A stretch of 64,000 nucleotides of DNA from a virus: IMG/VR virus record IMGVR_UViG_3300038461_000101, positions 1 to 64,000 of that record; one strand, 5' to 3'. Below, piece after piece: positions 1-64,000 of the stretch. Numbering within the stretch: the first letter of the stretch is position 1; each line of letters starts with the position of its first letter. The notes under the pieces are model-generated. The model searched no databases. It saw only the letters and a program-made list of their open reading frames with translations, and was not told the origin of the DNA. The translations under genes were made by a program, and so were the position numbers.

Positions 1-1
1 G

Positions 2-511
2 GTAGGAGCAGTAACGATCATAATTCCATCCTTCAAGGCATCTGAAGCCCAGGCTCCGGCTGTTGGAGATCTAGCTACTTCAGTCATTGCAACTCAGCTT
101 GCCAAAGCCAATAATGTTACCCAGGTAATGAACTTGATGAGCAAGATTGGATTAAGAGAAGCATTTAATCATCTTGAAGCAGCCATCTATGCCCCCCACT
201 TCTTGCGCCCAAAGCACCAAGGTGACGATCCTTCTCCCAAAAAGATTGAAGATCTTATCAAGAAGGGTGCCTGTAATCCAATTGTGGTCTATCAATGTTC
301 TTCATGGGGACCTACCCGTGTCAAATTCGTGTGCTCGGTTACACCTGATGTGATGGTCGGCTTGGTAGTATCCCTTGATCCCAATGGCACAGATTGGATG
401 GTAACTGCCTTCCCTGGCTCAGTGGCATACTGGACTCCTGGCCTGTGGGATCCAATTACTGGCAATGGATTGACTGGCTGTACAAATATTGGAACGGTGG
501 TGCATCCATGA
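2..511 (+). CDS. Hypothetical protein, 5'-partial
   Basis: The frame of ORF 128..511 stays open back to the window start (VGAVTIIIPSF...). Its stop overlaps the next ATG (ATGA). Confidence 0.6.
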   Translation, partial: VGAVTIIIPSFKASEAQAPAVGDLATSVIATQLAKANNVTQVMNLMSKIGLREAFNHLEAAIYAPHFLRPKHQGDDPSPKKIEDLIKKGACNPIVVYQCSSWGPTRVKFVCSVTPDVMVGLVVSLDPNGTDWMVTAFPGSVAYWTPGLWDPITGNGLTGCTNIGTVVHP

Positions 512-786
512 TTTACTATTTCGAGAAGATGGCAAAGACTGGTTTGGCTCATTGTCAGGTTTGCCATCAAGTGATTGAGAAAGATACTCCAAGGATGGGC
601 ATTGAGGGAACTTATGTACCTAAAGTATGGCCCTGTCATCAGCGTTGGGTCAAATGGTTCCATCTTGCTTGTTCTTATCAACCTATCCAGCATGTAATGC
701 GAGATGCTTTGAATGAAATGAAGATTGCTATTTGTGTATTCTTTACTCTCTTATTCTGGAAAGGAAAGGAGAACATCGAATTATGA
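508..786 (+). CDS. PARP-type zinc finger protein
   Basis: AKTGLAHCQVCHQVIEKDTPRMG...KWFHLAC matches the zf-PARP pattern AKSGRxxCxxCxxxIxKxxxRxG...WxHxxC. ATG at 508 overlaps the upstream stop. Confidence 0.65.
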   Translation: MIYYFEKMAKTGLAHCQVCHQVIEKDTPRMGIEGTYVPKVWPCHQRWVKWFHLACSYQPIQHVMRDALNEMKIAICVFFTLLFWKGKENIEL

Positions 787-1265
787 AGCTAATAACCATG
801 CGTATTGCAGATGTGCCTGATGCGGTGATGCAAGACGAAAAGCAGGTATTTGAGTTCAAGACTCCAGCCGATAAGGAACTGTTCTACCAAACCGTTGGCG
901 TGGATCCTTCCATGTTTATGAATGGCGACAATCGTCGCATTCCATGGGCGGCTTGGGACATCCTACGGCAGAAAGGCTGGTGGCACGATCATTCAGAGAA
1001 CCAATTCTTGATCTGGATGTATCCTGAAACCCAACTTGAAGAACTGGAACTTCGATGCCGACACATGGATTGGACTTACCAATACTCGGATGATCATCGT
1101 GTTTGGCAAGCTGGCGAATCTGCCATGGCAAAGATCCATAAGTTACTTGATGAGCTGGATAGTTTACCCGAAGCCCGAGTGATCTATTACCAGTACATGC
1201 CCGATTTCATGAAACCTAAGAAGGAGGAAAAACCTGATGAATCAACTGGTACCCCTACCGCCTGA
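783..1265 (+). CDS. Hypothetical phage protein
   Basis: AAGGAG Shine-Dalgarno (SD), ATG at 783, coupled to its neighbours. Confidence 0.7.
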   Translation: MKLITMRIADVPDAVMQDEKQVFEFKTPADKELFYQTVGVDPSMFMNGDNRRIPWAAWDILRQKGWWHDHSENQFLIWMYPETQLEELELRCRHMDWTYQYSDDHRVWQAGESAMAKIHKLLDELDSLPEARVIYYQYMPDFMKPKKEEKPDESTGTPTA

Positions 1266-1710
1266 GAAAAAGCCTGATGGAATGTGGTATTGCGGTGCCT
1301 GTGGAAGAGTCTATCACGGGTATGAATTACATTGGGGCTCTCATGCCCAATGGACCTGTGGCGATTTCTTCTGTGGCGGCACAGTAATGAGCTTGCCCAT
1401 TGAATATAAGCGTGGTGATCAGATTGCCTATATCCCGGCCCACGCACAGGGAGATCCCAAACACCCTGATGTTCAATTTGGCTTTGTGACTTCGTTCAAG
1501 AATGGTACGGCCTGGTGCCGATATTGGTACAATGCCAAAGAACGTGCCCGGGCGGGAATTGAAGGTAACGAACCCGAGATGCGTACCACTGCCATTTCTG
1601 AAGGAACCATGCTGGATAACTTATTCCCGATCGTAACCGTGGAAAAGTACTTGGTTGAGGAATGGCTGGCAAAGATTGACCTTGAGAATGAAGTGGAGCA
1701 GCGTCGATGA
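1237..1710 (+). CDS. Hypothetical protein with N-terminal CxxC zinc-ribbon-like motif
   Basis: GGAGG SD, CGAC...CGDFFC, operon packing. Confidence 0.7.
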   Translation: MNQLVPLPPEKKPDGMWYCGACGRVYHGYELHWGSHAQWTCGDFFCGGTVMSLPIEYKRGDQIAYIPAHAQGDPKHPDVQFGFVTSFKNGTAWCRYWYNAKERARAGIEGNEPEMRTTAISEGTMLDNLFPIVTVEKYLVEEWLAKIDLENEVEQRR

Positions 1711-2003
1711 TTATTGGCTATTTACCCGTTCACTCAATTGAAGATCTGCCAAGACAGATCCTGCCAGATAATGGGCGATTTCAAAAGTTCTTTGTTTGGG
1801 CTAAGTATGGTCCAGGGATTTTTGATAAGACCGACCATGTTGAAGCAACTCTCTGTAGCTTTGACTTTGACCCTCAAGCCTTACAATTTCATTCGTGGTT
1901 AGGCAAAGACCGTATTGACCATAAGAAGATCATTGGGTGGATGGAATTACCCCATGATTTAGAGAAAGCTCTTGAAGAGGTAAAAGATGCCAACTGTGGA
2001 TAG
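1707..2003 (+). CDS. Hypothetical protein
   Basis: ATGA overlap with the previous gene. Confidence 0.65.
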   Translation: MIIGYLPVHSIEDLPRQILPDNGRFQKFFVWAKYGPGIFDKTDHVEATLCSFDFDPQALQFHSWLGKDRIDHKKIIGWMELPHDLEKALEEVKDANCG

Positions 2004-2271
2004 TTCTATTTCCTGGGTGCTGGTTACTTCTCCTAATCCAGATCATCCTGATACCGAGATCATCGGCCATTGGGAGAATAACCACGGCCAACAAGTAACT
2101 CCTCGGATTGGTGATATAGTTGATCCGCATACCTGTGATAAGCACTGGCTGGCAGCTTTGAAGTGCCTGGGTTTTGATGTGGACAATGTACCAGGCGATG
2201 GGACCTTCCTTCGAATCAGGTCAATCAATCAGCAATATCACAAACCAGTACGAGTTCGAGGGTATAGATAG
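1987..2271 (+). CDS. Hypothetical protein
   Basis: GAGGT SD, overlaps the previous gene. Confidence 0.6.
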   Translation: MPTVDSSISWVLVTSPNPDHPDTEIIGHWENNHGQQVTPRIGDIVDPHTCDKHWLAALKCLGFDVDNVPGDGTFLRIRSINQQYHKPVRVRGYR

Positions 2272-2289
2272 TCGGCTAATTTGCGATAT

Positions 2290-2301
2290 TTCCAATTGGA
2301 A
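2290..2301. repeat. TTCCAATTGGAA palindrome copy 1 (intergenic, just before an SD)
   Basis: Exact 12 bp palindrome, one of at least 9 copies in the window. Confidence 0.85.
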
Positions 2302-2312
2302 GGAGAGCATAT

Positions 2313-2798
2313 ATGGCGAATAGATGTGTGGTAATCAACCTGTGCGAACATGAACTTGACGAGAGTGTACTTCCCCTTGCTGATGAGTATTTCATAATCA
2401 AGATGAAGGTGCCTGACATTGACCAGCGCACCAAGATGATTGTTATCCTGGCTTTGCGTCATGTCCTTGACCAGATGCTGGATGATCCAGCCTGGAGTCT
2501 CCTGAATACCGTTTGCATAATCTTTCCTGCAGTCAGCACCAATGCAGTTCGTTTCGCATTCTTCCTGGCTCATGCCATGTTTGCCATGGGTGTGGAACCA
2601 AAGATGTGGGAAGAACTGTGGGGCCGACCGGGGCTTTACTTTGATTATGCAGACATAATGATGGAAGGTGTCGATTGCATCATCCAACATACGATGGCGC
2701 AATCTGTCTTGCCAGTCCCTGCGAAAGTACAGGGTGAATGGGTTCGTAAGAGCCTAGCCGATTTAGATAAGAGTAAAGGAGAGCACAAAGATGGATGA
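2313..2798 (+). CDS. Hypothetical protein, weak resemblance to Csx15-like proteins
   Basis: GGAGAG SD. VINLCEHEL...W...IIFPAVS...FLAHAMFAMGVEP loosely parallels Csx15 motifs (LLNFSHPL...W...VNPP...LHGRMGYFP), judged from memory only. Confidence 0.35.
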   Translation: MANRCVVINLCEHELDESVLPLADEYFIIKMKVPDIDQRTKMIVILALRHVLDQMLDDPAWSLLNTVCIIFPAVSTNAVRFAFFLAHAMFAMGVEPKMWEELWGRPGLYFDYADIMMEGVDCIIQHTMAQSVLPVPAKVQGEWVRKSLADLDKSKGEHKDG

Positions 2799-3111
2799 AA
2801 CTGTAATTACTGCTGCTTTTGATTTGGCCCAACAGACCAGGACCGAACTGGCTGAAGCCTGGGAGCGTAAGATCGTTGCTGAAACTGATGTTGAACAAGC
2901 CAAGTGGGTTGCCACCAATAATGGCAGCATGGCTGGTAAAAATGATCTTGAACGCAATGCCAGCTTCTTTTCCGACCCGGATCACAAGGCATTGCTGGAA
3001 GAGTTGTACGATCGTGAGCGTGAATTGGCAGTAGCAGTACGTAACAACGATATTGCCAAGCTCGGTGTGCAGCGGATCCAGGCCCTGATAAGCTGGACAA
3101 AGGGCGACTAA
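2791..3111 (+). CDS. Hypothetical coiled-coil protein
   Basis: AGGAG SD, helical composition. Confidence 0.7.
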   Translation: MDETVITAAFDLAQQTRTELAEAWERKIVAETDVEQAKWVATNNGSMAGKNDLERNASFFSDPDHKALLEELYDRERELAVAVRNNDIAKLGVQRIQALISWTKGD

Positions 3112-3377
3112 TGATCTGCGTTATCAATGACAGGGGAAGCACCTTGGTTGGTCAAGGTGTCTTCCCCAAGGTGAGAGCATGGGCACTCAAGGAATTGAGC
3201 AAAGTATTCTGCTTACCTGTCCATTCTTTGAAGCAGGGATTTGCCCTGGTCAAAGAGAGCGAGAATACCACAATGGATTTCTTCCAGGAGAGTGATTTTG
3301 TGGTCGAGTGCAAAGTCATTACCCAAGAGGAAGTCTTGCAACTTGTGAGTTATATCGAGGTTGAGAATGGCGCATAA
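3111..3377 (+). CDS. Hypothetical protein
   Basis: TAATG coupling. Confidence 0.6.
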   Translation: MICVINDRGSTLVGQGVFPKVRAWALKELSKVFCLPVHSLKQGFALVKESENTTMDFFQESDFVVECKVITQEEVLQLVSYIEVENGA

Positions 3378-3642
3378 GCTGCCCATCATTGGCTGGCTTG
3401 AGAACCGCAACGGCCTTGCCAATGTCTCTGCCCTGGAAACTTGGAATGATGGCTGGACCACAAAAGAGCAGGCCATGCGTGTGATCGTGGCTGCGCAAGA
3501 CAGCTTGGGCCGGTCATTGAGAGGAGGCTTATCAGCACCTGTTGAAGAGTTCATGCGAGTTCTGAAACCACGTTTCAAACAATGTGGCTACTTGATTATC
3601 AAGTTGCCTACCTTCAAACTATTTGAGAGGAGTAAATCATGA
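3367..3642 (+). CDS. Hypothetical protein
   Basis: GAGGT SD, overlapping neighbours. Confidence 0.6.
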   Translation: MAHKLPIIGWLENRNGLANVSALETWNDGWTTKEQAMRVIVAAQDSLGRSLRGGLSAPVEEFMRVLKPRFKQCGYLIIKLPTFKLFERSKS

Positions 3643-4055
3643 AAACAACCCACATAACCCGAGATGGAAAAGGAATGCCCATTGCTGCAATGAAAGATGA
3701 TCATCTGGTGAATATGCTCAATCTGGTTTACCAGAAAGTCATGCTTATCAAGAATGCACGCAGCCAGGGCAAGCCCTTCGAAGCTCGGTTGTACGGTGTG
3801 CAGACCATTACCGATGAGAATGCTGCAGATCTAATCAATCAAGCCTTGAATGAAATGGCACCTTATTTCATTGAAGCCTATCTGCGGGATCTACCCGAGC
3901 CCAAGGAAATGCTTCGAGCTATCTTTGACCGAAGCAAGCGATTGGAAGGTTTTGACAATGTGCCTGTGTTGACTCAGCGCAGTTACACTGCTGCTGAACT
4001 TATTAAGCTGGCTACTGGAATTGAAGAGCCAGATCCTGACGAAGGCGATAGATAA
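3639..4055 (+). CDS. Hypothetical phage protein
   Basis: AGGAG SD, ATGA overlap, N-terminal TRDGK...MKDDHLVN motif. Confidence 0.7.
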   Translation: MKTTHITRDGKGMPIAAMKDDHLVNMLNLVYQKVMLIKNARSQGKPFEARLYGVQTITDENAADLINQALNEMAPYFIEAYLRDLPEPKEMLRAIFDRSKRLEGFDNVPVLTQRSYTAAELIKLATGIEEPDPDEGDR

Positions 4056-4066
4056 GGAGATGCAGA

Positions 4067-4516
4067 ATGTACCAAACAATCATCATCGTAGGTAATGTAG
4101 GGCGTGATCCCGAGATGCGCTATACGCCATCGGGCCAGGCAGTAACATCGTTTTCTGTGGCAACCAACCGGCAGTACACCAATAATGCCGGGGAAGTTGT
4201 GAAAGAGACCATCTGGTTCCGCATTTCGGCCTGGGGCAAGACCGGGGAAGTATGCAACCAGTATTTGCACAAGGGTTCCAAAGTGCTGGTCGAAGGGCGT
4301 TTGACTGCAGATCCTGCAACTGGTGGGCCACGTGTGTGGACCGGCCAGGATGGTTCCAGTCGGGCATCCTTTGAAGTTTCTGCTGCAACTGTGCGTTTCT
4401 TGTCCAGCAAGGCCGAGTCCACTGCTGGCGAAAATGCTGCTCCTGCAGGAGAAGCCGCTGAAGAAAGCAACTCTGCTTCCACTCCGGCTCCAGACGAAGG
4501 GGATATTCCCTTCTAG
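4067..4516 (+). CDS. ssb: Single-stranded DNA-binding protein
   Basis: IIVGNVGRDPEMRYTPSG...FSVATNR...WFRISAWGK...KGSKVLVEGRL OB fold and acidic DEGDIPF tail. Confidence 0.97.
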   Translation: MYQTIIIVGNVGRDPEMRYTPSGQAVTSFSVATNRQYTNNAGEVVKETIWFRISAWGKTGEVCNQYLHKGSKVLVEGRLTADPATGGPRVWTGQDGSSRASFEVSAATVRFLSSKAESTAGENAAPAGEAAEESNSASTPAPDEGDIPF

Positions 4517-4526
4517 GTAAAAGGAT

Positions 4527-4556
4527 GGGGAGGGGTGCGATCCCTCCCCTTTCTCT
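4527..4556 (+). terminator. Rho-independent terminator after ssb
   Basis: GGGGAGGGG-TGCGA-TCCCTCCCC stem followed by TTTCTCT. Confidence 0.7.
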
Positions 4557-4698
4557 ATGATCATTCAATCTCAAAGCCCTCAGCATCAAGCAAGGATTGA
4601 CCGCACCTGCAAAAGATGTGGCTGGTGGGTCATATCTTTGTTCTTTGAGAGTGAAGGATTATGCTACTTATGTGGTACAGACAGCGGAGAGCAGAAAA

Positions 4699-4968
4699 AT
4701 GGCAAACCTAAATCTAGTGGTCCCGGAGGAGATCTGCCCCCAGGATTACCAAAGCATCATAACAAGAATCGAAAGCGCACTCGAAAATTCTGAGTTGCCA
4801 CTCGGTTTACTAAATACCCCACCTGAATTACCCCATCTCTATGAAATGGTACGACAAGCCTTTGAAGGTGATCCAAGGATCAACTTTACCTATGACAAAG
4901 AACGAAGTGAACTCTGGCTTGTCAAACCTAATACTCGCAAATGGCGGAGGCCAAGATATGACTATTAG
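4699..4968 (+). CDS. Hypothetical protein
   Basis: GGAGAG SD before ATG 4699. It overlaps the alternative Cys-rich ORF 4557..4793. Confidence 0.55.
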   Translation: MANLNLVVPEEICPQDYQSIITRIESALENSELPLGLLNTPPELPHLYEMVRQAFEGDPRINFTYDKERSELWLVKPNTRKWRRPRYDY

Positions 4969-5686
4969 AGATTTGTTCAAAGATAAGTCTGAATGGTATC
5001 GAATGGAAGAACGTGAGAAAACCACTTACCCTGTTGACAAAACGATACCAACAGGAAGTTGGTTGGATGCCGACCGGGTAATTGTCCGAGCCGGTTACTA
5101 TATTTCACCAACTGATATGCCCTATGATCTACTGCGTGAAGAGATCCTGGAAAGGATTGGCAAACAGGCTAAACAAGCTGAGATATGGCTCAACAAAGGC
5201 TTCAGTGCCACTGATGTAATAGGGAGAACTGATCTAATCCCCTTCTTCGAAGGGACATTATCCAAAGAAACTGTTTTGGCAGTTCTTCTATGCACTGGAG
5301 GCCAGGAAGAGATTGAACATCTTGCTCGAAGACATGCTTGGGAAATTCGTCGGCAGTGGATGCAAAAGCAGCCTGAATATGCCCATATCAGAACTTTCTG
5401 GTATGTAGATTGCCCTGGTTATATGGCGCAATATTATGACATCAAGATGAAGTTGATCGGCCAGCATTATCCAGGCGGCCACTTTGCCAGTTGGGAAGGC
5501 GAAGGAGATTATGAACCGCCTTCTTTGGATGTGGTAGGTCGGCAACAAGTCTACCGACTAAACGGATGGGCTGGTATCACCAGACCTTTTGATACGGAAG
5601 GCATGAAAGATTGGGATGTGTTCTTACATCCATTGGATCTCAAGTCTCATAGAGACTTGGATAAGATTTACCTTCAACCTAAATAG
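4958..5686 (+). CDS. Hypothetical protein
   Basis: GGAGG SD before ATG 4958, long ORF. Confidence 0.75.
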   Translation: MTIRDLFKDKSEWYRMEEREKTTYPVDKTIPTGSWLDADRVIVRAGYYISPTDMPYDLLREEILERIGKQAKQAEIWLNKGFSATDVIGRTDLIPFFEGTLSKETVLAVLLCTGGQEEIEHLARRHAWEIRRQWMQKQPEYAHIRTFWYVDCPGYMAQYYDIKMKLIGQHYPGGHFASWEGEGDYEPPSLDVVGRQQVYRLNGWAGITRPFDTEGMKDWDVFLHPLDLKSHRDLDKIYLQPK

Positions 5687-5695
5687 GAGGAACTC

Positions 5696-5965
5696 ATGAT
5701 CAAAAGTGTAGTCAATGTACGATCGGATCAGCTCGAAGATGGTGATGTGCTTGTAGTGACCGTGGCCTTTCATGTAGGCTACAAATTGCCTGATGGTAGG
5801 CCCACTGTTCGTGCTTACCGGTGCCCCTGGCCGAACCCTGAACTTGGGCAGGATGATGGTGTCCCTCAAGGGGACAATATCCTGAATGAGCACGTAGAAG
5901 AGTTGATGAAGGCACTGGCTCCTGTCCTGACCTGGGCCGATGCAGTCCCGGATCCCACCAATTAG
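5696..5965 (+). CDS. Hypothetical protein
   Basis: AGGAGG SD. Confidence 0.7.
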   Translation: MIKSVVNVRSDQLEDGDVLVVTVAFHVGYKLPDGRPTVRAYRCPWPNPELGQDDGVPQGDNILNEHVEELMKALAPVLTWADAVPDPTN

Positions 5966-5967
5966 CC

Positions 5968-6432
5968 ATGAAGAAATCACCAGCAGATAAGCTCGTCAAA
6001 GCTGCTCAGGCTGAAATTGAGCGTCAACAACGACTCATTCGATGGGCGCAAGAAGTATTCAATCTTGGCCTGATTTTACAGGCATTTCCTGAAGCTCGCT
6101 TCAGCTGGTCCTGGTCAAGTTATCTTTGCGTGGATCTGCCAGCTCGCTTCGAACTTGTGTCTGAGGTCAAGGAGTTTGTGAAGCTGCAATATCCCAATTG
6201 GAAGATCTATTATGAGCATCAGATCATTTGGGAAGACCAAAAGGCTGGTGGAATCTTCTTGCAGTATCAGGTGCCGACCGGAGTAAAGTATGAAATGGCT
6301 GAGATCCATTTTGACTTCAGGACTTCTACTCAAGGTTCAACCTGTGTCATGCACCGGATTGGATCCAAGCGCAAAACTGTGCCTATCTTTGAAATCACCT
6401 GTCAGCAAGCGATCGAGGAAGGATCATTCTAA
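5968..6432 (+). CDS. Hypothetical protein
   Basis: Operon packing. Confidence 0.7.
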   Translation: MKKSPADKLVKAAQAEIERQQRLIRWAQEVFNLGLILQAFPEARFSWSWSSYLCVDLPARFELVSEVKEFVKLQYPNWKIYYEHQIIWEDQKAGGIFLQYQVPTGVKYEMAEIHFDFRTSTQGSTCVMHRIGSKRKTVPIFEITCQQAIEEGSF

Positions 6433-6911
6433 TGAGCCAGATCCAGGATTATTATCTTCACACTGTGCATAAGCACTGGATGCTGAACTATCCTGAGTTG
6501 GAGAGAACTCATAACTTCATCCAGCTCATGTTTCCCCTGCAGGAGAAGAGTCAATATCATCCTGAAATGCCTACACTTACCCAGGCCGATATTACTTTCT
6601 TCGGAATGACAGCGATTAGGCAGCGTCTGTACATCTCTTCAGTGGTTATGCTTGGCTTCTATGGCTTTGAGTATTACAAGGGTGCTATCCATCGAGCTGG
6701 CAATTTTGATGCTCGTGCCGGGGAATGGTGTACTCCAAAGAACCATAACTTCCTTCGAATTACCCGAATGCTGAAAAGCATGACCTTATTGGGCTTGGAA
6801 TACGAAGCAATGATGTTCTTCTCTACCCTGTCTCTGATCTACAGTGGCTTCGGCAAAACAACCATTGGGAATGAGACTTATCATTACTGGATGGAGGCGA
6901 TCCAAAGATGA
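6432..6911 (+). CDS. Opioid growth factor receptor (OGFr) conserved-region-like protein
   Basis: LERTHNFIQLMFPL...MLGFYG...NHNFLRITRMLKSMTLLG are the hallmark OGFr_N motifs. Confidence 0.85.
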   Translation: MSQIQDYYLHTVHKHWMLNYPELERTHNFIQLMFPLQEKSQYHPEMPTLTQADITFFGMTAIRQRLYISSVVMLGFYGFEYYKGAIHRAGNFDARAGEWCTPKNHNFLRITRMLKSMTLLGLEYEAMMFFSTLSLIYSGFGKTTIGNETYHYWMEAIQR

Positions 6912-7156
6912 ACAAAGAATTGCTGGATGAAAAGTTCTATGAAGCGTACCACAATATCAATCCCTGCCAAGCAATACGCAAGTTCCTCGATGAACAATTC
7001 AAGGATGTCGATAATGCTCACCTGAAGGCTCTGAAGCACTATATTCGAGAGGATCTGGCAACCATTGACCCTATTACCAAGCAGGAGCATGAACTTCCCG
7101 GGATGGTCTATGGGATGATCTGTGAAGCATGGCGTAAGTTTCTAGAGTCTCTCTAA
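6908..7156 (+). CDS. Hypothetical protein
   Basis: GGAGG SD, ATGA overlap. Confidence 0.65.
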   Translation: MNKELLDEKFYEAYHNINPCQAIRKFLDEQFKDVDNAHLKALKHYIREDLATIDPITKQEHELPGMVYGMICEAWRKFLESL

Positions 7157-7353
7157 TGGCTAAGAAAACCATGGGGCAGAGATTGCGTGATGCTGGTTTT
7201 GACTTGAGCTATTACAATCGGTCAGGCGGTCCTGGCAATGGGTACTGGAAAGTACGATGCTCTCAATGTGAAGCCCTGGTAATCAATGGAATGCCAACCC
7301 ACGAAACAGGTTGTCCTAATATTGTGAAAGACGAGAAAGAGGAGGAAGACTAA
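7156..7353 (+). CDS. Small zinc-binding phage protein
   Basis: VRCSQCEALVINGMPTHETGCPN (C2-H-C). Confidence 0.7.
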   Translation: MAKKTMGQRLRDAGFDLSYYNRSGGPGNGYWKVRCSQCEALVINGMPTHETGCPNIVKDEKEEED

Positions 7354-7805
7354 TGCCTATCATCTATCATGTTCGTTACAACAAATTTGCGATCGACAAA
7401 TTCTTGGAAACGTCCCCTGGGTGCGATAGAGAGACTTGGTGGACATTTGACCCTCGGGATCGTTATTATGACATCGTTGAAACTAAAGAAGTCCCATACT
7501 TTATCGAATTTGCTTCAAGTTATCGGGGAGAATTTGACTTTGAGCTGACCTATCAAGGTGAACGTAAACGTGTCGAACTTCGCCTGTATAAGCAGGAATA
7601 TGAAGTAGGCGTATGGAATTACACCGCGGAAGAATTTGAAACTCAGGTCAATGGTGCCTGGATGATTCCACACTTTATGGGAGGATATGCACTTCCTGAT
7701 GATGTATTCGAAGTAATGAAACTTATGTATCCTAATGCTATTCGTGGGCACTATGATCACGAGAAACATGGTTGGGTAAAAGATGAACAAGCGCAAGTTT
7801 CCTGA
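7353..7805 (+). CDS. Hypothetical protein
   Basis: GGAGG SD, TAATG coupling. Confidence 0.7.
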   Translation: MPIIYHVRYNKFAIDKFLETSPGCDRETWWTFDPRDRYYDIVETKEVPYFIEFASSYRGEFDFELTYQGERKRVELRLYKQEYEVGVWNYTAEEFETQVNGAWMIPHFMGGYALPDDVFEVMKLMYPNAIRGHYDHEKHGWVKDEQAQVS

Positions 7806-8142
7806 CCTTCAAGAGATGGAACCTATCCCACAAGATAGGTATGCTGAAGAAGCGGATTATGAGCCTGAAGTGCATGATGTTGCCCTGGTTGTGATCTTTG
7901 GGGAATTGAAGCTGAAAAGGCTTCTCGTCATTGCTGAAACCTGGGATCATAAGAACTTTGGCCGGGGGAAAAGGGAATACTACAAGACCTTCACTGAACC
8001 TGAAAGACGCATTATTGCCAGATGGCATCCGAATATCTACAACTGGTACCTGCGAACTGGTATTCCACATAAGGGAGTTCGGATGAAGTTGGGTGTTTAC
8101 GCCTTACTTTGTCGAGCTGCCAACTTCTTTGCAACCATATAG
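7783..8142 (+). CDS. Hypothetical protein
   Basis: Operon packing. Confidence 0.65.
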   Translation: MNKRKFPDLQEMEPIPQDRYAEEADYEPEVHDVALVVIFGELKLKRLLVIAETWDHKNFGRGKREYYKTFTEPERRIIARWHPNIYNWYLRTGIPHKGVRMKLGVYALLCRAANFFATI

Positions 8143-8150
8143 GAGGATCC

Positions 8151-8435
8151 ATGAGTAGCACAGACCAACCCAAGTCAGCTTATGAGCTGCAGGATAGTGG
8201 CTACACTATCGCAAATATCAACACTGTAGATCCCAACGGCCATTCCTGGCTGATTGTGAAAGGAATTGAGGATCTTGCTTCTGCCAATTTCCCTGAGAAA
8301 ATGTCTATGCACGAAGCCCAGGGTGATGGCGATGAAACGTATGTCCAAATTGAATGGAGCAATGGTGCAATTACAAACCATTACAGCCTCATTTCTGTAA
8401 CTTGGAAGCCGCCCGAACCGGCCAAGGAGGGCTAA
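8151..8435 (+). CDS. Hypothetical protein
   Basis: AGGAGG SD before ATG 8151. Confidence 0.7.
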   Translation: MSSTDQPKSAYELQDSGYTIANINTVDPNGHSWLIVKGIEDLASANFPEKMSMHEAQGDGDETYVQIEWSNGAITNHYSLISVTWKPPEPAKEG

Positions 8436-8975
8436 ATGCCTATTTTCAAGATAACTGTAAGAATTGCTGATGGTGATAACCGTTATGATAGGGTACATCT
8501 GGTCTTTGCTTCTGCAGAGAAGCTGGCCCGGGGAATGGTGATCCACGAAGAAGATCTGTGCAATCGCAAGATGTTTGCACCCTTCGAACGTCATGAGGAT
8601 GGGATGGTCTATCGCTGGCAGGAAATCTTCAAAGGTGGGTATCGGATCTTCGAGATCTGTGATGACCTGATTGAACCCTATCGCATGAAGGTACTTGGGT
8701 TGAATGTCAAGGTGGATGCCAACGAACTGATGCACCGGCCATGTCTTCCACTGAAATCCAGTGAGGCTTCTTGGCTTTGGAAGATGGATGATCGTCGGGA
8801 GTATTGGTGGTACCAGTGCGATACCGTGGTGGCCTGCGATTGTATGCCTGCAGAGGGCGATACTGACGATGTACACATTCACTCCTTCCCTTATTGGGAT
8901 ATTGGGTCCTGGAAGAAACAAATGGAGAGTGCTGGTTGGACTCTAGTCAAGGGTTGCTTTGATACGGAGGTATAG
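8436..8975 (+). CDS. Hypothetical protein
   Basis: AGGAGG SD, abuts the previous stop. Confidence 0.7.
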   Translation: MPIFKITVRIADGDNRYDRVHLVFASAEKLARGMVIHEEDLCNRKMFAPFERHEDGMVYRWQEIFKGGYRIFEICDDLIEPYRMKVLGLNVKVDANELMHRPCLPLKSSEASWLWKMDDRREYWWYQCDTVVACDCMPAEGDTDDVHIHSFPYWDIGSWKKQMESAGWTLVKGCFDTEV

Positions 8976-9009
8976 ATGAACTTGTCTGAGCAAGAAACAA
9001 CGGAAACAC

Positions 9010-9510
9010 ATGATGGAAGAGATCTCTGCGATTATCAATAATCATGGAGAGAGCTTCCAGAACGATGAAGGAATTGATGAAGATGTTTGCAATGAAACTG
9101 CAGATGAAGTATTGGAGTTCATGGTTGAAGAAATGACCAAGATGCAAACCACTCCAGTCGATGAAGCTGCGATCATCGAACTCAACATAGAAGAGATTGC
9201 TGACCGGTTTGGTTGTGATGAAGATGAACTTCCAGAAGCATTTGTGACCCTGTTACGCAAGAAGATCACCGATGCTTTCAAGGCTGATTATGACGATGAG
9301 ATCAAACATGCCTTTGCAGAATGGCCGGTTGGAGAACTTGCCAACTTGTTTGGTAATATGACCACAAACAGATTTTGGGATTGTAATTGCGAGAAGGACT
9401 ATATCCACCCTGCTGAAGAGACAACTCTTCAATGCTTTGTTTGTGGTGCCTTGCGAGTAAATCAGCCCGACTCCATGATGCGTGAAGTTATCCGGGCGGA
9501 GTTACTCTAA
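9010..9510 (+). CDS. Acidic hypothetical protein with C-terminal Cys motif (true start may be 8976 via a one-base indel)
   Basis: FWDCNC...CFVC. The strong SD lies before the out-of-frame ATG at 8976. Confidence 0.65.
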   Translation: MMEEISAIINNHGESFQNDEGIDEDVCNETADEVLEFMVEEMTKMQTTPVDEAAIIELNIEEIADRFGCDEDELPEAFVTLLRKKITDAFKADYDDEIKHAFAEWPVGELANLFGNMTTNRFWDCNCEKDYIHPAEETTLQCFVCGALRVNQPDSMMREVIRAELL

Positions 9511-9869
9511 TGCCAGTCTTCATGTTTCGTACTACCAGTGCTTTCAAATGGGCTACTTATGAACCTGATCTTGGGCTCCTGGTATGCTCAACTTGCAAGA
9601 ATACCTATGATCCAGTCAAGTTTCAGACACACCATAAGTGCCCCCATTGCTTGAGGATACGTGATTGGCAAAGACTTCCTTGGGAAGTTCGTGCCAAGAG
9701 GTATATCAAGACAGCTAGTTTCTGTCCCTATTGCAGATCCATGAATATTGAAGGAGTACCACACTTTGAAAGTGATTGTGATTGGGCTGAACGTGAAGTT
9801 AAATGCCCTGATTGCGGTCGCTCCTGGAAAGAAGAGTTCAGAATGGTAAGTATAGAGGAGATTCCATGA
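9510..9869 (+). CDS. Double zinc-ribbon protein
   Basis: Four CxxC pairs (CSTC, CPHC, CPYC, CPDC). Confidence 0.7.
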   Translation: MPVFMFRTTSAFKWATYEPDLGLLVCSTCKNTYDPVKFQTHHKCPHCLRIRDWQRLPWEVRAKRYIKTASFCPYCRSMNIEGVPHFESDCDWAEREVKCPDCGRSWKEEFRMVSIEEIP

Positions 9870-10138
9870 ACCCAACAGCTGTAAGGCTTGGAAAGAAAGT
9901 GGTAGATGGCCTGGTGAATGCTGTCCAGGCCCAAATTGATAGTGGTGATGTTCACGAAAACCAAGACTTTGAAATGTACCCAAAACTTGATAAGTGGCTA
10001 CAGGCCATGGAGAAGTCAATGGCTGCTTCTGAAGTATATCAAGTCAAGGATTACTTCAATGATCAAATGAAGCATTTGGATTACAGTCGTAAGGGAATTG
10101 CAGTGCATAACCAAGGACGCAAAAATGGCGATCTATAA
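9866..10138 (+). CDS. Hypothetical protein
   Basis: GAGGAG SD, ATGA overlap. Confidence 0.65.
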   Translation: MNPTAVRLGKKVVDGLVNAVQAQIDSGDVHENQDFEMYPKLDKWLQAMEKSMAASEVYQVKDYFNDQMKHLDYSRKGIAVHNQGRKNGDL

Positions 10139-10355
10139 GTTACAACTTCCGCTTACCAGCAATGTGCCTGATCCCAAGGCCCTGGCTTATAAGCGAGATC
10201 GCAAATTCATGGTTGAAGTGCCAGTCGATCAGGCCCTGAAGGACTTCTTTGTGAAGTATGGTGGTAAATATTGTGTGAAGCTCTTTGTCTACGCCGAAAT
10301 TGGTGAAGATCATCTGCTTCACATTGAAAAAGTAGCTCCAGAACAAGGTTGGTAA
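10125..10355 (+). CDS. Hypothetical protein
   Basis: AAGGA SD before ATG 10125. Confidence 0.65.
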   Translation: MAIYKLQLPLTSNVPDPKALAYKRDRKFMVEVPVDQALKDFFVKYGGKYCVKLFVYAEIGEDHLLHIEKVAPEQGW

Positions 10356-10385
10356 TATAGCTATTACTTTCAGCGAACAAGACCG

Positions 10386-10643
10386 ATGAAGATGCAATGC
10401 CCTGTTTGTGGTTTTGAGAAAGAGACCGATCGTGCCATGATGGATAACATAATGCTGGAAGAGCATTTTGAGTGCCCTGAGAAACATTATGAATACCATT
10501 TTGTAACCGGCTATACCCAGGAACTGATTGGAAAAGAAGAGTTCATCTTTTCTTACACCACTCCCTATACCAAATGGGAGAATGTTTCAAGATGGATTGC
10601 CATCTATTTAGAAAGGAGAAAACTTCGTGGTAGACACAAGTAA
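10386..10643 (+). CDS. Hypothetical protein (CPVC zinc motif)
   Basis: Operon packing. Confidence 0.6.
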   Translation: MKMQCPVCGFEKETDRAMMDNIMLEEHFECPEKHYEYHFVTGYTQELIGKEEFIFSYTTPYTKWENVSRWIAIYLERRKLRGRHK

Positions 10644-10935
10644 TATGATCACCGGCCAGTTGATCTTCCGTGAAGCTGGCAAAGATGCGGGTATGTTTGG
10701 TCGAAAAAAGATGATGGTAGTCGGAATAGTAGATGTACCTGAAAGTTTCGATATTGAAGGTGAGTGCCAATATACGGTTTGGGCCATCCAGCCAAGGCCA
10801 GAACTTCAGTCACCTTTGACCAGGCCGCATATCGAATTGCACATTGAGACTGCTGCAGGTGTAATCAACCTTACCGAAGAGATTCACGGTGAAGGTCTTG
10901 GTGATACCCTTATGATGCCCATTTGGAGGACATAA
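10627..10935 (+). CDS. Hypothetical protein
   Basis: AAGGAG SD, GTG start. Confidence 0.6.
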   Translation: MVDTSNMITGQLIFREAGKDAGMFGRKKMMVVGIVDVPESFDIEGECQYTVWAIQPRPELQSPLTRPHIELHIETAAGVINLTEEIHGEGLGDTLMMPIWRT

Positions 10936-11225
10936 TGCCTATTCGGATCCAGAGAAGACGTACCAAAGGCTGGAAGATGCCCAAGGGAGCCAAAGTTGTT
11001 GATCGAACCAGTTTCTATGGGAACCAGTTTGTTGTTGGCAAAGATGGTACTGCCAAAGAGTGCGTTGAAAAATATGAACGTTATATCAAAGAATGGCGCG
11101 AAAAGGTGGGGGAAAGAATATATCACGAGTGGATTGATAAGTTGCGTGGTAAGGATCTGGTTTGTTGGTGTCCTCTTGACCAGTCCTGCCATGCTGATGT
11201 TCTTCTAAGGATGGCAAACGAATGA
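10935..11225 (+). CDS. DUF4326-family protein
   Basis: PIRIQRRRTKGWKMP...V.R.S.YGN.F...LRGKDLVCWCPLDQSCHADVL is the typical family pattern. Confidence 0.85.
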   Translation: MPIRIQRRRTKGWKMPKGAKVVDRTSFYGNQFVVGKDGTAKECVEKYERYIKEWREKVGERIYHEWIDKLRGKDLVCWCPLDQSCHADVLLRMANE

Positions 11226-11410
11226 ATACTGCAATTCAAACTCAGCATGTTGGTTACTTGATAATTATTTGGTTCTTGACCGGTACCTTTTTTGGGTATT
11301 CTCAAGCAAAATATACCCGGAAGAGAAAATCTGGAACTATCATATTTGCTCTATTGGTGGCATGTGCAATTGCTATAACTTTTTGGCTTTTTCAGCATCC
11401 AGGAGGATAA
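11222..11410 (+). CDS. Small two-TM membrane protein
   Basis: Two hydrophobic stretches separated by a basic loop. Confidence 0.6.
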   Translation: MNTAIQTQHVGYLIIIWFLTGTFFGYSQAKYTRKRKSGTIIFALLVACAIAITFWLFQHPGG

Positions 11411-11411
11411 C

Positions 11412-12008
11412 GTGAAAAGACTTATGTTGACTGCAGTAATTCGAGATGTGGCACCTGTATTTCACCTGCAGGAGCCATGCTCGTATCGAAGTGTACACAT
11501 CTCCTTGACCAACGATCAACTTGAAAGTCTCACACTGAGAAAGTTGAGAGATCAGGGAACTGTGACTATTGAAGAAGAAATAAGCCAGTGTTTTCTTGAA
11601 GAAGATAATCGACAGATAGAGACTCCAAAATCCCCCCGGGGTTTAGAGGCACTTTCTTTACCCCAGGTAAAAACGAAAATGGTTTTCGCAAAATGGTACG
11701 TGCTTGGTCTTACTTATGCGGAAATTCTCAGAAGCATTGAAGATCTTCACATTGAATGTGGTGCCGGGGATGATCAGTATGAAGCATATTTTCCAGATGA
11801 CATTGGCTGCATTGTAACCATCAAGAAATTGAGTGCCAGTGCTGATGAGCTGATGCGATGGGAAATCTCTATGACTTGCCCATCCAATGGTCTGGAAGAC
11901 AATGTGGGCTATTGGCTTAGCCCAATCAACTTGGAATGTCAGACCTATGATGAAAACTTTGCCGAGAAAAAGAGTGGCGATGTGGCATTGTTTGGAATTG
12001 AGCCATGA
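11412..12008 (+). CDS. Hypothetical protein
   Basis: AGGAGG SD, GTG start. Confidence 0.65.
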   Translation: MKRLMLTAVIRDVAPVFHLQEPCSYRSVHISLTNDQLESLTLRKLRDQGTVTIEEEISQCFLEEDNRQIETPKSPRGLEALSLPQVKTKMVFAKWYVLGLTYAEILRSIEDLHIECGAGDDQYEAYFPDDIGCIVTIKKLSASADELMRWEISMTCPSNGLEDNVGYWLSPINLECQTYDENFAEKKSGDVALFGIEP

Positions 12009-12463
12009 TCTTCAATAAGATAGCCCAGGTGCCAGATGAGTTCTGTGAAGGTTGCAAACAAAAATGGCACAATAATTGCGCTGCATTCATGGCAGCTCAC
12101 AGCGATGAAGAATATGCTCAGAGAATTACGGGGGATCCTCTATGTATGAGTGCCAAGGCAACTGGAAAATACGATAATATCTTACTCTCTTTGAATGGTC
12201 GTATTTCAGGCCATTTACGATCGCACGTTGCCTATCTGGTTGAGTTCAGCAAGCCGGTCTATCTTCGGTGTTTCAAGGGACCGGCTATAGCAAGAGACAA
12301 AGCAAAGTTGGCTTTCTTCCAAGATGCCTTTGCCTTTACCTATTACAAGACACCCAACCGATCGCATGGCTATAACTTTGATGGCCTTTGGAATCTGGTT
12401 CAGAAGATCACAGATCCTGAAGGAGTGGTTATCTTTGATAAGAAGGAGTGGATCAAGAAATGA
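12005..12463 (+). CDS. Hypothetical protein
   Basis: ATGA overlap. Confidence 0.65.
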   Translation: MIFNKIAQVPDEFCEGCKQKWHNNCAAFMAAHSDEEYAQRITGDPLCMSAKATGKYDNILLSLNGRISGHLRSHVAYLVEFSKPVYLRCFKGPAIARDKAKLAFFQDAFAFTYYKTPNRSHGYNFDGLWNLVQKITDPEGVVIFDKKEWIKK

Positions 12464-13392
12464 CGATAACAATCAAAGACTGCCAGGAAGATGGGATCTA
12501 CATCAATCTGGATCTCACCAAGAAGTGCAACTTTGAATGTGCTCATTGTGGTATGAGTGCTGGTCCTACTGTGCGCTCAGGCTACATGACCCATGAGGTG
12601 CTGCAGGAGGTGCGTAGGATGGTGGGCTGGTGCAATGAGCGAGAGATCAGGGTAACTCTCAACCTGATTGGTGGTGAACCTACTTTGAATTTGACTGAGT
12701 TCGCCCGGGTGCTGCGTGAACTAGACGACTTGGATGTTACTTTTGAAATGACCACCAATGGCTGGTGGATAGCCAGGAAGCACACTTTACTGCGCTTCAT
12801 GGATATTATCAGACCATATATCAAAGGTGATTGCTTTGATAATGGATTTTCAGTACGGATCTCTGACGATCAATATCATCGGTGGGAACGTCAGAAGCGT
12901 GGTGAGACTTACATGGAGAAAAGTCTGCTCGCGAATATTCATGACCTTTGGGATAACTTCTATGAGTACATCGAAGAAAATGATTACTATCGTCTTCCAG
13001 AACGCCCCCATGATGAATGTGGTTGGATCTATGTTGAAAAAGATTTTGATAAGCCTGTTGTTCCAATTGGAAGAGGAGCCGATTGCAATAGTCGGGCCGA
13101 TAAGTGCGATCACAATCACCACTTCAAGCTCACCTTTGAACCTCATGGTGAATTGACTGACATCTGCTGCAAGTTTTCAGTCTGTCGATTCGGCACAGTC
13201 AGTGATAACCCCCTGTATCTTTTGAACCTGGCTGACAAGTTTCTTAGGGAACGAAGTCCTGATTGTTGGAACTGCCTGGAGGCAGCTGAGGAGTGGAAGA
13301 AGGATCGTCTTGAGCAGGCTTGGCTGGAGGTGCAGACTGAGGTTCAGCTTGAACTTGACCAGCCTGATCCGCAGGAAGATCCAGATCTATAA
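12460..13392 (+). CDS. Radical SAM protein with C-terminal Cys-rich (SPASM/Twitch-like) region
   Basis: CNFECAHC, IGGEP and TTNG motifs, plus further C-terminal cysteines. Confidence 0.9.
   Translation: MTITIKDCQEDGIYINLDLTKKCNFECAHCGMSAGPTVRSGYMTHEVLQEVRRMVGWCNEREIRVTLNLIGGEPTLNLTEFARVLRELDDLDVTFEMTTNGWWIARKHTLLRFMDIIRPYIKGDCFDNGFSVRISDDQYHRWERQKRGETYMEKSLLANIHDLWDNFYEYIEENDYYRLPERPHDECGWIYVEKDFDKPVVPIGRGADCNSRADKCDHNHHFKLTFEPHGELTDICCKFSVCRFGTVSDNPLYLLNLADKFLRERSPDCWNCLEAAEEWKKDRLEQAWLEVQTEVQLELDQPDPQEDPDL
13061..13072. repeat. TTCCAATTGGAA palindrome copy 2
   Basis: Exact match inside the radical SAM gene. Confidence 0.85.
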
Positions 13393-13870
13393 CATCATCG
13401 CCAGCTTGTCTATTGCTTGGGTCAAACTCGACCACGGTCTTTGTCTGAGTAACTCTTGCCCGACCAGGACGCAGAGCCATGCCGGTGAGATATTCACGAG
13501 CCTCATTATGAATTTCAGTCGTGCCTACTCCCATGGTATTGCCAAGCGTAGTCTGCATTTGATGAAGACGTTCTTCCACTGCCAGTTTCATTGCGGTTGG
13601 AAGTTTGGGATCTTCAGCATCACGAAGTAGATTGGAGATCAAACGTTGCCTTGCTACTGCTACTGCATTGAATTGCCCTTCGATGATCTGGCGTTGGCTT
13701 TCAATTAGCTCTTTAGCTACGCCTTCATTCTCCTGTAGCATACGTCTGAATGTGCTGGTTGAGTATCCTGATCCCTGTGCTGCTTCTTCAAGAGTTTGCC
13801 CACTCATTACCTTTTGAAGAATTGCCAACATACCTAGCTTCTTGGCATCTGCCAAAACATTGCTCGTCAT
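13244..13870 (-). CDS. HTH-containing helical protein (terminase small subunit-like architecture)
   Basis: GGAGGTGA SD. GQTLEEAAQGSGYSTSTFRRML HTH followed by a coiled coil. It is the only well-supported - strand gene in the + arm. Confidence 0.6.
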   Translation of the reverse strand: MTSNVLADAKKLGMLAILQKVMSGQTLEEAAQGSGYSTSTFRRMLQENEGVAKELIESQRQIIEGQFNAVAVARQRLISNLLRDAEDPKLPTAMKLAVEERLHQMQTTLGNTMGVGTTEIHNEAREYLTGMALRPGRARVTQTKTVVEFDPSNRQAGDDVIDLDLPADQAGQVQAEPQSAPPAKPAQDDPSSTPQLPPGSSNNQDFVP

Positions 13871-13897
13871 AATTCACCTCCAGAAAGGAGACCCCCG

Positions 13898-14071
13898 ATG
13901 AGAAGAAAGAAAAGAGTTCGTATCGTAGAAATGCCTCGTGAAGATCCTGAGATTGAGAAGTATATCATCAAGAAAGGTATCCCGGTTGAGATACCACAGC
14001 CTCACTTCGTGCCGCTGGAACAACCAGTCCAGGCACCAGTGCAAGTACCCAAGAAATGGAGTGTAACCTAA
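13898..14071 (+). CDS. Small basic, Pro-rich protein (57 aa, below the ORF track cutoff)
   Basis: AAAGGAG SD. MRRKKRVRIVEMPREDPEIEK..., stop coupled to the next ATG. Confidence 0.6.
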   Translation: MRRKKRVRIVEMPREDPEIEKYIIKKGIPVEIPQPHFVPLEQPVQAPVQVPKKWSVT

Positions 14072-14262
14072 TGGATGAAAAAGTAAGGCACTACATTGAG
14101 CTTGGAGTTCGAAGCATTATTGCAGAAGTACGACCTGACTATTGGCCTAAGGTTGTACAAGAAGTTGTCGATGCTTCGATGAAGAATCTTCCAAGTGGTG
14201 TCACTAAGCAAGCATTGATACGCGCTATTGAAATTGCAGTAAAAGATTTGGAGGCTAAATGA
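14071..14262 (+). CDS. Hypothetical protein
   Basis: GGAG SD, TAATG coupling. Confidence 0.65.
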   Translation: MDEKVRHYIELGVRSIIAEVRPDYWPKVVQEVVDASMKNLPSGVTKQALIRAIEIAVKDLEAK

Positions 14263-14828
14263 ACATTCTCTTCTTGAAAACTCTTGCAATGAATCCTAAT
14301 ACCCTGACCTATCACTCTCCTCAGCAGAAAGATTTCACCTGGGAAGGCGGGATCATGGTAGCCAAATGCGAAAAGTGTGCCCCACTTGGCACGATTGGTA
14401 TTGATTGCCACTGTGGGATTTATGGAAGCCCAAACCCCGAAGCGTTGACTGAGTATGCAGTTCATGAGACCTCATTCAATGCACTTCTCCAGGCTTACGG
14501 TCGGGTAGATGTGTGGACAGCTCCAGATGATCTCTGGTACTGCTATGTGCTTCGAGTGTGGGCGGCTCGGGTGATTGGGATTGTGGAAACAGATGGGCTG
14601 GACCTGCTGGCTCCTGATGCTCGTGGTCAGGCAGCCATCACTGCAGCTGGATATTTCAACTGTGGAATCTATTCCATTCCAATGGCGAAGGGGATGATTG
14701 ACATCACCTGGAAAGCACATCTGAATATTGAACCGTATGGAGCCAAACTTTCAGATCCTTGGCGTAATCCGATCTGGAACTGGCAGGATCCTTATGGTCT
14801 TTGGAAACCATTCGAAGAGAAGGAGTGA
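14259..14828 (+). CDS. Hypothetical protein (CxCGIY motif)
   Basis: GGAGG SD, CEKC...CHCGIYG. Confidence 0.7.
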   Translation: MNILFLKTLAMNPNTLTYHSPQQKDFTWEGGIMVAKCEKCAPLGTIGIDCHCGIYGSPNPEALTEYAVHETSFNALLQAYGRVDVWTAPDDLWYCYVLRVWAARVIGIVETDGLDLLAPDARGQAAITAAGYFNCGIYSIPMAKGMIDITWKAHLNIEPYGAKLSDPWRNPIWNWQDPYGLWKPFEEKE

Positions 14829-14829
14829 G

Positions 14830-15264
14830 ATGAAACCAATCAATTGGAAAGGAAGAACTATCTGGCACATGCCAACTTGGGTGTCAGATCTGTTTCAAGA
14901 AACCCTGCAGATGGATGCTCGGTCGTCCATGTTTGACATGACTCTTCGGCGTAGGATCCAACGGGGTTTGAACATTACTCATACCATGGCACCTGAAGAG
15001 TTTCTTCAGGCGGCTATGAATAGGCTCCGGTATTTCCTTGTGACAAATGCCGATGGCTATGCTTGCTATTACTTTGACACTGAAGAAGAACGTCGGCTTT
15101 GGTTGAAGAAGGCTATTGAAGACAACATCATCGAACTTGGGGAAGATGATGCTGTCTATCTTGACATGAATTTCATGAACCTGGTTGAAGATAAGATCAC
15201 AATGTATGCACCACCAACCGAAGATGTTCTAACGGAGGATCCAGATGAGCTTTCAGATTCATAA
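14830..15264 (+). CDS. Hypothetical protein
   Basis: AGGAG SD before ATG 14830. Confidence 0.65.
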   Translation: MKPINWKGRTIWHMPTWVSDLFQETLQMDARSSMFDMTLRRRIQRGLNITHTMAPEEFLQAAMNRLRYFLVTNADGYACYYFDTEEERRLWLKKAIEDNIIELGEDDAVYLDMNFMNLVEDKITMYAPPTEDVLTEDPDELSDS

Positions 15265-16033
15265 GCGTGCGTGTGGTTATCCAAAGGCCGGGAAGATCTA
15301 TCTCTATATCCCGGCTGGAGATGAGGGCAAGTTTGCTGGCAAGCCGACCTTTGCATTTGCACTGTGCCCGACTTGGCCGTTGCCTGATGGGTTTGGCTTG
15401 AGTGCTCAGGGGATGCAGCTCAGGCCCCAAATGCGAGATGGTCAACAGGTAATCAATGCGGAAGGCAAGCCAGTGTTCGATATGTGGGATTGGATTGGTG
15501 AAGGCCAGTATCCCAATCCTATGGATTGGTTCATGGAAATTACCAAATTGGGTTTCCATCAGCTGGTCCAGCGAACGTTGGAGTTTGACAAGCTGACACC
15601 AGAGTCCATGTATTATGCAGTGCATCGGCGTGCTCATATCTTCCGGGCACATGAACTGATGGGACAACTTCCAGCAGGGTTGATGCCTTGCCCCAAGCAT
15701 ATCCCACTCCATGACCTGCCCTCGCAGGATTATATCCGGGACGGAAGTGATACTTGCTTCCGTCTTTTGCAAACGGATCTGATGGGGAACAAGGAAGATG
15801 CTGGTACGCACATCACTCGGGGGATGCCATCCTTCAGTTACTTTGGATGGGTCACTCGCATTGAGCAGAAAGAAGATGAGTATCAAGCCGCCGCATACGT
15901 CAGTCTTCCAATTGGAAGATTGGCACAGTTTCTGGTTTACAAAGATCCTGCAGAAAACTCTCATGAGAAAGCCCTGGCAGAGCTGGAGAAATTGGATGCC
16001 AAGCTGCAACGGGTAAAGATCGTGGAGCTATAG
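15245..16033 (+). CDS. Hypothetical protein
   Basis: GGAGG SD, 262 aa, N-terminal RACG..K.G..Y. Confidence 0.75.
   Translation: MSFQIHKRACGYPKAGKIYLYIPAGDEGKFAGKPTFAFALCPTWPLPDGFGLSAQGMQLRPQMRDGQQVINAEGKPVFDMWDWIGEGQYPNPMDWFMEITKLGFHQLVQRTLEFDKLTPESMYYAVHRRAHIFRAHELMGQLPAGLMPCPKHIPLHDLPSQDYIRDGSDTCFRLLQTDLMGNKEDAGTHITRGMPSFSYFGWVTRIEQKEDEYQAAAYVSLPIGRLAQFLVYKDPAENSHEKALAELEKLDAKLQRVKIVEL
15904..15919. repeat. TTCCAATTGGAA palindrome copy 3 (extends to 16 bp, TCTTCCAATTGGAAGA)
   Basis: Exact match. Confidence 0.85.
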
Positions 16034-16042
16034 GAGGATAAC

Positions 16043-16387
16043 ATGCCTGTTCAAACCATCAAGACTCGGGTTGTCGGAGTAACCTTTGAGAACCGACAAG
16101 AAGAAATCAAAAAGATTGAAGTTGGCGAAACCGTTCTCCTTATCCGGGAGCCAAGCAATCGCTTTGATAAGAATGCGATCAAGGTTGTGCGATTGAACCA
16201 TAATGATATTGGATACATCAAGAAAGAGATGGCAATTATCTTGGCTCCCAGGATGGATAATCCCCACAAACAGATTGAAGCCAAGGTAATCAACTGCAGC
16301 CGAGAAGATGCTTTTGCACCTTTCCACGTGATGATCCAATTTGATGTGCCCGAATTATTTGAAGACACCAAGGAGATTCCATGCTAA
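16043..16387 (+). CDS. HIRAN domain protein
   Basis: VVGVTF...LIREPSNRFDKNAIKV...IGYI. Confidence 0.9.
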   Translation: MPVQTIKTRVVGVTFENRQEEIKKIEVGETVLLIREPSNRFDKNAIKVVRLNHNDIGYIKKEMAIILAPRMDNPHKQIEAKVINCSREDAFAPFHVMIQFDVPELFEDTKEIPC

Positions 16388-16956
16388 AGATTACCTACAA
16401 GGACACGGAAGGCAAGCACGTTGCTTATGTGATTGGTTCAAAGCCGGTCAAAGGCGGTGAGACTGACTATCAAGGCCCCCTGCAGGCTTGGGTGCTGAAC
16501 CATCCCTATGTGACCGTGTTGGATGCAGAGAGAACTGAAATAGTTGTTGAAAATTCCCCCGGGGTTGTAGCACAACCTGATATACGTGCGCTACTTGGAA
16601 TTGACATCAAGAAATTATGGGGGCTCTTCGATGGCAAGTCCAGTAGCCTGAATGGTAAGCAAATGGTGATGGGCCTGAAACCCAAGCAGCATCTTGACTT
16701 CCTGGCTGTCGATATGAAGTCTGGAGAATTGTCTATTGACTATGCACTGGATGGGGATACAATTGCTGTTGTCTACCAGGACACAGAGAAGTTCCAGCAG
16801 TGGACTCCCACTGCCGCCCTAATTGCATCATGTCCAGTGCTTCTTGAGACTCTCCGTGAAATTGCTGACGGAAAGCTTCCTTACGACCCTAGAGTGCTTG
16901 CTAATGCAGCACTCGCCTACATGGAAAGGATAATAGAAGATGGCAAAGCTGACTGA
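16381..16956 (+). CDS. Hypothetical protein
   Basis: AAGGAG SD. Confidence 0.7.
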   Translation: MLKITYKDTEGKHVAYVIGSKPVKGGETDYQGPLQAWVLNHPYVTVLDAERTEIVVENSPGVVAQPDIRALLGIDIKKLWGLFDGKSSSLNGKQMVMGLKPKQHLDFLAVDMKSGELSIDYALDGDTIAVVYQDTEKFQQWTPTAALIASCPVLLETLREIADGKLPYDPRVLANAALAYMERIIEDGKAD

Positions 16957-17755
16957 TCTCGTGATGGATGTGATGCACTGCTATGATGACCGATTGCCTA
17001 AGAATGAAGACCTCATGCGCGTCCCGCCTGAGGCTTCTTTCATTTCGGACATCATTGAACATGGGCAACTTCAACCGATCTTGATGTGCCATAATGATAC
17101 CGATGGTTGGTTCATCGGGTTTGGTCGTCGCCGGTTGATGGCAATCCGGGCAGCCTATGAGATGGTGGATGATGCTGGTCAGCACCTGCACGATGGTATG
17201 GTCCTCGTGCGTATTGGTGAGGGCCTGACAAAGAATGATGCAGCTATATTCTCCTTGACCGAGAATGCCCAACGGGAAGCCAATCCGATCTCCGACTATC
17301 TGGCAATCCGGCAACTGCTTTTCAGCAAGGAAGTCACCAGCTATGAGCAAATTGCACAGATGTTGCACATGACCAAGGCGTATGTGAAGACTGCTGATGA
17401 GAAGTTTGCACGTGTGCCAACATGGGCTCTTGAAGGGGTATTGAATGGCACGATCGCATTGAGCACTGCCATTGGGATTGGTAAGTTCCAGGCTCCCCGG
17501 CAGAAAGAAGTGAAGAAGATCTTCAAGGACAAGGGGAAGATTACCGGTGGGGATCTGGTTGATATTCGTCGGGCAATGCAAGCAGATTCCACTGCTCAAG
17601 TTACCAGTCTTCCAGGGACTGCTGCTCAAGCTCCAGATGGATTGCGCCAATATTTCAATCGGGATGAGCTGCTTGAAATCAAGGGCTTATTGGAAAATGG
17701 AGCCTATGTACCGGCAAAGAAGATCCTTGCTGCTTTGCTTGCTCAGAAAGAATAG
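16940..17755 (+). CDS. ParB/Spo0J-like protein
   Basis: IIEHGQLQPIL...GFGRRRLMA (GxRRxxA), LTENAQRE, and HTH SYEQIAQMLHMTKAYV. Confidence 0.85.
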   Translation: MAKLTDLVMDVMHCYDDRLPKNEDLMRVPPEASFISDIIEHGQLQPILMCHNDTDGWFIGFGRRRLMAIRAAYEMVDDAGQHLHDGMVLVRIGEGLTKNDAAIFSLTENAQREANPISDYLAIRQLLFSKEVTSYEQIAQMLHMTKAYVKTADEKFARVPTWALEGVLNGTIALSTAIGIGKFQAPRQKEVKKIFKDKGKITGGDLVDIRRAMQADSTAQVTSLPGTAAQAPDGLRQYFNRDELLEIKGLLENGAYVPAKKILAALLAQKE

Positions 17756-17757
17756 TC

Positions 17758-18108
17758 ATGGCTCACGCAGCTGTACCTTGGAAATGGGTGGCCTGGGGAC
17801 AGGCCATCTCAATCAATAGTCAGGAACTCTTGGGGCTTGCCTTTGTAAATCCCAAAGGCAATTGGGACGCTGGTATCCCGGCTTTGGGGGATGTTGAGAA
17901 TGCCAAGTTCATTGTTGATGCTGTCAATAACTTTGAAGAAATGCTTTGGATGCTGGAACGAGCTGAGATCTGGCTTGGGAAAATGATTGCCGATGAGGGG
18001 CACTTGAAATCTGTAGCACCCAAGCATTGCACTGATACATTGGAAGTGATCGAGGGGATATTGAATAGGTTGGATCCCAAGCGTGAAGTTCGTAAAGCGA
18101 GGGACTGA
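17758..18108 (+). CDS. Hypothetical phage protein
   Basis: PW...ENAKFIVDAVN motif common in phage proteins. Confidence 0.7.
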   Translation: MAHAAVPWKWVAWGQAISINSQELLGLAFVNPKGNWDAGIPALGDVENAKFIVDAVNNFEEMLWMLERAEIWLGKMIADEGHLKSVAPKHCTDTLEVIEGILNRLDPKREVRKARD

Positions 18109-18299
18109 TGCCTAACGTCAAAGTAATTCGTTCTCTTAGACGATCGTATGGATATTCGCTCCAATGGGTGGGGCCAAACCCACCCACTTGGATCATGGGT
18201 CCTAATCATACCTGGGCTTGGTACCGCTACAAGCGAGATGCGTTAGCAAAAGCGGCCATATACAATGGAGGCACTGATGGCAACCAAGAAGCACAATAA
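18108..18299 (+). CDS. Hypothetical protein
   Basis: TGATG coupling. Confidence 0.55.
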   Translation: MPNVKVIRSLRRSYGYSLQWVGPNPPTWIMGPNHTWAWYRYKRDALAKAAIYNGGTDGNQEAQ

Positions 18300-19401
18300 T
18301 GGCTTAGAGTCTTTAGATTTGGCAGATCCAAAGATGTGGGAAACTCCAGAACCCTTGGAGTTTACTCCGCCAAGATGGATGTTCGAATCCTATCTTGGTG
18401 ATGAGAAGGATATGGCTCATGACATTTACTCAGCCACCTTCTGGAAGAAATTGAAGGATGATATTGATGATGCAAAAGCCAGGGGTGTAGAACCTCCGAA
18501 CATGAACGAGGTTGCACTCCGGGCCAGTGAGATTGCCAAGACTATCATGGCTGCTGCTGAGCATACCTCGGATGTTTCCGAGACTGCAAAGAGAGCATTC
18601 TTTACCTTGGTCTACAAGGTGAAGAAGAATAACTTGCAGCACTTAGCATTGGCAGAATATGACACGATCGAAGAATGGCTGACAGACAGGGTGGAAAATA
18701 TGTCGCCCTCTGCAGGTGAACTTGGGGACATCACCTTCATGATGAGTGAGGTATTCCCTATGTTGGAACGGGTAGGTCATGGCTTCGAACCAGAGAAGTT
18801 ACTCTCAATCAAGGAGAACTGGTCAAAGGCCCGGGCTTCCGTGCCTTATCTGCGCATGATTACCAATCGACACCGGGATGCCATTCAACCCATTGAGAAG
18901 CAGATCAACTTCACAGCCAGTCGTATCTCAGTTCTGGTTGCCAATAACCGAGACAGATCCCCTGATCATCCCAAGTTCAAGAAGACAGTAGTCAGGATTG
19001 AAGAACTGCGTACTGGCTTGAAGGGCTTGGAGAAAGAACACGAGAAGGTCTTGGTTGAAGAGACTGCGAAGTGGGAGAAGGGTGTTGAGAAGACCCTGAA
19101 TGTGATTGCCAATCCTGACATCAAACCTTGGGGTAAAGAAGGTGAGCTGACAGTGAAGGCTGCTCTATTCAAGGATGAGCAACGAACCCTGACTATGTAT
19201 GAAGGGTTCCAAGGAGTCCTTCCTGGCCGGTCGATCTTTGTTCTGATCTTGCCATCCCGTTATGAGCGCACGGTAGAGAGTAGCTTGAGTGGATTAGTGG
19301 AATGGAAACTTCTGGATCCTGCCATCATGAAGAACGAGATTGACAAAGCGTTGAAGAACAATCCCTTTGTGAACGAGAAAGCCGATGAAGACCTTGCCTA
19401 A
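18277..19401 (+). CDS. Hypothetical helical/coiled-coil protein
   Basis: GGAGG SD, 374 aa ORF. Confidence 0.8.
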   Translation: MATKKHNNGLESLDLADPKMWETPEPLEFTPPRWMFESYLGDEKDMAHDIYSATFWKKLKDDIDDAKARGVEPPNMNEVALRASEIAKTIMAAAEHTSDVSETAKRAFFTLVYKVKKNNLQHLALAEYDTIEEWLTDRVENMSPSAGELGDITFMMSEVFPMLERVGHGFEPEKLLSIKENWSKARASVPYLRMITNRHRDAIQPIEKQINFTASRISVLVANNRDRSPDHPKFKKTVVRIEELRTGLKGLEKEHEKVLVEETAKWEKGVEKTLNVIANPDIKPWGKEGELTVKAALFKDEQRTLTMYEGFQGVLPGRSIFVLILPSRYERTVESSLSGLVEWKLLDPAIMKNEIDKALKNNPFVNEKADEDLA

Positions 19402-19407
19402 AATGAA

Positions 19408-19432
19408 TGCCTCCTGCAAGGGGCAGGAGGCA
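19408..19432. promoter_or_regulatory. Intergenic hairpin (possible terminator or processing site)
   Basis: TGCCTCCTGC-AAGGG-GCAGGAGGCA, with no clear U-tract. Confidence 0.45.
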
Positions 19433-19508
19433 ATCAGATGAGAAAGAGCACCGGCAAGCCAGGAACCAGCTGGTGCTTGGACAGAGCATATTATCAACTA
19501 GGAGGCTT

Positions 19509-19937
19509 ATGAAGTCAAGAGCATATTATCAGCGATTATTTACGCTGATCCATAAGATCTGTGACGAAAGAAAGCAGTTCTATAATACCGAAGTGATCTG
19601 GTTATCTCGCATGAGTGGGCGGAGTCTTCCAAAGTGTGCGATCTTCTTGAAGAATACTGGCAACACAATTCAGATCTATGTCATGTATGGCCTGAAGTAT
19701 ATCAAGCCTCAGTGCCAGCCCTTCATGACTCTTGAACCTGCAACTGTATTCCCTGACCGTTCTTGGAAATATCTTCCTGGGTGGGAGAAGAAAGTCGAAG
19801 AATGGCTCCTCAACAATAGTGTTCAGAAGGAGGATCTATATGCAAGCCTTCGAAGGTATACTGCAAAAACTGAAAACGGGCGACAAGCGTGGAGCAATCC
19901 AAGAGTACGCCGAGCTGAAAGGCATTTCCCTGAATGA
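19509..19937 (+). CDS. Hypothetical protein
   Basis: AGGAGG SD before ATG 19509. Confidence 0.6.
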   Translation: MKSRAYYQRLFTLIHKICDERKQFYNTEVIWLSRMSGRSLPKCAIFLKNTGNTIQIYVMYGLKYIKPQCQPFMTLEPATVFPDRSWKYLPGWEKKVEEWLLNNSVQKEDLYASLRRYTAKTENGRQAWSNPRVRRAERHFPE

Positions 19938-20040
19938 AGCTGAGCGGGCCATCAATAACCTGCTCGCTGCAACTGATGAAGATTTAGCCGTGAAAGGAAC
20001 CGTAAACAATGAACCGCATGAGCATTACCGCAGACGATGA
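19840..20040 (+). CDS. Ribosomal protein L7/L12 C-terminal-domain-like small protein
   Basis: AGGAGG SD. KRGAIQEYAELKGISLNEAERAIN resembles KIxAIKxxRxxTGLGLKEAKxxVE. Confidence 0.5.
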   Translation: MQAFEGILQKLKTGDKRGAIQEYAELKGISLNEAERAINNLLAATDEDLAVKGTVNNEPHEHYRRR

Positions 20041-20338
20041 TGCAGCCAAGTTGAAGCTCAACTTGGATGCTCACTTGAACAAGAATGGTTGGCAGTGGTG
20101 TCTGGTATCTACTCTTACTCCGGGTGTAGTACGGATCCAGATGGGTGCTGCCGATCAAGGAGATGAGTTTGATGAACCCTGGCGCAAGTGCTTTGAAGGT
20201 GCAACTCCTGAAGAAGCTATTGCCATGGCTGAAGAGTTCATCACCAGAGTGAGTGCCCAGGAATATTCTGAAAGGGCTATGGAAAAATGGAGTGACGGTC
20301 CTTCAGGTGGTGACGAGGATGGAGATCCCCATGAATGA
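20009..20338 (+). CDS. Hypothetical protein
   Basis: AAGGA SD, operon packing. Confidence 0.65.
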   Translation: MNRMSITADDDAAKLKLNLDAHLNKNGWQWCLVSTLTPGVVRIQMGAADQGDEFDEPWRKCFEGATPEEAIAMAEEFITRVSAQEYSERAMEKWSDGPSGGDEDGDPHE

Positions 20339-20897
20339 AGCCGCAATTCGCTTAGATGTCTATCATGCCCTGCAAAATCAGTTCCATCTCTGGCCTGTAC
20401 ATGGCAGGGATGGCATCATCTGTCCCAACTGTCACCACAAGATATTGCCCGATTCACCGGGCCGACCGGACGTGCTTGGGCTCAATCGGTATGGCCCTAC
20501 AATTGTGTACGAGACCAAAGACATCAACGATGCTAAGGGCGAGAAGAGCCTGCCTTTTGCACAGATAAGTGAAGAGCAGATGCGCTGGCTGGATGGATGG
20601 GTTACGATCACCGAGGAAGAAAAGATGTGGCACTTCCAGCCCCTGGCATACCTTGCGATTGGTACTACCCTTCCGCACCATCGACAGCTTTGGGTCATTG
20701 ACTGGCAGATATTCAGGGCTGAGATCATGGCTCCAGCTGCAGAATTGGGGAAGAAGTCAGTGGGTATTCCCCGGCTGCAGGAGTATTTCAAGCCTTATGA
20801 ATTGAAGAAAGTTACTGGTGGTTGGGAGTTCCCAATGGGGCATTCTATCTGGCAATGCCTACCAAATGTAACCAGAAAGGATGTGATAGATGCTTGA
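20331..20897 (+). CDS. PD-(D/E)XK nuclease (VRR-NUC/Holliday junction resolvase-like)
   Basis: GRPDVL...VYETK...ISEEQMRWL. Confidence 0.75.
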   Translation: MNEAAIRLDVYHALQNQFHLWPVHGRDGIICPNCHHKILPDSPGRPDVLGLNRYGPTIVYETKDINDAKGEKSLPFAQISEEQMRWLDGWVTITEEEKMWHFQPLAYLAIGTTLPHHRQLWVIDWQIFRAEIMAPAAELGKKSVGIPRLQEYFKPYELKKVTGGWEFPMGHSIWQCLPNVTRKDVIDA

Positions 20898-21048
20898 GTT
20901 TCTCGTCTGGATTTCCAGAGCATTCTTGTTCGGCTTTCTTAGTCTGACCGATAGTGAATATCGTAGACAACGGAAAGAACTTGACAGGCATAATGCCTGG
21001 GTCGAGCGCGTAATTGAGTATCACCAGAAGGAGGTCAAGGATGGCTAA
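20890..21048 (+). CDS. Small membrane-anchored protein (52 aa, not in the ORF track)
   Basis: MLEFLVWISRAFLFGFLSL..., fills the gap between two genes. Confidence 0.5.
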   Translation: MLEFLVWISRAFLFGFLSLTDSEYRRQRKELDRHNAWVERVIEYHQKEVKDG

Positions 21049-21307
21049 GTCACGGATCATAACTGACCGGTACAAAATCTCGCCTTATGAAGCTGGCGAA
21101 TTGGATGAAGCATGGGGGCATGGAGAGAAGGCCCTGCAGGGGGCAATTATGGTAGCCCAGGAACGTTCCCGGCTATGGGTGGTACCCTGTAAGTGGGCTG
21201 CAGTCTACAAAGATGATGGAAGTATTTTGGTGACTAGGAAACGCAATGCTCCAGAGAAGAAAGCCTTTGAAGATACACTCAAGGTTCTGGATAAGGTATT
21301 TTCATGA
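21041..21307 (+). CDS. Hypothetical protein
   Basis: GGAGGT SD. Confidence 0.65.
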   Translation: MAKSRIITDRYKISPYEAGELDEAWGHGEKALQGAIMVAQERSRLWVVPCKWAAVYKDDGSILVTRKRNAPEKKAFEDTLKVLDKVFS

Positions 21308-21780
21308 TCACCTATGATGTAGCTGTATCTTTGATTGAAGATCTGATTGTCAAGGTGGGCAATAATGAACAAATTGCAGATCCAAGAGAGTCCCGAATAA
21401 TGATGGATGTTCAGTCGCTTCGAGAGATGCGACATGAGATGGAAGAGATCTTTGCTTACCTGCAGATGTTCAATAATATTCTGCATATCAAGGATGCCCA
21501 TGGTGGAGATGATTCCATCATTCTCTATCCCACGCTGAGTCCTCACACCATCACAGTGGATCTGAACTTGCTTTGGGGTGATCAGTGTCCTATTTGTGAG
21601 CACCAAGAAACATCTGGTGCTGGAGAGAAAGCCGTCTGTTTGAATTGTGGTTTCCCATTCAAGTTTGGATGGCAGAAGAACGAGAAAGCAATTGAGCATT
21701 GGGCATTCCATTACTCACAGCGGCGGGAAAATATAGTGGAACGTTTCGTAGATGCACTCTCGCCTCTAAGGATGGATTAG
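21304..21780 (+). CDS. Hypothetical protein with zinc ribbon
   Basis: CPIC...CLNC. Confidence 0.7.
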   Translation: MITYDVAVSLIEDLIVKVGNNEQIADPRESRIMMDVQSLREMRHEMEEIFAYLQMFNNILHIKDAHGGDDSIILYPTLSPHTITVDLNLLWGDQCPICEHQETSGAGEKAVCLNCGFPFKFGWQKNEKAIEHWAFHYSQRRENIVERFVDALSPLRMD

Positions 21781-22002
21781 ATGGACAAGCATGAGCAGGT
21801 GAGCTTTGTAAGAAATCTGGTCGATGAGATCCAGGAAAAATTGATGATAGATATAATCGCCGGTCGCATTCCAAGCGATTGGGATGGGATTGAGCTGCGT
21901 CGATTACTTGCCAGTCGGTTCCAGGGAGGAGCCAACAGGTTCGTCCTAACAGGGAAGCGGCTGAGAAAATACAACAATGATGTGATCGTCAATGACCTAT
22001 GA
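21781..22002 (+). CDS. Hypothetical phage protein
   Basis: IPSDWDGIELR motif, operon packing. Confidence 0.7.
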   Translation: MDKHEQVSFVRNLVDEIQEKLMIDIIAGRIPSDWDGIELRRLLASRFQGGANRFVLTGKRLRKYNNDVIVNDL

Positions 22003-22181
22003 AAAGATTGCGGATCCAATGCCACAAAAGACGCTTCGATGAGGTGGGTGCCAAGATGGTTATTGCTGCTGCCAAGCACTCAAAGGATTCCAAGCGGCAA
22101 GAAGTGCGTTATTACTGGTGCCAAGCCTGTAAAGCATATCATGTCACCAGCCAGGAGAAACAACATCGGAGGAAAAAGTGA
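21999..22181 (+). CDS. Small zinc-finger phage protein
   Basis: C.KRRF...RYYWCQACKAYHVTS. Confidence 0.7.
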   Translation: MKRLRIQCHKRRFDEVGAKMVIAAAKHSKDSKRQEVRYYWCQACKAYHVTSQEKQHRRKK

Positions 22182-22747
22182 GTAGCAATGACAGCATAAT
22201 CCTGTTCATGTGTCCTCAGTGCGGCACGATGAGTTGGCAAGCTGGTACTTGCATTCAGTGTGAAGTGAAGATGGAGGCCAAGAGATTCATTCCCGAGCCA
22301 ATAACAGAGGCAGTGGATCTCATAGACAATCCCATCAGACATATCTTCCTGTTCGCAACCGGCCATTATGTACGATCGGTAGGGGAAGATTTGAGCACGG
22401 AGCCAATGATCATCGACGTGATGAAGATTGTTGAGAGAGCCTTTGACCTAAAGGATCCGTCCAACGATGACATCTTCAAGCTCATTCTTCCCTGGGCCTG
22501 GAGTAGTCTGGGCGGTCCAATGGACTTCCAGGAAATGATCCTCTTCCTTCGAAGGCTATATGAGAACATCGGTGCCAATCATGAGATTGAACTGGCAGGA
22601 GTAGATGAGGGGATTTGCCAAATGCTACTGGTCATTCTTGGCATTCGGTATACAAAAGATTCCTTGATCCTGGGGTATCCTGATCCTAAGATATTGCCCG
22701 TGGTTTCAGGAGATAACCGCAAATACAGGCGGAGAGAGGAGGGCTAG
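22178..22747 (+). CDS. Hypothetical protein with N-terminal zinc ribbon
   Basis: GGAGG SD, CPQC...CIQC. Confidence 0.65.
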   Translation: MSSNDSIILFMCPQCGTMSWQAGTCIQCEVKMEAKRFIPEPITEAVDLIDNPIRHIFLFATGHYVRSVGEDLSTEPMIIDVMKIVERAFDLKDPSNDDIFKLILPWAWSSLGGPMDFQEMILFLRRLYENIGANHEIELAGVDEGICQMLLVILGIRYTKDSLILGYPDPKILPVVSGDNRKYRRREEG

Positions 22748-22956
22748 TGGCAACTGCCTTCAGCACAAATGTGGGTAAGGCTACAATTTCTCTTGATGTG
22801 ACAGGCTGTGTGGATTGTGGAACAATGGGTTCATCTGGCTGGTTCCCGGCCAGGTACATGACATTGAGATTTGGAAAGAAGGATTTCAAGCTGACAATCT
22901 GGCGATGCGCTGATTGTCAGGCCAAAAAAGGACCAGTACAGGAGGCTATGCTATGA
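22747..22956 (+). CDS. Small Cys-containing protein
   Basis: GGAGG SD, CVDC...CADC. Confidence 0.6.
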   Translation: MATAFSTNVGKATISLDVTGCVDCGTMGSSGWFPARYMTLRFGKKDFKLTIWRCADCQAKKGPVQEAML

Positions 22957-23159
22957 CTTTTCCAATTGGAAAAACTGAAGAACAGGCGACAAAACTTTGC
23001 GATGTCTGTGAGCAGAATGTGGCAGTGGTGGGCTGTGAGGATGGTAAGTATCACTGCTTTGATTGCTGTATGGAAGATGGTTATGATCCGGCTACTGGTC
23101 AACCCTTCAACGATGATGTAGCAGATGAGGATGAAGGCGATGAAGATAATAGCGATTGA
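22953..23159 (+). CDS. Small Cys-rich acidic protein
   Basis: GGAGG SD, CDVC...CFDCC. Confidence 0.6.
   Translation: MTFPIGKTEEQATKLCDVCEQNVAVVGCEDGKYHCFDCCMEDGYDPATGQPFNDDVADEDEGDEDNSD
22958..22973. repeat. TTCCAATTGGAA palindrome copy 4 (16 bp, TTTTCCAATTGGAAAA)
   Basis: Exact match just after a start codon. Confidence 0.85.
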
Positions 23160-23331
23160 TTCCAAGGGCATCTCAGAAGAGATGAGCGTTACTCGGATTG
23201 AGCAAGGCAAGGCCAAAATTGTCATGCCAGATGGACAGATCTATTATGTCTATCGGAACCAGATGATGCAAGCCTTAGTCGGCTTGACTATACCTGAACC
23301 AAAGGACGAACCTGATGTTCAAGGTTCCTGA
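23140..23331 (+). CDS. Hypothetical protein
   Basis: Operon packing. Confidence 0.55.
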   Translation: MKIIAIDSKGISEEMSVTRIEQGKAKIVMPDGQIYYVYRNQMMQALVGLTIPEPKDEPDVQGS

Positions 23332-23689
23332 GCAGTATCGGCTACGTGTAGGGAGGATGGGCTCCGGCCCATCTTCCGGTCACAATGGAGTGTTCATCGT
23401 TCCATCACCAAGCAAGAATGGTAGGACACTAATCATAATTGCCAGCGATGGCCTGGGATGGGAACATGCCAGTATCCATGTGGAAAGAAAAGATGGTGAA
23501 ATGCAAACTCCCTATTGGGAAGAGATGTGCTTCGTAAAGGATCTCTTTTGGGATGAAGATGATGTGGTGGTGCAATATCATCCAGCCAAGCGTGACTATG
23601 TGAACGTGCATCCAAACACACTGCATCTATGGCGACCGACCGGGGGCTTCAACGGCCAGTTCATGATGCCTCCATTGAAGCTGTTATAA
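23315..23689 (+). CDS. Conserved phage protein (WEH.S...P.WEEMC.VKDLFW...YVN.H...LHLW family)
   Basis: Widespread phage domain-of-unknown-function motif recognised by eye. Confidence 0.8.
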   Translation: MFKVPEQYRLRVGRMGSGPSSGHNGVFIVPSPSKNGRTLIIIASDGLGWEHASIHVERKDGEMQTPYWEEMCFVKDLFWDEDDVVVQYHPAKRDYVNVHPNTLHLWRPTGGFNGQFMMPPLKLL

Positions 23690-23698
23690 GAAGAAAAG

Positions 23699-24262
23699 AT
23701 GAGTGCCATGGTAGACCAAGAAAGGAGGTTGGCGATGGTCAAAGTTGATCCCAAGAAAGTGAAAGTCAATCCGAACCAAACGATCGAAAGGTTATTGAGA
23801 ATTGCTCAAGACAATGGCATGACGGAAAAAGTATTGAAGGAAGAGATCTTGAAGTGTACCGGCAAGGCTGCCTTCAATGCAAAGAATTGGCAGAAGTATC
23901 TCCAGCTTATTTCCAATTGGAGATTCTTCCATCCAGCTCCTCGGATACCGTCTCCGCCTTGTCCAATTTGTGGAGCAAGTCAGGGTGTGGATAGTTCCCT
24001 GGCTGGTCTGTATAAGGCACATTCTCCATCCATGCGTGGTTTGCGTTGCAATGCCAACAAGCATCATTTCTTCATGATGATGGAAGTTGATCGGTTGGTA
24101 AAGATGAAAGGGATTACACTTGAGGAAGCAATTCAAAGAGTCAAAGAAACTGACGCACGGTTACAAAAATACCTTCAGGAGAGAGAGAGTATATGTACAA
24201 TCCTAGGCCCATGCAACGTAACATCTCCATCGACTTCTTTGCAAGGCGTACCCATTTCTTAG
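23699..24262 (+). CDS. Hypothetical protein
   Basis: AGGAGG SD before the ATG at 23735 (likely true start), CPIC motif. Confidence 0.65.
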   Translation: MSAMVDQERRLAMVKVDPKKVKVNPNQTIERLLRIAQDNGMTEKVLKEEILKCTGKAAFNAKNWQKYLQLISNWRFFHPAPRIPSPPCPICGASQGVDSSLAGLYKAHSPSMRGLRCNANKHHFFMMMEVDRLVKMKGITLEEAIQRVKETDARLQKYLQERESICTILGPCNVTSPSTSLQGVPIS

Positions 24263-25272
24263 ATCACATGGCCTCCGTCTGGATGGCATTACCACCCAGG
24301 ATGCGAGGCCGATTCTATATCCCTGAAGTGCTGCGTACTTATGCACTGAAGAAAGGTGTAGCTGAGCAAGGCATGTTTCTGCTTACCTGCAGGAATGAGC
24401 GACCAACCAGCTGCGTGACACCACCCTTTGGCCTGAACCCGATCGTTACATCTGCCTATGGCGACATGGAAATGGTCGGCTCCTACGATCGTAGGCCCCT
24501 GATCCTTATGGAGCATGGGGTTGGTCTGACTTTCAACAACCGGCAGGGCGTTACCAATCCTGGCTATGGTGGCGGGATGGGCAATCGTGCCTGGGTAAGT
24601 CTCTTCTTGTCCCCAAATGATTACATTGCAGCCAAGACAAGAGCAGCATTCCCTGACGCACCGATCACTGTAATTGGTACTCCGAAACTGGATCATTGGC
24701 TGGAAGCCTTCAAGCATCCTGTAAAGCGTCGGCCTGACAATCCAGTGATTTGTGTCTCGTTCCATTGGGATGGATCTGGTGTGGCTCCGGAAGCCGGAAA
24801 TGCTTGGGAACACTATCGCCGGTTCCTACCTGAACTGATGAAGCATTACAAAGTTATCGGCCATGGACATCCCAAATTCTTGGAACAACTGACCTATGCC
24901 TACACAAAATTGGGGATCCCTGTGGTCAATGACTTCGAAGATGTGATGCAGCAAGCTGATGTGTACGTGAATGATTGCAGTTCGACCATGTATGAGTTCT
25001 TAGTCACTGGTAAACCGGTCGTGGTAATGAATGCCCCTTGGTTTCGTAAGAATGTGTTTCATGGCATTCGTTTTTGGGATTACTCTGAGCCAGGGCCGGT
25101 CGCTGAAGGACCCGAGCAACTGATTGAAGCCATTGAGCGTGCTCTGGTCTATGACGAGCACGATATTCGAACCCGTAGAAGATACGTGAAAGATCTGTAT
25201 CCTAACTTAGGCTCAGCCGCCAAGACTGCAGCCCATGCCATCCGAGATTTCTGCTACGATCCCGAAGACTAA
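24193..25272 (+). CDS. GT-B fold transferase (CDP-glycerol glycerophosphotransferase/TagF-like)
   Basis: MEHG, IGTPKLD, GHPK, and ADVYVNDCSSTMYEFLVTGKPVV motifs. Confidence 0.75.
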   Translation: MYNPRPMQRNISIDFFARRTHFLDHMASVWMALPPRMRGRFYIPEVLRTYALKKGVAEQGMFLLTCRNERPTSCVTPPFGLNPIVTSAYGDMEMVGSYDRRPLILMEHGVGLTFNNRQGVTNPGYGGGMGNRAWVSLFLSPNDYIAAKTRAAFPDAPITVIGTPKLDHWLEAFKHPVKRRPDNPVICVSFHWDGSGVAPEAGNAWEHYRRFLPELMKHYKVIGHGHPKFLEQLTYAYTKLGIPVVNDFEDVMQQADVYVNDCSSTMYEFLVTGKPVVVMNAPWFRKNVFHGIRFWDYSEPGPVAEGPEQLIEAIERALVYDEHDIRTRRRYVKDLYPNLGSAAKTAAHAIRDFCYDPED

Positions 25273-25280
25273 GGAGTTGA

Positions 25281-26774
25281 ATGAAAACAATTGACGCTGC
25301 TGATCTATTCTGCGGAGCCGGTGGTACATCCACCGGCCTTGCTTTAGCTGTTGAAGAGATGGGTATTCATTTGAAGTTGCTTGCCATCAATCACTGGCAG
25401 TTGGCTATTGATACCCATAGTGCAAACCATCCTAATGCGATCCATCAATGCGTGAACCTGGATAACGTGGATCCTCGCAAGGCTGTGCCTTCGGGGAAAC
25501 TTGACATCTTGATTGCTTCTCCTGAGTGTATGCACCATAGCAATGCTCGTGGTGGCCGACCGATGAACGATCAGTCCAGGGCCAGCGCATGGCTGATACT
25601 TCGATGGGCTGAGGCTTTGTTCATTCGCAATATCCTGATTGAGAACATCCCTGAGTTCATGGATTGGGGGCCATTGAGTGCCAAGGGTAGACCAATCAAG
25701 AAGCTGAAAGGTACCACCTTCAGGGCTTTCATTGAGTCTCTGAAGTCTTTGAATTACCATGTCGATTACCGGGTGATCAACTGTGCTAACTATGGAGATC
25801 CTACCACTCGGCATCGGCTATTCATCATGGCAAGTAAGGCTCGCAAACCAGTATGGCCGGAGCCAACCCATCTGCAGCACGGTGCGGATATGTTTGGTAC
25901 TTACCAGCCCTGGAAGACTGCCAAGGAGATCATTGATTGGGATCATAAGGGCAAAAGTATCTATGCAAGGAAGAAGCCGCTATCTCCCAACACAATGCGC
26001 AGAATCATGGTGGGTCTTACCAAGTTTGGTGGTGGTGCTTTTGTAATAGGCCAGCAAACACCTGCAGCTCCTCGATCGGTGGATAGGCCATTACCTACAG
26101 TAGCAGGAGCTGGTGCAATTTCTCTAGTGCAACCTTTCATCTTTGAGATGGAGCATACTGGCCTCAAGTCTGGTGATAAGCATCGCTGCCATAATATCGA
26201 CCGGCCACTACCTACCGTAACCGGTAAGGGACAATGGGGATTGATTGAGCCCTATCTGGTGGAATTTCATGGCACTGGAGAAGATGGCCGGGAAAGAGTT
26301 CGCTCTCTGGATGAACCCATGCCAACCGTCTTGGGAGCCAATGTGTATGCCCTGGCTGAGCCAATGCTTATTCAGATGAATGGCACAGATCCAGGCCAGC
26401 TTGACCATTCGGCCAAGTCGATCAATGAACCGGTGCCCACTCTGACTGGTGGGAATAAGTTTGCCCTGGCACAACCCTACATCGTTGAATATTATGGGTC
26501 AGCCACTGCAGTTCCCATCACGGATCCATTGCCAACAGTTACCAGTAAGAGCCGGTTTGCCCTGGCAGATCCCATTATCATGGAAGACAAGAATGGCAAG
26601 AGATATTTGGTTGATGTTCTCTTCCGAATGCTTTCCATCAAAGAGCTTGCTGCTGCAACTTCGTTCCCTGCTGACTATATCTTCAAGGGAACTCACAATG
26701 ATGTCGTAAAACAGATCGGTAATGCTGTGCCAGTCAACACTGCAAGAGCACTGACACATTCCCTCTTGTCATAA
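25281..26774 (+). CDS. DNA (cytosine-5)-methyltransferase, phage type with internal repeats
   Basis: DLFCGAGG, SPEC, ENI, R.RLF and QIGNAV motifs. About five S.D.P.PTV repeats in the variable region. Confidence 0.95.
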   Translation: MKTIDAADLFCGAGGTSTGLALAVEEMGIHLKLLAINHWQLAIDTHSANHPNAIHQCVNLDNVDPRKAVPSGKLDILIASPECMHHSNARGGRPMNDQSRASAWLILRWAEALFIRNILIENIPEFMDWGPLSAKGRPIKKLKGTTFRAFIESLKSLNYHVDYRVINCANYGDPTTRHRLFIMASKARKPVWPEPTHLQHGADMFGTYQPWKTAKEIIDWDHKGKSIYARKKPLSPNTMRRIMVGLTKFGGGAFVIGQQTPAAPRSVDRPLPTVAGAGAISLVQPFIFEMEHTGLKSGDKHRCHNIDRPLPTVTGKGQWGLIEPYLVEFHGTGEDGRERVRSLDEPMPTVLGANVYALAEPMLIQMNGTDPGQLDHSAKSINEPVPTLTGGNKFALAQPYIVEYYGSATAVPITDPLPTVTSKSRFALADPIIMEDKNGKRYLVDVLFRMLSIKELAAATSFPADYIFKGTHNDVVKQIGNAVPVNTARALTHSLLS

Positions 26775-26820
26775 TCTGGATACAGATGTATCATCTAGTC
26801 ACCAGGAAAGGAAAGCTGCT

Positions 26821-27111
26821 ATGGATACCCGTAGTGCGTTGCAATTAGTGTTAGATCAAGTTGACTATACCCGAGGAGCTTGCACTGTAACCGAGATGGT
26901 TGGTGCTGTTCTCCCCGAAGAAACGATCGCAATGGCCCGTGCATCTTTGGCTGAAGCCTATACAAAGGCACTTCAGTTCATTGATATGCCCGTGGATGAC
27001 ATTGTGAAGGCCATCTATGAGAAGTATTCGGAGGCCCTGCCTGATATGTCTCAAGAGGATCTTGCCAAAGTCATCAAGATTGTGTTCGAATACGAAGGGA
27101 GTTTTCTATGA
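26821..27111 (+). CDS. Hypothetical protein
   Basis: AAGGA SD, LVLDQVDYT.GAC..TEMVGA.L motif. Confidence 0.7.
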   Translation: MDTRSALQLVLDQVDYTRGACTVTEMVGAVLPEETIAMARASLAEAYTKALQFIDMPVDDIVKAIYEKYSEALPDMSQEDLAKVIKIVFEYEGSFL

Positions 27112-27653
27112 GTCCAGTTGGTTATATGGATCCTGATTGGGAACAAGGCGGTCAGAAGAGACCAGCCTGGGCCAAGCCCAAAACCGAACTGGCAAAGGAA
27201 GCACTGGCTATCAGTGGTAGGCAATACTTCCGGGGCCAGACAAAGCATGATAGTGAATTTGCTTTGTGGGATGCTCAAGAACAAATGGCTATCGGGGCAA
27301 CTGATGATAGTTATCTTCACCTGATGTGGATCCGGCACAATATGGAACTTGGGCAAAAGAAACGGGCTGATTTGATCCCGGTTTCTTTCCAGTGGTTGCT
27401 CAGGAAGATCTGTGACCATGAAGCCATGGTGGACTGGAAAGCAAAGAACCGCAGCCGGGTCCTGGATGAACGTGGTAAGGCCGTGCTTGGTCAATTCAAC
27501 CGGGCGGCTGAGCTGGCTCGTGATGAAGGTAAAGCTACTCGTGCCAAGGAAGAACTTGGACTGCAGAAAGCTTGTAGCAAGGTCTACCATGCTGCCTTGT
27601 ACGCCAAGGGGGATCGTTACTGTGGAGTGTGCCACCAAGAATTGGAGATGTAG
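27108..27653 (+). CDS. Hypothetical protein, possible replication initiator by position
   Basis: Lies just upstream of the DnaC-like and DnaB-like genes. Confidence 0.55.
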   Translation: MSPVGYMDPDWEQGGQKRPAWAKPKTELAKEALAISGRQYFRGQTKHDSEFALWDAQEQMAIGATDDSYLHLMWIRHNMELGQKKRADLIPVSFQWLLRKICDHEAMVDWKAKNRSRVLDERGKAVLGQFNRAAELARDEGKATRAKEELGLQKACSKVYHAALYAKGDRYCGVCHQELEM

Positions 27654-27740
27654 ATGGATTTCATTGCAGGACTTATCTTCACGGTTCTCATGCTGATCGT
27701 CTGGATTGCCGAAGCAATTGAGAACAGAAAGAAGAAATAA
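27654..27740 (+). CDS. 28 aa single-TM peptide
   Basis: MDFIAGLIFTVLMLIVWIAEAIENRKKK exactly fills the gap, GGAG SD, TAATG coupling. Confidence 0.5.
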   Translation: MDFIAGLIFTVLMLIVWIAEAIENRKKK

Positions 27741-28600
27741 TGGTTCAGACCGTAGCTATATTGAAGAGCTATAACATCTGGATGCACCAGGCCCCCCGGC
27801 TTCTGGAGAAATATGGCTATACTTTTCCTTCTCCAGTTGGGGTATGGGAGAAACTGACCGGTCCTCTTTGCCCTGAATGCAATGGGTATCCTACCATGGA
27901 AGATAGCAAAGGCAATTGGATTTACTGTGTGTGTGCCTTATCCAGATGGCTGGATACCCATAAGAATGATTGCCAGCTTTTTGAAACTCCAGTTCCTGCA
28001 GTATCTCTTGATGATCTCAAGCCTTTCAGTAATCACAATAGCCCAAAGAAAGGTGAAGAAGATCTCCGGGTCTTGCTTTCCTTCGTGCGCAAATGGATGC
28101 AGAGACCTCGACGCTGGATGTGGATTGAAGGTGGCACTGGTACTGGTAAAAGCCATGTTCTCATGGCAATCAAAACAGCCTTGCCCAAAATAGCTTTCTA
28201 TATTGGGGCTGAAAGGTTTTCATCTGAGTGCTTCCGAACAATGGAGCACAAGGTTCTTACCGAAGGTGGCGATGAAGTTACCCTGGACGATTTCATTACT
28301 CGATTATCCACGGTGCCTATTCTGTTGTTTGATGATTGGGGATTAGAGCATCGAACTTCCTTTGTGACTGACCAACTGGCAGCAGTGATCAACAATCGTG
28401 TCCGGTTCCCGGATGAGTTTGTGACTATTGTTACTTCGAACATGCAGCTTGCCAAACTCCTACATTCTGGAGATCAAGCCATTGAACGGATTGCCAGCCG
28501 AATGAGCGACAGTCAGTATTGCGATTTCTTTACTCTCTCCCAGGCAGATTATCGTCGCCCCACTACTTTCGCAGAAGGGAGTGGGTATGCTCAAAGATAG
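27740..28600 (+). CDS. DnaC/IstB-like AAA+ helicase loader
   Basis: CPEC...CVC, Walker A GGTGTGKS, LLFDDWG, IVTSN, RIASRM. Confidence 0.9.
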   Translation: MVQTVAILKSYNIWMHQAPRLLEKYGYTFPSPVGVWEKLTGPLCPECNGYPTMEDSKGNWIYCVCALSRWLDTHKNDCQLFETPVPAVSLDDLKPFSNHNSPKKGEEDLRVLLSFVRKWMQRPRRWMWIEGGTGTGKSHVLMAIKTALPKIAFYIGAERFSSECFRTMEHKVLTEGGDEVTLDDFITRLSTVPILLFDDWGLEHRTSFVTDQLAAVINNRVRFPDEFVTIVTSNMQLAKLLHSGDQAIERIASRMSDSQYCDFFTLSQADYRRPTTFAEGSGYAQR

Positions 28601-29438
28601 ATCCAGAAAGATCAGTGTTATTGCTGATGCTGTCATCAAAGATACACAGGAAATGATGCAGCATCCAGAGTTATATCGGCCCATCAAAACTCAGCTGGAT
28701 GAGCTGGACAAAGCGATCGGTGGCTTGGTGTTTCCTGCCTATTATGTGATCGGTGGGAAGTGGAAGACCTGTAAGACGATCATCGCTCAGCATCTTGCAA
28801 CCGTTCTGGCCGCATCTGAACGTGGTCGGGTGGATTACTTCATGCTGGAAGAAGTGGCTGAGCAGTTGGGCCTTCGAAGTCTCACCCGGCATACCAGCCA
28901 TGTAACTCGAAACCAGTTCAGAGATCTGAATATTGGTGAGCAGGACTGGAAGGATATTCATACTTCCCGAGCCATGCTGGAGAATATCGACCTATGGGTT
29001 GATGACACCGTGCGCACGGCAGCCGGTATCATTGAGCAAGCCAAGCAGAGAGGATCCAAATATGTCGTGATAGATTACTTGCAGCTCTTAGAAGATAAGT
29101 ATGGGCACTCAGAAGCAGAACGGCTTGAATATGTTTCCAGACTTTTCATTGCTGCTCGTAATACCTTGAAGATCACTTTCATTGTGGTCTACCAAATGAA
29201 TGAGAAGGGTAAGGCGCATGGCACTCGGTCAATCTATCGGGATGCAGACATGGCAATTGAGATCAAGGCCGTGGATGATACTGTGCGTACTGAGAATGTA
29301 GATGGAGTGGTAAGCATCATTGTCTTGCCCTCTCGTATTGCCCCGAGTGGCACCGGAATAATCAATCTTGCTTATTCAGGCTCCCACTCCCGAATAACCA
29401 ATGTCCCTAAACTGGACCCACAACTGGAGTTGATATGA
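28587..29438 (+). CDS. DnaB-like helicase, C-terminal RecA-fold domain only
   Basis: ELDKAIGGL, atypical Walker A GGKWKTCKT, VVIDYLQLL, VYQMN, SIYRDAD. Confidence 0.8.
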   Translation: MLKDRSRKISVIADAVIKDTQEMMQHPELYRPIKTQLDELDKAIGGLVFPAYYVIGGKWKTCKTIIAQHLATVLAASERGRVDYFMLEEVAEQLGLRSLTRHTSHVTRNQFRDLNIGEQDWKDIHTSRAMLENIDLWVDDTVRTAAGIIEQAKQRGSKYVVIDYLQLLEDKYGHSEAERLEYVSRLFIAARNTLKITFIVVYQMNEKGKAHGTRSIYRDADMAIEIKAVDDTVRTENVDGVVSIIVLPSRIAPSGTGIINLAYSGSHSRITNVPKLDPQLELI

Positions 29439-29962
29439 TCCCTGACAATACTGCTATTCGTGAGAAATTCGCTGTCATGGCGAAGGATGAATTTGAGTCC
29501 TACCTTACCTACCTTGACCTGCATTGGGTGGGATGGGACTGTGAAGTGAATGAGCTTTCTGAGGGCTTCAAGGTGGCCTGGAAGTCTCATATCGTGGTAC
29601 CCAATTCCAAGGCACCTGATTCTCATATCGACATTCCCACATCAGGTGTGTTCTATTTCAAGGAAGATGCTACCAAGTTCCACTTCCGCCAGATGTATGC
29701 CATGGTGATCGGCGTTCAGCTACATCCCCGGTCGCCCATGTTCAACTGGATCTTGGAACAAGAGCAAGCCTATCGCTTGCAGGATCCTGATCATGACAAC
29801 ATCCTGGAAGTGGTTCTTCGAAGCGTCCTTACTTCGATGATACTTTCAGGGGTAAGACGACCGGAGATCCTGGGCGCATTCCTGGAGCAGTGCCACTTCG
29901 ATTACAACGTGGCCCGTACCGTGGACATTATGACCAAGGGCAAGCGGTTGAAGAGGCATTGA
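29435..29962 (+). CDS. Hypothetical protein
   Basis: GGAG SD, ATGA overlap. Confidence 0.7.
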   Translation: MIPDNTAIREKFAVMAKDEFESYLTYLDLHWVGWDCEVNELSEGFKVAWKSHIVVPNSKAPDSHIDIPTSGVFYFKEDATKFHFRQMYAMVIGVQLHPRSPMFNWILEQEQAYRLQDPDHDNILEVVLRSVLTSMILSGVRRPEILGAFLEQCHFDYNVARTVDIMTKGKRLKRH

Positions 29963-30387
29963 TGAATAGGCGACAGACTCTTGCCTCTGAGTTGTTCTTG
30001 TTGATTGCTGCTCCCAAGGTCCAGTTCATGCTTTGGAAGTTCAGGTTTCATATCTGGCTGGCTGCCAAAGAATATAGCTGGCAGATGAAGAACCTCAAGA
30101 TAGCAATGAAGGCGGTTGACAACAAACAGGAATTGGAGTCCATTAATCAGCCTAACTGCTTGTATCTGGCAATTAGTGAAGTGGAAGGATCCATCAAGTT
30201 GTCTGGCTTCTACGCCAACAGCGACAAAGAATTTCAGAAAGAATGCCGCAAGGTTCCTGGCATTGCTTTCATGATCATCTCTCTTGCCAATCTGCGAACA
30301 CAGTTGATTGACAATTACTTCCGAAGAAAGTCCGTCGATTTTCAGAGAGAGCAGATGGCAAAGAATGGTGGCTTTTACGTGCATTAG
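29962..30387 (+). CDS. Hypothetical protein
   Basis: GAGG SD, TGATG coupling. Confidence 0.65.
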   Translation: MNRRQTLASELFLLIAAPKVQFMLWKFRFHIWLAAKEYSWQMKNLKIAMKAVDNKQELESINQPNCLYLAISEVEGSIKLSGFYANSDKEFQKECRKVPGIAFMIISLANLRTQLIDNYFRRKSVDFQREQMAKNGGFYVH

Positions 30388-30395
30388 GAGATCCT

Positions 30396-30653
30396 ATGGA
30401 TATGACTGAATTGCAAGTGCTCAAAGGTGTGTATGACCATATCTCGATGCGCCGGATCAGCGTGTTGATTGGCAAAACATTGAGAACGGTTCAACGGCTC
30501 TGTTTCCAATTGGAAAAAGAAGGGTACATCAGTAATCCTTGGAAGCCAGGGGAGCCTCGGGTAGCTGTGGCTCGAACCCTGACAGCCAAGGGGAAGTTGG
30601 TATTGGCCCAGGAAGGGCTGATCCCTTACGAGAAATCCAATGGAAGCCGATAG
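30396..30653 (+). CDS. Winged-helix DNA-binding protein
   Basis: SMRRISVLIGKTLRTVQRLCFQLEKEGYI...RTLTAKG. Confidence 0.75.
   Translation: MDMTELQVLKGVYDHISMRRISVLIGKTLRTVQRLCFQLEKEGYISNPWKPGEPRVAVARTLTAKGKLVLAQEGLIPYEKSNGSR
30503..30516. repeat. TTCCAATTGGAA palindrome copy 5 (14 bp)
   Basis: Exact match inside the winged-helix gene. Confidence 0.85.
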
Positions 30654-31083
30654 TATTACCAGCCTTACTCAGCATGTCTCTTTACTTGTTCCTGACAAGG
30701 AATGGTTTGAGCGGGGCTGTAGAATGGCTGTAGCCAGGATTGAGCAGACAATCGCCAAGGAAATGTTTGAAGAACTCAAACGGACCCAAGGCCGATGTGT
30801 ATTAGAGTATGTAATTGAGTCCTGGGATGATTATGCTGCTGCCTGCAGAGTTTTCAAAGGCCATTATCAGATCGTGGTATTGGCTCCTCATCAAATTCAA
30901 CTGCCAACCTTCGTCTACCTTGACCACAATGGGGAAGAAGAATGGAAGTGTCCTTATTGTGGTGCCATCAACAAAATGACCGCAACTTATTGCGGTGAGA
31001 AGCATGAACACGCTCATGGGTGTGGACACCCAAGAGAGAAAGAGAGATTTGCCGGTGAATACGCAAGCTTACATGCTGGATGA
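30640..31083 (+). CDS. Hypothetical protein with C-terminal zinc ribbon
   Basis: WKCPYCGAIN...C...GCG. Confidence 0.65.
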   Translation: MEADSITSLTQHVSLLVPDKEWFERGCRMAVARIEQTIAKEMFEELKRTQGRCVLEYVIESWDDYAAACRVFKGHYQIVVLAPHQIQLPTFVYLDHNGEEEWKCPYCGAINKMTATYCGEKHEHAHGCGHPREKERFAGEYASLHAG

Positions 31084-31459
31084 AGAAGTAAAACAGTTCG
31101 TAATCAGTTGTCGTCGTCGGGCTCGTGTCAACAATGATCCTGGTAAGTGCACCTGGAAGCAACGTACCTGTTTGCTTCTAACAATTGAAGCTGCTTTGAT
31201 CGACCCGAAGAATCGGGATAGAGTGCTGTCGGCCATCACTGGTCTTGACATCAAATCACAGAACCAGCTCACGTTCTGGTATCACTCGGTCCTTATTGAC
31301 GAGACAAAGGATGGTAAAGCAGATGGAATCCTCGGACGCATTGAGGCAGTTGTTACACAGTACCCTGTCCAACAGGCGTACAAAATATATCCCTGGGATC
31401 GGCCCGGTATTGATCTGCCCGTTCTGCAGCAAGCCAATTCGCAAGGGGCAAATCTATGA
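31055..31459 (+). CDS. Hypothetical protein
   Basis: Operon packing. Its 3' part overlaps the next ORF. Confidence 0.5.
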   Translation: MNTQAYMLDEEVKQFVISCRRRARVNNDPGKCTWKQRTCLLLTIEAALIDPKNRDRVLSAITGLDIKSQNQLTFWYHSVLIDETKDGKADGILGRIEAVVTQYPVQQAYKIYPWDRPGIDLPVLQQANSQGANL

Positions 31460-31796
31460 CATGCACGAGGGACTCATATCGAGAGGCCAGGTTCAGAAAT
31501 CGAATAACCCGGATCTCATATTCCATCCCTGTAATCTGGTTTTTAGGCATCACAATAGTCAACGCTGTTACCATACTGGCGGTGTGGGTGGTGATGAGGG
31601 CTTTCAGATTAGTGCCGTCTATCTGGTAGAGTACGAAGGAATGGAAAAAGTCAGGGACTGGCTCTATTCGCTGATCCCTGAGTTTGAAGTGGTGGCAGCT
31701 CAGGCGTTTCGCCGGTTCAACCTGCTATATCCGATGAAATCATCGGTATATCAGATGCCTCATGAGTTTCATGATGCTCATGGGAAACCAGCTTAG
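31311..31796 (+). CDS. HNH-like zinc-binding protein
   Basis: CPFC...DMHE...FHPCNL..RHH...C.H. Confidence 0.55.
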   Translation: MVKQMESSDALRQLLHSTLSNRRTKYIPGIGPVLICPFCSKPIRKGQIYDMHEGLISRGQVQKSNNPDLIFHPCNLVFRHHNSQRCYHTGGVGGDEGFQISAVYLVEYEGMEKVRDWLYSLIPEFEVVAAQAFRRFNLLYPMKSSVYQMPHEFHDAHGKPA

Positions 31797-31822
31797 GCTG
31801 TGGTTCTGAAGGAGAGTAGAGC

Positions 31823-32407
31823 ATGTTCAATTTCAAGCCGAAGGATACAAATAAGCCAGCAAAGAAGGTCCCCTTCTTCGAGGATGCTACAGCTGCCAAT
31901 GGTTGGGCTGGCATCAACACTGGCAAAAGCATTGATACACTCAAGTCAGAGATCATTTCTGCCATGAGCAAATTGGGAGGCTTGGTAACAGGCTTCGAAC
32001 TTGGTACCTGGGGCACCCCGGATGTTCTTCGAGAGGGCTACAGGATCCATTATGTGGTGGAATCTCCTGATGGGCATCATGTCCCTGGTTACATTGATGT
32101 AGCCGGTCTTCCAATCAAGCCGGTAGAAAGATATGACAATAGGCGCAGACGCACTACAGAACAGAAGCAGGAGGATGCTCTCAAGGCCGCTCTCTGGAAT
32201 GTGAAGGAATGCCTTGATCATATGTGGAAGCTGCAGTTGCTTTCACCGGGGTTTGCTGCATTGATGCCCTTCATGATTGCCACGAAGGGCGTAAACTTGA
32301 CTCAGCTTTGGAGTGAAACTTCAACCATGAAGCCACTCTTGCCTATGGCAGATGACTTCAAGGCTGAGACCGGAGATATTATTGATGGTCAAGTAAAGGA
32401 TATGTAA
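31823..32407 (+). CDS. Hypothetical protein
   Basis: AAGGAG SD. Confidence 0.75.
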   Translation: MFNFKPKDTNKPAKKVPFFEDATAANGWAGINTGKSIDTLKSEIISAMSKLGGLVTGFELGTWGTPDVLREGYRIHYVVESPDGHHVPGYIDVAGLPIKPVERYDNRRRRTTEQKQEDALKAALWNVKECLDHMWKLQLLSPGFAALMPFMIATKGVNLTQLWSETSTMKPLLPMADDFKAETGDIIDGQVKDM

Positions 32408-32408
32408 G

Positions 32409-32609
32409 ATGAGTAAAAAATCTTTGCAGGTATTTGAACAAAAGGATTTGATATTGCCTACTTTGCATTTGTCAAAGCCCTGTCACATTTCGATTTCTCT
32501 TTCTCGTACACGAATCTATCTCACAATTGGTCCTCGTGATTGGGAGTGGGATAGGCAGACTGGAGAATTGATTGGAGCAGGTACTTCTTTGGTATCGGAG
32601 AATAGATGA
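32409..32609 (+). CDS. Hypothetical protein
   Basis: Operon packing. Confidence 0.55.
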   Translation: MSKKSLQVFEQKDLILPTLHLSKPCHISISLSRTRIYLTIGPRDWEWDRQTGELIGAGTSLVSENR

Positions 32610-32833
32610 TGACAAACAATACACCCAGGAAAGCCCGAGATACCAAAAGGGTTTTCCTGTCTACTACGATCGTATGCCCTGTGTGTGGAAAGATGATCGA
32701 CAAACTCCCTTCGGGGATGCAAGAAGCAATCTCTGATCGTGACCGGCTGATCTGTAACCATTGTGATGAGAATATCATCGTGCGGGTTATGGGTGGTCAG
32801 CACTGGACCAGAGAAGAAGCACCCGAGTATTAG
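32606..32833 (+). CDS. Small zinc-ribbon protein
   Basis: CPVC...CNHC. Confidence 0.6.
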   Translation: MMTNNTPRKARDTKRVFLSTTIVCPVCGKMIDKLPSGMQEAISDRDRLICNHCDENIIVRVMGGQHWTREEAPEY

Positions 32834-33391
32834 ATGGCAACCGGGGATGTCCATCTCAAAGCTATTACCAGAGCAATCATCCCTGTCTGGATGGTTGCAG
32901 GTATATTCTTGGTTTTGATACAGAACTGGACTCCCTGTTTTGTTTCCCTGGGCTTATTCTTTCTGGTCTGTCGATATGTGGATCCCGATATGGACTCTTT
33001 CTCTACACTGGCTGCCGAATGGCGCATCAAAAGAGAATTGAATTTGCTTGGTGTATACATGGCCGGTTGGTGGACTATCTATGCGGCTCAGATGGATTGG
33101 ATCCTACGAAAAGGAAGCCATCGAAGTTGGTTGACCCATTCCATCCTTCCCGGTACTTTGACCAGAGTGATCTGGTTCGATCTTCCCTTTGTATTTCCAA
33201 TGGCCTGGCTGAGCAATAAGTATCCCTGGGTGATAGCCAATATTTACCCGGCAATTCCACAGGTTTTGCTTGGACAGTTCCTTGCTTTCGCAATTGGTGA
33301 TATGATACATCTGTATCTGGATGATATGCTACCATTCTTCAGATACCACAAAGAGGAAAACCATAATGAATTTACCAATCATAGGAAATGA
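32834..33391 (+). CDS. Membrane metal-binding protein (DUF2227/YdjM-like hydrolase)
   Basis: M.TG.VH, DPDMD, HRSWLTHS and HLYLD motifs with TM segments. Confidence 0.8.
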   Translation: MATGDVHLKAITRAIIPVWMVAGIFLVLIQNWTPCFVSLGLFFLVCRYVDPDMDSFSTLAAEWRIKRELNLLGVYMAGWWTIYAAQMDWILRKGSHRSWLTHSILPGTLTRVIWFDLPFVFPMAWLSNKYPWVIANIYPAIPQVLLGQFLAFAIGDMIHLYLDDMLPFFRYHKEENHNEFTNHRK

Positions 33392-34301
33392 AGATGAAAC
33401 ACTTGTCCAAGCTGAACTTGTTCGTATGGAAGGCCACGAACAGATCTATCGGCGCACCCATCCGTTTCCCGAGCCTAAGAGACTTAGTTTTCTTCGGGAT
33501 TTGGGCATTGAAGCGGTCTCTACTTTCCTGTCTGGCGTTGGCGGTCTGGTTCTGGCTGGTGTTCGTACTGCTACCGTGTTTTACCTCTCTGAGGCAAACC
33601 TATTATCTACCTATACTATTGCCGGTGCTTTCGCTGCTGGCTTCAAGGCGGCAGCTCCTGGAGTGGCTACGGTATCCGCCCTTCTCGCTGTAGAAGGGAC
33701 ACTGTTTGCCAAGGGATTGAAAGCCGGTCGACTCAAGGGGGAAAGCAAGAATGCAAAATGGGACATGATCTTTGCCTTTGCAATATCTCTCATCGCTGGT
33801 GTGATCTCATCCACGACACTGGTCAGGAATGTGCCTGATGTACTGGCAACTTTCTTGAGCTGGTCACTGGTGATCATCACAGGCTTTGGGGCAACTGTAC
33901 TGGCCTACTATGGGGCTGAGAACCTGGGTTCAATCTTTCATACCTGGGGCGACATGCTTACAGCTGCTCAGCTTGAGTTTGAAGCAGTGGAAGCAGAGTG
34001 GTTTTCCAAGATGCAGAATGACTATCGCAATAAGGGTCGGACTGCCATCTTTGGGCTTGAGAAATATAGTGCCAAGAAAGGAGATGACGAAGTACCCGTT
34101 GAAAGAGAAGTAGATCAAGGCGTAATTGATACTGTGCGTATTTGGCTTGCTGATAATGGTTTGAATGCCTCGCAAGTTGGTGGCAACCGGGATATGTATT
34201 CGGTAACTCCATCCGACATTGCCCGGGCCTGTAATTTGAAATCTGATTCTGTTCGTCCAGCCCTCTTCCGGCTTCGGAAGATGGAAACTCAAGCAACTTA
34301 G
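33366..34301 (+). CDS. Multi-TM membrane protein with C-terminal HTH
   Basis: About four hydrophobic segments, then TPSDIARACNLKSDSVRPALFRL. Confidence 0.7.
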   Translation: MNLPIIGNEDETLVQAELVRMEGHEQIYRRTHPFPEPKRLSFLRDLGIEAVSTFLSGVGGLVLAGVRTATVFYLSEANLLSTYTIAGAFAAGFKAAAPGVATVSALLAVEGTLFAKGLKAGRLKGESKNAKWDMIFAFAISLIAGVISSTTLVRNVPDVLATFLSWSLVIITGFGATVLAYYGAENLGSIFHTWGDMLTAAQLEFEAVEAEWFSKMQNDYRNKGRTAIFGLEKYSAKKGDDEVPVEREVDQGVIDTVRIWLADNGLNASQVGGNRDMYSVTPSDIARACNLKSDSVRPALFRLRKMETQAT

Positions 34302-34313
34302 AAGGAGGTTGTT

Positions 34314-34601
34314 ATGTCAATTGGTGATGTCCCTGTAGCAGGTCGTGATACACAATACAGTCAGGCATTGGGCGAGTTGGGTGAAACAATTTCTCAGCTC
34401 CTGCAGACACGTGATGAAATGGAGAAGCGATTACAGCGAGTTATGCGCCCCGCTCCCGCCAATGGCAATCTCATTGAAACAGGTCCTGCTACACCTCCTG
34501 TGCCAATGGCTCCATTTGTGCTTGACATCAAAGAACAAACTGGTCGCATCAAGCAGGTGATCAGTCAAATGAGAGCGATGATGTCGCTCATCGAGATCTA
34601 A
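34314..34601 (+). CDS. Hypothetical coiled-coil protein
   Basis: GGAGGT SD. Confidence 0.7.
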   Translation: MSIGDVPVAGRDTQYSQALGELGETISQLLQTRDEMEKRLQRVMRPAPANGNLIETGPATPPVPMAPFVLDIKEQTGRIKQVISQMRAMMSLIEI

Positions 34602-34612
34602 TCAAGGAGGTT

Positions 34613-35500
34613 GTGATGCCTAAAAAAGATGATAAGAACGAAGTGCTAGAAGGTCAGGTTGCTGATGTTCCGGGATCTGAACCACCGGAGCCCGAAGTTC
34701 CAACTGAAGCAAGTATCAAGCCAGACATGGTGAATGTAAAAAATAACGAGATCGTTCCCCATGGAGCAAATGATATTCCAATTCCCAAGGGTGCTACTCC
34801 TTTGGAGATGGTCAAGGTCGAAACCATTGGCACCTTGAAGCTAAGTGCACATGCTGAAGAAGTGCTCAATCGTAAGATGGAGCCGGAAATAGTGTGCATC
34901 CGACCAAACGATGGCATTCTCTATATGCCATGGACGTTCTATGCTTCCCGGCTAAACGAGGCTTTTGGTATTGGACATTGGGGCTTGATGCCACAGGGAT
35001 CCCCTCAGATAACCAAGCAAAGTCCCAAGCAGGATCTTGTGGTTTGGGGATTTGCTCTCTTTGTCGAAGGAATCTTCATCAGCTTTGCCATTGGCGAGAT
35101 GTCCTACAATACGACAAATGCTAAGATGTCCTATGCAGATGCTGCCGAAGGTGCCAAAAGTAATTCCCTGGCCCGTAACTGCAAGAACTTGGGTATGACA
35201 CTTGAGTTATGGGATAAGGAATGGTGCGAAGAATGGAAAAGGAAATTCGCAAGGAAAAATGGTGATGATTGGGTCAGGCAGATACCCAAGAAGCCAGTCG
35301 ATACTATAGCTACCGTGAAGGCATTATGGATTGCCCAGGCCATTGATAAGGGTATCCTGATTGACCGCAAGGATGAAGGTGGCTTCAAGATCCTGACTAC
35401 CTTATTGGGTGAGACCTACACCAAATTGAGTGATGAAAATCTGGCCGCCAATAAGAAGGCTGGCCTTGAGTTGATCGCCGGGTGGAAACCTTCGCTCTAG
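34613..35500 (+). CDS. Rad52/Mgm101-like single-strand annealing protein
   Basis: RPNDGILYMP...Y..RLNEAFG.G.W...A.EGAKSNSLARNCK.LG..LELWD. Confidence 0.8.
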   Translation: MMPKKDDKNEVLEGQVADVPGSEPPEPEVPTEASIKPDMVNVKNNEIVPHGANDIPIPKGATPLEMVKVETIGTLKLSAHAEEVLNRKMEPEIVCIRPNDGILYMPWTFYASRLNEAFGIGHWGLMPQGSPQITKQSPKQDLVVWGFALFVEGIFISFAIGEMSYNTTNAKMSYADAAEGAKSNSLARNCKNLGMTLELWDKEWCEEWKRKFARKNGDDWVRQIPKKPVDTIATVKALWIAQAIDKGILIDRKDEGGFKILTTLLGETYTKLSDENLAANKKAGLELIAGWKPSL

Positions 35501-35509
35501 GCGAGTAAT

Positions 35510-35521
35510 TTCCAATTGGAA
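35510..35521. repeat. TTCCAATTGGAA palindrome copy 6 (intergenic)
   Basis: Exact match, overlapping a TGGAAGAT...ATCTTCCA hairpin. Confidence 0.85.
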
Positions 35522-35561
35522 GATAGGGGGATCTTCCATCTTATTATGAGAGGAGCACATT

Positions 35562-35933
35562 ATGTTGGACCATGTATCTTTTGACGGTTTGGTTGTGGCC
35601 GGTTCTACCAGATGGTCGAAGCACAAGACAAACTTCACCGTGTCTGGTGATTATGCCGCTTGTCCAGAGATTGAGTCTCAGTCCCTGGCACAGTACAAGC
35701 GTTCTGAAACTGCAGTGCATGTGACAGTCTTTGTCTCTGAAAACGAGAAGATTGAATGTGACGCTTACATCGCTACAGTAGCCACTGACTGGATCCAGGA
35801 CAAGACCAAGGTTACTTTCTCGGTCTCTGGTACCAAGAAGTTCGAAGGATCTGCCAGCGTCCTGGGCACCTGGGATGAGAAGGAAGTGCCAGTAACTGTT
35901 ACGATCGAACCTCTTCAGAAGGCATTGGTATGA
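35562..35933 (+). CDS. Hypothetical beta-rich protein
   Basis: GAGGAG SD. Confidence 0.7.
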   Translation: MLDHVSFDGLVVAGSTRWSKHKTNFTVSGDYAACPEIESQSLAQYKRSETAVHVTVFVSENEKIECDAYIATVATDWIQDKTKVTFSVSGTKKFEGSASVLGTWDEKEVPVTVTIEPLQKALV

Positions 35934-36721
35934 GCTACGGTCTGATCTATGAGCCTCGGGGTGCCGCCCGGGAATATGCTCAGCTGGCCTGTAATGTCTA
36001 CCATGGTTGCGAACATGGGTGCCGATATTGTTTCGGCCCCAATGTTCTGCGCCAGGAGAAAACCACATTCCACGAACAGGCTGGAGAACGTCCCAACTTC
36101 CTTGTGCAATTGAAGAAGGATGCTGCAAGGTTACGCGATCAAGGTGTGAAGGGTCAGGTGCATCTTTGCTTTACCACGGATCCTTACCAGCCAATGGATG
36201 TGAAGCTCGGAATTACTCGAAGCACGATTGAAGTTCTCCATGCAAATGGTTTCAGTGTAGCCATCTTGACCAAGGGAGGTAGTAGATCCCTGAAGGACAT
36301 TGATTTGTTTGGCCCCACTGATGCCATGGCAGCCACGATTACCTATGCTAGGGATGAGGACAGTCTGCGCGAAGAACCCAATGCTGCTCTCCCACAGGAT
36401 CGTCTGGATGCTCTGAAGATATTCCATAATGCCCATGTTCCCACATGGATCTCCTGTGAACCAGTCCTGGACCCCAAGCAGACCTTGTATTGCATTGAAC
36501 TGATGCACTATTGGGTGGACCATGTGAAGGTTGGAAAACTCAACCATGATCCCAAGCGGGAAGCCACGATTGACTGGTACAAGTTTGCCAAGAATGCAGT
36601 GAAATTACTGGAACGCCTGGGCTATAAGCGCATTCTGGATCCGGATGATGCAGTCAGGGCCACCAATGATAACCGAACTTTCTATGTGAAGTCCGGGCTT
36701 GTCAAATTTCTGGAGGCTTAG
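35930..36721 (+). CDS. Radical SAM protein (spore photoproduct lyase-like/DNA repair subgroup)
   Basis: NVYHGCEHGCRYCF, TDPYQP, ILTK, S.EP. Confidence 0.85.
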   Translation: MSYGLIYEPRGAAREYAQLACNVYHGCEHGCRYCFGPNVLRQEKTTFHEQAGERPNFLVQLKKDAARLRDQGVKGQVHLCFTTDPYQPMDVKLGITRSTIEVLHANGFSVAILTKGGSRSLKDIDLFGPTDAMAATITYARDEDSLREEPNAALPQDRLDALKIFHNAHVPTWISCEPVLDPKQTLYCIELMHYWVDHVKVGKLNHDPKREATIDWYKFAKNAVKLLERLGYKRILDPDDAVRATNDNRTFYVKSGLVKFLEA

Positions 36722-36952
36722 ATGGATACCGGTGATGGAAGATTTGCTCCTCTGCAAGTACCTGAAAGCGCAGACAAGCTCTTGGCCGAGCAACAACTTC
36801 GAATAGCTCAGGAAGCATTGGAGGCGCAGTTTACGGGTCACGGTGGATGGTTTCAGGTTGGCGAAATTGTTGTGATCAAAGATAGTCGGTTCCGGGTGAA
36901 GTCAATCAAACCAACCGAACTCCGATTGAAGTTGCTTCCGAAGGAGGGATGA
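36722..36952 (+). CDS. Hypothetical protein
   Basis: GGAGG SD. Confidence 0.65.
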   Translation: MDTGDGRFAPLQVPESADKLLAEQQLRIAQEALEAQFTGHGGWFQVGEIVVIKDSRFRVKSIKPTELRLKLLPKEG

Positions 36953-37353
36953 TGCCAATCAAACCGAAGGGTATTGTTACTCGAAGTAATGACCCCAAAG
37001 AAGGCTTTGCCAAGATAGGAGAGCCTCAGGTTCAGATCGTGGCCTGGTGTCCGGACAAATATGCCAAAGTTCCTCCCACTCAGGTTCACTTCATCATGCA
37101 CTGGCCGGTCGAACTCTCTGACCTACCTCCGCTGGTCATTCGCTTCAAAGGCCCGGATACTCTTGGTTTCTTCATCGAAGAACTGATGAAGTATCGCCGG
37201 ACTGTATGGCCTAATTGTGAAAAAGTGACCGGAGAGCAATCCCCGGCCTCACTTGAAATGGAACTGCCAGAAGTATGTAATTGCGGTAAACCTTATCCAC
37301 ATTCTGGCTATTGTCCATTCTGTGGAACCCATCGAAGGGAAGGTGCTGGATGA
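36949..37353 (+). CDS. Hypothetical protein with C-terminal zinc ribbon
   Basis: GGAGG SD, CNC...CPFC. Confidence 0.65.
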   Translation: MMPIKPKGIVTRSNDPKEGFAKIGEPQVQIVAWCPDKYAKVPPTQVHFIMHWPVELSDLPPLVIRFKGPDTLGFFIEELMKYRRTVWPNCEKVTGEQSPASLEMELPEVCNCGKPYPHSGYCPFCGTHRREGAG

Positions 37354-37724
37354 GTTTCTTTCATAAGCATTCCTGGAAACTTACCATCTATGTCTATTCC
37401 CGGGAAAAGCGTATGGTTCGGGAATGTTATCACTGTCCTGTTGTGCAGTCAGAAGTAGTTGATCGACGTACCGGCCAACGCAGATGGATAGATGGTGATG
37501 TGTGGTCAAGGAATGATACGGTCTATATCGTCTGCGAAAATGAGCAGCAATACCATGCTGTAGCCAACCAGATTGGAATTTTCAATCACCAACGATGTGC
37601 TCGGTTGATCAGTACCGATATGCTCCGAGGAATGCGAGACCCCATCATTATCTTTGCAGGACAGTGGTGGGAGAATGAAATCATCCAGGATCCGTACTTC
37701 ACGGCCATCCTGAATGGGTTATAA
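37350..37724 (+). CDS. Hypothetical protein
   Basis: ATGA overlap, H.H.W...C..C. Confidence 0.65.
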   Translation: MSFFHKHSWKLTIYVYSREKRMVRECYHCPVVQSEVVDRRTGQRRWIDGDVWSRNDTVYIVCENEQQYHAVANQIGIFNHQRCARLISTDMLRGMRDPIIIFAGQWWENEIIQDPYFTAILNGL

Positions 37725-37759
37725 TGCAGCCAATCAGACAGAGAAAAGGAGAATAGAGT

Positions 37760-38095
37760 ATGAATATCAAGTTAGCAGAAGCGTTATTGCGGCGGAAAGA
37801 ATTGCAAGCTAAGGTGGATCAGCTCCATACCATCCTCCCGGCACAGCTTTACGAACTGAAGGTTGCTCGGCGCAACATCAATGAGACCGTTGACGACATC
37901 ACGGCCCAGGTGCCTCGCCTGAATGCAGCCCAGGTCACTTCCGAGTATGACTTCTATGCTCGGCAGCTGCGCCTCGTGGATGCGGCCATCCAGCAAGCAA
38001 ATTGGACGACCACCCTGGAAGTGGGCGAATCTGTCATGGCTGATTGGTCTGGCCCTGCAGCTGTGCAGGGTTCCACTCTTCCTTTGAAGAAATAG
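37760..38095 (+). CDS. DIP1984-like coiled-coil protein
   Basis: AAAGGAG SD. KLAEALLRRKELQ at the N-terminus and AIQQANWTT near the C-terminus match the family's KLAEAL..R / I...N..T pattern. Confidence 0.75.
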   Translation: MNIKLAEALLRRKELQAKVDQLHTILPAQLYELKVARRNINETVDDITAQVPRLNAAQVTSEYDFYARQLRLVDAAIQQANWTTTLEVGESVMADWSGPAAVQGSTLPLKK

Positions 38096-38098
38096 AAT

Positions 38099-38417
38099 GT
38101 TTGGCGGGTCTCTGGTGATTGAGAGTGCGTTGGGTAAAGGCCGCTCGGAGCCTAAATCCGTAGGGAATGGCCGTTCCCATAGCGAACTGAAGCAGAACAG
38201 TAAACCTGCGCCTCCAATGCTAATGGAGCATTCGAAATGTCCACCACGTTGGGCACTTTGAACCGGGCACCGGTTGCCTTGAAGCCGGGTAACTCCGATT
38301 ATCCTAACCACTACTCTTTCATATCCGATTGGCCGACTGTGATTATCTGAGAACTCCGACTGTGATCCAGCCCGACTAACCAAGCCCAGGCTCTCTTTCA
38401 CCAGAGACCCGCCAAAC
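38099..38417 (+). ncRNA. Putative structured ncRNA (~320 nt) of unknown class
   Basis: Perfect 20 bp closing stem (38099-38118 with 38398-38417), internal hairpins, five CCGAYT repeats. Lies between a stop codon and a terminator. Confidence 0.7.
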
Positions 38418-38429
38418 CCATATAATCAA

Positions 38430-38463
38430 AACCGCCTCCAGCAATGGAGGCGGTTCTTATTTT
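38430..38463. terminator. Bidirectional Rho-independent terminator between the two convergent arms
   Basis: AACCGCCTCCA-GCAA-TGGAGGCGGTT, A-rich on the left and T-rich on the right. Confidence 0.85.
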
Positions 38464-38482
38464 AGTGCTAGATCAAAATTAT

Positions 38483-38899
38483 CTAATGAATACCCTTGGG
38501 GCCGGTTGCACCAGTTGGACCCTGAGGATAGATCTTGGAATGATATTTGGTAAGCACTTGCATATTGCGCTTCAAGACTGCCACTTGGACATCAACAGGT
38601 TGTGGCAGGATCATGAAGACTGGCTGGTTCACGATAATGAACATGAGCATGGTGGCAACGTAGGTAGACCATGTTACCGGCTGAGTGGCCGTGATCACAC
38701 CAAGTTGGATCAGCAAGGTGATCACAGCTCCGGTCGCCAGAGTCACGCCGAGCATAATTAGGCTCTTATAGCCAGCCAGGAGCCCTGCATACCAGACCCG
38801 GAAGACCGGGATCCAGGCAAAGGTGGCTGCCAGCACCAGGCCAGCGATCGCTGCAATACCAACGGGGGTAAAACTTACGGGCGGAATTACGATATTCAT
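38483..38899 (-). CDS. Holin-like three-TM membrane protein
   Basis: AGGAGAG SD, three hydrophobic helices, located in the lysis cassette. Confidence 0.6.
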   Translation of the reverse strand: MNIVIPPVSFTPVGIAAIAGLVLAATFAWIPVFRVWYAGLLAGYKSLIMLGVTLATGAVITLLIQLGVITATQPVTWSTYVATMLMFIIVNQPVFMILPQPVDVQVAVLKRNMQVLTKYHSKIYPQGPTGATGPKGIH

Positions 38900-38953
38900 T
38901 TTGCTCTCCTTTACTATATCCGGCCATGGCCGGTTGACAAACCGTTTACACAA

Positions 38954-39379
38954 TCATACCCCTTTTAGCAGAACGTGAATGACCAATAGGACAAACGAGA
39001 TGGAGCTGATGACAAAGCCCCCAACGGCCAATCCAGTTGCCAGGTTGACAGACTTCGTTGATGCTTTTGTGTCTAACGTCAACTTGAAGTCTTGTAGGGA
39101 ACGTATCTCTAGCTCAATTTGTTTTTGATATAACTCATGTGACTCCTTGGTGAAATAGGTAGCACGCTGATCGCGCAGGGCTTCCCGCAATTCATTCATG
39201 CCATCAAGCCGCTTGTCCATTGCTGCAAGTGCGAGTCTACGAGCTTCTTCCATGGAGTCTATTCGTGTTTTGAATAATTCCTCCACCTTGGAGATCCATA
39301 AGGTAAAGAACTTCTCCAATGCAAGCAAAGTCATGCCTCCTACATGCTCAGGTTTACAACTTGGATCAGGGTTTGACAT
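38954..39379 (-). CDS. Coiled-coil protein with C-terminal TM (lysis-associated)
   Basis: GGAG SD, AMDKRLDGMNELR coiled coil, C-terminal hydrophobic helix. Confidence 0.7.
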   Translation of the reverse strand: MSNPDPSCKPEHVGGMTLLALEKFFTLWISKVEELFKTRIDSMEEARRLALAAMDKRLDGMNELREALRDQRATYFTKESHELYQKQIELEIRSLQDFKLTLDTKASTKSVNLATGLAVGGFVISSISFVLLVIHVLLKGV

Positions 39380-40211
39380 AGCTCCATCCTGCTGGCATAA
39401 CATGCCCACAATTTGGACAAAGAAGTGCTGGAGTAGGTGGTGGTGGTACAACTGGAGCCGGAAGAGTTTTCGCCCAATCAATATCCAGAGACTTGCCTTC
39501 GCCTATTCCGGGTGGTGTCGGCCAGATTGGGATGGCATTTCCATTACCAGCATATTGCCACTTATCCCAATCTTTCCAGGGGGGAGGAACCTTGATGTAT
39601 TGCTGTGCAGCATACCAGGCCAGCCAGAACTTATAGGCAGCCCAACCGGGATCGGGTGTCATCCACTGTAGCCAGTAGTAATAGCCGCTATAGATGTCAG
39701 GGGTCAATCCCAATCCTTTCTGAACACCAGTGAGCCAGTTCCAGACGTTGCCTTCAACAACAGCCCTGCTCATGGTCAATGGTTGGCTCAGGCTCATCAA
39801 CCTGTATTTCAAGGGCCTTCGAGGAGAACCGATCAGTCTGCGTGTTTTGGGCATTACGTCGATGATCACGCCTCGGTTGCCACCATACTTGGTTGCATAA
39901 TTGGTGGGATCCATTTCAAGGTCGAGTACAGGGGCTGCCTGACCTGGATCTGGTTTCATCAACGAAATGAAGAAGGCAGTCTGGAGAGGAAGAGAGAAAC
40001 GCCAGTCAAGGAAGGCGTATCCGCCCCATGGCAATCCAACTGCTTCTGCACCAGCTCGGTATTCCAGGAAGCGTTTGTCGATATTCGTACCCCAACAAAC
40101 ACGCAGATAGACGAAACTGTAAAGAGCCTTGAGCTTTACAAAGTCTACCGGCCCGTTGTATTCCGAAAGATCACAGAAAGCATAATAGGCCGCCAAATCA
40201 GTTGGGTTCAT
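39366..40211 (-). CDS. Endolysin, glycoside hydrolase family 25 muramidase
   Basis: DLSEYNG.VDF, G.Y.F, VLDLE (DxE), IYS, WLAWY, WQY, D.D. Confidence 0.9.
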   Translation of the reverse strand: MNPTDLAAYYAFCDLSEYNGPVDFVKLKALYSFVYLRVCWGTNIDKRFLEYRAGAEAVGLPWGGYAFLDWRFSLPLQTAFFISLMKPDPGQAAPVLDLEMDPTNYATKYGGNRGVIIDVMPKTRRLIGSPRRPLKYRLMSLSQPLTMSRAVVEGNVWNWLTGVQKGLGLTPDIYSGYYYWLQWMTPDPGWAAYKFWLAWYAAQQYIKVPPPWKDWDKWQYAGNGNAIPIWPTPPGIGEGKSLDIDWAKTLPAPVVPPPPTPALLCPNCGHVMPAGWSYVKP

Positions 40212-40948
40212 AATGCCTTCAGATCTGCCAGTAACTGGCTGTAATTGAAACCGGGCGCATATTCTGGCTTCAGGGCTTCTTCAGGGAGGATGGCATATGC
40301 CTCCTCCACACAGCAGTCCCACCAGGACCAGGTTGCCCGTTGAACAGCACCCCAGGTAAGGACACTGACGCTGGAGCTGTCATAGGTGGTGGCAAAGACT
40401 GCATGACCATCTTGCGTCAATGGCCCCGGAGTCCATTCTTTACCTTCATTGAAGTCCTTGATGCAGTTTTCCTGCACCTGGAACCCAATATATACCCCAC
40501 CATATAACCAGTTTGCCAACATGATCTGGTCATGGTTTGTGGGCTTGATGCTAACAAAGGCACCAATCTTTTCACCAAAGACCGAATGCTTACGGATGTA
40601 ATTCAATACATCCAACTCGTTTAGCCCATTATCTATACCATGGGCCAACCAGAGATACTTGGCGATAACGCTCCGGGATGAAGCAATTTCTTTCTTTCCC
40701 AGGAGCCCATGGTAGATCGTAGACGCATGGGCTACACCAGCGAACGTACAGTCCCCGTACCGATCATTTCCATCCATTGGAAAAAGCACGGATGGATCTG
40801 AGATCTTCAAGTTCTGGTACACCCGGGTAAGAGAACTATATGCAGTTGGGGGTGTTGGGAAAGTCACTCCAAGATAATTCTCAAAGTTCAGGGTACGGTA
40901 ATGGGGATCGTTCTTTACAGCCAACTTGCCAAACTTCAGGTCGTTCAT
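40208..40948 (-). CDS. Papain-like cysteine peptidase
   Basis: GNDRYGDCTFAG (Cys), GHAV (His), TWG. Confidence 0.7.
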   Translation of the reverse strand: MNDLKFGKLAVKNDPHYRTLNFENYLGVTFPTPPTAYSSLTRVYQNLKISDPSVLFPMDGNDRYGDCTFAGVAHASTIYHGLLGKKEIASSRSVIAKYLWLAHGIDNGLNELDVLNYIRKHSVFGEKIGAFVSIKPTNHDQIMLANWLYGGVYIGFQVQENCIKDFNEGKEWTPGPLTQDGHAVFATTYDSSSVSVLTWGAVQRATWSWWDCCVEEAYAILPEEALKPEYAPGFNYSQLLADLKAL

Positions 40949-41172
40949 TGAGGTTCCTCCTTATAGGGTGCTACTTGGAACTGGACAACGATTAGGCTTC
41001 CAGAGATATTGCCGACCGTCATTGGTGCCAGGGCTGGTACAGCGGCATGTGTCCAGCCAGTTTTCCGACAGAGCTCAATGTACATCTGATTGAACTCGTC
41101 AGCCGTGTAGGTCTTCTTTTCTCTGAGGACTTTTGCTACTGCTTCCTCGATCTGCGGAGTTTTCTTATCCAT
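40945..41172 (-). CDS. Hypothetical protein
   Basis: AAAGGA SD before MDKKTP. Confidence 0.6.
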   Translation of the reverse strand: MDKKTPQIEEAVAKVLREKKTYTADEFNQMYIELCRKTGWTHAAVPALAPMTVGNISGSLIVVQFQVAPYKEEPQ

Positions 41173-41183
41173 ATATATCCTTT

Positions 41184-42737
41184 CTATGAGGCGAATGCGC
41201 CAACACTGGCGGCTGCAGGAAGTCTGCGGCTGCGCCAATAACTGCCAAAGAGTGGGCTAATCGAACCAGTTGTTGCAGTAGCTTGGATCTTCAATGAAGT
41301 ACCTGCATTATTCTTTAGCCAGATTTTGAAGTGAGCATAATGTGTAGCGGCTGATAGAGAAGCTGTCGTAATTGTATATACTGCTGAAGTAGTCATTGCT
41401 TGAGCCTCAAGCATTGTAGCAGTTCCTGGAACTGCAGTCACACCAACAACCGGTGACATCTCAAAGAACACATTCATCTCGGTTGGTGCACCACTATTGG
41501 TCAACGTCCATACAATGGTAGATGCAGTGACCTTAGTAAACCATAATTCAATCTCGATTAAGTAATAGGCACTGGCTACCAGTGGGATGTTTGATGTCGT
41601 TCCAAAGAAGTTGGCAATGGTTGTTATCGAACCTGCTGAACTTTGCAGACTAAAGAATTGCTCAACAGGGATAATGCCACGGCCAGAGGTTACTTCATTG
41701 GTCATGTAGGAGTTGATGGAGTCATATTCTCGGGCTCCAGCCACCTGAGCAGAGAGAAGAATACCCGTTCCTTGGTAATAGGCAGGAGCCTGACCTGCAG
41801 TAGCGGTTCCAACCATGAATTTGACAGTACCCGTAAAGATAGCACCAGCTAGGAGAGCGCAAGCCAATAAGGTTTGTGCCTGAGCTACGGTCATGGCGAT
41901 AATGTCGCCTGTAGCAATTCTTCCTACAAAAGTGCTGGCCGGGACAGACATGGCAACTGGAGCCGCAGATCCTGATGTGTTATTTACTACCACTGTATCG
42001 GTAGCAATCGTTCCAAGATCACCAATCATATAAGCCAGAAGAGTTTTTGCCTGAGTAACTGTCATGGCTATGATGTTGCCAGATGCGATGCGGCCAACAA
42101 AAGTACTCGCTGCAACCGCCACAGCAGTAATAACGGCTGAACCGGCAGTGGCATTTGCCATAATGGTATTTGCAGCAACTGCAGCAAGATCACCGACCGC
42201 ATATGCAAGTAAGGTTTTTGCATTTGCCACAGACATGGCCGTGACACTACCGGAAGCCAAACGTCCTACGAAAGTGCTGGCAGCAATTGCGATCGCTGCT
42301 GGAGCTGCAGCACCTCCTGTATTATTTCCCATCAGGGTAGCATCAGCTACTGTGGCAAAATCTGCAAAGGTATAAGCCAACATCGTCTTTTGTTGGGCAA
42401 CGGTAAGGGCAACAACATGGCCTCCAGTAATGCGACCTATCACGGTTTGGGCTGGAACTGCGATTGCTACTGGTGCTGCATCCCCTGCTGTATTGTTGGC
42501 AAGAACAGTATCCGTGGCAATTACTGCCAGATCTCCAATGGCATAGGCAAGAAGGGTTTTGACCTGAGCAACTGAAAGGTCATCTATATGGCCCCCGGTA
42601 ATGCGTCCAAGCAGGGTCTGCTCAGCAAGGGTTACTGCTGAGGGAACTGCTGCACTGGCTGTGGCGTTGGCAAGGACTGTATCAGCTGCTTGCGTGTAAA
42701 GTTGCTTTAGCTTGATGCCTGTTGGTGTCGCTGGCAT
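41184..42737 (-). CDS. Virion fibre-like protein with about five tandem ~57 aa repeats
   Basis: Repeat unit LAY..GDL..IA..T...N.T...A.P.A..V.A.T.VGRI..G.I.A.TV.QAKTL, Ala/Thr rich. Confidence 0.75.
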   Translation of the reverse strand: MPATPTGIKLKQLYTQAADTVLANATASAAVPSAVTLAEQTLLGRITGGHIDDLSVAQVKTLLAYAIGDLAVIATDTVLANNTAGDAAPVAIAVPAQTVIGRITGGHVVALTVAQQKTMLAYTFADFATVADATLMGNNTGGAAAPAAIAIAASTFVGRLASGSVTAMSVANAKTLLAYAVGDLAAVAANTIMANATAGSAVITAVAVAASTFVGRIASGNIIAMTVTQAKTLLAYMIGDLGTIATDTVVVNNTSGSAAPVAMSVPASTFVGRIATGDIIAMTVAQAQTLLACALLAGAIFTGTVKFMVGTATAGQAPAYYQGTGILLSAQVAGAREYDSINSYMTNEVTSGRGIIPVEQFFSLQSSAGSITTIANFFGTTSNIPLVASAYYLIEIELWFTKVTASTIVWTLTNSGAPTEMNVFFEMSPVVGVTAVPGTATMLEAQAMTTSAVYTITTASLSAATHYAHFKIWLKNNAGTSLKIQATATTGSISPLFGSYWRSRRLPAAASVGAFAS

Positions 42738-43845
42738 TGGGATATTCCTTTTTTAGCCAATTCATATTGGTCTTTTCTGGATACTCTTTGTTCCATCCTT
42801 CCTTCTCCAGAAGGGAAGACAATCTATTGAAATACTCTCTATACATCATGCCACAGTGATCCATGGAAAAGTTGGCAATTGCATATTTTCGAATGACTTT
42901 GGGTTCAAAGTTTTCCAGATGTTGAGCTGCCCAAACAAAGTCATCTCTTACTGCACATCGCCAACCAGTTACTCCATGAATGATGGTCTCGGGATACACC
43001 CCAAAGTTGGATACGATCACTGGTGTTCCCGACATAGCTGCTTCGATAGTAACTCCCCCGAATGGTTCAAGATAGATGGTAGGCGAGAAGACTGCCTGGG
43101 CCTCGGCCAGGAGTTTTGCACGCTGTTTTGGATCATTGATCGGACCGAGGAACTCGATGTTTTTCCAATTGGAAAGTTCGACATCTTCCAGCTTTCCCTG
43201 ACCGGCTATGACCAATTTCTTCCCAAGCTGCTTGCAAATATCGGCTGCAATGTTGATACCCTTGCGATAGATCAACCGGCCAAGGTAAAGGAAGTAATCT
43301 TCTCGCTTGTCGGCAACGTAGAAGGCACGTGGATCAAAGTAATTGGGGATAACAGTGTCGAACCAGCGTCCGTTCTCGATCCCCTGCTTTCCATAGATGA
43401 AGTTCATCCAGGCATTACTTTCAAAGACAACATAGGGGGCAAAGGTTCCTGGATAACCCACGCCCGATTCTACCTGTAGGGGATAATCGGTCAGCCCACG
43501 GCTGATGTCGATCTGTCCAAAGGGGTAAAGGATTATGTCCTGGGGAGTTGAGTTGGCTCGGATCTCCCGAATGGCATTGATATTGAAGAGGCGGGAAGCA
43601 TCAGTTTCATCAATGTTATAGAAGTCTTCTGGCTTGACGTTCCCATAATCAATATCCCAATGCTTTCGAGAAAGAACCGTGATGTGCTTGCAACCAACTT
43701 CAGCCCCTTCAGTTCCATAATGGATTACTTCGAACCCCTCCTTTGGAAGCATCTTGCTGAGTTTCCAAACCTTCTGAGTATAGGCGCAGGTTTGCCACTT
43801 AGGAGAGGTGATTGTATGTGGAAGTCCGATCAGGTGAATTTTCAT
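42682..43845 (-). CDS. Glycosyltransferase family 4 (GT-B)
   Basis: YLGRL...KG, LVIAGQG, EPFGGVTIEAAMSGTPVI (Ex7E), ETIIHGVTG. Confidence 0.92.
   Translation of the reverse strand: MKIHLIGLPHTITSPKWQTCAYTQKVWKLSKMLPKEGFEVIHYGTEGAEVGCKHITVLSRKHWDIDYGNVKPEDFYNIDETDASRLFNINAIREIRANSTPQDIILYPFGQIDISRGLTDYPLQVESGVGYPGTFAPYVVFESNAWMNFIYGKQGIENGRWFDTVIPNYFDPRAFYVADKREDYFLYLGRLIYRKGINIAADICKQLGKKLVIAGQGKLEDVELSNWKNIEFLGPINDPKQRAKLLAEAQAVFSPTIYLEPFGGVTIEAAMSGTPVIVSNFGVYPETIIHGVTGWRCAVRDDFVWAAQHLENFEPKVIRKYAIANFSMDHCGMMYREYFNRLSSLLEKEGWNKEYPEKTNMNWLKKEYPNASDTNRHQAKATLHASS
43162..43175. repeat. TTCCAATTGGAA palindrome copy 7 (14 bp)
   Basis: Exact match. Confidence 0.85.
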
Positions 43846-43846
43846 T

Positions 43847-44683
43847 TTAGAGTATCCCGTATATGGCCTTTAGATATAGTTCAACATCATTGCGGTGAGA
43901 ATCACTTATGCTTTCATGATAGCACAAAAATGCTGCCATATCGCCATTGTATTTGCCATCGTTGCCAAGGTTGATGGTACCGATCGTAGGATCATTCCAG
44001 TTCCAGGTAGCCAGATCTGGATTGGTATGAGTGGTTATAAGAGAACCATTCTTATAATACTTTACAGTTCGTCCAGTTACTACATCCTGCGTATGGACAA
44101 ACTCAAGTATGACTGGATTGGTATCAGGCAACGTGAAGTCAACCGTATCGGCTCCAGTATCATCCCACTGTCCAGTGCTATAGTTACGCAGCCATTCTGG
44201 ACCAGTGTTGGGTGCACCATCAAAGATACCTATTGGATTGACAGTGGCAGGCTTGAGCACAAAGAAGTAGGAGGAACTGTTTCCTGGAGCCATTGTAGCA
44301 AACTTGAGATAGAGTGAATTGGCACCGTCAAAGCGATAGACTGATCGACCATTGATAATGTTGGTCTTGTAGGTCGGTCTATTCGCTGCCGATGTCTGCA
44401 AACCGTGCATGGCAGCTGCACTTTGATCGGTTGCCTTGTAAACTGTATCTCCATCCACGCAGAGAGTAACACCATTGTCCTTGTAGGATTGGAGTCGAGC
44501 TTCCACCCAGGTTGACAGGTTGGTCTGGTAGGCCAGGGCTGGATCTGTATTGGTAATTGCCTTTTGGATGCTCACAAATAACATCGTAGTACCAGTACAA
44601 ACGAAGGTGAGTAGATCAACCGAGTTCTTATAAGTGGACAAGGATGGTGCGGTATTGGAGGGCCAGTAAAAGGCAGAGTTCCA
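43847..44683 (-). CDS. LamG/concanavalin-like beta-sandwich, probably the frameshifted C-terminal part of the collagen fibre
   Basis: ANRPTY..N.INGR...RFDG...YLKAIYGI pattern. The frame begins WNSAFYWP at about 44683 and completes the domain started in the upstream ORF. Confidence 0.65.
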   Translation of the reverse strand, partial: WNSAFYWPSNTAPSLSTYKNSVDLLTFVCTGTTMLFVSIQKAITNTDPALAYQTNLSTWVEARLQSYKDNGVTLCVDGDTVYKATDQSAAAMHGLQTSAANRPTYKTNIINGRSVYRFDGANSLYLKFATMAPGNSSSYFFVLKPATVNPIGIFDGAPNTGPEWLRNYSTGQWDDTGADTVDFTLPDTNPVILEFVHTQDVVTGRTVKYYKNGSLITTHTNPDLATWNWNDPTIGTINLGNDGKYNGDMAAFLCYHESISDSHRNDVELYLKAIYGIL

Positions 44684-47268
44684 GAAGTAATGGTTCGGCC
44701 ACCAGTACCATCCTGAATGATCTCAAGGAAGTATTGTTGACCGGCCACCATATTACTTGGAAGACCCATGATGCGACTGGCTCCAAGAGTAACCTTAGCA
44801 CTTCCAAGAGAGCAGTCCCAGGCAATTGTGGCTGCATCTGTGAGTGTCTGGAAGTTGGTTCCACCACTGGCTACTACCTGAACCCATCCAGCATTCTTTC
44901 GAGCATATTGATTGCCATCGGTCGGAGCTTCTGGCATTCCAGCCCAGGTTGACATATGTCCATAGGACACGATGATCACATCGGTCGACTCCGGGGCTAC
45001 TGCCATGGTGAATGTACCAGCAGCAGGATTGGTTTCTACCCATCCCTCAGAGGATCCTTGGGTAAGAGCCTGACCGTTGAGAAGTACCAGTAAAGTGCCT
45101 GAGACATAAGAACCCTGCGAAACCGTGTAAAGGCAGTTCACACTGTTTCTGGCACCTGCTAGTGTGCCATAAGATGGAGTAGTACCACCAGCCTCATCAA
45201 TGTAGAAAGTATTGCTGGCAGGGCCTGATGCTCCCGATGGGCCTGTAGGACCGCTTGCACCAGGGGCACCTGAAGCTCCAGAAGGTCCCGTTGCTCCAGT
45301 TGGACCTCCTGCTGGGCCGGTTGGGCCTGAAGGTCCGGTTGGACCCGATGGCCCGGAAGGACCAGTTGCACCATTAGAACCTGCAGTTCCTGATGGCCCT
45401 GTGGCACCGGTTGGGCCACCTGCTGGACCCGTAGCACCAGATGGACCAGCTGCTCCTGATGGGCCTGTATTTCCTGTGGCACCCTGACCGCCCGCTGGCC
45501 CGGTAAGTCCCTGTGGCCCTGTAGGGCCTGAAGGACCCTGTGGCCCGGTAAAGCTGGCTCCCGTAGCTCCCTGAGGGCCTGTAGCTCCTGTGGGGCCACC
45601 AGCAGGGCCTGTTTGTCCGATAGGCCCGGTCGGGCCACTAGGCCCATTACTTCCTGCAGGCCCGGTCGATCCAATTTCACCAGTAACATTCAAAGTCCAT
45701 GTACCAAGAGTTCCAGTACCTACGAATAGATCAGAAGTGAAATGAACAGTCGATCCATCCCAGGATGTGATGATACCTTCCATCCAATGGGTAGTGTCGT
45801 AGACTGCTCTAATGCGCATTCCAATATTCCAGCCAACAGCAGCAGCAGTAAGAAAAGCCTTGTCGCCCGTTCCCAATAAGACAGATGTTGTTGAAGTGGC
45901 CTTTAGGCCAAGGCCATTAGTACCATTGGTACCAGAAGTTCCAGATGCACCAATCGGCCCGGTGGGACCAGAAGGACCTGTCAATCCAATTTCACCCGCA
46001 ATACCTAATGACCAGATGGCATATTCATTTGGAGCACCACTACAAATATCAACGGTGATCTCAGCAGTAGGATAGTTCCATCCAGTCAGAACACCTTCCA
46101 TCCAGAATGCAGGTGAAGCAGTAGCACGGATCCTTTGATAAGCAATCCAGCCAGTATTATTTCCAATCGTAAAGGTTTTTACACCAAGCCCGATCGTTTG
46201 GTTGGTTGTGGAAGAACTGGTTATCCCAAGTCCAGTTGGACCACTGGCTCCTGTAGGACCTCCAGGCCCTGTGGGGCCAGAGTGTCCTGAAGCACCTGAT
46301 GGTCCTGTTGCTCCGGTCGGGCCTCCAGCGGGGCCAGTAGCTCCTGCAGGTCCAGAAGGCCCGGTAGCACCAGTCGGCCCTCCTGCAGGGCCAGTAGCAC
46401 CGGCTGGCCCGGTTGCACCACTAGGCCCGGATGGGCCAGTTGGTCCTGAATGACCAGACGCACCCGATGGGCCGCTTGGCCCGGTCGGGCCACCAGGATC
46501 TCCCGGTGCACCAGGAATACCAATACCAGGAGGCCCTACGGGGCCTGAAGGTCCGGTCGGCCCGGTGGCTCCTGCAGGCCCGGATGGGCCAGAGGGTCCA
46601 GTTGGTCCAGAAGGGCCACCATTGGGGCCTGTAGGCCCTGTGGCTCCCGTAGGCCCACCAGCAGGCCCGGTTGGTCCTGTGGGGCCTGTAGCACCTCCTG
46701 GCGAACCTGCAGGGCCACTTGCACCTATGGGGCCAGTATTCCCAGGCTCACCAGCAATAACAATGTTCCAGGCTGAGTAAGTACCACTACCTTTGATGCG
46801 ATCAGCCTGAATATGTAGATCTCCCCATATATTCGAGAAGAATGTGCATGGGCCTTCAAGCCAATTATTTTCATCAAAGGCTGCTCGTAAACGAACTCCG
46901 ATCGCAAAAGCTGCTGTAAGAGGTGCGCCAATGAAGTGAGCATCACCAAGGGCAATGGTAATACTGGTGGTAGATGTTCCAATAACTCCCGGGCCAGTGG
47001 CTCCCGTAGCTCCTGGAGTTGCAGGGCCGGTTGGCCCTGAATGACCAGATGGCCCGGTTGGACCTGTGGCACCACCAGCAGGGCCAGTGGGACCGCTTGG
47101 ACCAGTGGCTCCAGGTGAACCAGCGATCAACGCTGCATGTTCGGCTGCAGTCAAATGATAGGCTTCAACGGGGCCGGTAAGAGATGGAGCTTTACCACCT
47201 TGAAGACCAGCGAGGTCATTATGGTTGAAGGATCCAGCAGTGCTTTTAGGAGTGGGTACGCCAGCCAT
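44572..47268 (-). CDS. Collagen-like tail/virion fibre protein with three repeated beta domains and a foldon
   Basis: Long GPT/GAT/GPS triplet runs, three ~80 aa TSTT...W(L/M)EG...W...GE domains, and [20 protein letters not shown] resembling the T4 fibritin foldon. Confidence 0.85.
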
Positions 47269-47275
47269 TGGAACC

Positions 47276-48829
47276 TCAGTTCATTTCCAGGATTGCTTCA
47301 ACTTCATTGATCCGAATAGGAATGCCACCAATGTAGTAACCATGTGTTCCCACAAAGGCAAAACCATTGACGATGATTGCCCAACTTCCATAGGTGGCAT
47401 TTGAAAATAGAGAAACTGGAATGAAATCTTGGAACACACCACCCTGGCTGAATATGGCAATTCCATACCAGTTATCAGAAAGTCTTTTGGCCCAGCAGAG
47501 AATATTGTTTGTGTCGGAATCTAATCGGTTGAAGGCAGTTTTGATGTCATAACCAGTTTCAATCAAGGGGATCATGGAGTGTTGGATGTAATCAGTTAGA
47601 TAGATTCGATTGTCATGCCCCTTCTCGAAACCCATATACTGCATTTCCATACCAGTTTCAGTAAGTATGTGGGCATCTATTTTGTAAGGATAGGGAGTGC
47701 CATATGCAGCAGCCGACATGGGATAAGCTGATTGTGAAGTTATTACCTCATAATGATTGTCGGCTTCCACATGGTAACTTGCAACATATTCACAGTAGAG
47801 AAAGAATGAGTTTGCTGGAGAAGTAAATCCATCTGTAAGGCCAGCTCCGCCACTACCAGATGGAGGAGATTGATAAGAAGGCCATCCAGGAAATACGTCA
47901 ACGGTTAGCACTGGATCATAGGTAATTTCCTGAACAGTTGTGGGTGTAAGTGTTTTGTCGGATAGATCAAATCCAGCCCATTCATATTTGTAGAGGCCAA
48001 GAGCAGCCAACCAGTAGGTACCATGTCTATCCCAGGGGCCACTACCATAAGGAATTGCGATCGCTGCTCTTACAATGAAACCACCATTCCCCAAATGAGA
48101 TGCAACAACTCCTCCAGCTATATTATCGGCAGGTGAAGACCACCAAGAACCATTGTGTGCAAAATTATAGTTTGCCATCAACATTTCTTTTTGTATACCA
48201 AACGAGGCTTCTGCAAAGTTAGCAATCACTCCAGCAAGATGAAAATAACCTCCCTGATTATTCATCATATTTCCATATCCAGAGCTTGCCTCTTCTACAA
48301 AACCTGCAATGAAATCACCACTCCTTGTGTTCTCATTGAACCCACTGTCATGACTGAAGAAAATGTTTCCTGGAGTTGCAAATTCAAAATTGAAAGTATT
48401 TTCAAGAACCCATACAGAAGTGCTAACATTGAGTACACCAAAATCCCATTGGGAAAGATAGGTAGTTGATCCCGCAGGGATATTGGCAGTATCTCTGACT
48501 AGCACTCTGAACTCATACTTGGATATTTTTTTGATGCCAGCACAATAGATATTGGCAGGTGGAATGGTAACCTCATAAGTTTCGGCAATTGAAAGTTCGT
48601 CTTCGCTTAGATAAATTACATGAAGTTCCACGGAATAATCTTCAGCTACTTTTGTCCAGGCGACTCCTTTGTCATTTGGATTGCTAAAGACACACAGACT
48701 TATTCCACCCCAATCAGTTTGATAATCAACTACTCCAAGATCTAATCCCATGTATGGGGCAACGCCATTCATGGGAACTCGATCAGAAGGATTCCACCAT
48801 ATGTAATCGCTCACACCGAGATAATTCAT
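47276..48829 (-). CDS. Putative tail/receptor-binding structural protein
   Basis: GGGAG SD, aromatic and beta-rich, within the tail module. Confidence 0.6.
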   Translation of the reverse strand: MNYLGVSDYIWWNPSDRVPMNGVAPYMGLDLGVVDYQTDWGGISLCVFSNPNDKGVAWTKVAEDYSVELHVIYLSEDELSIAETYEVTIPPANIYCAGIKKISKYEFRVLVRDTANIPAGSTTYLSQWDFGVLNVSTSVWVLENTFNFEFATPGNIFFSHDSGFNENTRSGDFIAGFVEEASSGYGNMMNNQGGYFHLAGVIANFAEASFGIQKEMLMANYNFAHNGSWWSSPADNIAGGVVASHLGNGGFIVRAAIAIPYGSGPWDRHGTYWLAALGLYKYEWAGFDLSDKTLTPTTVQEITYDPVLTVDVFPGWPSYQSPPSGSGGAGLTDGFTSPANSFFLYCEYVASYHVEADNHYEVITSQSAYPMSAAAYGTPYPYKIDAHILTETGMEMQYMGFEKGHDNRIYLTDYIQHSMIPLIETGYDIKTAFNRLDSDTNNILCWAKRLSDNWYGIAIFSQGGVFQDFIPVSLFSNATYGSWAIIVNGFAFVGTHGYYIGGIPIRINEVEAILEMN

Positions 48830-49452
48830 TCTTGTGCTCCCAGGGTGAGACAAACCATTGCTCTTGTTGAAGCATTGAAGGCTGAAATATCAATCCAAAG
48901 CCAGTCGCCTTCAGGTAATAAGACTTGGGCAAATGAAAGTTCAGTGCTTCCTGTAAGACCAGCCACAAGATCTGATGCCATCACATCTACACCAGTTGCA
49001 CCGATCGTATGTCTATCTTCCACGTTGAAGGTGAACGAGGTGCCATTGATAACAAAAGCATCTATCCGAAGAAGAATACGATCCTTTGGTATTCGCCCTC
49101 CTGCTACACCACCAATACCAACAAAGGTAATAGGCCATGAATAAGTGTAGATGTTAGCAATGAAGATGGGTTCAGGAACTGGAGCTTTTGCTGAAGTAGG
49201 AGTTGGCAATTTACCAGCAGGAAGAACAGGATCTGGTAGGGTTTGGGTTTGCACAAAAGGTGTGCCAGTCTGATAGTTGACTATTACCAGTTGACCTAGG
49301 GAAGGAGTGGGGCCAACATAGCGCAACTTATTCATTCGAGTGCCAGTACCAGATAGCCGAACAGAAACATAAGGTCCCAAGACATTGGTCACGATCGCCG
49401 GGATCATCTTCTGTTTGGATAATTTAGTAATGGACTTCGAGAGTTCGCTCAT
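48826..49452 (-). CDS. Putative tail tip/baseplate protein
   Basis: N-terminal OB-like segment (AIVTNV...VSVRL...GQLVIV), tail module position. Confidence 0.6.
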   Translation of the reverse strand: MSELSKSITKLSKQKMIPAIVTNVLGPYVSVRLSGTGTRMNKLRYVGPTPSLGQLVIVNYQTGTPFVQTQTLPDPVLPAGKLPTPTSAKAPVPEPIFIANIYTYSWPITFVGIGGVAGGRIPKDRILLRIDAFVINGTSFTFNVEDRHTIGATGVDVMASDLVAGLTGSTELSFAQVLLPEGDWLWIDISAFNASTRAMVCLTLGAQE

Positions 49453-50429
49453 GCGAGGTTCTTCCTTCCGTTCATGGTCATGGAAAACGAACCATTCTCA
49501 AGGGAAATTTGAATGTCTTCGATGATGGCATCTTCGGTGATATGGGTTTTGGTACCGGCCACAATCAAATCGAAGTGCATCAAATCGGAGATCTCCGGTC
49601 GGGGATCCAGACGCATTTGAGCCGTGATTGGAGTTCGATGTTCCAGGGCAATCTCTTGGATAGTATGAGTGGCTTCTACTGCACCAATATCCAACTCTGA
49701 GAGTTGGTAAAGTCTGGTAATGAACCCAACCTGCTCAGCAGCCAGGGCATAAGTCGAGATACCTACATCGTAGTAGTAGACCAAACCATCTGAGGAAATA
49801 TCGTTGTTGTTGACCTGCTTGTTGTCATAACTCCAAACATGGTTGGCTGCCACGGTGTCTTTGATGGTGTGATAGGTGAAGGCAATTGCCCGGTCGGTTT
49901 CAGGGAAGATCCAGACTGGCCGTTGCTGGTAGATCGACTGCAGGGCATTGTCACCAGTGGTTTCATAGTCCACATACACAGCATCACGCCAATCAGGAAT
50001 CTCTTCTCTGCGAATGTTGGTGAGTGTCACGGCACCACCTAGGGCTTTGAGATCGGCCACCGTGGTGTAATCGGCATACTTGGTCAGGGCCATGACGTAG
50101 GAGTAAACCCATCGGTTGTTGCAGTAAACCGAGATTGCTACATCGTGAATATAGATCCAGACATCCAACGCTGGATTAGTGGTATTTCCAATTGGAAAAT
50201 CGGATGTGTCAACGATTGTGCCACCAAGAAGAGTGGATACTTGCATATACCGATTTCCACCATGAGTGGTCGTGCCAATTTGAATAGTGAGAACCTTGTA
50301 TCCCTTATCGGGATCTGTGTTCTCTTTTCCAAATGCAGCAATGCCCTGGATGTCGGTTTCCAGAAGCAAGGAAATTGCATCATTGACGGTATAGGTGTAG
50401 CGCAGGGAGAAGGCACCGTTCTTGTTCAT
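49449..50429 (-). CDS. Putative tail/baseplate hub protein
   Basis: C-terminal DPRPEISD...IEDI.I.L...F.M.M.G pattern typical of hub proteins. Confidence 0.55.
   Translation of the reverse strand: MNKNGAFSLRYTYTVNDAISLLLETDIQGIAAFGKENTDPDKGYKVLTIQIGTTTHGGNRYMQVSTLLGGTIVDTSDFPIGNTTNPALDVWIYIHDVAISVYCNNRWVYSYVMALTKYADYTTVADLKALGGAVTLTNIRREEIPDWRDAVYVDYETTGDNALQSIYQQRPVWIFPETDRAIAFTYHTIKDTVAANHVWSYDNKQVNNNDISSDGLVYYYDVGISTYALAAEQVGFITRLYQLSELDIGAVEATHTIQEIALEHRTPITAQMRLDPRPEISDLMHFDLIVAGTKTHITEDAIIEDIQISLENGSFSMTMNGRKNLA
50185..50198. repeat. TTCCAATTGGAA palindrome copy 8 (14 bp)
   Basis: Exact match. Confidence 0.85.
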
Positions 50430-53371
50430 ACACTCACCGTGCCATTCTGTGCAAGAGGAGCTGAGGCAATCAGATGATCACCCGGGAAGCGTGCCTGAGT
50501 TCCCGAAAGTCGAGTTACTTTGTCCAGTAAACCTTCGATGGTATTGTCTTCATCGCCACTGGTTCCCATGAAGCCAAGCAGGGTCACAGAATCGTTATGG
50601 TCTATGTAAACGAATGAGCCGGTCGTGTGTTGTACTTCTGTCTTGGTGGTGTCGATCAAAGCTACTCCAGTAAGGCCATTGGTAAGCCAAACCTTTTCCT
50701 CGCAACTGTCATTGGCACCTTCAGGGATTACATCATTCAGGCCATAGATACGCATTCTCTCTAATTGCCATACCACTACACCCCCGGTTGTAACCCAGGG
50801 TTTAAAGAAGGTCTGGTCAGCTATCCAGGAATAACCATTGTCAGTGCAGACAATTGCACCTGCAAAGAGGGCATGGTTGGAGTCGTCGGAGATCCATTCA
50901 AAATCGAAAATCTCAACGGCCCGAATGCCAGTATAGTGGTAACTGTCATAGAGATCGGTGTTATATCCATTCCAATTCAGAATAGCCCTGAGTTGATAGG
51001 GACCACGGATCTGGTCATAGGTAAAGAAGGTGTTCTTTCCTGAGAAGTTGTAGATGTAATCATCGACAGAGATCTTGCCAGATGATGGGAAGACACCGAA
51101 GGCAGATGCTCCAGTCTCAGGATCAATGTCACAGGGCATGACTGGTATCTGGTTGCCAGATGAAAAGAAGCCACAGCAGCGGAACTTTGGTGGATCTATG
51201 ATGGCCCAAACTCCAGTATGGTAGATGTATGAGCCGGAGGCATCTGTGTCGATGTTCTCTGGAGAAGATGAAACAATAGGCACTTCATAGGTGATTGGAG
51301 TATCGGATGTCTTCCAGGAATAAGACAGCATGGAGCCTCGTTGAGGCCATGTCGCTGCAGCGATCGCTTTGTATTCCACGCCAAAGAGACCATCCCGGTG
51401 CCAGAAACGAATATCATATGTGCCACCATCCTGGATGCCAGCTTCAGCCACTTCAAAGAGTGTGTACCGAATGCCATAGCGGATCTTGGCAATTCCAATG
51501 TAACCGGGGCGCATGTAGCCTGCAATGAAGTTATCCTTATCGGTGCCCAAGCCAAGAAGACCCGCAAAGGTGTATGGACCCACGATCGTAAATCGACCGG
51601 TCTCTTCAAAGTTCCAGGCATTCCATGGAGAGAAAGCAAACAGAATTTGGGGAACACCTTTTTGCTGAGTGGTGATCTTGCTATCTACCACAGTGAAGCC
51701 CAGGGTAGCTGATGGAATGTATTCCACCACGATCCCGGGCATTTCAATTCGAGAGAGATAGTAAGTGGTGTTGCCTGAGCCAGAGATAACACGCACTCCA
51801 AGTTTCAGGATCTTCCATCCCTGGCCGGGATTGGTAAGAGTGAAGGAAACAGGGAATGAGCCAGCCCGGGCACCCGCCGCAAACCAGGTCTGAGGTGGAT
51901 TGGCATGGGCTGAGGTGAGATTACCTATCAGGGTAACAAGCGTGGAAACATTTCCACTGAGATCCTGAACCTGAACAAGCCCATAGAAAGTATCGTTGGG
52001 GGTGTTGGTAGGAGTGGAATCGGCCACATTCGGATTGGTGGAAGGGATACCAGCCCTGGACCAGCCATAGATATTGATCACATAGCTGGCAGCATCTTCA
52101 AAGATTGGATATGAAGTGGCAAGGCCAGATTCCAAAAGGTCATTTCCCCAGGTATCTGTAGTGGTACTTCCAGCGTGGGTTTGGCGGGTATAACCCTCAG
52201 GATCTGAAGTGGGTGAAAGATCTTGAGTAAGTGACCAGCGTTGACCGGCTCCTCCATCCACGTTGGAGAGTGAGTCAAGGGTAAGGCAGGGTGTTTGGAG
52301 ATATTGTTTGCCCTGCCATTCCATGTAATAAGGATGGGTCATAACACTGGTGTGCCAGGGGCCATCTGCTTCCAGTTGGATGGACATCTTTCGCAATCCA
52401 TTTGCCCAATTACGATCGACCGCAGAGATAACCACATCGTAGTATTTCACCCATTCGGGGTTGGCATTGGCTGTTACGATACCGATCTCCAGTTTGGCAA
52501 ACCCACCTTCTACTACCAAGGGATTGGTATAGTATTCTTCCTTCCCTGATTTGATGTCTGCCACCCATCCCTGAGTTACGGATCCCGAGAGATTTCTCAT
52601 GACGATGGCGATATTTTCTGTAGCTTCGCCAATGATCTGGTAAGGGGCACTTGTTCGATAGGTATGAGTGGTATTGTAGAAAACAATCTGGCCGGTACCA
52701 GTCTCATATCTGGCACCAAAGCGATCATCCACAATGCTGACCAGCACCCGCCGATCCAGAGAGAATGTAAATCCGTTATCAGAATAGGTGAACAAGGTCC
52801 ATCGGGCATCATTCTGGAACTGGTCTTTTCGATAGAACTTGCCGACCATGAAGATGCGACTGTTGTAGACGAAAACGCTTGAGATGTCGAAGCTGCTCAT
52901 ATCTTCAGGGATGGCCGTGAAGAAGTCTGACCATGTACCATCCCGATTGTTGGCATTCAGTTTGTAATAAGCTCCTATAACTGCTCCATTGAAAGCTGTG
53001 AAATAGGCAAAGACCTTATCTCCAAGCAATACTGCGCCACCATAAGAGAGATGGCAGGTATCTGTATCTGCAGTCAGCACGTTCACTGGATCGAAAATCC
53101 TACCTGGAGAAACATGGGAAGCGGCCAGATCGTCTATGAAGGCCAGCCTGACAGCACCTTCATCGTAATAGAACTTTACTCCCTGAGTGCCAGAGACTGG
53201 ATAGGTCACATAACCGGCTCCTGATACTGGAGCCAGCGAGGGTGTGTAGACTTCGGCCTGCAGATCATCGGCACCAAAATAGACACGAGACTTATATGCA
53301 GTAAGTCTCGATTTTGCTTTGATGCCAACCAGAGCAAGGGCTGCAGGAATTGCTGCTGTCGTGGTTCTCAT
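50426..53371 (-). CDS. Large tail/baseplate structural protein (981 aa)
   Basis: Long beta-rich ORF downstream of the tape-measure-like and Dit-like genes. Confidence 0.65.
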   Translation of the reverse strand: MRTTTAAIPAALALVGIKAKSRLTAYKSRVYFGADDLQAEVYTPSLAPVSGAGYVTYPVSGTQGVKFYYDEGAVRLAFIDDLAASHVSPGRIFDPVNVLTADTDTCHLSYGGAVLLGDKVFAYFTAFNGAVIGAYYKLNANNRDGTWSDFFTAIPEDMSSFDISSVFVYNSRIFMVGKFYRKDQFQNDARWTLFTYSDNGFTFSLDRRVLVSIVDDRFGARYETGTGQIVFYNTTHTYRTSAPYQIIGEATENIAIVMRNLSGSVTQGWVADIKSGKEEYYTNPLVVEGGFAKLEIGIVTANANPEWVKYYDVVISAVDRNWANGLRKMSIQLEADGPWHTSVMTHPYYMEWQGKQYLQTPCLTLDSLSNVDGGAGQRWSLTQDLSPTSDPEGYTRQTHAGSTTTDTWGNDLLESGLATSYPIFEDAASYVINIYGWSRAGIPSTNPNVADSTPTNTPNDTFYGLVQVQDLSGNVSTLVTLIGNLTSAHANPPQTWFAAGARAGSFPVSFTLTNPGQGWKILKLGVRVISGSGNTTYYLSRIEMPGIVVEYIPSATLGFTVVDSKITTQQKGVPQILFAFSPWNAWNFEETGRFTIVGPYTFAGLLGLGTDKDNFIAGYMRPGYIGIAKIRYGIRYTLFEVAEAGIQDGGTYDIRFWHRDGLFGVEYKAIAAATWPQRGSMLSYSWKTSDTPITYEVPIVSSSPENIDTDASGSYIYHTGVWAIIDPPKFRCCGFFSSGNQIPVMPCDIDPETGASAFGVFPSSGKISVDDYIYNFSGKNTFFTYDQIRGPYQLRAILNWNGYNTDLYDSYHYTGIRAVEIFDFEWISDDSNHALFAGAIVCTDNGYSWIADQTFFKPWVTTGGVVVWQLERMRIYGLNDVIPEGANDSCEEKVWLTNGLTGVALIDTTKTEVQHTTGSFVYIDHNDSVTLLGFMGTSGDEDNTIEGLLDKVTRLSGTQARFPGDHLIASAPLAQNGTVSV

Positions 53372-53796
53372 GAAGTAGGTTCCGTTTCTGCCGTGATGCA
53401 AAGGAAAACGACCTGCACGTAATACCAGGCTTCCAGTCCTTCCAGGGCAGTTGCAAAGGGCTTAGGCTGAACCTGTTGGCTGAAGATAACTTGAAAGGTT
53501 TCTCCAAAGAAATCCACAAGGGTCAGGATATTGGTTGGAGTTCCGCCAGGGTCGTTGTATTTGAAGAACCGGATGAGGTCAGCATAGGTGCCACGATCAC
53601 CATCATCTTCGTCATAGCGCAGACGCAGGGTGAAGTTCCATAAGCGAAAGATACTACCCATACTTACATCAAGATCACCATCCAAGGTGACTTGAAGATC
53701 CTGCTTCTTGTCGAACTCTTCGATGTAACCATCGGCTATGGCATAGAACTGCTTTGAGAGAGATCCATTACTGTTGGTGAGAGTGAAGTATTTCAT
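53368..53796 (-). CDS. Putative distal tail (Dit-like) protein
   Basis: 142 aa, directly follows the tape-measure-like ORF, GAGG SD. Confidence 0.5.
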   Translation of the reverse strand: MKYFTLTNSNGSLSKQFYAIADGYIEEFDKKQDLQVTLDGDLDVSMGSIFRLWNFTLRLRYDEDDGDRGTYADLIRFFKYNDPGGTPTNILTLVDFFGETFQVIFSQQVQPKPFATALEGLEAWYYVQVVFLCITAETEPTS

Positions 53797-53803
53797 GGTT
53801 GCC

Positions 53804-56800
53804 TCAATTGTTTAGGTCCTGGGCAACGGTTCGAATAATGAAGTCTCGAATCTTTTCATTGCCGATGAAGATCTGAATGACCTGTGGTGTATTCCCGCCA
53901 CCAGTTCCCCTTGCAAGAGATAGGGAATGGTTCAGGGAAGAACCCTTGAGCTGGCTATTGGGGGTGACATTGAAACCACCACCAGGAAGGGCCGTAACCA
54001 ATTCTTCATAGCCAGTTGGAATACCAGAGAGACTATCACCAACAATGGCTGAGCCACCAGGTCTTACTGAACCACCAGCAGCGCATTTGACAGAGTTATG
54101 GGTGAGCATTTTCTCTGCATAATATTCATGCTGGCCGCCAACAACCATGGTGTAGGTTGGAACTTCAACTTCTGTATAGGACATGTCGATGATAGATTCA
54201 TAACCTTCTTCGAAGGTAAGGATCTCATCTCCAATTTCCAGACCACCAATAATATCCAGACCATAATAGGATTTTTCAGAAGCCAGGGGATCAATGGATT
54301 TCCAACCGTGGCGAGTATACATTGGGTGATCGTTGGTTAGATTGAGAATCTGACCACTGGCAAACTTGATAGTCCAAATACCTTCTCGGATCGGTTGGAT
54401 AAGGCCATGTACTTCAACACCTTCCTTTTCGAAGTGATCATTCTTTCCCATGACTATATCGCCAAGTTTCACATCTTCAATGGCCCTTTCGGAGCCATCA
54501 CCCATCAGGATCTTGGTACCAGCCAGAAAGCAGCACAATCTTCCTTCATCGGTTGGAATAGGAAGACCAAGAGCTTTCATGATGTCTTTCCAGGCTTGCA
54601 CTAATCCAGCGTCAAGAAGAGCTACTGCTCCAGCAGCCTTGGCAGCATCAGTTGAGAGATCAAGTTCAGTTGTGGACAGATCCTTTTGGTCCTTGGCAGC
54701 CTGAGCTGCAATACCAGCGGACTCTGTAGCAAGTTTCTGCTGTTCAACGAAGTTGGCCCGGGCAAGCTTGATGGATTGCAGTTCCAGATCCATCTGTACT
54801 GCATAGAACTCTTTGGCCTTATCTAACTGTTGCTGTTGAAGTTGCTTGGTCTCTTCGAACTGTTTGATCTGCAGTTTGTATTGTGCTTCCTGGAGAGCCC
54901 ACTGTTGTTTTTGATAGCCAAACTCAGTCTGACGTTGACTGGTTTGCATGTTGTATTCAGTGATGTTCTCTTTCTGCTGCATTTCTCCGAGTCGACGTTC
55001 ACGGCCAGAAGTGAAACGAGCTTGTTCTTTGTACATAGTCTGGCTGAAGCCAAATTGCTGAGCAGCCATAGCCGTATTGAAACCAAACTCTTCGGTTCCT
55101 TGTGCACGACCAAGAGCCATTCCTTGGGCCTGTAACCCCATGGATTGATAGAACTGACTGGACTGCAGGTTGATTTGTTTCTGCTGCATTCCAAAGCCGA
55201 ATTGGGTTTGTGCAATTCCAAGAGCACGCTGAGCATCTTCAATACCCCATTGTCCACCACCCTGGGAAGTGAAACTACCAGTACCGGGAATACTCCAGGA
55301 AACCTTACCAGTATTGAGACCGAAATTGCCACCGGTTTGCGGATTGACCAAACCAGCATAGTTCTGTAATCCCACTCCTGTAGTAAAGGCAAGATTAGCT
55401 GCAATACCTTGTTGCTGAACTCCAACTCCAGCCATGGCAAGTTCATAATTCTTGGCAATCGCAGTCTGTTGTACTTTGATGGATCCACCGGCAGCAGCGG
55501 CGGCCATGTAGGGATTATTTTCCCAACCAGCTCCGAAAATCTTTCCAGCCATTTCACTGGAACTTGGACCACCAAGAATACCCAAACTAGATGTTCCATA
55601 GGCCATACCAGTAAGTTGGCCGCCTGGAGTTACATCAGTTCTGGCAAGATTATAGGCAGGCATGGTTCCACCACCCATAAGAGGTAGGGGTGCCATCTTG
55701 TTGTAATTGATGCCATACTTGGCAGCAGCCACACCAAATCCAAGTGGGTTCTTCTGAGAGATCATCTCCCACATGGTATAGTCCTGGAAAGGAATAGTAT
55801 ATCCAGTGGGAGCTACATCCTGAACCCTTTTGATTGCTTCAGGACCAGCTAGGGGCGCAGTAGGAGCAACGGCTGGAGGAGTAATCCCAATATCATTATT
55901 GTTGAGAGCATTGATGAGATTGTCTCTCGTTGAAGGTTGAGGTGAAAGACTACTTGGGACCGCAGTTGCTCTTTCTCCTCCAATGTTTGCAAATTTCAAT
56001 ACATGATTTACTACATCCATAATAGATTTAGGTATTGGATTCTTGGAGAAGTAGTCTTTTTCAGATATGCCTGGACTTACTGAAGGCTTATTGCCTTGAG
56101 CAGCTTTGGCCGCCAGATCTGACTTGAGTTTTTGAAGATCGACCGAAGTGTTTCCAAGAGTGGCAGCAGTTTTTGTAATGGTCAATGGAGGGGTGGATAA
56201 TGTAGTAGCAGGACTACCATTGATAGACTCATGACCACTTGTAGTAGTTGGAGGTCCAAAAGCAGCAGCGATTTTAGCAACCATTTCAGCATCACCCGCT
56301 GTAGCTGCCTGCATACCCATGGTATTGGCGAGATTATCTCGGCGTGCTTCAAGACTAGCATAGGAATTGGCCTGATTTTGCATTACTTGAGCAGCACCAA
56401 TTGTCTGCTGCATAGGTGCAAGATCAAGAGGATTGATACCTGTAGGAATGCCAAGCATTGTCTGAGCAGTAAATTTCTGAGAAGCTGCCTGATAATATTG
56501 AGTTGTTGTCTGATCCAGACCACCCCATGCCTGAGCCCAGGTGTTCATTTGTGTCATTTGGGCCTGAGAAGGAGTCCCTGAAGTAGCCAATCGCCCCATC
56601 TCGGACCATCGCAGACTTGGCATATTTCCAAGAGTAGCAGCACCTGCAGCGAACAGTTTCTGTTCTTGCATACTCATTGGAACTTTCTCATTGTTGAGTT
56701 GATTGGCTACGATCGTAGCGGCCAGGCTTGGTTGATTTCTGGTACCAGTGATCTGTGCTTGAGGATAACCAAGACCATAGAGAAGGTTCTGGTAAGCTCC

Positions 56801-59800
56801 TAAGTAATCAACACCCTGAGCATATCCCTCTGCCATACGTTGTGCCCCAACCTGAGAGAGTGGAGCTGTTGGATTTTGCACCATGAAAGTTGCAGGAGCA
56901 ATCAGAGTTTCCTGGGTACCCTTATATCCTTTGTCTACCATGTTGGTAGCAAGGGCTGCAGCGGCCTCGGTTGGAGATCCTACAGAAGCCATGAAACCCA
57001 TTGCTTTGGCAAAAGATGATGGAGTACCAGTTTCACTAAGAGCAGCTGTAGCTCCCTTATACATTGTACTGGATTGCTGGATAGCAGCCAGTTTTGTAGC
57101 AGATCCCTGGATACCAAGAGCTGTACCGATCTTGGCAGTCTCGGTTGAGAAGTATGCTTCTATGTCCGATCCCATGAAACCATAGGTCAAGTTGGTATTA
57201 TTACCTGGCATTGCTCTTGCAGCGGCATAACCTACCGATGTAGTATCCCGGGCCTCAGCAGAAGCAACAAAGGATCCTACACCTACTGCCAATGCTGCTG
57301 CCAATCCTAACTTAGCTCCAGCACCTGGATTGGTTTCTGCAAGTTTCGGGAATGCACTTTGGAGATAGAACTCACTGGCACCGGCTGCAGCTACACCTGC
57401 AAATATTGATTGACCCAATGCCATAGGTGTGGGGTTCTTGGCACTCCAAACATCCATCATCTGTTGAGGAGTTTGTCCACCATAACGGGCTGCCATTTGT
57501 GAGGCTGCATAAGCTGCCGGAGACACAAAGGGTGCATTGGCACCAAGAACACCATTGGCATAATTCGCCATAGCCTGCTGAGCCTGCTGAGCTTCAGGGG
57601 CACCATAACCAACACCTTCAGTGATAATGCCAGCAATACTTCTGGCATACATCAAGCCAAATCCACCAAGAGCTTTACGAGCAAATCTTGCAAATGGGGA
57701 CATGGCAGCATTGACAGCTATGGCTTTGTCGCCCTGCATTTCGGCTGATGTTTGTTCGAGTAGGCCCTGGTCAGCCTGAGTAATCATGCCACCATTAGCT
57801 TTGGTTCTGGCAGAGATCTCAGCCACAGTTGCCACATTAGAAGCAAGTCTGGACTCAGCAAGTGGACCCTTGAGGGCTGCTTGAGCTTTCTCAAAAGCTT
57901 CACCAGTACTCTTTACGGCAGCGGCATGTTGAGTTACTGATTTGGTATCATCTCTTAAAGCGGCTGCATGGGCTACTGCTGTCTTCTGTAATTCATCCAC
58001 GGCTGCCTGGGCAGCTGGATTGAGTTGTGTTCTCTTCTCAAAGGATCCACTCAAAACATCAGCACCACTTTCACCCTTGATGGCTTTCAGTGTACCGGCC
58101 ATCTGAGTGAAGGAATCTGGTAGGGCTGCCTTGGTGACATCACCAGTTAGACCCGACTGCATTCTCACAACTGCATTAGCTACACCAGCAAGTTCTGGAT
58201 TGGTTCGAAGGATCCCTTGAAGGGCTTGGGCTTTTTCTTGATAACCCATTCCTGGATTGAAGAGGCCTCGTTGGGCCATTGCCGCATTGAGTTTGGCAAA
58301 GTCCTGTCCTCCAGTACCTACTCCAGAGACCAGATTATTGATTTGGTTCAGCTGCTCAACATTGCTTGTGATCGAACCAAGAACTCCCTGCAGACCAAAA
58401 CCTACATTGATTGCATGACCTAACTGGCCGGGAGCTTCTTCAGCAGCCTCAGTATTTTCAATCATTGCCCGTTCACTAGGCGATATATCAATAGGATCTG
58501 CAAAGGAAGTAGCTACAGATCCCATGATCACTTTCTTCTTGATATTCGCCAATGTCTTGATACGGGCAGCTTCAGGGGCCAACTTACCAATTAGTCGAAG
58601 AGCATTGGGACCACCAAGCCCCTTACCTACACCTTCAACAATTTCTTTTGTGGTGGGTGGATTGCCAGTGCGAGGAAGAAGATTCTCTGCTTCCAGAATG
58701 TCCTGAATACGATTGACCGTTTCAGTGCCAGTAACATCCTCACCCATATCGGTTACAGGACCAGCCATGCCAATGGCAGCCAGGGCTGCTTGGATTGCAT
58801 CCTTGGCTACTCCATGGCTCATTCTGAATATCTGTGAAGCTTCATTCCCGAGCATAACTTTCTCGACATCGGGATTGTAGGTCGTGGAACCAGGTTCAGC
58901 CAGATAGGAACTTACTCGCTGATTTTGGTTATTGAAAACAGGGATCTCGTTGGTTCTGAAATGACCAATGATGGTATCGCCTTCGCCACCGTAGAAGTTG
59001 ATCCTTCCACCTTGGCGAGGAATGATTGTTTCACCAGCCTGAACCGTAATATCTCCATGACCTTCAGCATCTTTTCGACCATGTAGATCTTCAGGACGAA
59101 TGGGGCCACCAGTATCGAATCGCTTATCACCACTCTCTGATTTCTTGGGCCACTTTGGAATTTCAGGGCCGCCTGATTCTGGCTTAGGAGGCCAGGGATA
59201 GGCTGTCTCATCACCAAAGGGAATTTCTGGAATGTCATCCCAATTGAAGTTATCAGGTCCATCCAGAGGAGTTGGAGTTTTCGGAAGTTGTCTGGCCGCA
59301 TCTCTCTTCGCTTTTTGGTTGGCTTTCCATTCTGCAAGCCATTTGGCATATTCTGCAGGATCTGAAATGTGACCAGATTTTGTCGGCCCATTGCCAGATG
59401 TTCCAATTGGAAGATCGGTAGATGTAGTGGGTGGACCCATTGGAGGAAGACCCTGATTGGGTACACCCGTAGGAAGTGAAGCCAAAACTTCTCCCTGCAG
59501 GGGAGTAAGCCTCAAAGCTGATTCAATTACTTTAGTAGGAGTAACTTGACCAAGTGCATTCTTGGCAAGCTGATTGGCACCCTTATGGAGCAATTGGATG
59601 GTCTTCCCCATCTGTGCTTCAACTTTTTTGTCAGCCAGGACCGCTGCATCGGCAGGTGACATTGGGGTAGCAGCCCTTGCCCCATAGGTTCCCATGAGTT
59701 CTTCAAGAACTGCTTCAGGAGCCATTCCTTTGGCTTCAGCGAATGGTGTGATCAGGTCTCTTATTTCCTGGTCGGCATAGGTATAAGCATCGACTGGAGA

Positions 59801-62800
59801 AATACCTCTGGACACGGCTCGTTGAGCATACATATGAGCCTTGTAATCAATGGCACTGACAACGGTATTTTCCTCTGGAAGAGTATAGGGAATGCCATAA
59901 TTGTTTGCCAGGGTTATCAGTTGACTGCGGGTAATGCTATCGGGAATATCTCCAATTGATTTGGAGATCATGGCTGCAGGAACATTTACCTTGCGTTGAA
60001 GAAGGTTGATGATACCAGCCGCCCGAGTAATGGCTTCAACGTGGAACTTGTTCTCAAAGACGTTCCTTGCAATCCTGGACTCGTTTAGGAACTTCTCTTC
60101 TTGAGATCCAGGGGCCGGTTTCTGATATTCCAAACCTTCTGCTTTTCGAGTGGCTGCAGTAACAAAGGGTAGGAAAGCTGGTAGGCTCATCATAGATTGG
60201 GTGAATGGTTTGCGTTGTCTCTGACCAAGTTCTGTCGAGACATCTGCCAGTCGATGCAACCCATGCTCAGCCAATTCTTTGGAGCTGTAGAGATTCCCCG
60301 TGTCTGGATTTACTGGATCACCAGTCAGAGTATTGATATGGTTGGTGATTGCAACCAGATACTGGCTGCTCAGATCCTTGGAGGGATCGGCGGCTTCCAG
60401 CTTCTTTTGAAGAATAGATTCCTGGCCTGGATAACTGAATGCCTGAGCCAGAAATTCAGGACTGGCAATTTCAAAACCTTCTCCCTTACCACCCACCTTG
60501 ATCTTGGTTGTCATCATGGCTGCGATAGAACCAAGAGCATTCACTACCTGGGGCTGGTCAAGTGTTTGTAGTGGAATTGCCATTCGGTTGGTTCGGCCAC
60601 GTTCATTGACCACGTTGCTACCAATAATTAGCTCGGCCTCACCAGTTCTTTCATTCAATCCAAAGCGAGACTTGGCAATGGCACCGGCCCAACCAACACC
60701 TTGGGTTTCCTGACCAAGATTTGTCTTATCCAAGGGGAATTGATAGAAGGACTGCATTCCTGCATAGATCCGAGATTGAGCTTCTTCGGAGTAACCAGAA
60801 GCAGCCATTGTAGGAATGACAACTCGACGGATGTTATAGGATTCGCCCATGCCAATTTGGGCATACCAGGAGTTCAGACCGGCACTAATCACATCCCCAT
60901 ATTTCTTCCAACCAGCCTTCTTGATGGTTTCTCCAATGACGTTGAAGTTGGGATCCACTAGATCATTGACAGCCTTTACAGCACCACTGGCAAGATCGGC
61001 TTGTTCAGGGCGGAACATCTTTGACTCAATATCGAAGGTTCCTTTGGTAGTGAGGCGTTGACGGTTCTTCAGTTCCTGGAATGCTTTGCCTTGTTCAGCA
61101 TTGCCACCCATGACAAAAGCACCTACCACAGGATCATAGTCAAAGTCACCTACACCTACGCTGGCAAATTGCTGAGAGACAAAGAGAGCACCCTTGAACT
61201 CTGGACTGTGAAGAAGCTGGTTCATGAACTTGCCACCAGTGCGGTTGCGCATCTCCTCGTCACCAAGGAGATTGACACCCATAATACTTTCCAGTTCAGT
61301 GCCCTGCGGATAACGAAGCATGAAACCCTGCAGTGGGCCACCCATGGACAATTCCTTCATAGCCTGCTTCATATCCTTGCGCCGAACACCACCTGCTTCC
61401 AGTAACTTTCGGCGTTCTGCAGGTGGCAACCAGACTTCATCAGGGCCTAAGGCACCTAAGTAACCAAACCGACCACCCCAACCAGTAGGCATAGGTCGGT
61501 TATGGACAGCCTTATAAGCCTCACCACCACCTTGGAAAATATCTCTCCATTGATCGAACAAACCTTTTACTGCAGTCTGACCATATTCCTGGAGTTTCTC
61601 AGGAGCTGTGCCAGAGAAGGCTTGGAGTTGGGCAAGTTTCTCAATGCCCTTACCCCACGTTCTGGTAACACCACCGATCTCTTCTCCGGTAGGGCCCTTG
61701 AACTGCAGTTCCTTGACGGTCAGGGGGTTCATGTCATAGGTATTGGAAAGCGGAAAATAGAGTAAGCGATTATCACCTTCCTTGATGTCAAGGATCCCGG
61801 CCATCCGATCGAGGGTTTCCTCGGTCATATTGCGACCACCACCGGTCGCTCCAACGATACCAGCCATAGCCAGGGCTTTGCCCTGATCTACTTCGATATA
61901 GGAAGTAGGGAGAATAGCGGGGGTTTGACCTTCACTTACACCCATCTGCCAGGAAACAAATGCTGAGGCTGCGGTGAGTGCCTTAGCCTGGGCTCCCTGA
62001 TGCTGGATTGGTTTTGAAACATCCAGCCCCATCTCTGAAGCAAATTCTGGAAATTTGGCTGTAATAGATCGGGCCAACTCTTCATTGGCACCATGCCCAT
62101 GCACAAATTCCAATTGCCGGGGAAGAGCTGTACGAGCGATCATTGCATGACCAGAAGCAATTTGAGAAAGGGTGATCATGTCTGATCGACCCAATGCTTC
62201 CTGCCCAATCAATGCTTTGGCGGCTGCCTGAACATCAATTGTTCCACCTGTTTTGAATTGGTTCAGAACAGCGTCAATGTCTGCCTGGGTAGCTCCTGGT
62301 TTTTTGCCTCGAACACTTCTGGCTGTAATCTGTTGAATGAACTCAAGGTTGGCCGGATGAGTAGGCCCATAGGGTACTTCGATGTTTGGGAGATACCCAA
62401 TTCCGAAACTCTTCAGGTTGAATAGATTGCGTCTTCGTTGTTTCTCATTTGCCATATCGACATCAACGAAGACCTTCTGGAATACATCCAGACCAAGGCC
62501 CTCTGAAGGTTCTTTCCAACCTCCACCAGCTGCATTGAACTTTTGGGCGATCTCTTCCCAATCGGTTGTCTCATTGCTTTTTCCCAACCAACGAGACACT
62601 TTGTAGGCTGCATTGCTGGCATCGCCTTCTGTTTGTCTACTATAGGAACGGAAGATTCCTGCCAATTGCGATCGTGATTGGTATCCTAAGATACCTTCGG
62701 TGATTGCAGAACCACCTTTCATTTCCCCGGTCACGTATTGAACATTTAGATTGCCAGTGCCCAGGGGAACTTTCAATCTTTCACCAGTTGGGGTGAGAGA

Positions 62801-64000
62801 GTATTTGTAGCCAAGACCACCTACTTTGGTAGGCACATCATAGCCAACCCCACCAATGTCAAGTGAAACCTTATCAATGCCAAGAGCACGAACAGCCCAT
62901 CCGGTTCGAGCAGTTATATCTCTGGCAACATCTTCAGTGGATACAGCATTGAGATCCGTCATTGGCACAGGAGCCCCGGTATCCTTGTGCATGAAGGCTG
63001 GAATAGTCATTGAGATTTGAGTTGGAGAAAATTTGGAAGATCCTGTTTTGAAGGTTAGTGGATCACCATTGATTGTTCCTGCACTATAGGTATGCCCAGG
63101 AAGGTATCGTTTCCCACGAATGTCCTTGATCTGAAGGGGACTGTTTGGACCAGCCAATGATCGTATATCTTCAATGGGAACATTGACTGGCTCAGTAGTA
63201 GGATACCCATATGTCTTTTCTCTTTGGGCTCCTGGCATGACCATCGCAAGACCACCACCACCAATGAATGTGGGGGTGAATAAGACATTTCCAATCTCAT
63301 TTACTCTTGGTTCGGCTTCTCCTGGAACTCTCAAAGTGGCAATTCCATAACTTGGAGCATATCGGTTCATGATGGGTTGAGGCTGGTTTTCAACCAGTTC
63401 ATCACGACCTTCGAGATGGATCCAGTGATAGGGTTTGGCTCCGCCACGACCATAATCAATGCTTGGAACGCCCACCATCTTTTCAGCATTTCGAAGACCA
63501 TAGACCATATCAGTGGTCGCATCATATTCACCAATGGGACTGAGGTTGGCTTTCTTATCCAATGCCATACCAATCCCACGAGCATCTTGCCAACGAACAC
63601 CAGGTGCATGAAGAGGATCTATGGGGCCATAGCCGGTCATCAATTTCATGTTCAGCATCTTGAGAGCATCCTGCTGCTCGTAGGGTGCCAATTTGGTTTG
63701 GTCAAATTTTTGGGTTACTACATTGATGCCCTGGACTTCCCTATTCTCAACCGCCTGGAAGGAGTTCCATGGAGTACGACTATATTTACGAGTGTTAAAC
63801 TCGGCATTTAGAGCAGTATTAGGACTTTCTCCTATACCCTTATAGAATGTTGTCCAGGCATTTTTGATAGAAGATGCAAGATTCTCCAAAGGTGTAGTGA
63901 TTTCATCTCGAACATCATTTTTGGAAAAATAAGTAAGGGTATGGGTGGATGGAATTACAACAGCACTACCACGTTCTTCCTGGTTCCCGATCATTGGCAC
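53804..64000 (-). CDS. Giant tape-measure-like protein with a putative two-barrel RNA polymerase region and a Hint domain, 5'-partial
   Basis: Open for >3,398 aa to the window edge. MLRYP (61307-61321) and GDFDYD (61133-61150), Ala/Gly/Gln-rich helical middle, Hint domain, C-terminal AAGG...VG...EL motif of tape measure proteins. Confidence 0.75.
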   Translation of the reverse strand: MPMIGNQEERGSAVVIPSTHTLTYFSKNDVRDEITTPLENLASSIKNAWTTFYKGIGESPNTALNAEFNTRKYSRTPWNSFQAVENREVQGINVVTQKFDQTKLAPYEQQDALKMLNMKLMTGYGPIDPLHAPGVRWQDARGIGMALDKKANLSPIGEYDATTDMVYGLRNAEKMVGVPSIDYGRGGAKPYHWIHLEGRDELVENQPQPIMNRYAPSYGIATLRVPGEAEPRVNEIGNVLFTPTFIGGGGLAMVMPGAQREKTYGYPTTEPVNVPIEDIRSLAGPNSPLQIKDIRGKRYLPGHTYSAGTINGDPLTFKTGSSKFSPTQISMTIPAFMHKDTGAPVPMTDLNAVSTEDVARDITARTGWAVRALGIDKVSLDIGGVGYDVPTKVGGLGYKYSLTPTGERLKVPLGTGNLNVQYVTGEMKGGSAITEGILGYQSRSQLAGIFRSYSRQTEGDASNAAYKVSRWLGKSNETTDWEEIAQKFNAAGGGWKEPSEGLGLDVFQKVFVDVDMANEKQRRRNLFNLKSFGIGYLPNIEVPYGPTHPANLEFIQQITARSVRGKKPGATQADIDAVLNQFKTGGTIDVQAAAKALIGQEALGRSDMITLSQIASGHAMIARTALPRQLEFVHGHGANEELARSITAKFPEFASEMGLDVSKPIQHQGAQAKALTAASAFVSWQMGVSEGQTPAILPTSYIEVDQGKALAMAGIVGATGGGRNMTEETLDRMAGILDIKEGDNRLLYFPLSNTYDMNPLTVKELQFKGPTGEEIGGVTRTWGKGIEKLAQLQAFSGTAPEKLQEYGQTAVKGLFDQWRDIFQGGGEAYKAVHNRPMPTGWGGRFGYLGALGPDEVWLPPAERRKLLEAGGVRRKDMKQAMKELSMGGPLQGFMLRYPQGTELESIMGVNLLGDEEMRNRTGGKFMNQLLHSPEFKGALFVSQQFASVGVGDFDYDPVVGAFVMGGNAEQGKAFQELKNRQRLTTKGTFDIESKMFRPEQADLASGAVKAVNDLVDPNFNVIGETIKKAGWKKYGDVISAGLNSWYAQIGMGESYNIRRVVIPTMAASGYSEEAQSRIYAGMQSFYQFPLDKTNLGQETQGVGWAGAIAKSRFGLNERTGEAELIIGSNVVNERGRTNRMAIPLQTLDQPQVVNALGSIAAMMTTKIKVGGKGEGFEIASPEFLAQAFSYPGQESILQKKLEAADPSKDLSSQYLVAITNHINTLTGDPVNPDTGNLYSSKELAEHGLHRLADVSTELGQRQRKPFTQSMMSLPAFLPFVTAATRKAEGLEYQKPAPGSQEEKFLNESRIARNVFENKFHVEAITRAAGIINLLQRKVNVPAAMISKSIGDIPDSITRSQLITLANNYGIPYTLPEENTVVSAIDYKAHMYAQRAVSRGISPVDAYTYADQEIRDLITPFAEAKGMAPEAVLEELMGTYGARAATPMSPADAAVLADKKVEAQMGKTIQLLHKGANQLAKNALGQVTPTKVIESALRLTPLQGEVLASLPTGVPNQGLPPMGPPTTSTDLPIGTSGNGPTKSGHISDPAEYAKWLAEWKANQKAKRDAARQLPKTPTPLDGPDNFNWDDIPEIPFGDETAYPWPPKPESGGPEIPKWPKKSESGDKRFDTGGPIRPEDLHGRKDAEGHGDITVQAGETIIPRQGGRINFYGGEGDTIIGHFRTNEIPVFNNQNQRVSSYLAEPGSTTYNPDVEKVMLGNEASQIFRMSHGVAKDAIQAALAAIGMAGPVTDMGEDVTGTETVNRIQDILEAENLLPRTGNPPTTKEIVEGVGKGLGGPNALRLIGKLAPEAARIKTLANIKKKVIMGSVATSFADPIDISPSERAMIENTEAAEEAPGQLGHAINVGFGLQGVLGSITSNVEQLNQINNLVSGVGTGGQDFAKLNAAMAQRGLFNPGMGYQEKAQALQGILRTNPELAGVANAVVRMQSGLTGDVTKAALPDSFTQMAGTLKAIKGESGADVLSGSFEKRTQLNPAAQAAVDELQKTAVAHAAALRDDTKSVTQHAAAVKSTGEAFEKAQAALKGPLAESRLASNVATVAEISARTKANGGMITQADQGLLEQTSAEMQGDKAIAVNAAMSPFARFARKALGGFGLMYARSIAGIITEGVGYGAPEAQQAQQAMANYANGVLGANAPFVSPAAYAASQMAARYGGQTPQQMMDVWSAKNPTPMALGQSIFAGVAAAGASEFYLQSAFPKLAETNPGAGAKLGLAAALAVGVGSFVASAEARDTTSVGYAAARAMPGNNTNLTYGFMGSDIEAYFSTETAKIGTALGIQGSATKLAAIQQSSTMYKGATAALSETGTPSSFAKAMGFMASVGSPTEAAAALATNMVDKGYKGTQETLIAPATFMVQNPTAPLSQVGAQRMAEGYAQGVDYLGAYQNLLYGLGYPQAQITGTRNQPSLAATIVANQLNNEKVPMSMQEQKLFAAGAATLGNMPSLRWSEMGRLATSGTPSQAQMTQMNTWAQAWGGLDQTTTQYYQAASQKFTAQTMLGIPTGINPLDLAPMQQTIGAAQVMQNQANSYASLEARRDNLANTMGMQAATAGDAEMVAKIAAAFGPPTTTSGHESINGSPATTLSTPPLTITKTAATLGNTSVDLQKLKSDLAAKAAQGNKPSVSPGISEKDYFSKNPIPKSIMDVVNHVLKFANIGGERATAVPSSLSPQPSTRDNLINALNNNDIGITPPAVAPTAPLAGPEAIKRVQDVAPTGYTIPFQDYTMWEMISQKNPLGFGVAAAKYGINYNKMAPLPLMGGGTMPAYNLARTDVTPGGQLTGMAYGTSSLGILGGPSSSEMAGKIFGAGWENNPYMAAAAAGGSIKVQQTAIAKNYELAMAGVGVQQQGIAANLAFTTGVGLQNYAGLVNPQTGGNFGLNTGKVSWSIPGTGSFTSQGGGQWGIEDAQRALGIAQTQFGFGMQQKQINLQSSQFYQSMGLQAQGMALGRAQGTEEFGFNTAMAAQQFGFSQTMYKEQARFTSGRERRLGEMQQKENITEYNMQTSQRQTEFGYQKQQWALQEAQYKLQIKQFEETKQLQQQQLDKAKEFYAVQMDLELQSIKLARANFVEQQKLATESAGIAAQAAKDQKDLSTTELDLSTDAAKAAGAVALLDAGLVQAWKDIMKALGLPIPTDEGRLCCFLAGTKILMGDGSERAIEDVKLGDIVMGKNDHFEKEGVEVHGLIQPIREGIWTIKFASGQILNLTNDHPMYTRHGWKSIDPLASEKSYYGLDIIGGLEIGDEILTFEEGYESIIDMSYTEVEVPTYTMVVGGQHEYYAEKMLTHNSVKCAAGGSVRPGGSAIVGDSLSGIPTGYEELVTALPGGGFNVTPNSQLKGSSLNHSLSLARGTGGGNTPQVIQIFIGNEKIRDFIIRTVAQDLNN
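54095..54532 (-). other. Hint domain / mini-intein (146 aa) within the giant protein
   Basis: CFLAGTKILMGDG (block A), LTNDHP (block B TxxH), YTMVV..QHEYYA..MLTHN then +1 Ser. No endonuclease domain. Confidence 0.9.
59401..59412. repeat. TTCCAATTGGAA palindrome copy 9
   Basis: Exact match. Confidence 0.85.

Follow-up and report, generated by a model that had tools for sequence, protein, structure and literature searches.

Giant Gene and Its Genomic Context

The window analyzed here comprises 64,000 nucleotides (positions 1 to 64,000 of IMG/VR virus record IMGVR_UViG_3300038461_000101) from an uncultured, siphovirus-like peat phage, whose 88.7-kb genome is complete according to CheckV (estimate 100%). 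In the list of open reading frames (ORFs) a giant minus-strand frame of 3,398 aa (53804..64000) ran off the edge of the window. The 88,723-bp contig showed it to be a real gene at 53804..64204 with a product of 3,466 aa, the first 68 codons (204 nt) lying outside the window. The N-terminus missing from the sequence-only reading, which had noted a single ORF of more than 3,398 aa in the tape-measure slot, could thereby be retrieved: the first codon is an ATG at 64204, preceded at 8 nt by AGGAG and, at 64223-64225, by an in-frame stop, and it overlaps the termination codon of the small ORF before it. All 30 bins of the gene were covered by contigs from two peat-metagenome runs of two studies (one of these runs may be the source sample); these contigs showed neither indel nor joint across the gene, and 35 of the 36 matched at 99% identity or more. 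The sequencing runs listed for the phage included none of RNA.

The genes around it followed the order portal, 239 aa, 478 aa, SU10-type adaptor, 181 aa, tail tube, 144 aa, 97 aa, giant gene, 142 aa and 991 aa, and the same order was present in two related IMG/VR contigs of 82,851 and 84,630 bp. The tail-tube protein is a relative of Phage_tube_2 (204 homologues, with PF18906 in 78 of the 120 matches listed), while the two small ORFs between it and the giant gene overlap each other and are chaperone-like. No sheath-sized gene was found between the adaptor and the tube. The giant gene is the longest tail gene and lies between the tube/chaperone pair and the distal tail genes, in the position of a tape measure gene. 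Neither the 142-aa nor the 991-aa product matched anything in PHROG, Pfam or PDB sequences; the latter is presumed to be a distal tail or tip protein from its position only, since it had no family match. Of the "Dit-like and tail genes" that had been suggested downstream, a collagen-like tail fibre was confirmed, while no family match stood behind the term "Dit-like". The search for repeated promoter-like words gave a sole result, the palindrome TTCCAATTGGAA, which was rejected as an early promoter: its 13 copies are scattered genome-wide, at least four of them inside ORFs (43163, 50186, 59401, 69711), and it is also missing from the 28.9-kb locus of a relative. The coordinates of the individual features are collected in Table 1.

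Table 1. Features of the giant gene and of the genes downstream of it (residue numbers refer to the 3,466-aa product)
Feature	Position	Strand	Basis
Conserved RNAP-like core, residues ~300-1290	60335..63307	-	Conservation profile, AF2, Foldseek
K467, last K of TKVGGLGYK; candidate DPBB-B lysine	62804..62806	-	Invariant in 19/19; at least 90% of 24
K496 (TGEMK), second invariant lysine	62717..62719	-	Alignments
Predicted DPBB-A (catalytic double-psi beta-barrel), residues 908-1032	61109..61483	-	AF2 strands E609-733
GFMLRYPQ...GALFVSQQFASVGVGDFDYDP	61118-61327	-	Translated from these coordinates
R964-Y-P966 (R.P motif)	61307..61315; R964 at 61313-61315	-	Alignment, 24 sequences
D1020-F-D-Y-D1024, candidate Mg-binding loop	61133..61147	-	Asp invariant in 24/24
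34-residue helix, residues 1102-1135, bridge-helix candidate	60800..60901	-	Model helix H803-836
D1159 (YQ..LD), after long helices	60728..60730	-	Invariant column D860 of alignment A1
Linker with Pro-rich stretches, residues ~1300-2100	57905..60307	-	Conservation profile, composition
Gly/Ala-rich hydrophobic block, residues 2150-2330 (GGFGLMY...; GAGAKLGLAAALAVGVGSFVASA)	57215..57757	-	Identity peak 0.38
Tape-measure-like C-terminal region, residues 2850-3200	54605..55657	-	Conservation profile, language model
Hint / mini-intein-like domain, C3225..N3370, then S	54095..54532	-	Pfam Hom_end_hint
Conserved C-terminal tail (AAGG...G.S..G.P...; ...IGNE.I..F...V)	53807..54094	-	Conservation profile
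142-aa gene, syntenic in relatives (149 aa)	53368..53796	-	Synteny
991-aa gene; 1,150 and 1,145 aa in relatives	50426..53401	-	Synteny
898-aa collagen-like tail fibre	44572-47268		Confirmed

Homologues and Limits of Sequence Searches

A HMMER search of 1.84 billion representatives (50% clustering level) yielded 23 homologues, most of them 2,700–4,030 aa long, which aligned over positions 1–985 of the search query, in the conserved core (residues ~300–1290 of the protein). A word-indexed search of 5.8 billion proteins returned the query alone among 6,815 candidates. In tblastn against 50,697 GenBank phage records nothing was obtained with the N-terminal 1,350 aa, with the divergent homologues P0025 and P0022 or with the tail-tube protein, while the polymerase core produced four chance-level matches at E<=10, none of them relevant; no cultured relative was found among these records. 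A related-locus search with homologue P0010 also found no relative.

In PHROGs the giant protein had no match, in Pfam no family above cut-off, and sequence and profile searches of PDB returned coiled-coil noise only. A query of the ESM Atlas with the polymerase part led to unnamed viral clusters only (0.84–0.85). The profiles RNA_pol_Rpb1_2 (PF00623), RNA_pol_Rpb2_6 (PF00562) and RdRP (PF05183) had no match in the genome at E<=10, with 14 out of 14 controls matched for the first two families, and no second gene resembling an RNA polymerase (RNAP) was found in the genome with these profiles or with a D.D.D screen of the large ORFs.

Candidate Catalytic Residues and Their Conservation

The sequence-only reading had proposed a putative two-barrel RNAP within the giant protein from the motifs GFMLRYPQ, DFDYD and TKVGGLGYK (62804-62830), whose coordinates were all exact on translation, and the expected conservation of R.P and DxDxD was borne out in the homologues. 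The D-x-D-x-D signature occupied one alignment column in the query and all 23 homologues (24/24); its x positions varied, the fourth position being never Gly in these 24 sequences. P966 was kept in 24 of the 24 sequences and R964 in 23, homologue P0003 having S instead.

DFDYD is the sole D.D.D in the 3,466-aa protein, and a screen of 217 ORFs of at least 90 aa detected the pattern in four others, all of 109–185 aa. At 5% Asp approximately 0.4 such patterns are expected by chance in 3,466 aa, which makes a single occurrence near chance, so that the evidential weight lies in the conservation of the motif and not in its presence. The family members are only 18–39% identical to the query, yet variation is absent or nearly absent at the three Asp, the Pro, D1159 and two Lys, which argues for catalysis.

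Predicted Structure of the N-Terminal Part

The AF2 model of residues 300–1330, built on only 24 sequences, reached a mean pLDDT of 78.9 and a pTM of 0.74, with predicted strands flanking the DFDYD loop. In the Foldseek search against PDB all 50 matches listed were chains of RNA-polymerase entries, including the non-virion RNAPs (nvRNAPs) of phages AR9 and phiKZ, bacterial, plastid, poxvirus and ASFV enzymes and Pol I. For the catalytic-barrel region the AR9 and phiKZ enzymes (7S00, 7S01, 8QUE, 7OGP) ranked best in PDB, with E from 9.8e-4 to 1.1e-2, prob 1.00 and a TM by target of 0.26–0.29; 7s00_d came first (E 9.8e-4, prob 1.00). The PDB E-values were marginal (1 match at E<=1e-3), and the high-probability rows had short alignments of 215–350 columns, which would correspond to the predicted DPBB-A. 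The structures 8H2M and 8H2N of gp96, the virion RNAP of Thermus phage P23-45, were absent among the 50 PDB matches listed.

Against BFVD the matches were mainly to phage and viral RNAPs, and 9 matches were at E<=1e-3. The best overall matches, which spanned most of the model, were A0A075BUT7 from Microcystis phage MaMV-DC (1.7e-8, TM 0.38/0.44, 1,039 columns) and A0A8S5SD80 from Siphoviridae sp. ctnpt50, annotated as "Minor tail protein" (E 2e-7); both are uncharacterised and represented by BFVD predictions, and a full-text search found no paper linking Ma-LMM01, RNA polymerase and DxDxD. Named RNAP subunits and crAss-like giant proteins appeared at weaker E-values, those of the latter (3e-3 to 2e-2) being weaker than for the beta-prime pieces of jumbo phages, and P23-45 gp64 was at rank 50 (E 0.45). 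The prediction around DFDYD matches RNAP catalytic subunits, as had been anticipated, and the model supports a catalytic barrel in which R.P is followed by the invariant DxDxD, as in the two-barrel RNAP superfamily.

The fold matches and the conservation also bear on two other readings of the N-terminal part. It is most improbable that the motifs are a structural or inactive relic or an unrelated metal site and that the RNAP-like fold prediction is misleading: the marginal PDB scores, the lack of profile similarity to any RNAP and a model made from only 24 sequences would fit such a reading, but the candidate catalytic residues are maintained at 18–39% identity, and the leading fold matches were all RNAPs in PDB and mainly RNAPs in BFVD. 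A two-barrel polymerase of another kind (RdRP, primase-like or PolD-like), used for replication or counter-defence and not for early transcription, is very unlikely. No sequence link between the family and any DNA-dependent RNAP could be detected, and two-barrel enzymes do include QDE-1-type RdRPs and archaeal PolD (PMC10770324); however, the 50 PDB matches listed were all entries of DNA-dependent RNAPs, with no PolD or QDE-1 row, and according to PMC10770324 the sole characterised proteins of this architecture and position are virion transcriptases. Conservation, predicted fold and gene order support the view that the tape-measure-slot protein begins with a single-chain RNAP of the two-barrel type.

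K467 and K496 were located within a beta-rich stretch that was confident in the full AF2 model, and K467 is a candidate lysine of the second barrel (DPBB-B). In a sub-model of residues 300–545 the pLDDT dropped below 50 over the lysine region, and Foldseek with this poor sub-model gave no row below E 1 and a few chains of RNAP second subunits at E 2–6. The lysine assignment of the sequence-only reading stood in part: K467 is invariant, while the second invariant lysine is K496 and not K460. Downstream of the catalytic barrel, the 34-residue helix carries a conserved GMG..YN.RR, with N1124 conserved in at least 90%, and may represent the bridge helix; the model also has a 19-residue helix after the barrel, and the conserved YQ..LD lies after the long helices.

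Linker, Putative Ruler Part and Hint-like Domain

The Pro-rich linker and the Ala/Gly/Gln-rich region described from the sequence are present by composition. Identity in the linker did not exceed 0.17 throughout, with occupancy down to 0.29–0.30 in two 50-aa bins. Inside the Gly/Ala-rich block hydropathy indicated a candidate membrane segment at residues 2294–2319, while residues 2850–3200, with W/Q-rich repeats followed by a coiled-coil-like part, were the best-conserved C-terminal stretch and gave weak language-model leads to TMP_3, PhageMin_Tail and TMP_2 (0.85–0.86). Tape-measure families (Pfam TMP_2, TMP_3 and PhageMin_Tail; PHROGs) had no match in the giant protein and six homologues, three of which were screened by PHROGs and three further ones by Pfam; a sub-threshold glycine zipper was the sole Pfam signal in the latter three. 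Peptidase families gave no Pfam match at E<=1 in the giant protein. As no tape-measure family matched, the ruler role is suggested by position, size and composition.

The Hint-like domain matched Pfam Hom_end_hint with E 5.7e-7 and 30.2 bits, under the cut-off of 32.1. Its features in the query are C3225, TNDHP, HN and S+1. Five of the 19 long family members carry such a domain at the same site, and the +1 residue in these carriers was S, A, L, T or K.

These properties of the C-terminal half leave room for a protein that is a real, injected RNAP without being the length-setting ruler, or for a polymerase cleaved off as a free ejection protein, comparable to N4 gp50 and the crAss-like gp66, which we consider unlikely. 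Apart from the missing tape-measure family match, the long, poorly conserved Pro-rich linker (1300–2100) could hold a cleavage site, the Hint-like module, of a self-cleaving type, would point to autoprocessing in the family, and homologue P0010, encoded on a 56-kb contig, has only 1,247 aa and stops just past the polymerase part. Against this, the interval from the tube to the distal tail genes has no alternative ruler gene, and in three genomes tube, two small ORFs and giant gene follow one another as is canonical for siphoviruses; the length of P0010 may reflect a contig end or a frameshift, and 19 of the 24 family sequences, query included, have the polymerase and the ruler parts together in a single ORF longer than 2,700 aa.

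Comparison with Known Systems

The virion RNAP of coliphage N4 belongs to the T7-like single-subunit "right-hand" enzymes and not to the two-barrel ones; its virion is short-tailed, and it is not known to act as a tape measure. The crAss-like phages are podovirus-like, with a gp66 that is likewise not known to be a tape measure. N4 gp50 has the same giant size as the protein described here (~3,500 aa); it is injected, and its central part transcribes early genes (PMC13434306, PMC13492108). The gp66 of phi14:2 (PDB 6VR4; bioRxiv 10.1101/2020.03.07.982082), a virion-packaged two-barrel RNAP, shares with the peat-phage protein the giant size and a DFDxD loop without Gly. The AR9 and phiKZ enzymes differ in being multisubunit, with separate beta-prime-like subunits unfused to tail proteins, at 11–16% identity.

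The sequence-only reading was not aware of a characterised fusion of a polymerase with a tape measure, but one exists: gp96 of P23-45 (structures 8H2M and 8H2N) is a proven tape-measure-fused virion two-barrel RNAP, and the gp96-type group also includes P74-26, G20c, TSP4 and P23-45_stolb1-3 (PMC10770324). Among the GenBank phages relatives of gp96 were found in only 10 records, all of Thermus phages. Similarly to gp96, the peat-phage protein is a giant product in the tape-measure slot of a long-tailed phage of 80–90 kb, with a predicted N-terminal single-chain RNAP containing R.P and DFDxD and then a helical ruler with membrane-type segments, and, as in P23-45, the early genes are on one strand and the structural genes on the other.

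In contrast to these likenesses in architecture, no sequence similarity was detectable to gp96, to the gp96 family alignment or to other P23-45 proteins. The hhalign probabilities across the gp96 and gp64 tests were 0.11–0.13 (0.13 against gp96 residues 1–1200, 0.11 against a three-member gp96 alignment, nothing against gp64), and in tblastn against P23-45 the 217 ORFs produced no more than two trivial matches, of 37–38 aa. The metal loop is DFDYD here and DFDGD in gp96, and the Tyr at the site occupied by Gly in cellular enzymes and gp96 counts against the RNAP reading. The distance from R.P to the Asp loop is 56 aa here compared with 38 in gp96, and the first invariant lysine precedes the Asp loop by ~553 aa compared with ~231 (K548 to D779 in gp96), which would imply a large helical insert where gp96 is clamp-less. 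Further differences are the lack of a metallopeptidase match in the ruler part, the presence of the Hint-like domain, the absence of any nvRNAP paralogue like gp64 among the genes found, and the mesophilic peat setting instead of hot springs.

Proposed Role

Taken together, the giant gene probably encodes a tail tape measure protein with an N-terminal, diverged two-barrel RNAP, which would be delivered on infection. The ~1,000 N-terminal residues (~300–1290) would form a very diverged single-chain enzyme, in which the catalytic barrel would carry R964-x-P966 and the Mg-binding loop D1020-F-D-Y-D1024, the beta-rich region upstream with K467 and K496 would make the second barrel, and the long helix with GMG..YN.RR would come next as a bridge-helix-like element. 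The variable Pro-rich linker would tie this polymerase to the helical Ala/Gly/Gln-rich ruler part, in which a glycine-zipper-like hydrophobic block and the C-terminus are conserved.

By analogy with P23-45 gp96, which provides the mechanistic precedent (PMC10770324), the protein would be assembled into the tail lumen, thus packaged into virions, and expelled at infection, when the hydrophobic part may help to build a channel through the envelope and the N-terminal polymerase would transcribe the first (early) phage genes during DNA entry. Because no second RNAP-like gene was found in the genome, transcription of the later genes presumably falls to the host enzyme or to freshly synthesized copies of this protein.

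A further, speculative extension, which we regard as possible but doubtful, is that the family represents a second lineage of tape-measure-fused RNAPs, either independent or anciently split, and that the enzyme is the only polymerase of the phage and acts twice: tail-injected at the entry pore and newly made in the cell. If true, a common mesophilic group of soil and sediment phages would be largely independent of the host RNAP, and tail-delivered transcription would be a general strategy of long-tailed phages instead of a Thermus oddity.

Significance

Experimental documentation of tape-measure-fused virion RNAPs is limited to the Thermus Oshimavirus phages. A full-text search for other reports gave only the work of Chaban and colleagues (PMC10770324) as relevant, and its Supplementary Data 3 and 4, which contain 23 RNAP family alignments and a survey of viral genomes, may list the present family. 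The analysis supports the same architecture, with a predicted N-terminal RNAP and a ruler with membrane segments in the tape-measure slot, in a family sequence-unrelated to gp96. For annotation, a screen for R.P...DxDxD is advisable in giant "hypothetical" tail proteins.

The family offers natural variants, namely a metal loop lacking Gly, a large insert between the barrels and the lack of a second polymerase, which bear on how so large a polymerase can be stored in, and passed through, a tail tube. It spans uncultured phages of ~80–90 kb recovered from metagenomes of peat and of other origin; the tail-tube protein linked to it occurs in more than 200 clusters. If the proposed role is true, the two-barrel RNAPs can drift out of reach of every profile method and yet retain a few catalytic residues, and the coupling of DNA entry to phage-borne transcription via the tail would be widespread.

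The giant gene and its product

The analysed sequence is a single virus contig of 88,723 bp, linear according to IMG/VR and 100% complete by CheckV estimate; the window covers its bases 1-64000. The giant gene starts outside the window at an ATG at 64204. AGGAG precedes this codon by 8 nt, and the frame has a stop at 64223-64225; the N-terminus missing from the sequence-only reading was thereby retrieved, giving a product (P0002) of 3,466 aa. The ATG overlaps the stop codon of a 97-aa ORF upstream. In two peat-metagenome runs, belonging to separate studies and one of them possibly the source sample, contigs read across the gene in 30 of 30 bins with no indels or joints (35 of 36 supporting contigs at ≥99% identity). 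The motif coordinates proposed earlier were exact on translation, and the observation of a giant ORF carrying these motifs is confirmed.

Features of the contig, with positions and strands
Feature	Position	Strand	Remark
Giant-gene ORF, part inside window	53804..64000	-	Open at window edge
TKVGGLGYK, residues 459-467	62804-62830	-	Translated position
R964	61313-61315	-	Translated position
DFDYD, residues 1020-1024	61133-61147	-	Translated position
Ser/Thr/Pro-rich stretch, residues 2651-2800	~55805-56254	-	Ruler part
Hint / mini-intein-like domain, residues 3225-3370	54095-54532	-	CFLAGT...TNDHP...THN/S; near tape-measure C-terminus
Glycosyltransferase	42682-43845	-	PHROG 3408, E 8e-68
Two radical-SAM proteins, CDP-glycerol glycerophosphotransferase-like protein, DnaB-like helicase, Mgm101-type recombinase	1-37000	+	Opposite arm
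C-5 cytosine methylase	25281-26774	+	Opposite arm
tRNA-Arg(TCT)	83922-83996 (contig)	+	Sole tRNA gene in genome
TTCCAATTGGAA copies inside window	2290, 13061, 15906, 22960, 30504, 35510, 43163, 50186, 59401
Terminal repeat GGTAGGAGCA	1-10 and 88714-88723 (contig)

Conservation of the catalytic-type residues

DFDYD, the candidate Mg-binding loop, is the sole D.D.D within the giant protein, and by our own arithmetic one such pattern per 3,466 residues is about the chance expectation; it occurs in 5 of the 217 ORFs of at least 90 aa, the four besides the giant ORF being 109-185 aa long. Conservation of the pattern and not its presence is the decisive point for regarding it as probably non-accidental. 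Word-indexed and BLAST searches found no relatives of the giant protein, and an exhaustive HMMER scan of residues 300-1499 against 1.84 billion representatives yielded 23 homologues (E 6e-185 to 4e-4), all metagenomic, with annotation absent or 'hypothetical', on contigs up to 80-90 kb; 18 of them were 2,734-4,030 aa long.

The sequence-only reading had placed a catalytic loop at DFDYD, and D1020, D1022 and D1024 are indeed invariant: the D.D.D was present in all 24 family sequences (query included) in one alignment column, with F, Y, L, W, S, H or E at its second position and Y, A, R, F, K, I, W, V, L or M, never Gly, at its fourth. In the family alignment A1 (first row residues 300-1330) the other invariant columns were P966 and D1159, while those kept in at least 90% of the sequences included R964, G1019, K467, K496, N1124 and Y1154. 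R964 of the Arg-x-Pro (R.P) motif was found in 23 of 24 sequences, being Ser in the homologue P0003, and both lysines, the candidate second-barrel residues, were invariant across the 19 sequences of a further alignment. Identity to the query was merely 18-39%, and residues invariant despite such divergence bear the signature of catalytic residues.

Searches against known RNA polymerases and predicted fold

In Pfam the giant protein matched no RNAP family and nothing except Hint, below threshold; PF00623, PF00562 and PF05183 did not match the whole genome at E≤10 (controls 14/14 for PF00623 and PF00562), and PDB sequence and profile searches with the giant protein gave no relevant match. The family therefore lies beyond the reach of profiles; the same is stated of gp96, the tape-measure-fused virion RNAP of Thermus phage P23-45, by the authors who described it (PMC10770324).

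The AlphaFold2 model built on A1 (model residue 1 = protein residue 300) had a mean pLDDT of 78.9 and a pTM of 0.74, with 82 residues below pLDDT 50, mostly within the final 59. It consists of a beta-rich N-terminal part (model 1-193) containing K467 and K496, a helical part of ~400 residues, a strand-rich part (model 609-733) in which R.P lies on a strand and two strands flank the Asp loop, and a part made of long helices, including a 34-residue helix bearing the conserved GMG..YN.RR. The Foldseek search of PDB gave 363 rows at E≤10, one of them at E≤1e-3 (7s00_d, E 9.8e-4); the best 50 of the 363 were all chains of RNA-polymerase entries, mostly with prob 1.00, covering the phage AR9 and phiKZ non-virion RNAPs, bacterial, plastid, poxvirus and ASFV enzymes and Pol I. 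Against BFVD, 9 rows were obtained at E≤1e-3, led by an uncharacterised protein of Microcystis phage MaMV-DC (1.7e-8, TM 0.38/0.44, 1,039 columns) and a 'Minor tail protein' of an uncultured siphovirus (2e-7); further rows included jumbo-phage, giant-virus, nudivirus and poxvirus RNAP subunits and crAss-like giant proteins. P23-45 protein A7XX94, probably gp64, the non-virion RNAP, because its 616 aa match the gp64 CDS, ranked 50th (E 0.45).

With RNAPs alone among the best 50 PDB rows, the model is consistent with a double-psi barrel around DFDYD, the absence of which would have refuted the sequence-only reading. Confidence is lower for the predicted second barrel: modelled separately, residues 300-545 scored pLDDT <50 across the lysine region and yielded no Foldseek row below E 1. 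The reading of the N-terminal part as a putative two-barrel RNAP is supported by the residue conservation together with the RNAP-like predicted fold.

Tape-measure context, ruler part and Hint domain

Upstream of the giant gene, on the same minus strand, follow one another a portal (PHROG 64, E 9e-15), ORFs of 239 and 478 aa, an SU10-type adaptor (Pfam, 30 bits vs a cut-off of 27), a 181-aa ORF, a 350-aa tail-tube candidate and, directly before the giant gene in the usual tail-chaperone position, two overlapping ORFs of 144 and 97 aa. The 350-aa protein itself matched Phage_tube_2 weakly; it has 204 homologues, and PF18906 was found on at least 78, counted among the 120 listed. No sheath-sized gene lies between adaptor and tube. 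The downstream ORFs of 142, 991 and 326 aa had no family match, and further downstream are a collagen-like tail fibre, a glycosyltransferase and an endolysin; the glycosyltransferase gene sits inside the tail-fibre block, adjoining the fibre gene. The same gene order was present in the IMG/VR contigs encoding the homologues P0009 (82,851 bp) and P0007 (84,630 bp), so the tape-measure position assigned earlier holds in two related contigs as well.

The ruler part is rich in Ala/Gly/Gln (up to 41%) and includes one clear hydrophobic Gly-zipper-like segment (residues 2294-2319), a conserved block (2150-2330) and a well-conserved C-terminal region (2850-3200). No tape-measure family matched it in the giant protein or six homologues; its language-model neighbours included TMP_3, PhageMin_Tail and TMP_2 clusters (0.85-0.86), serving as a lead only. 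The tape-measure role is well supported by position and poorly supported by homology. The Ser/Thr/Pro-rich stretch of ~150 residues had an occupancy of ≤0.13 in the 18 long homologues. The homologue P0010 (1,247 aa; 56,022-bp ENA contig) stops just past the polymerase part, possibly because its gene is split, frameshifted or truncated.

Of 19 long family members, 5 carried the Hint domain, all at one site, and 14 lacked it cleanly. The residue following HN in the five carriers was S, A, L, T or K; since three of them lack a splicing nucleophile, the sequences agree better with a self-cleaving module or inteins in decay than with an intein that is active in all of them.

Rest of the genome

The opposite arm (window 1-37000) encodes replication and modification genes, and no sigma factor was found among the ten proteins scanned. 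The 12-bp palindrome TTCCAATTGGAA, by far the most repeated word of the genome, occurs in 13 exact and 2 one-mismatch copies in 88.7 kb, spaced ~3-10 kb apart, at least four of them within ORFs (43163, 50186, 59401, 69711); a relative's 28.9-kb locus had no copy. The final 10 bases of the contig repeat the first 10, which suggests a circularly closed assembly despite the IMG/VR listing as linear.

Comparison with gp96 and proposed mechanism

The sequence-only reading was not aware of any characterisation of such a fusion, a view that is outdated. As shown by Chaban et al. (Nat Commun 2024, PMC10770324), P23-45 gp96 is a 5,002-aa tape measure whose N-terminus is a two-barrel virion RNAP with DFDGD at residues 779-783, found in virions, transcribing pre-early genes and having a flat, clamp-less structure (8H2M, 8H2N); the phage also has gp64 as a second, non-virion paralogue. 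Full-text literature searches found no paper on tape-measure-RNAP fusions beyond this one, and gp96 relatives within GenBank phages were limited to 10 Thermus phage records.

By analogy, the giant-protein family would be gp96-like in working, yet it has no detectable sequence membership: hhalign probabilities were 0.13 for gp96 residues 1-1200, 0.12 for gp64 and 0.11 for an alignment of three gp96-family members, and tblastn of the 217 ORFs against the P23-45 genome returned two trivial matches. The Asp loop lacks the Gly of DFDGD, as does the DFDxD loop of crAss-like enzymes (10.1101/2020.03.07.982082). R.P and the Asp loop are 56 aa apart compared with 38 in gp96, and the first invariant lysine precedes the loop by ~553 aa against ~231 (alignment reading), indicating a large helical insert in place of the short disordered connector of gp96. 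Unlike gp96, the giant protein has a Hint domain and no metallopeptidase match, and no second RNAP gene was found here in contrast to P23-45 with its gp64.

What the analysis documents is the gene itself, its place at the tape-measure position, catalytic-type residues that are conserved and a predicted fold resembling that of RNAPs; from these, a course of infection may be proposed on the gp96 model. The giant protein, built into the tail, would be released from it upon infection; its hydrophobic part would contribute to a channel through the envelope, and its N-terminal polymerase would carry out transcription of the genes that enter first. Since the genome has no other RNAP-like gene, transcription of later genes would fall to the host enzyme or to freshly synthesised giant protein. 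The giant protein would thus add to the known tape-measure-fused virion RNAPs a new form, unrelated in sequence and carried by a common lineage of uncultured phages.
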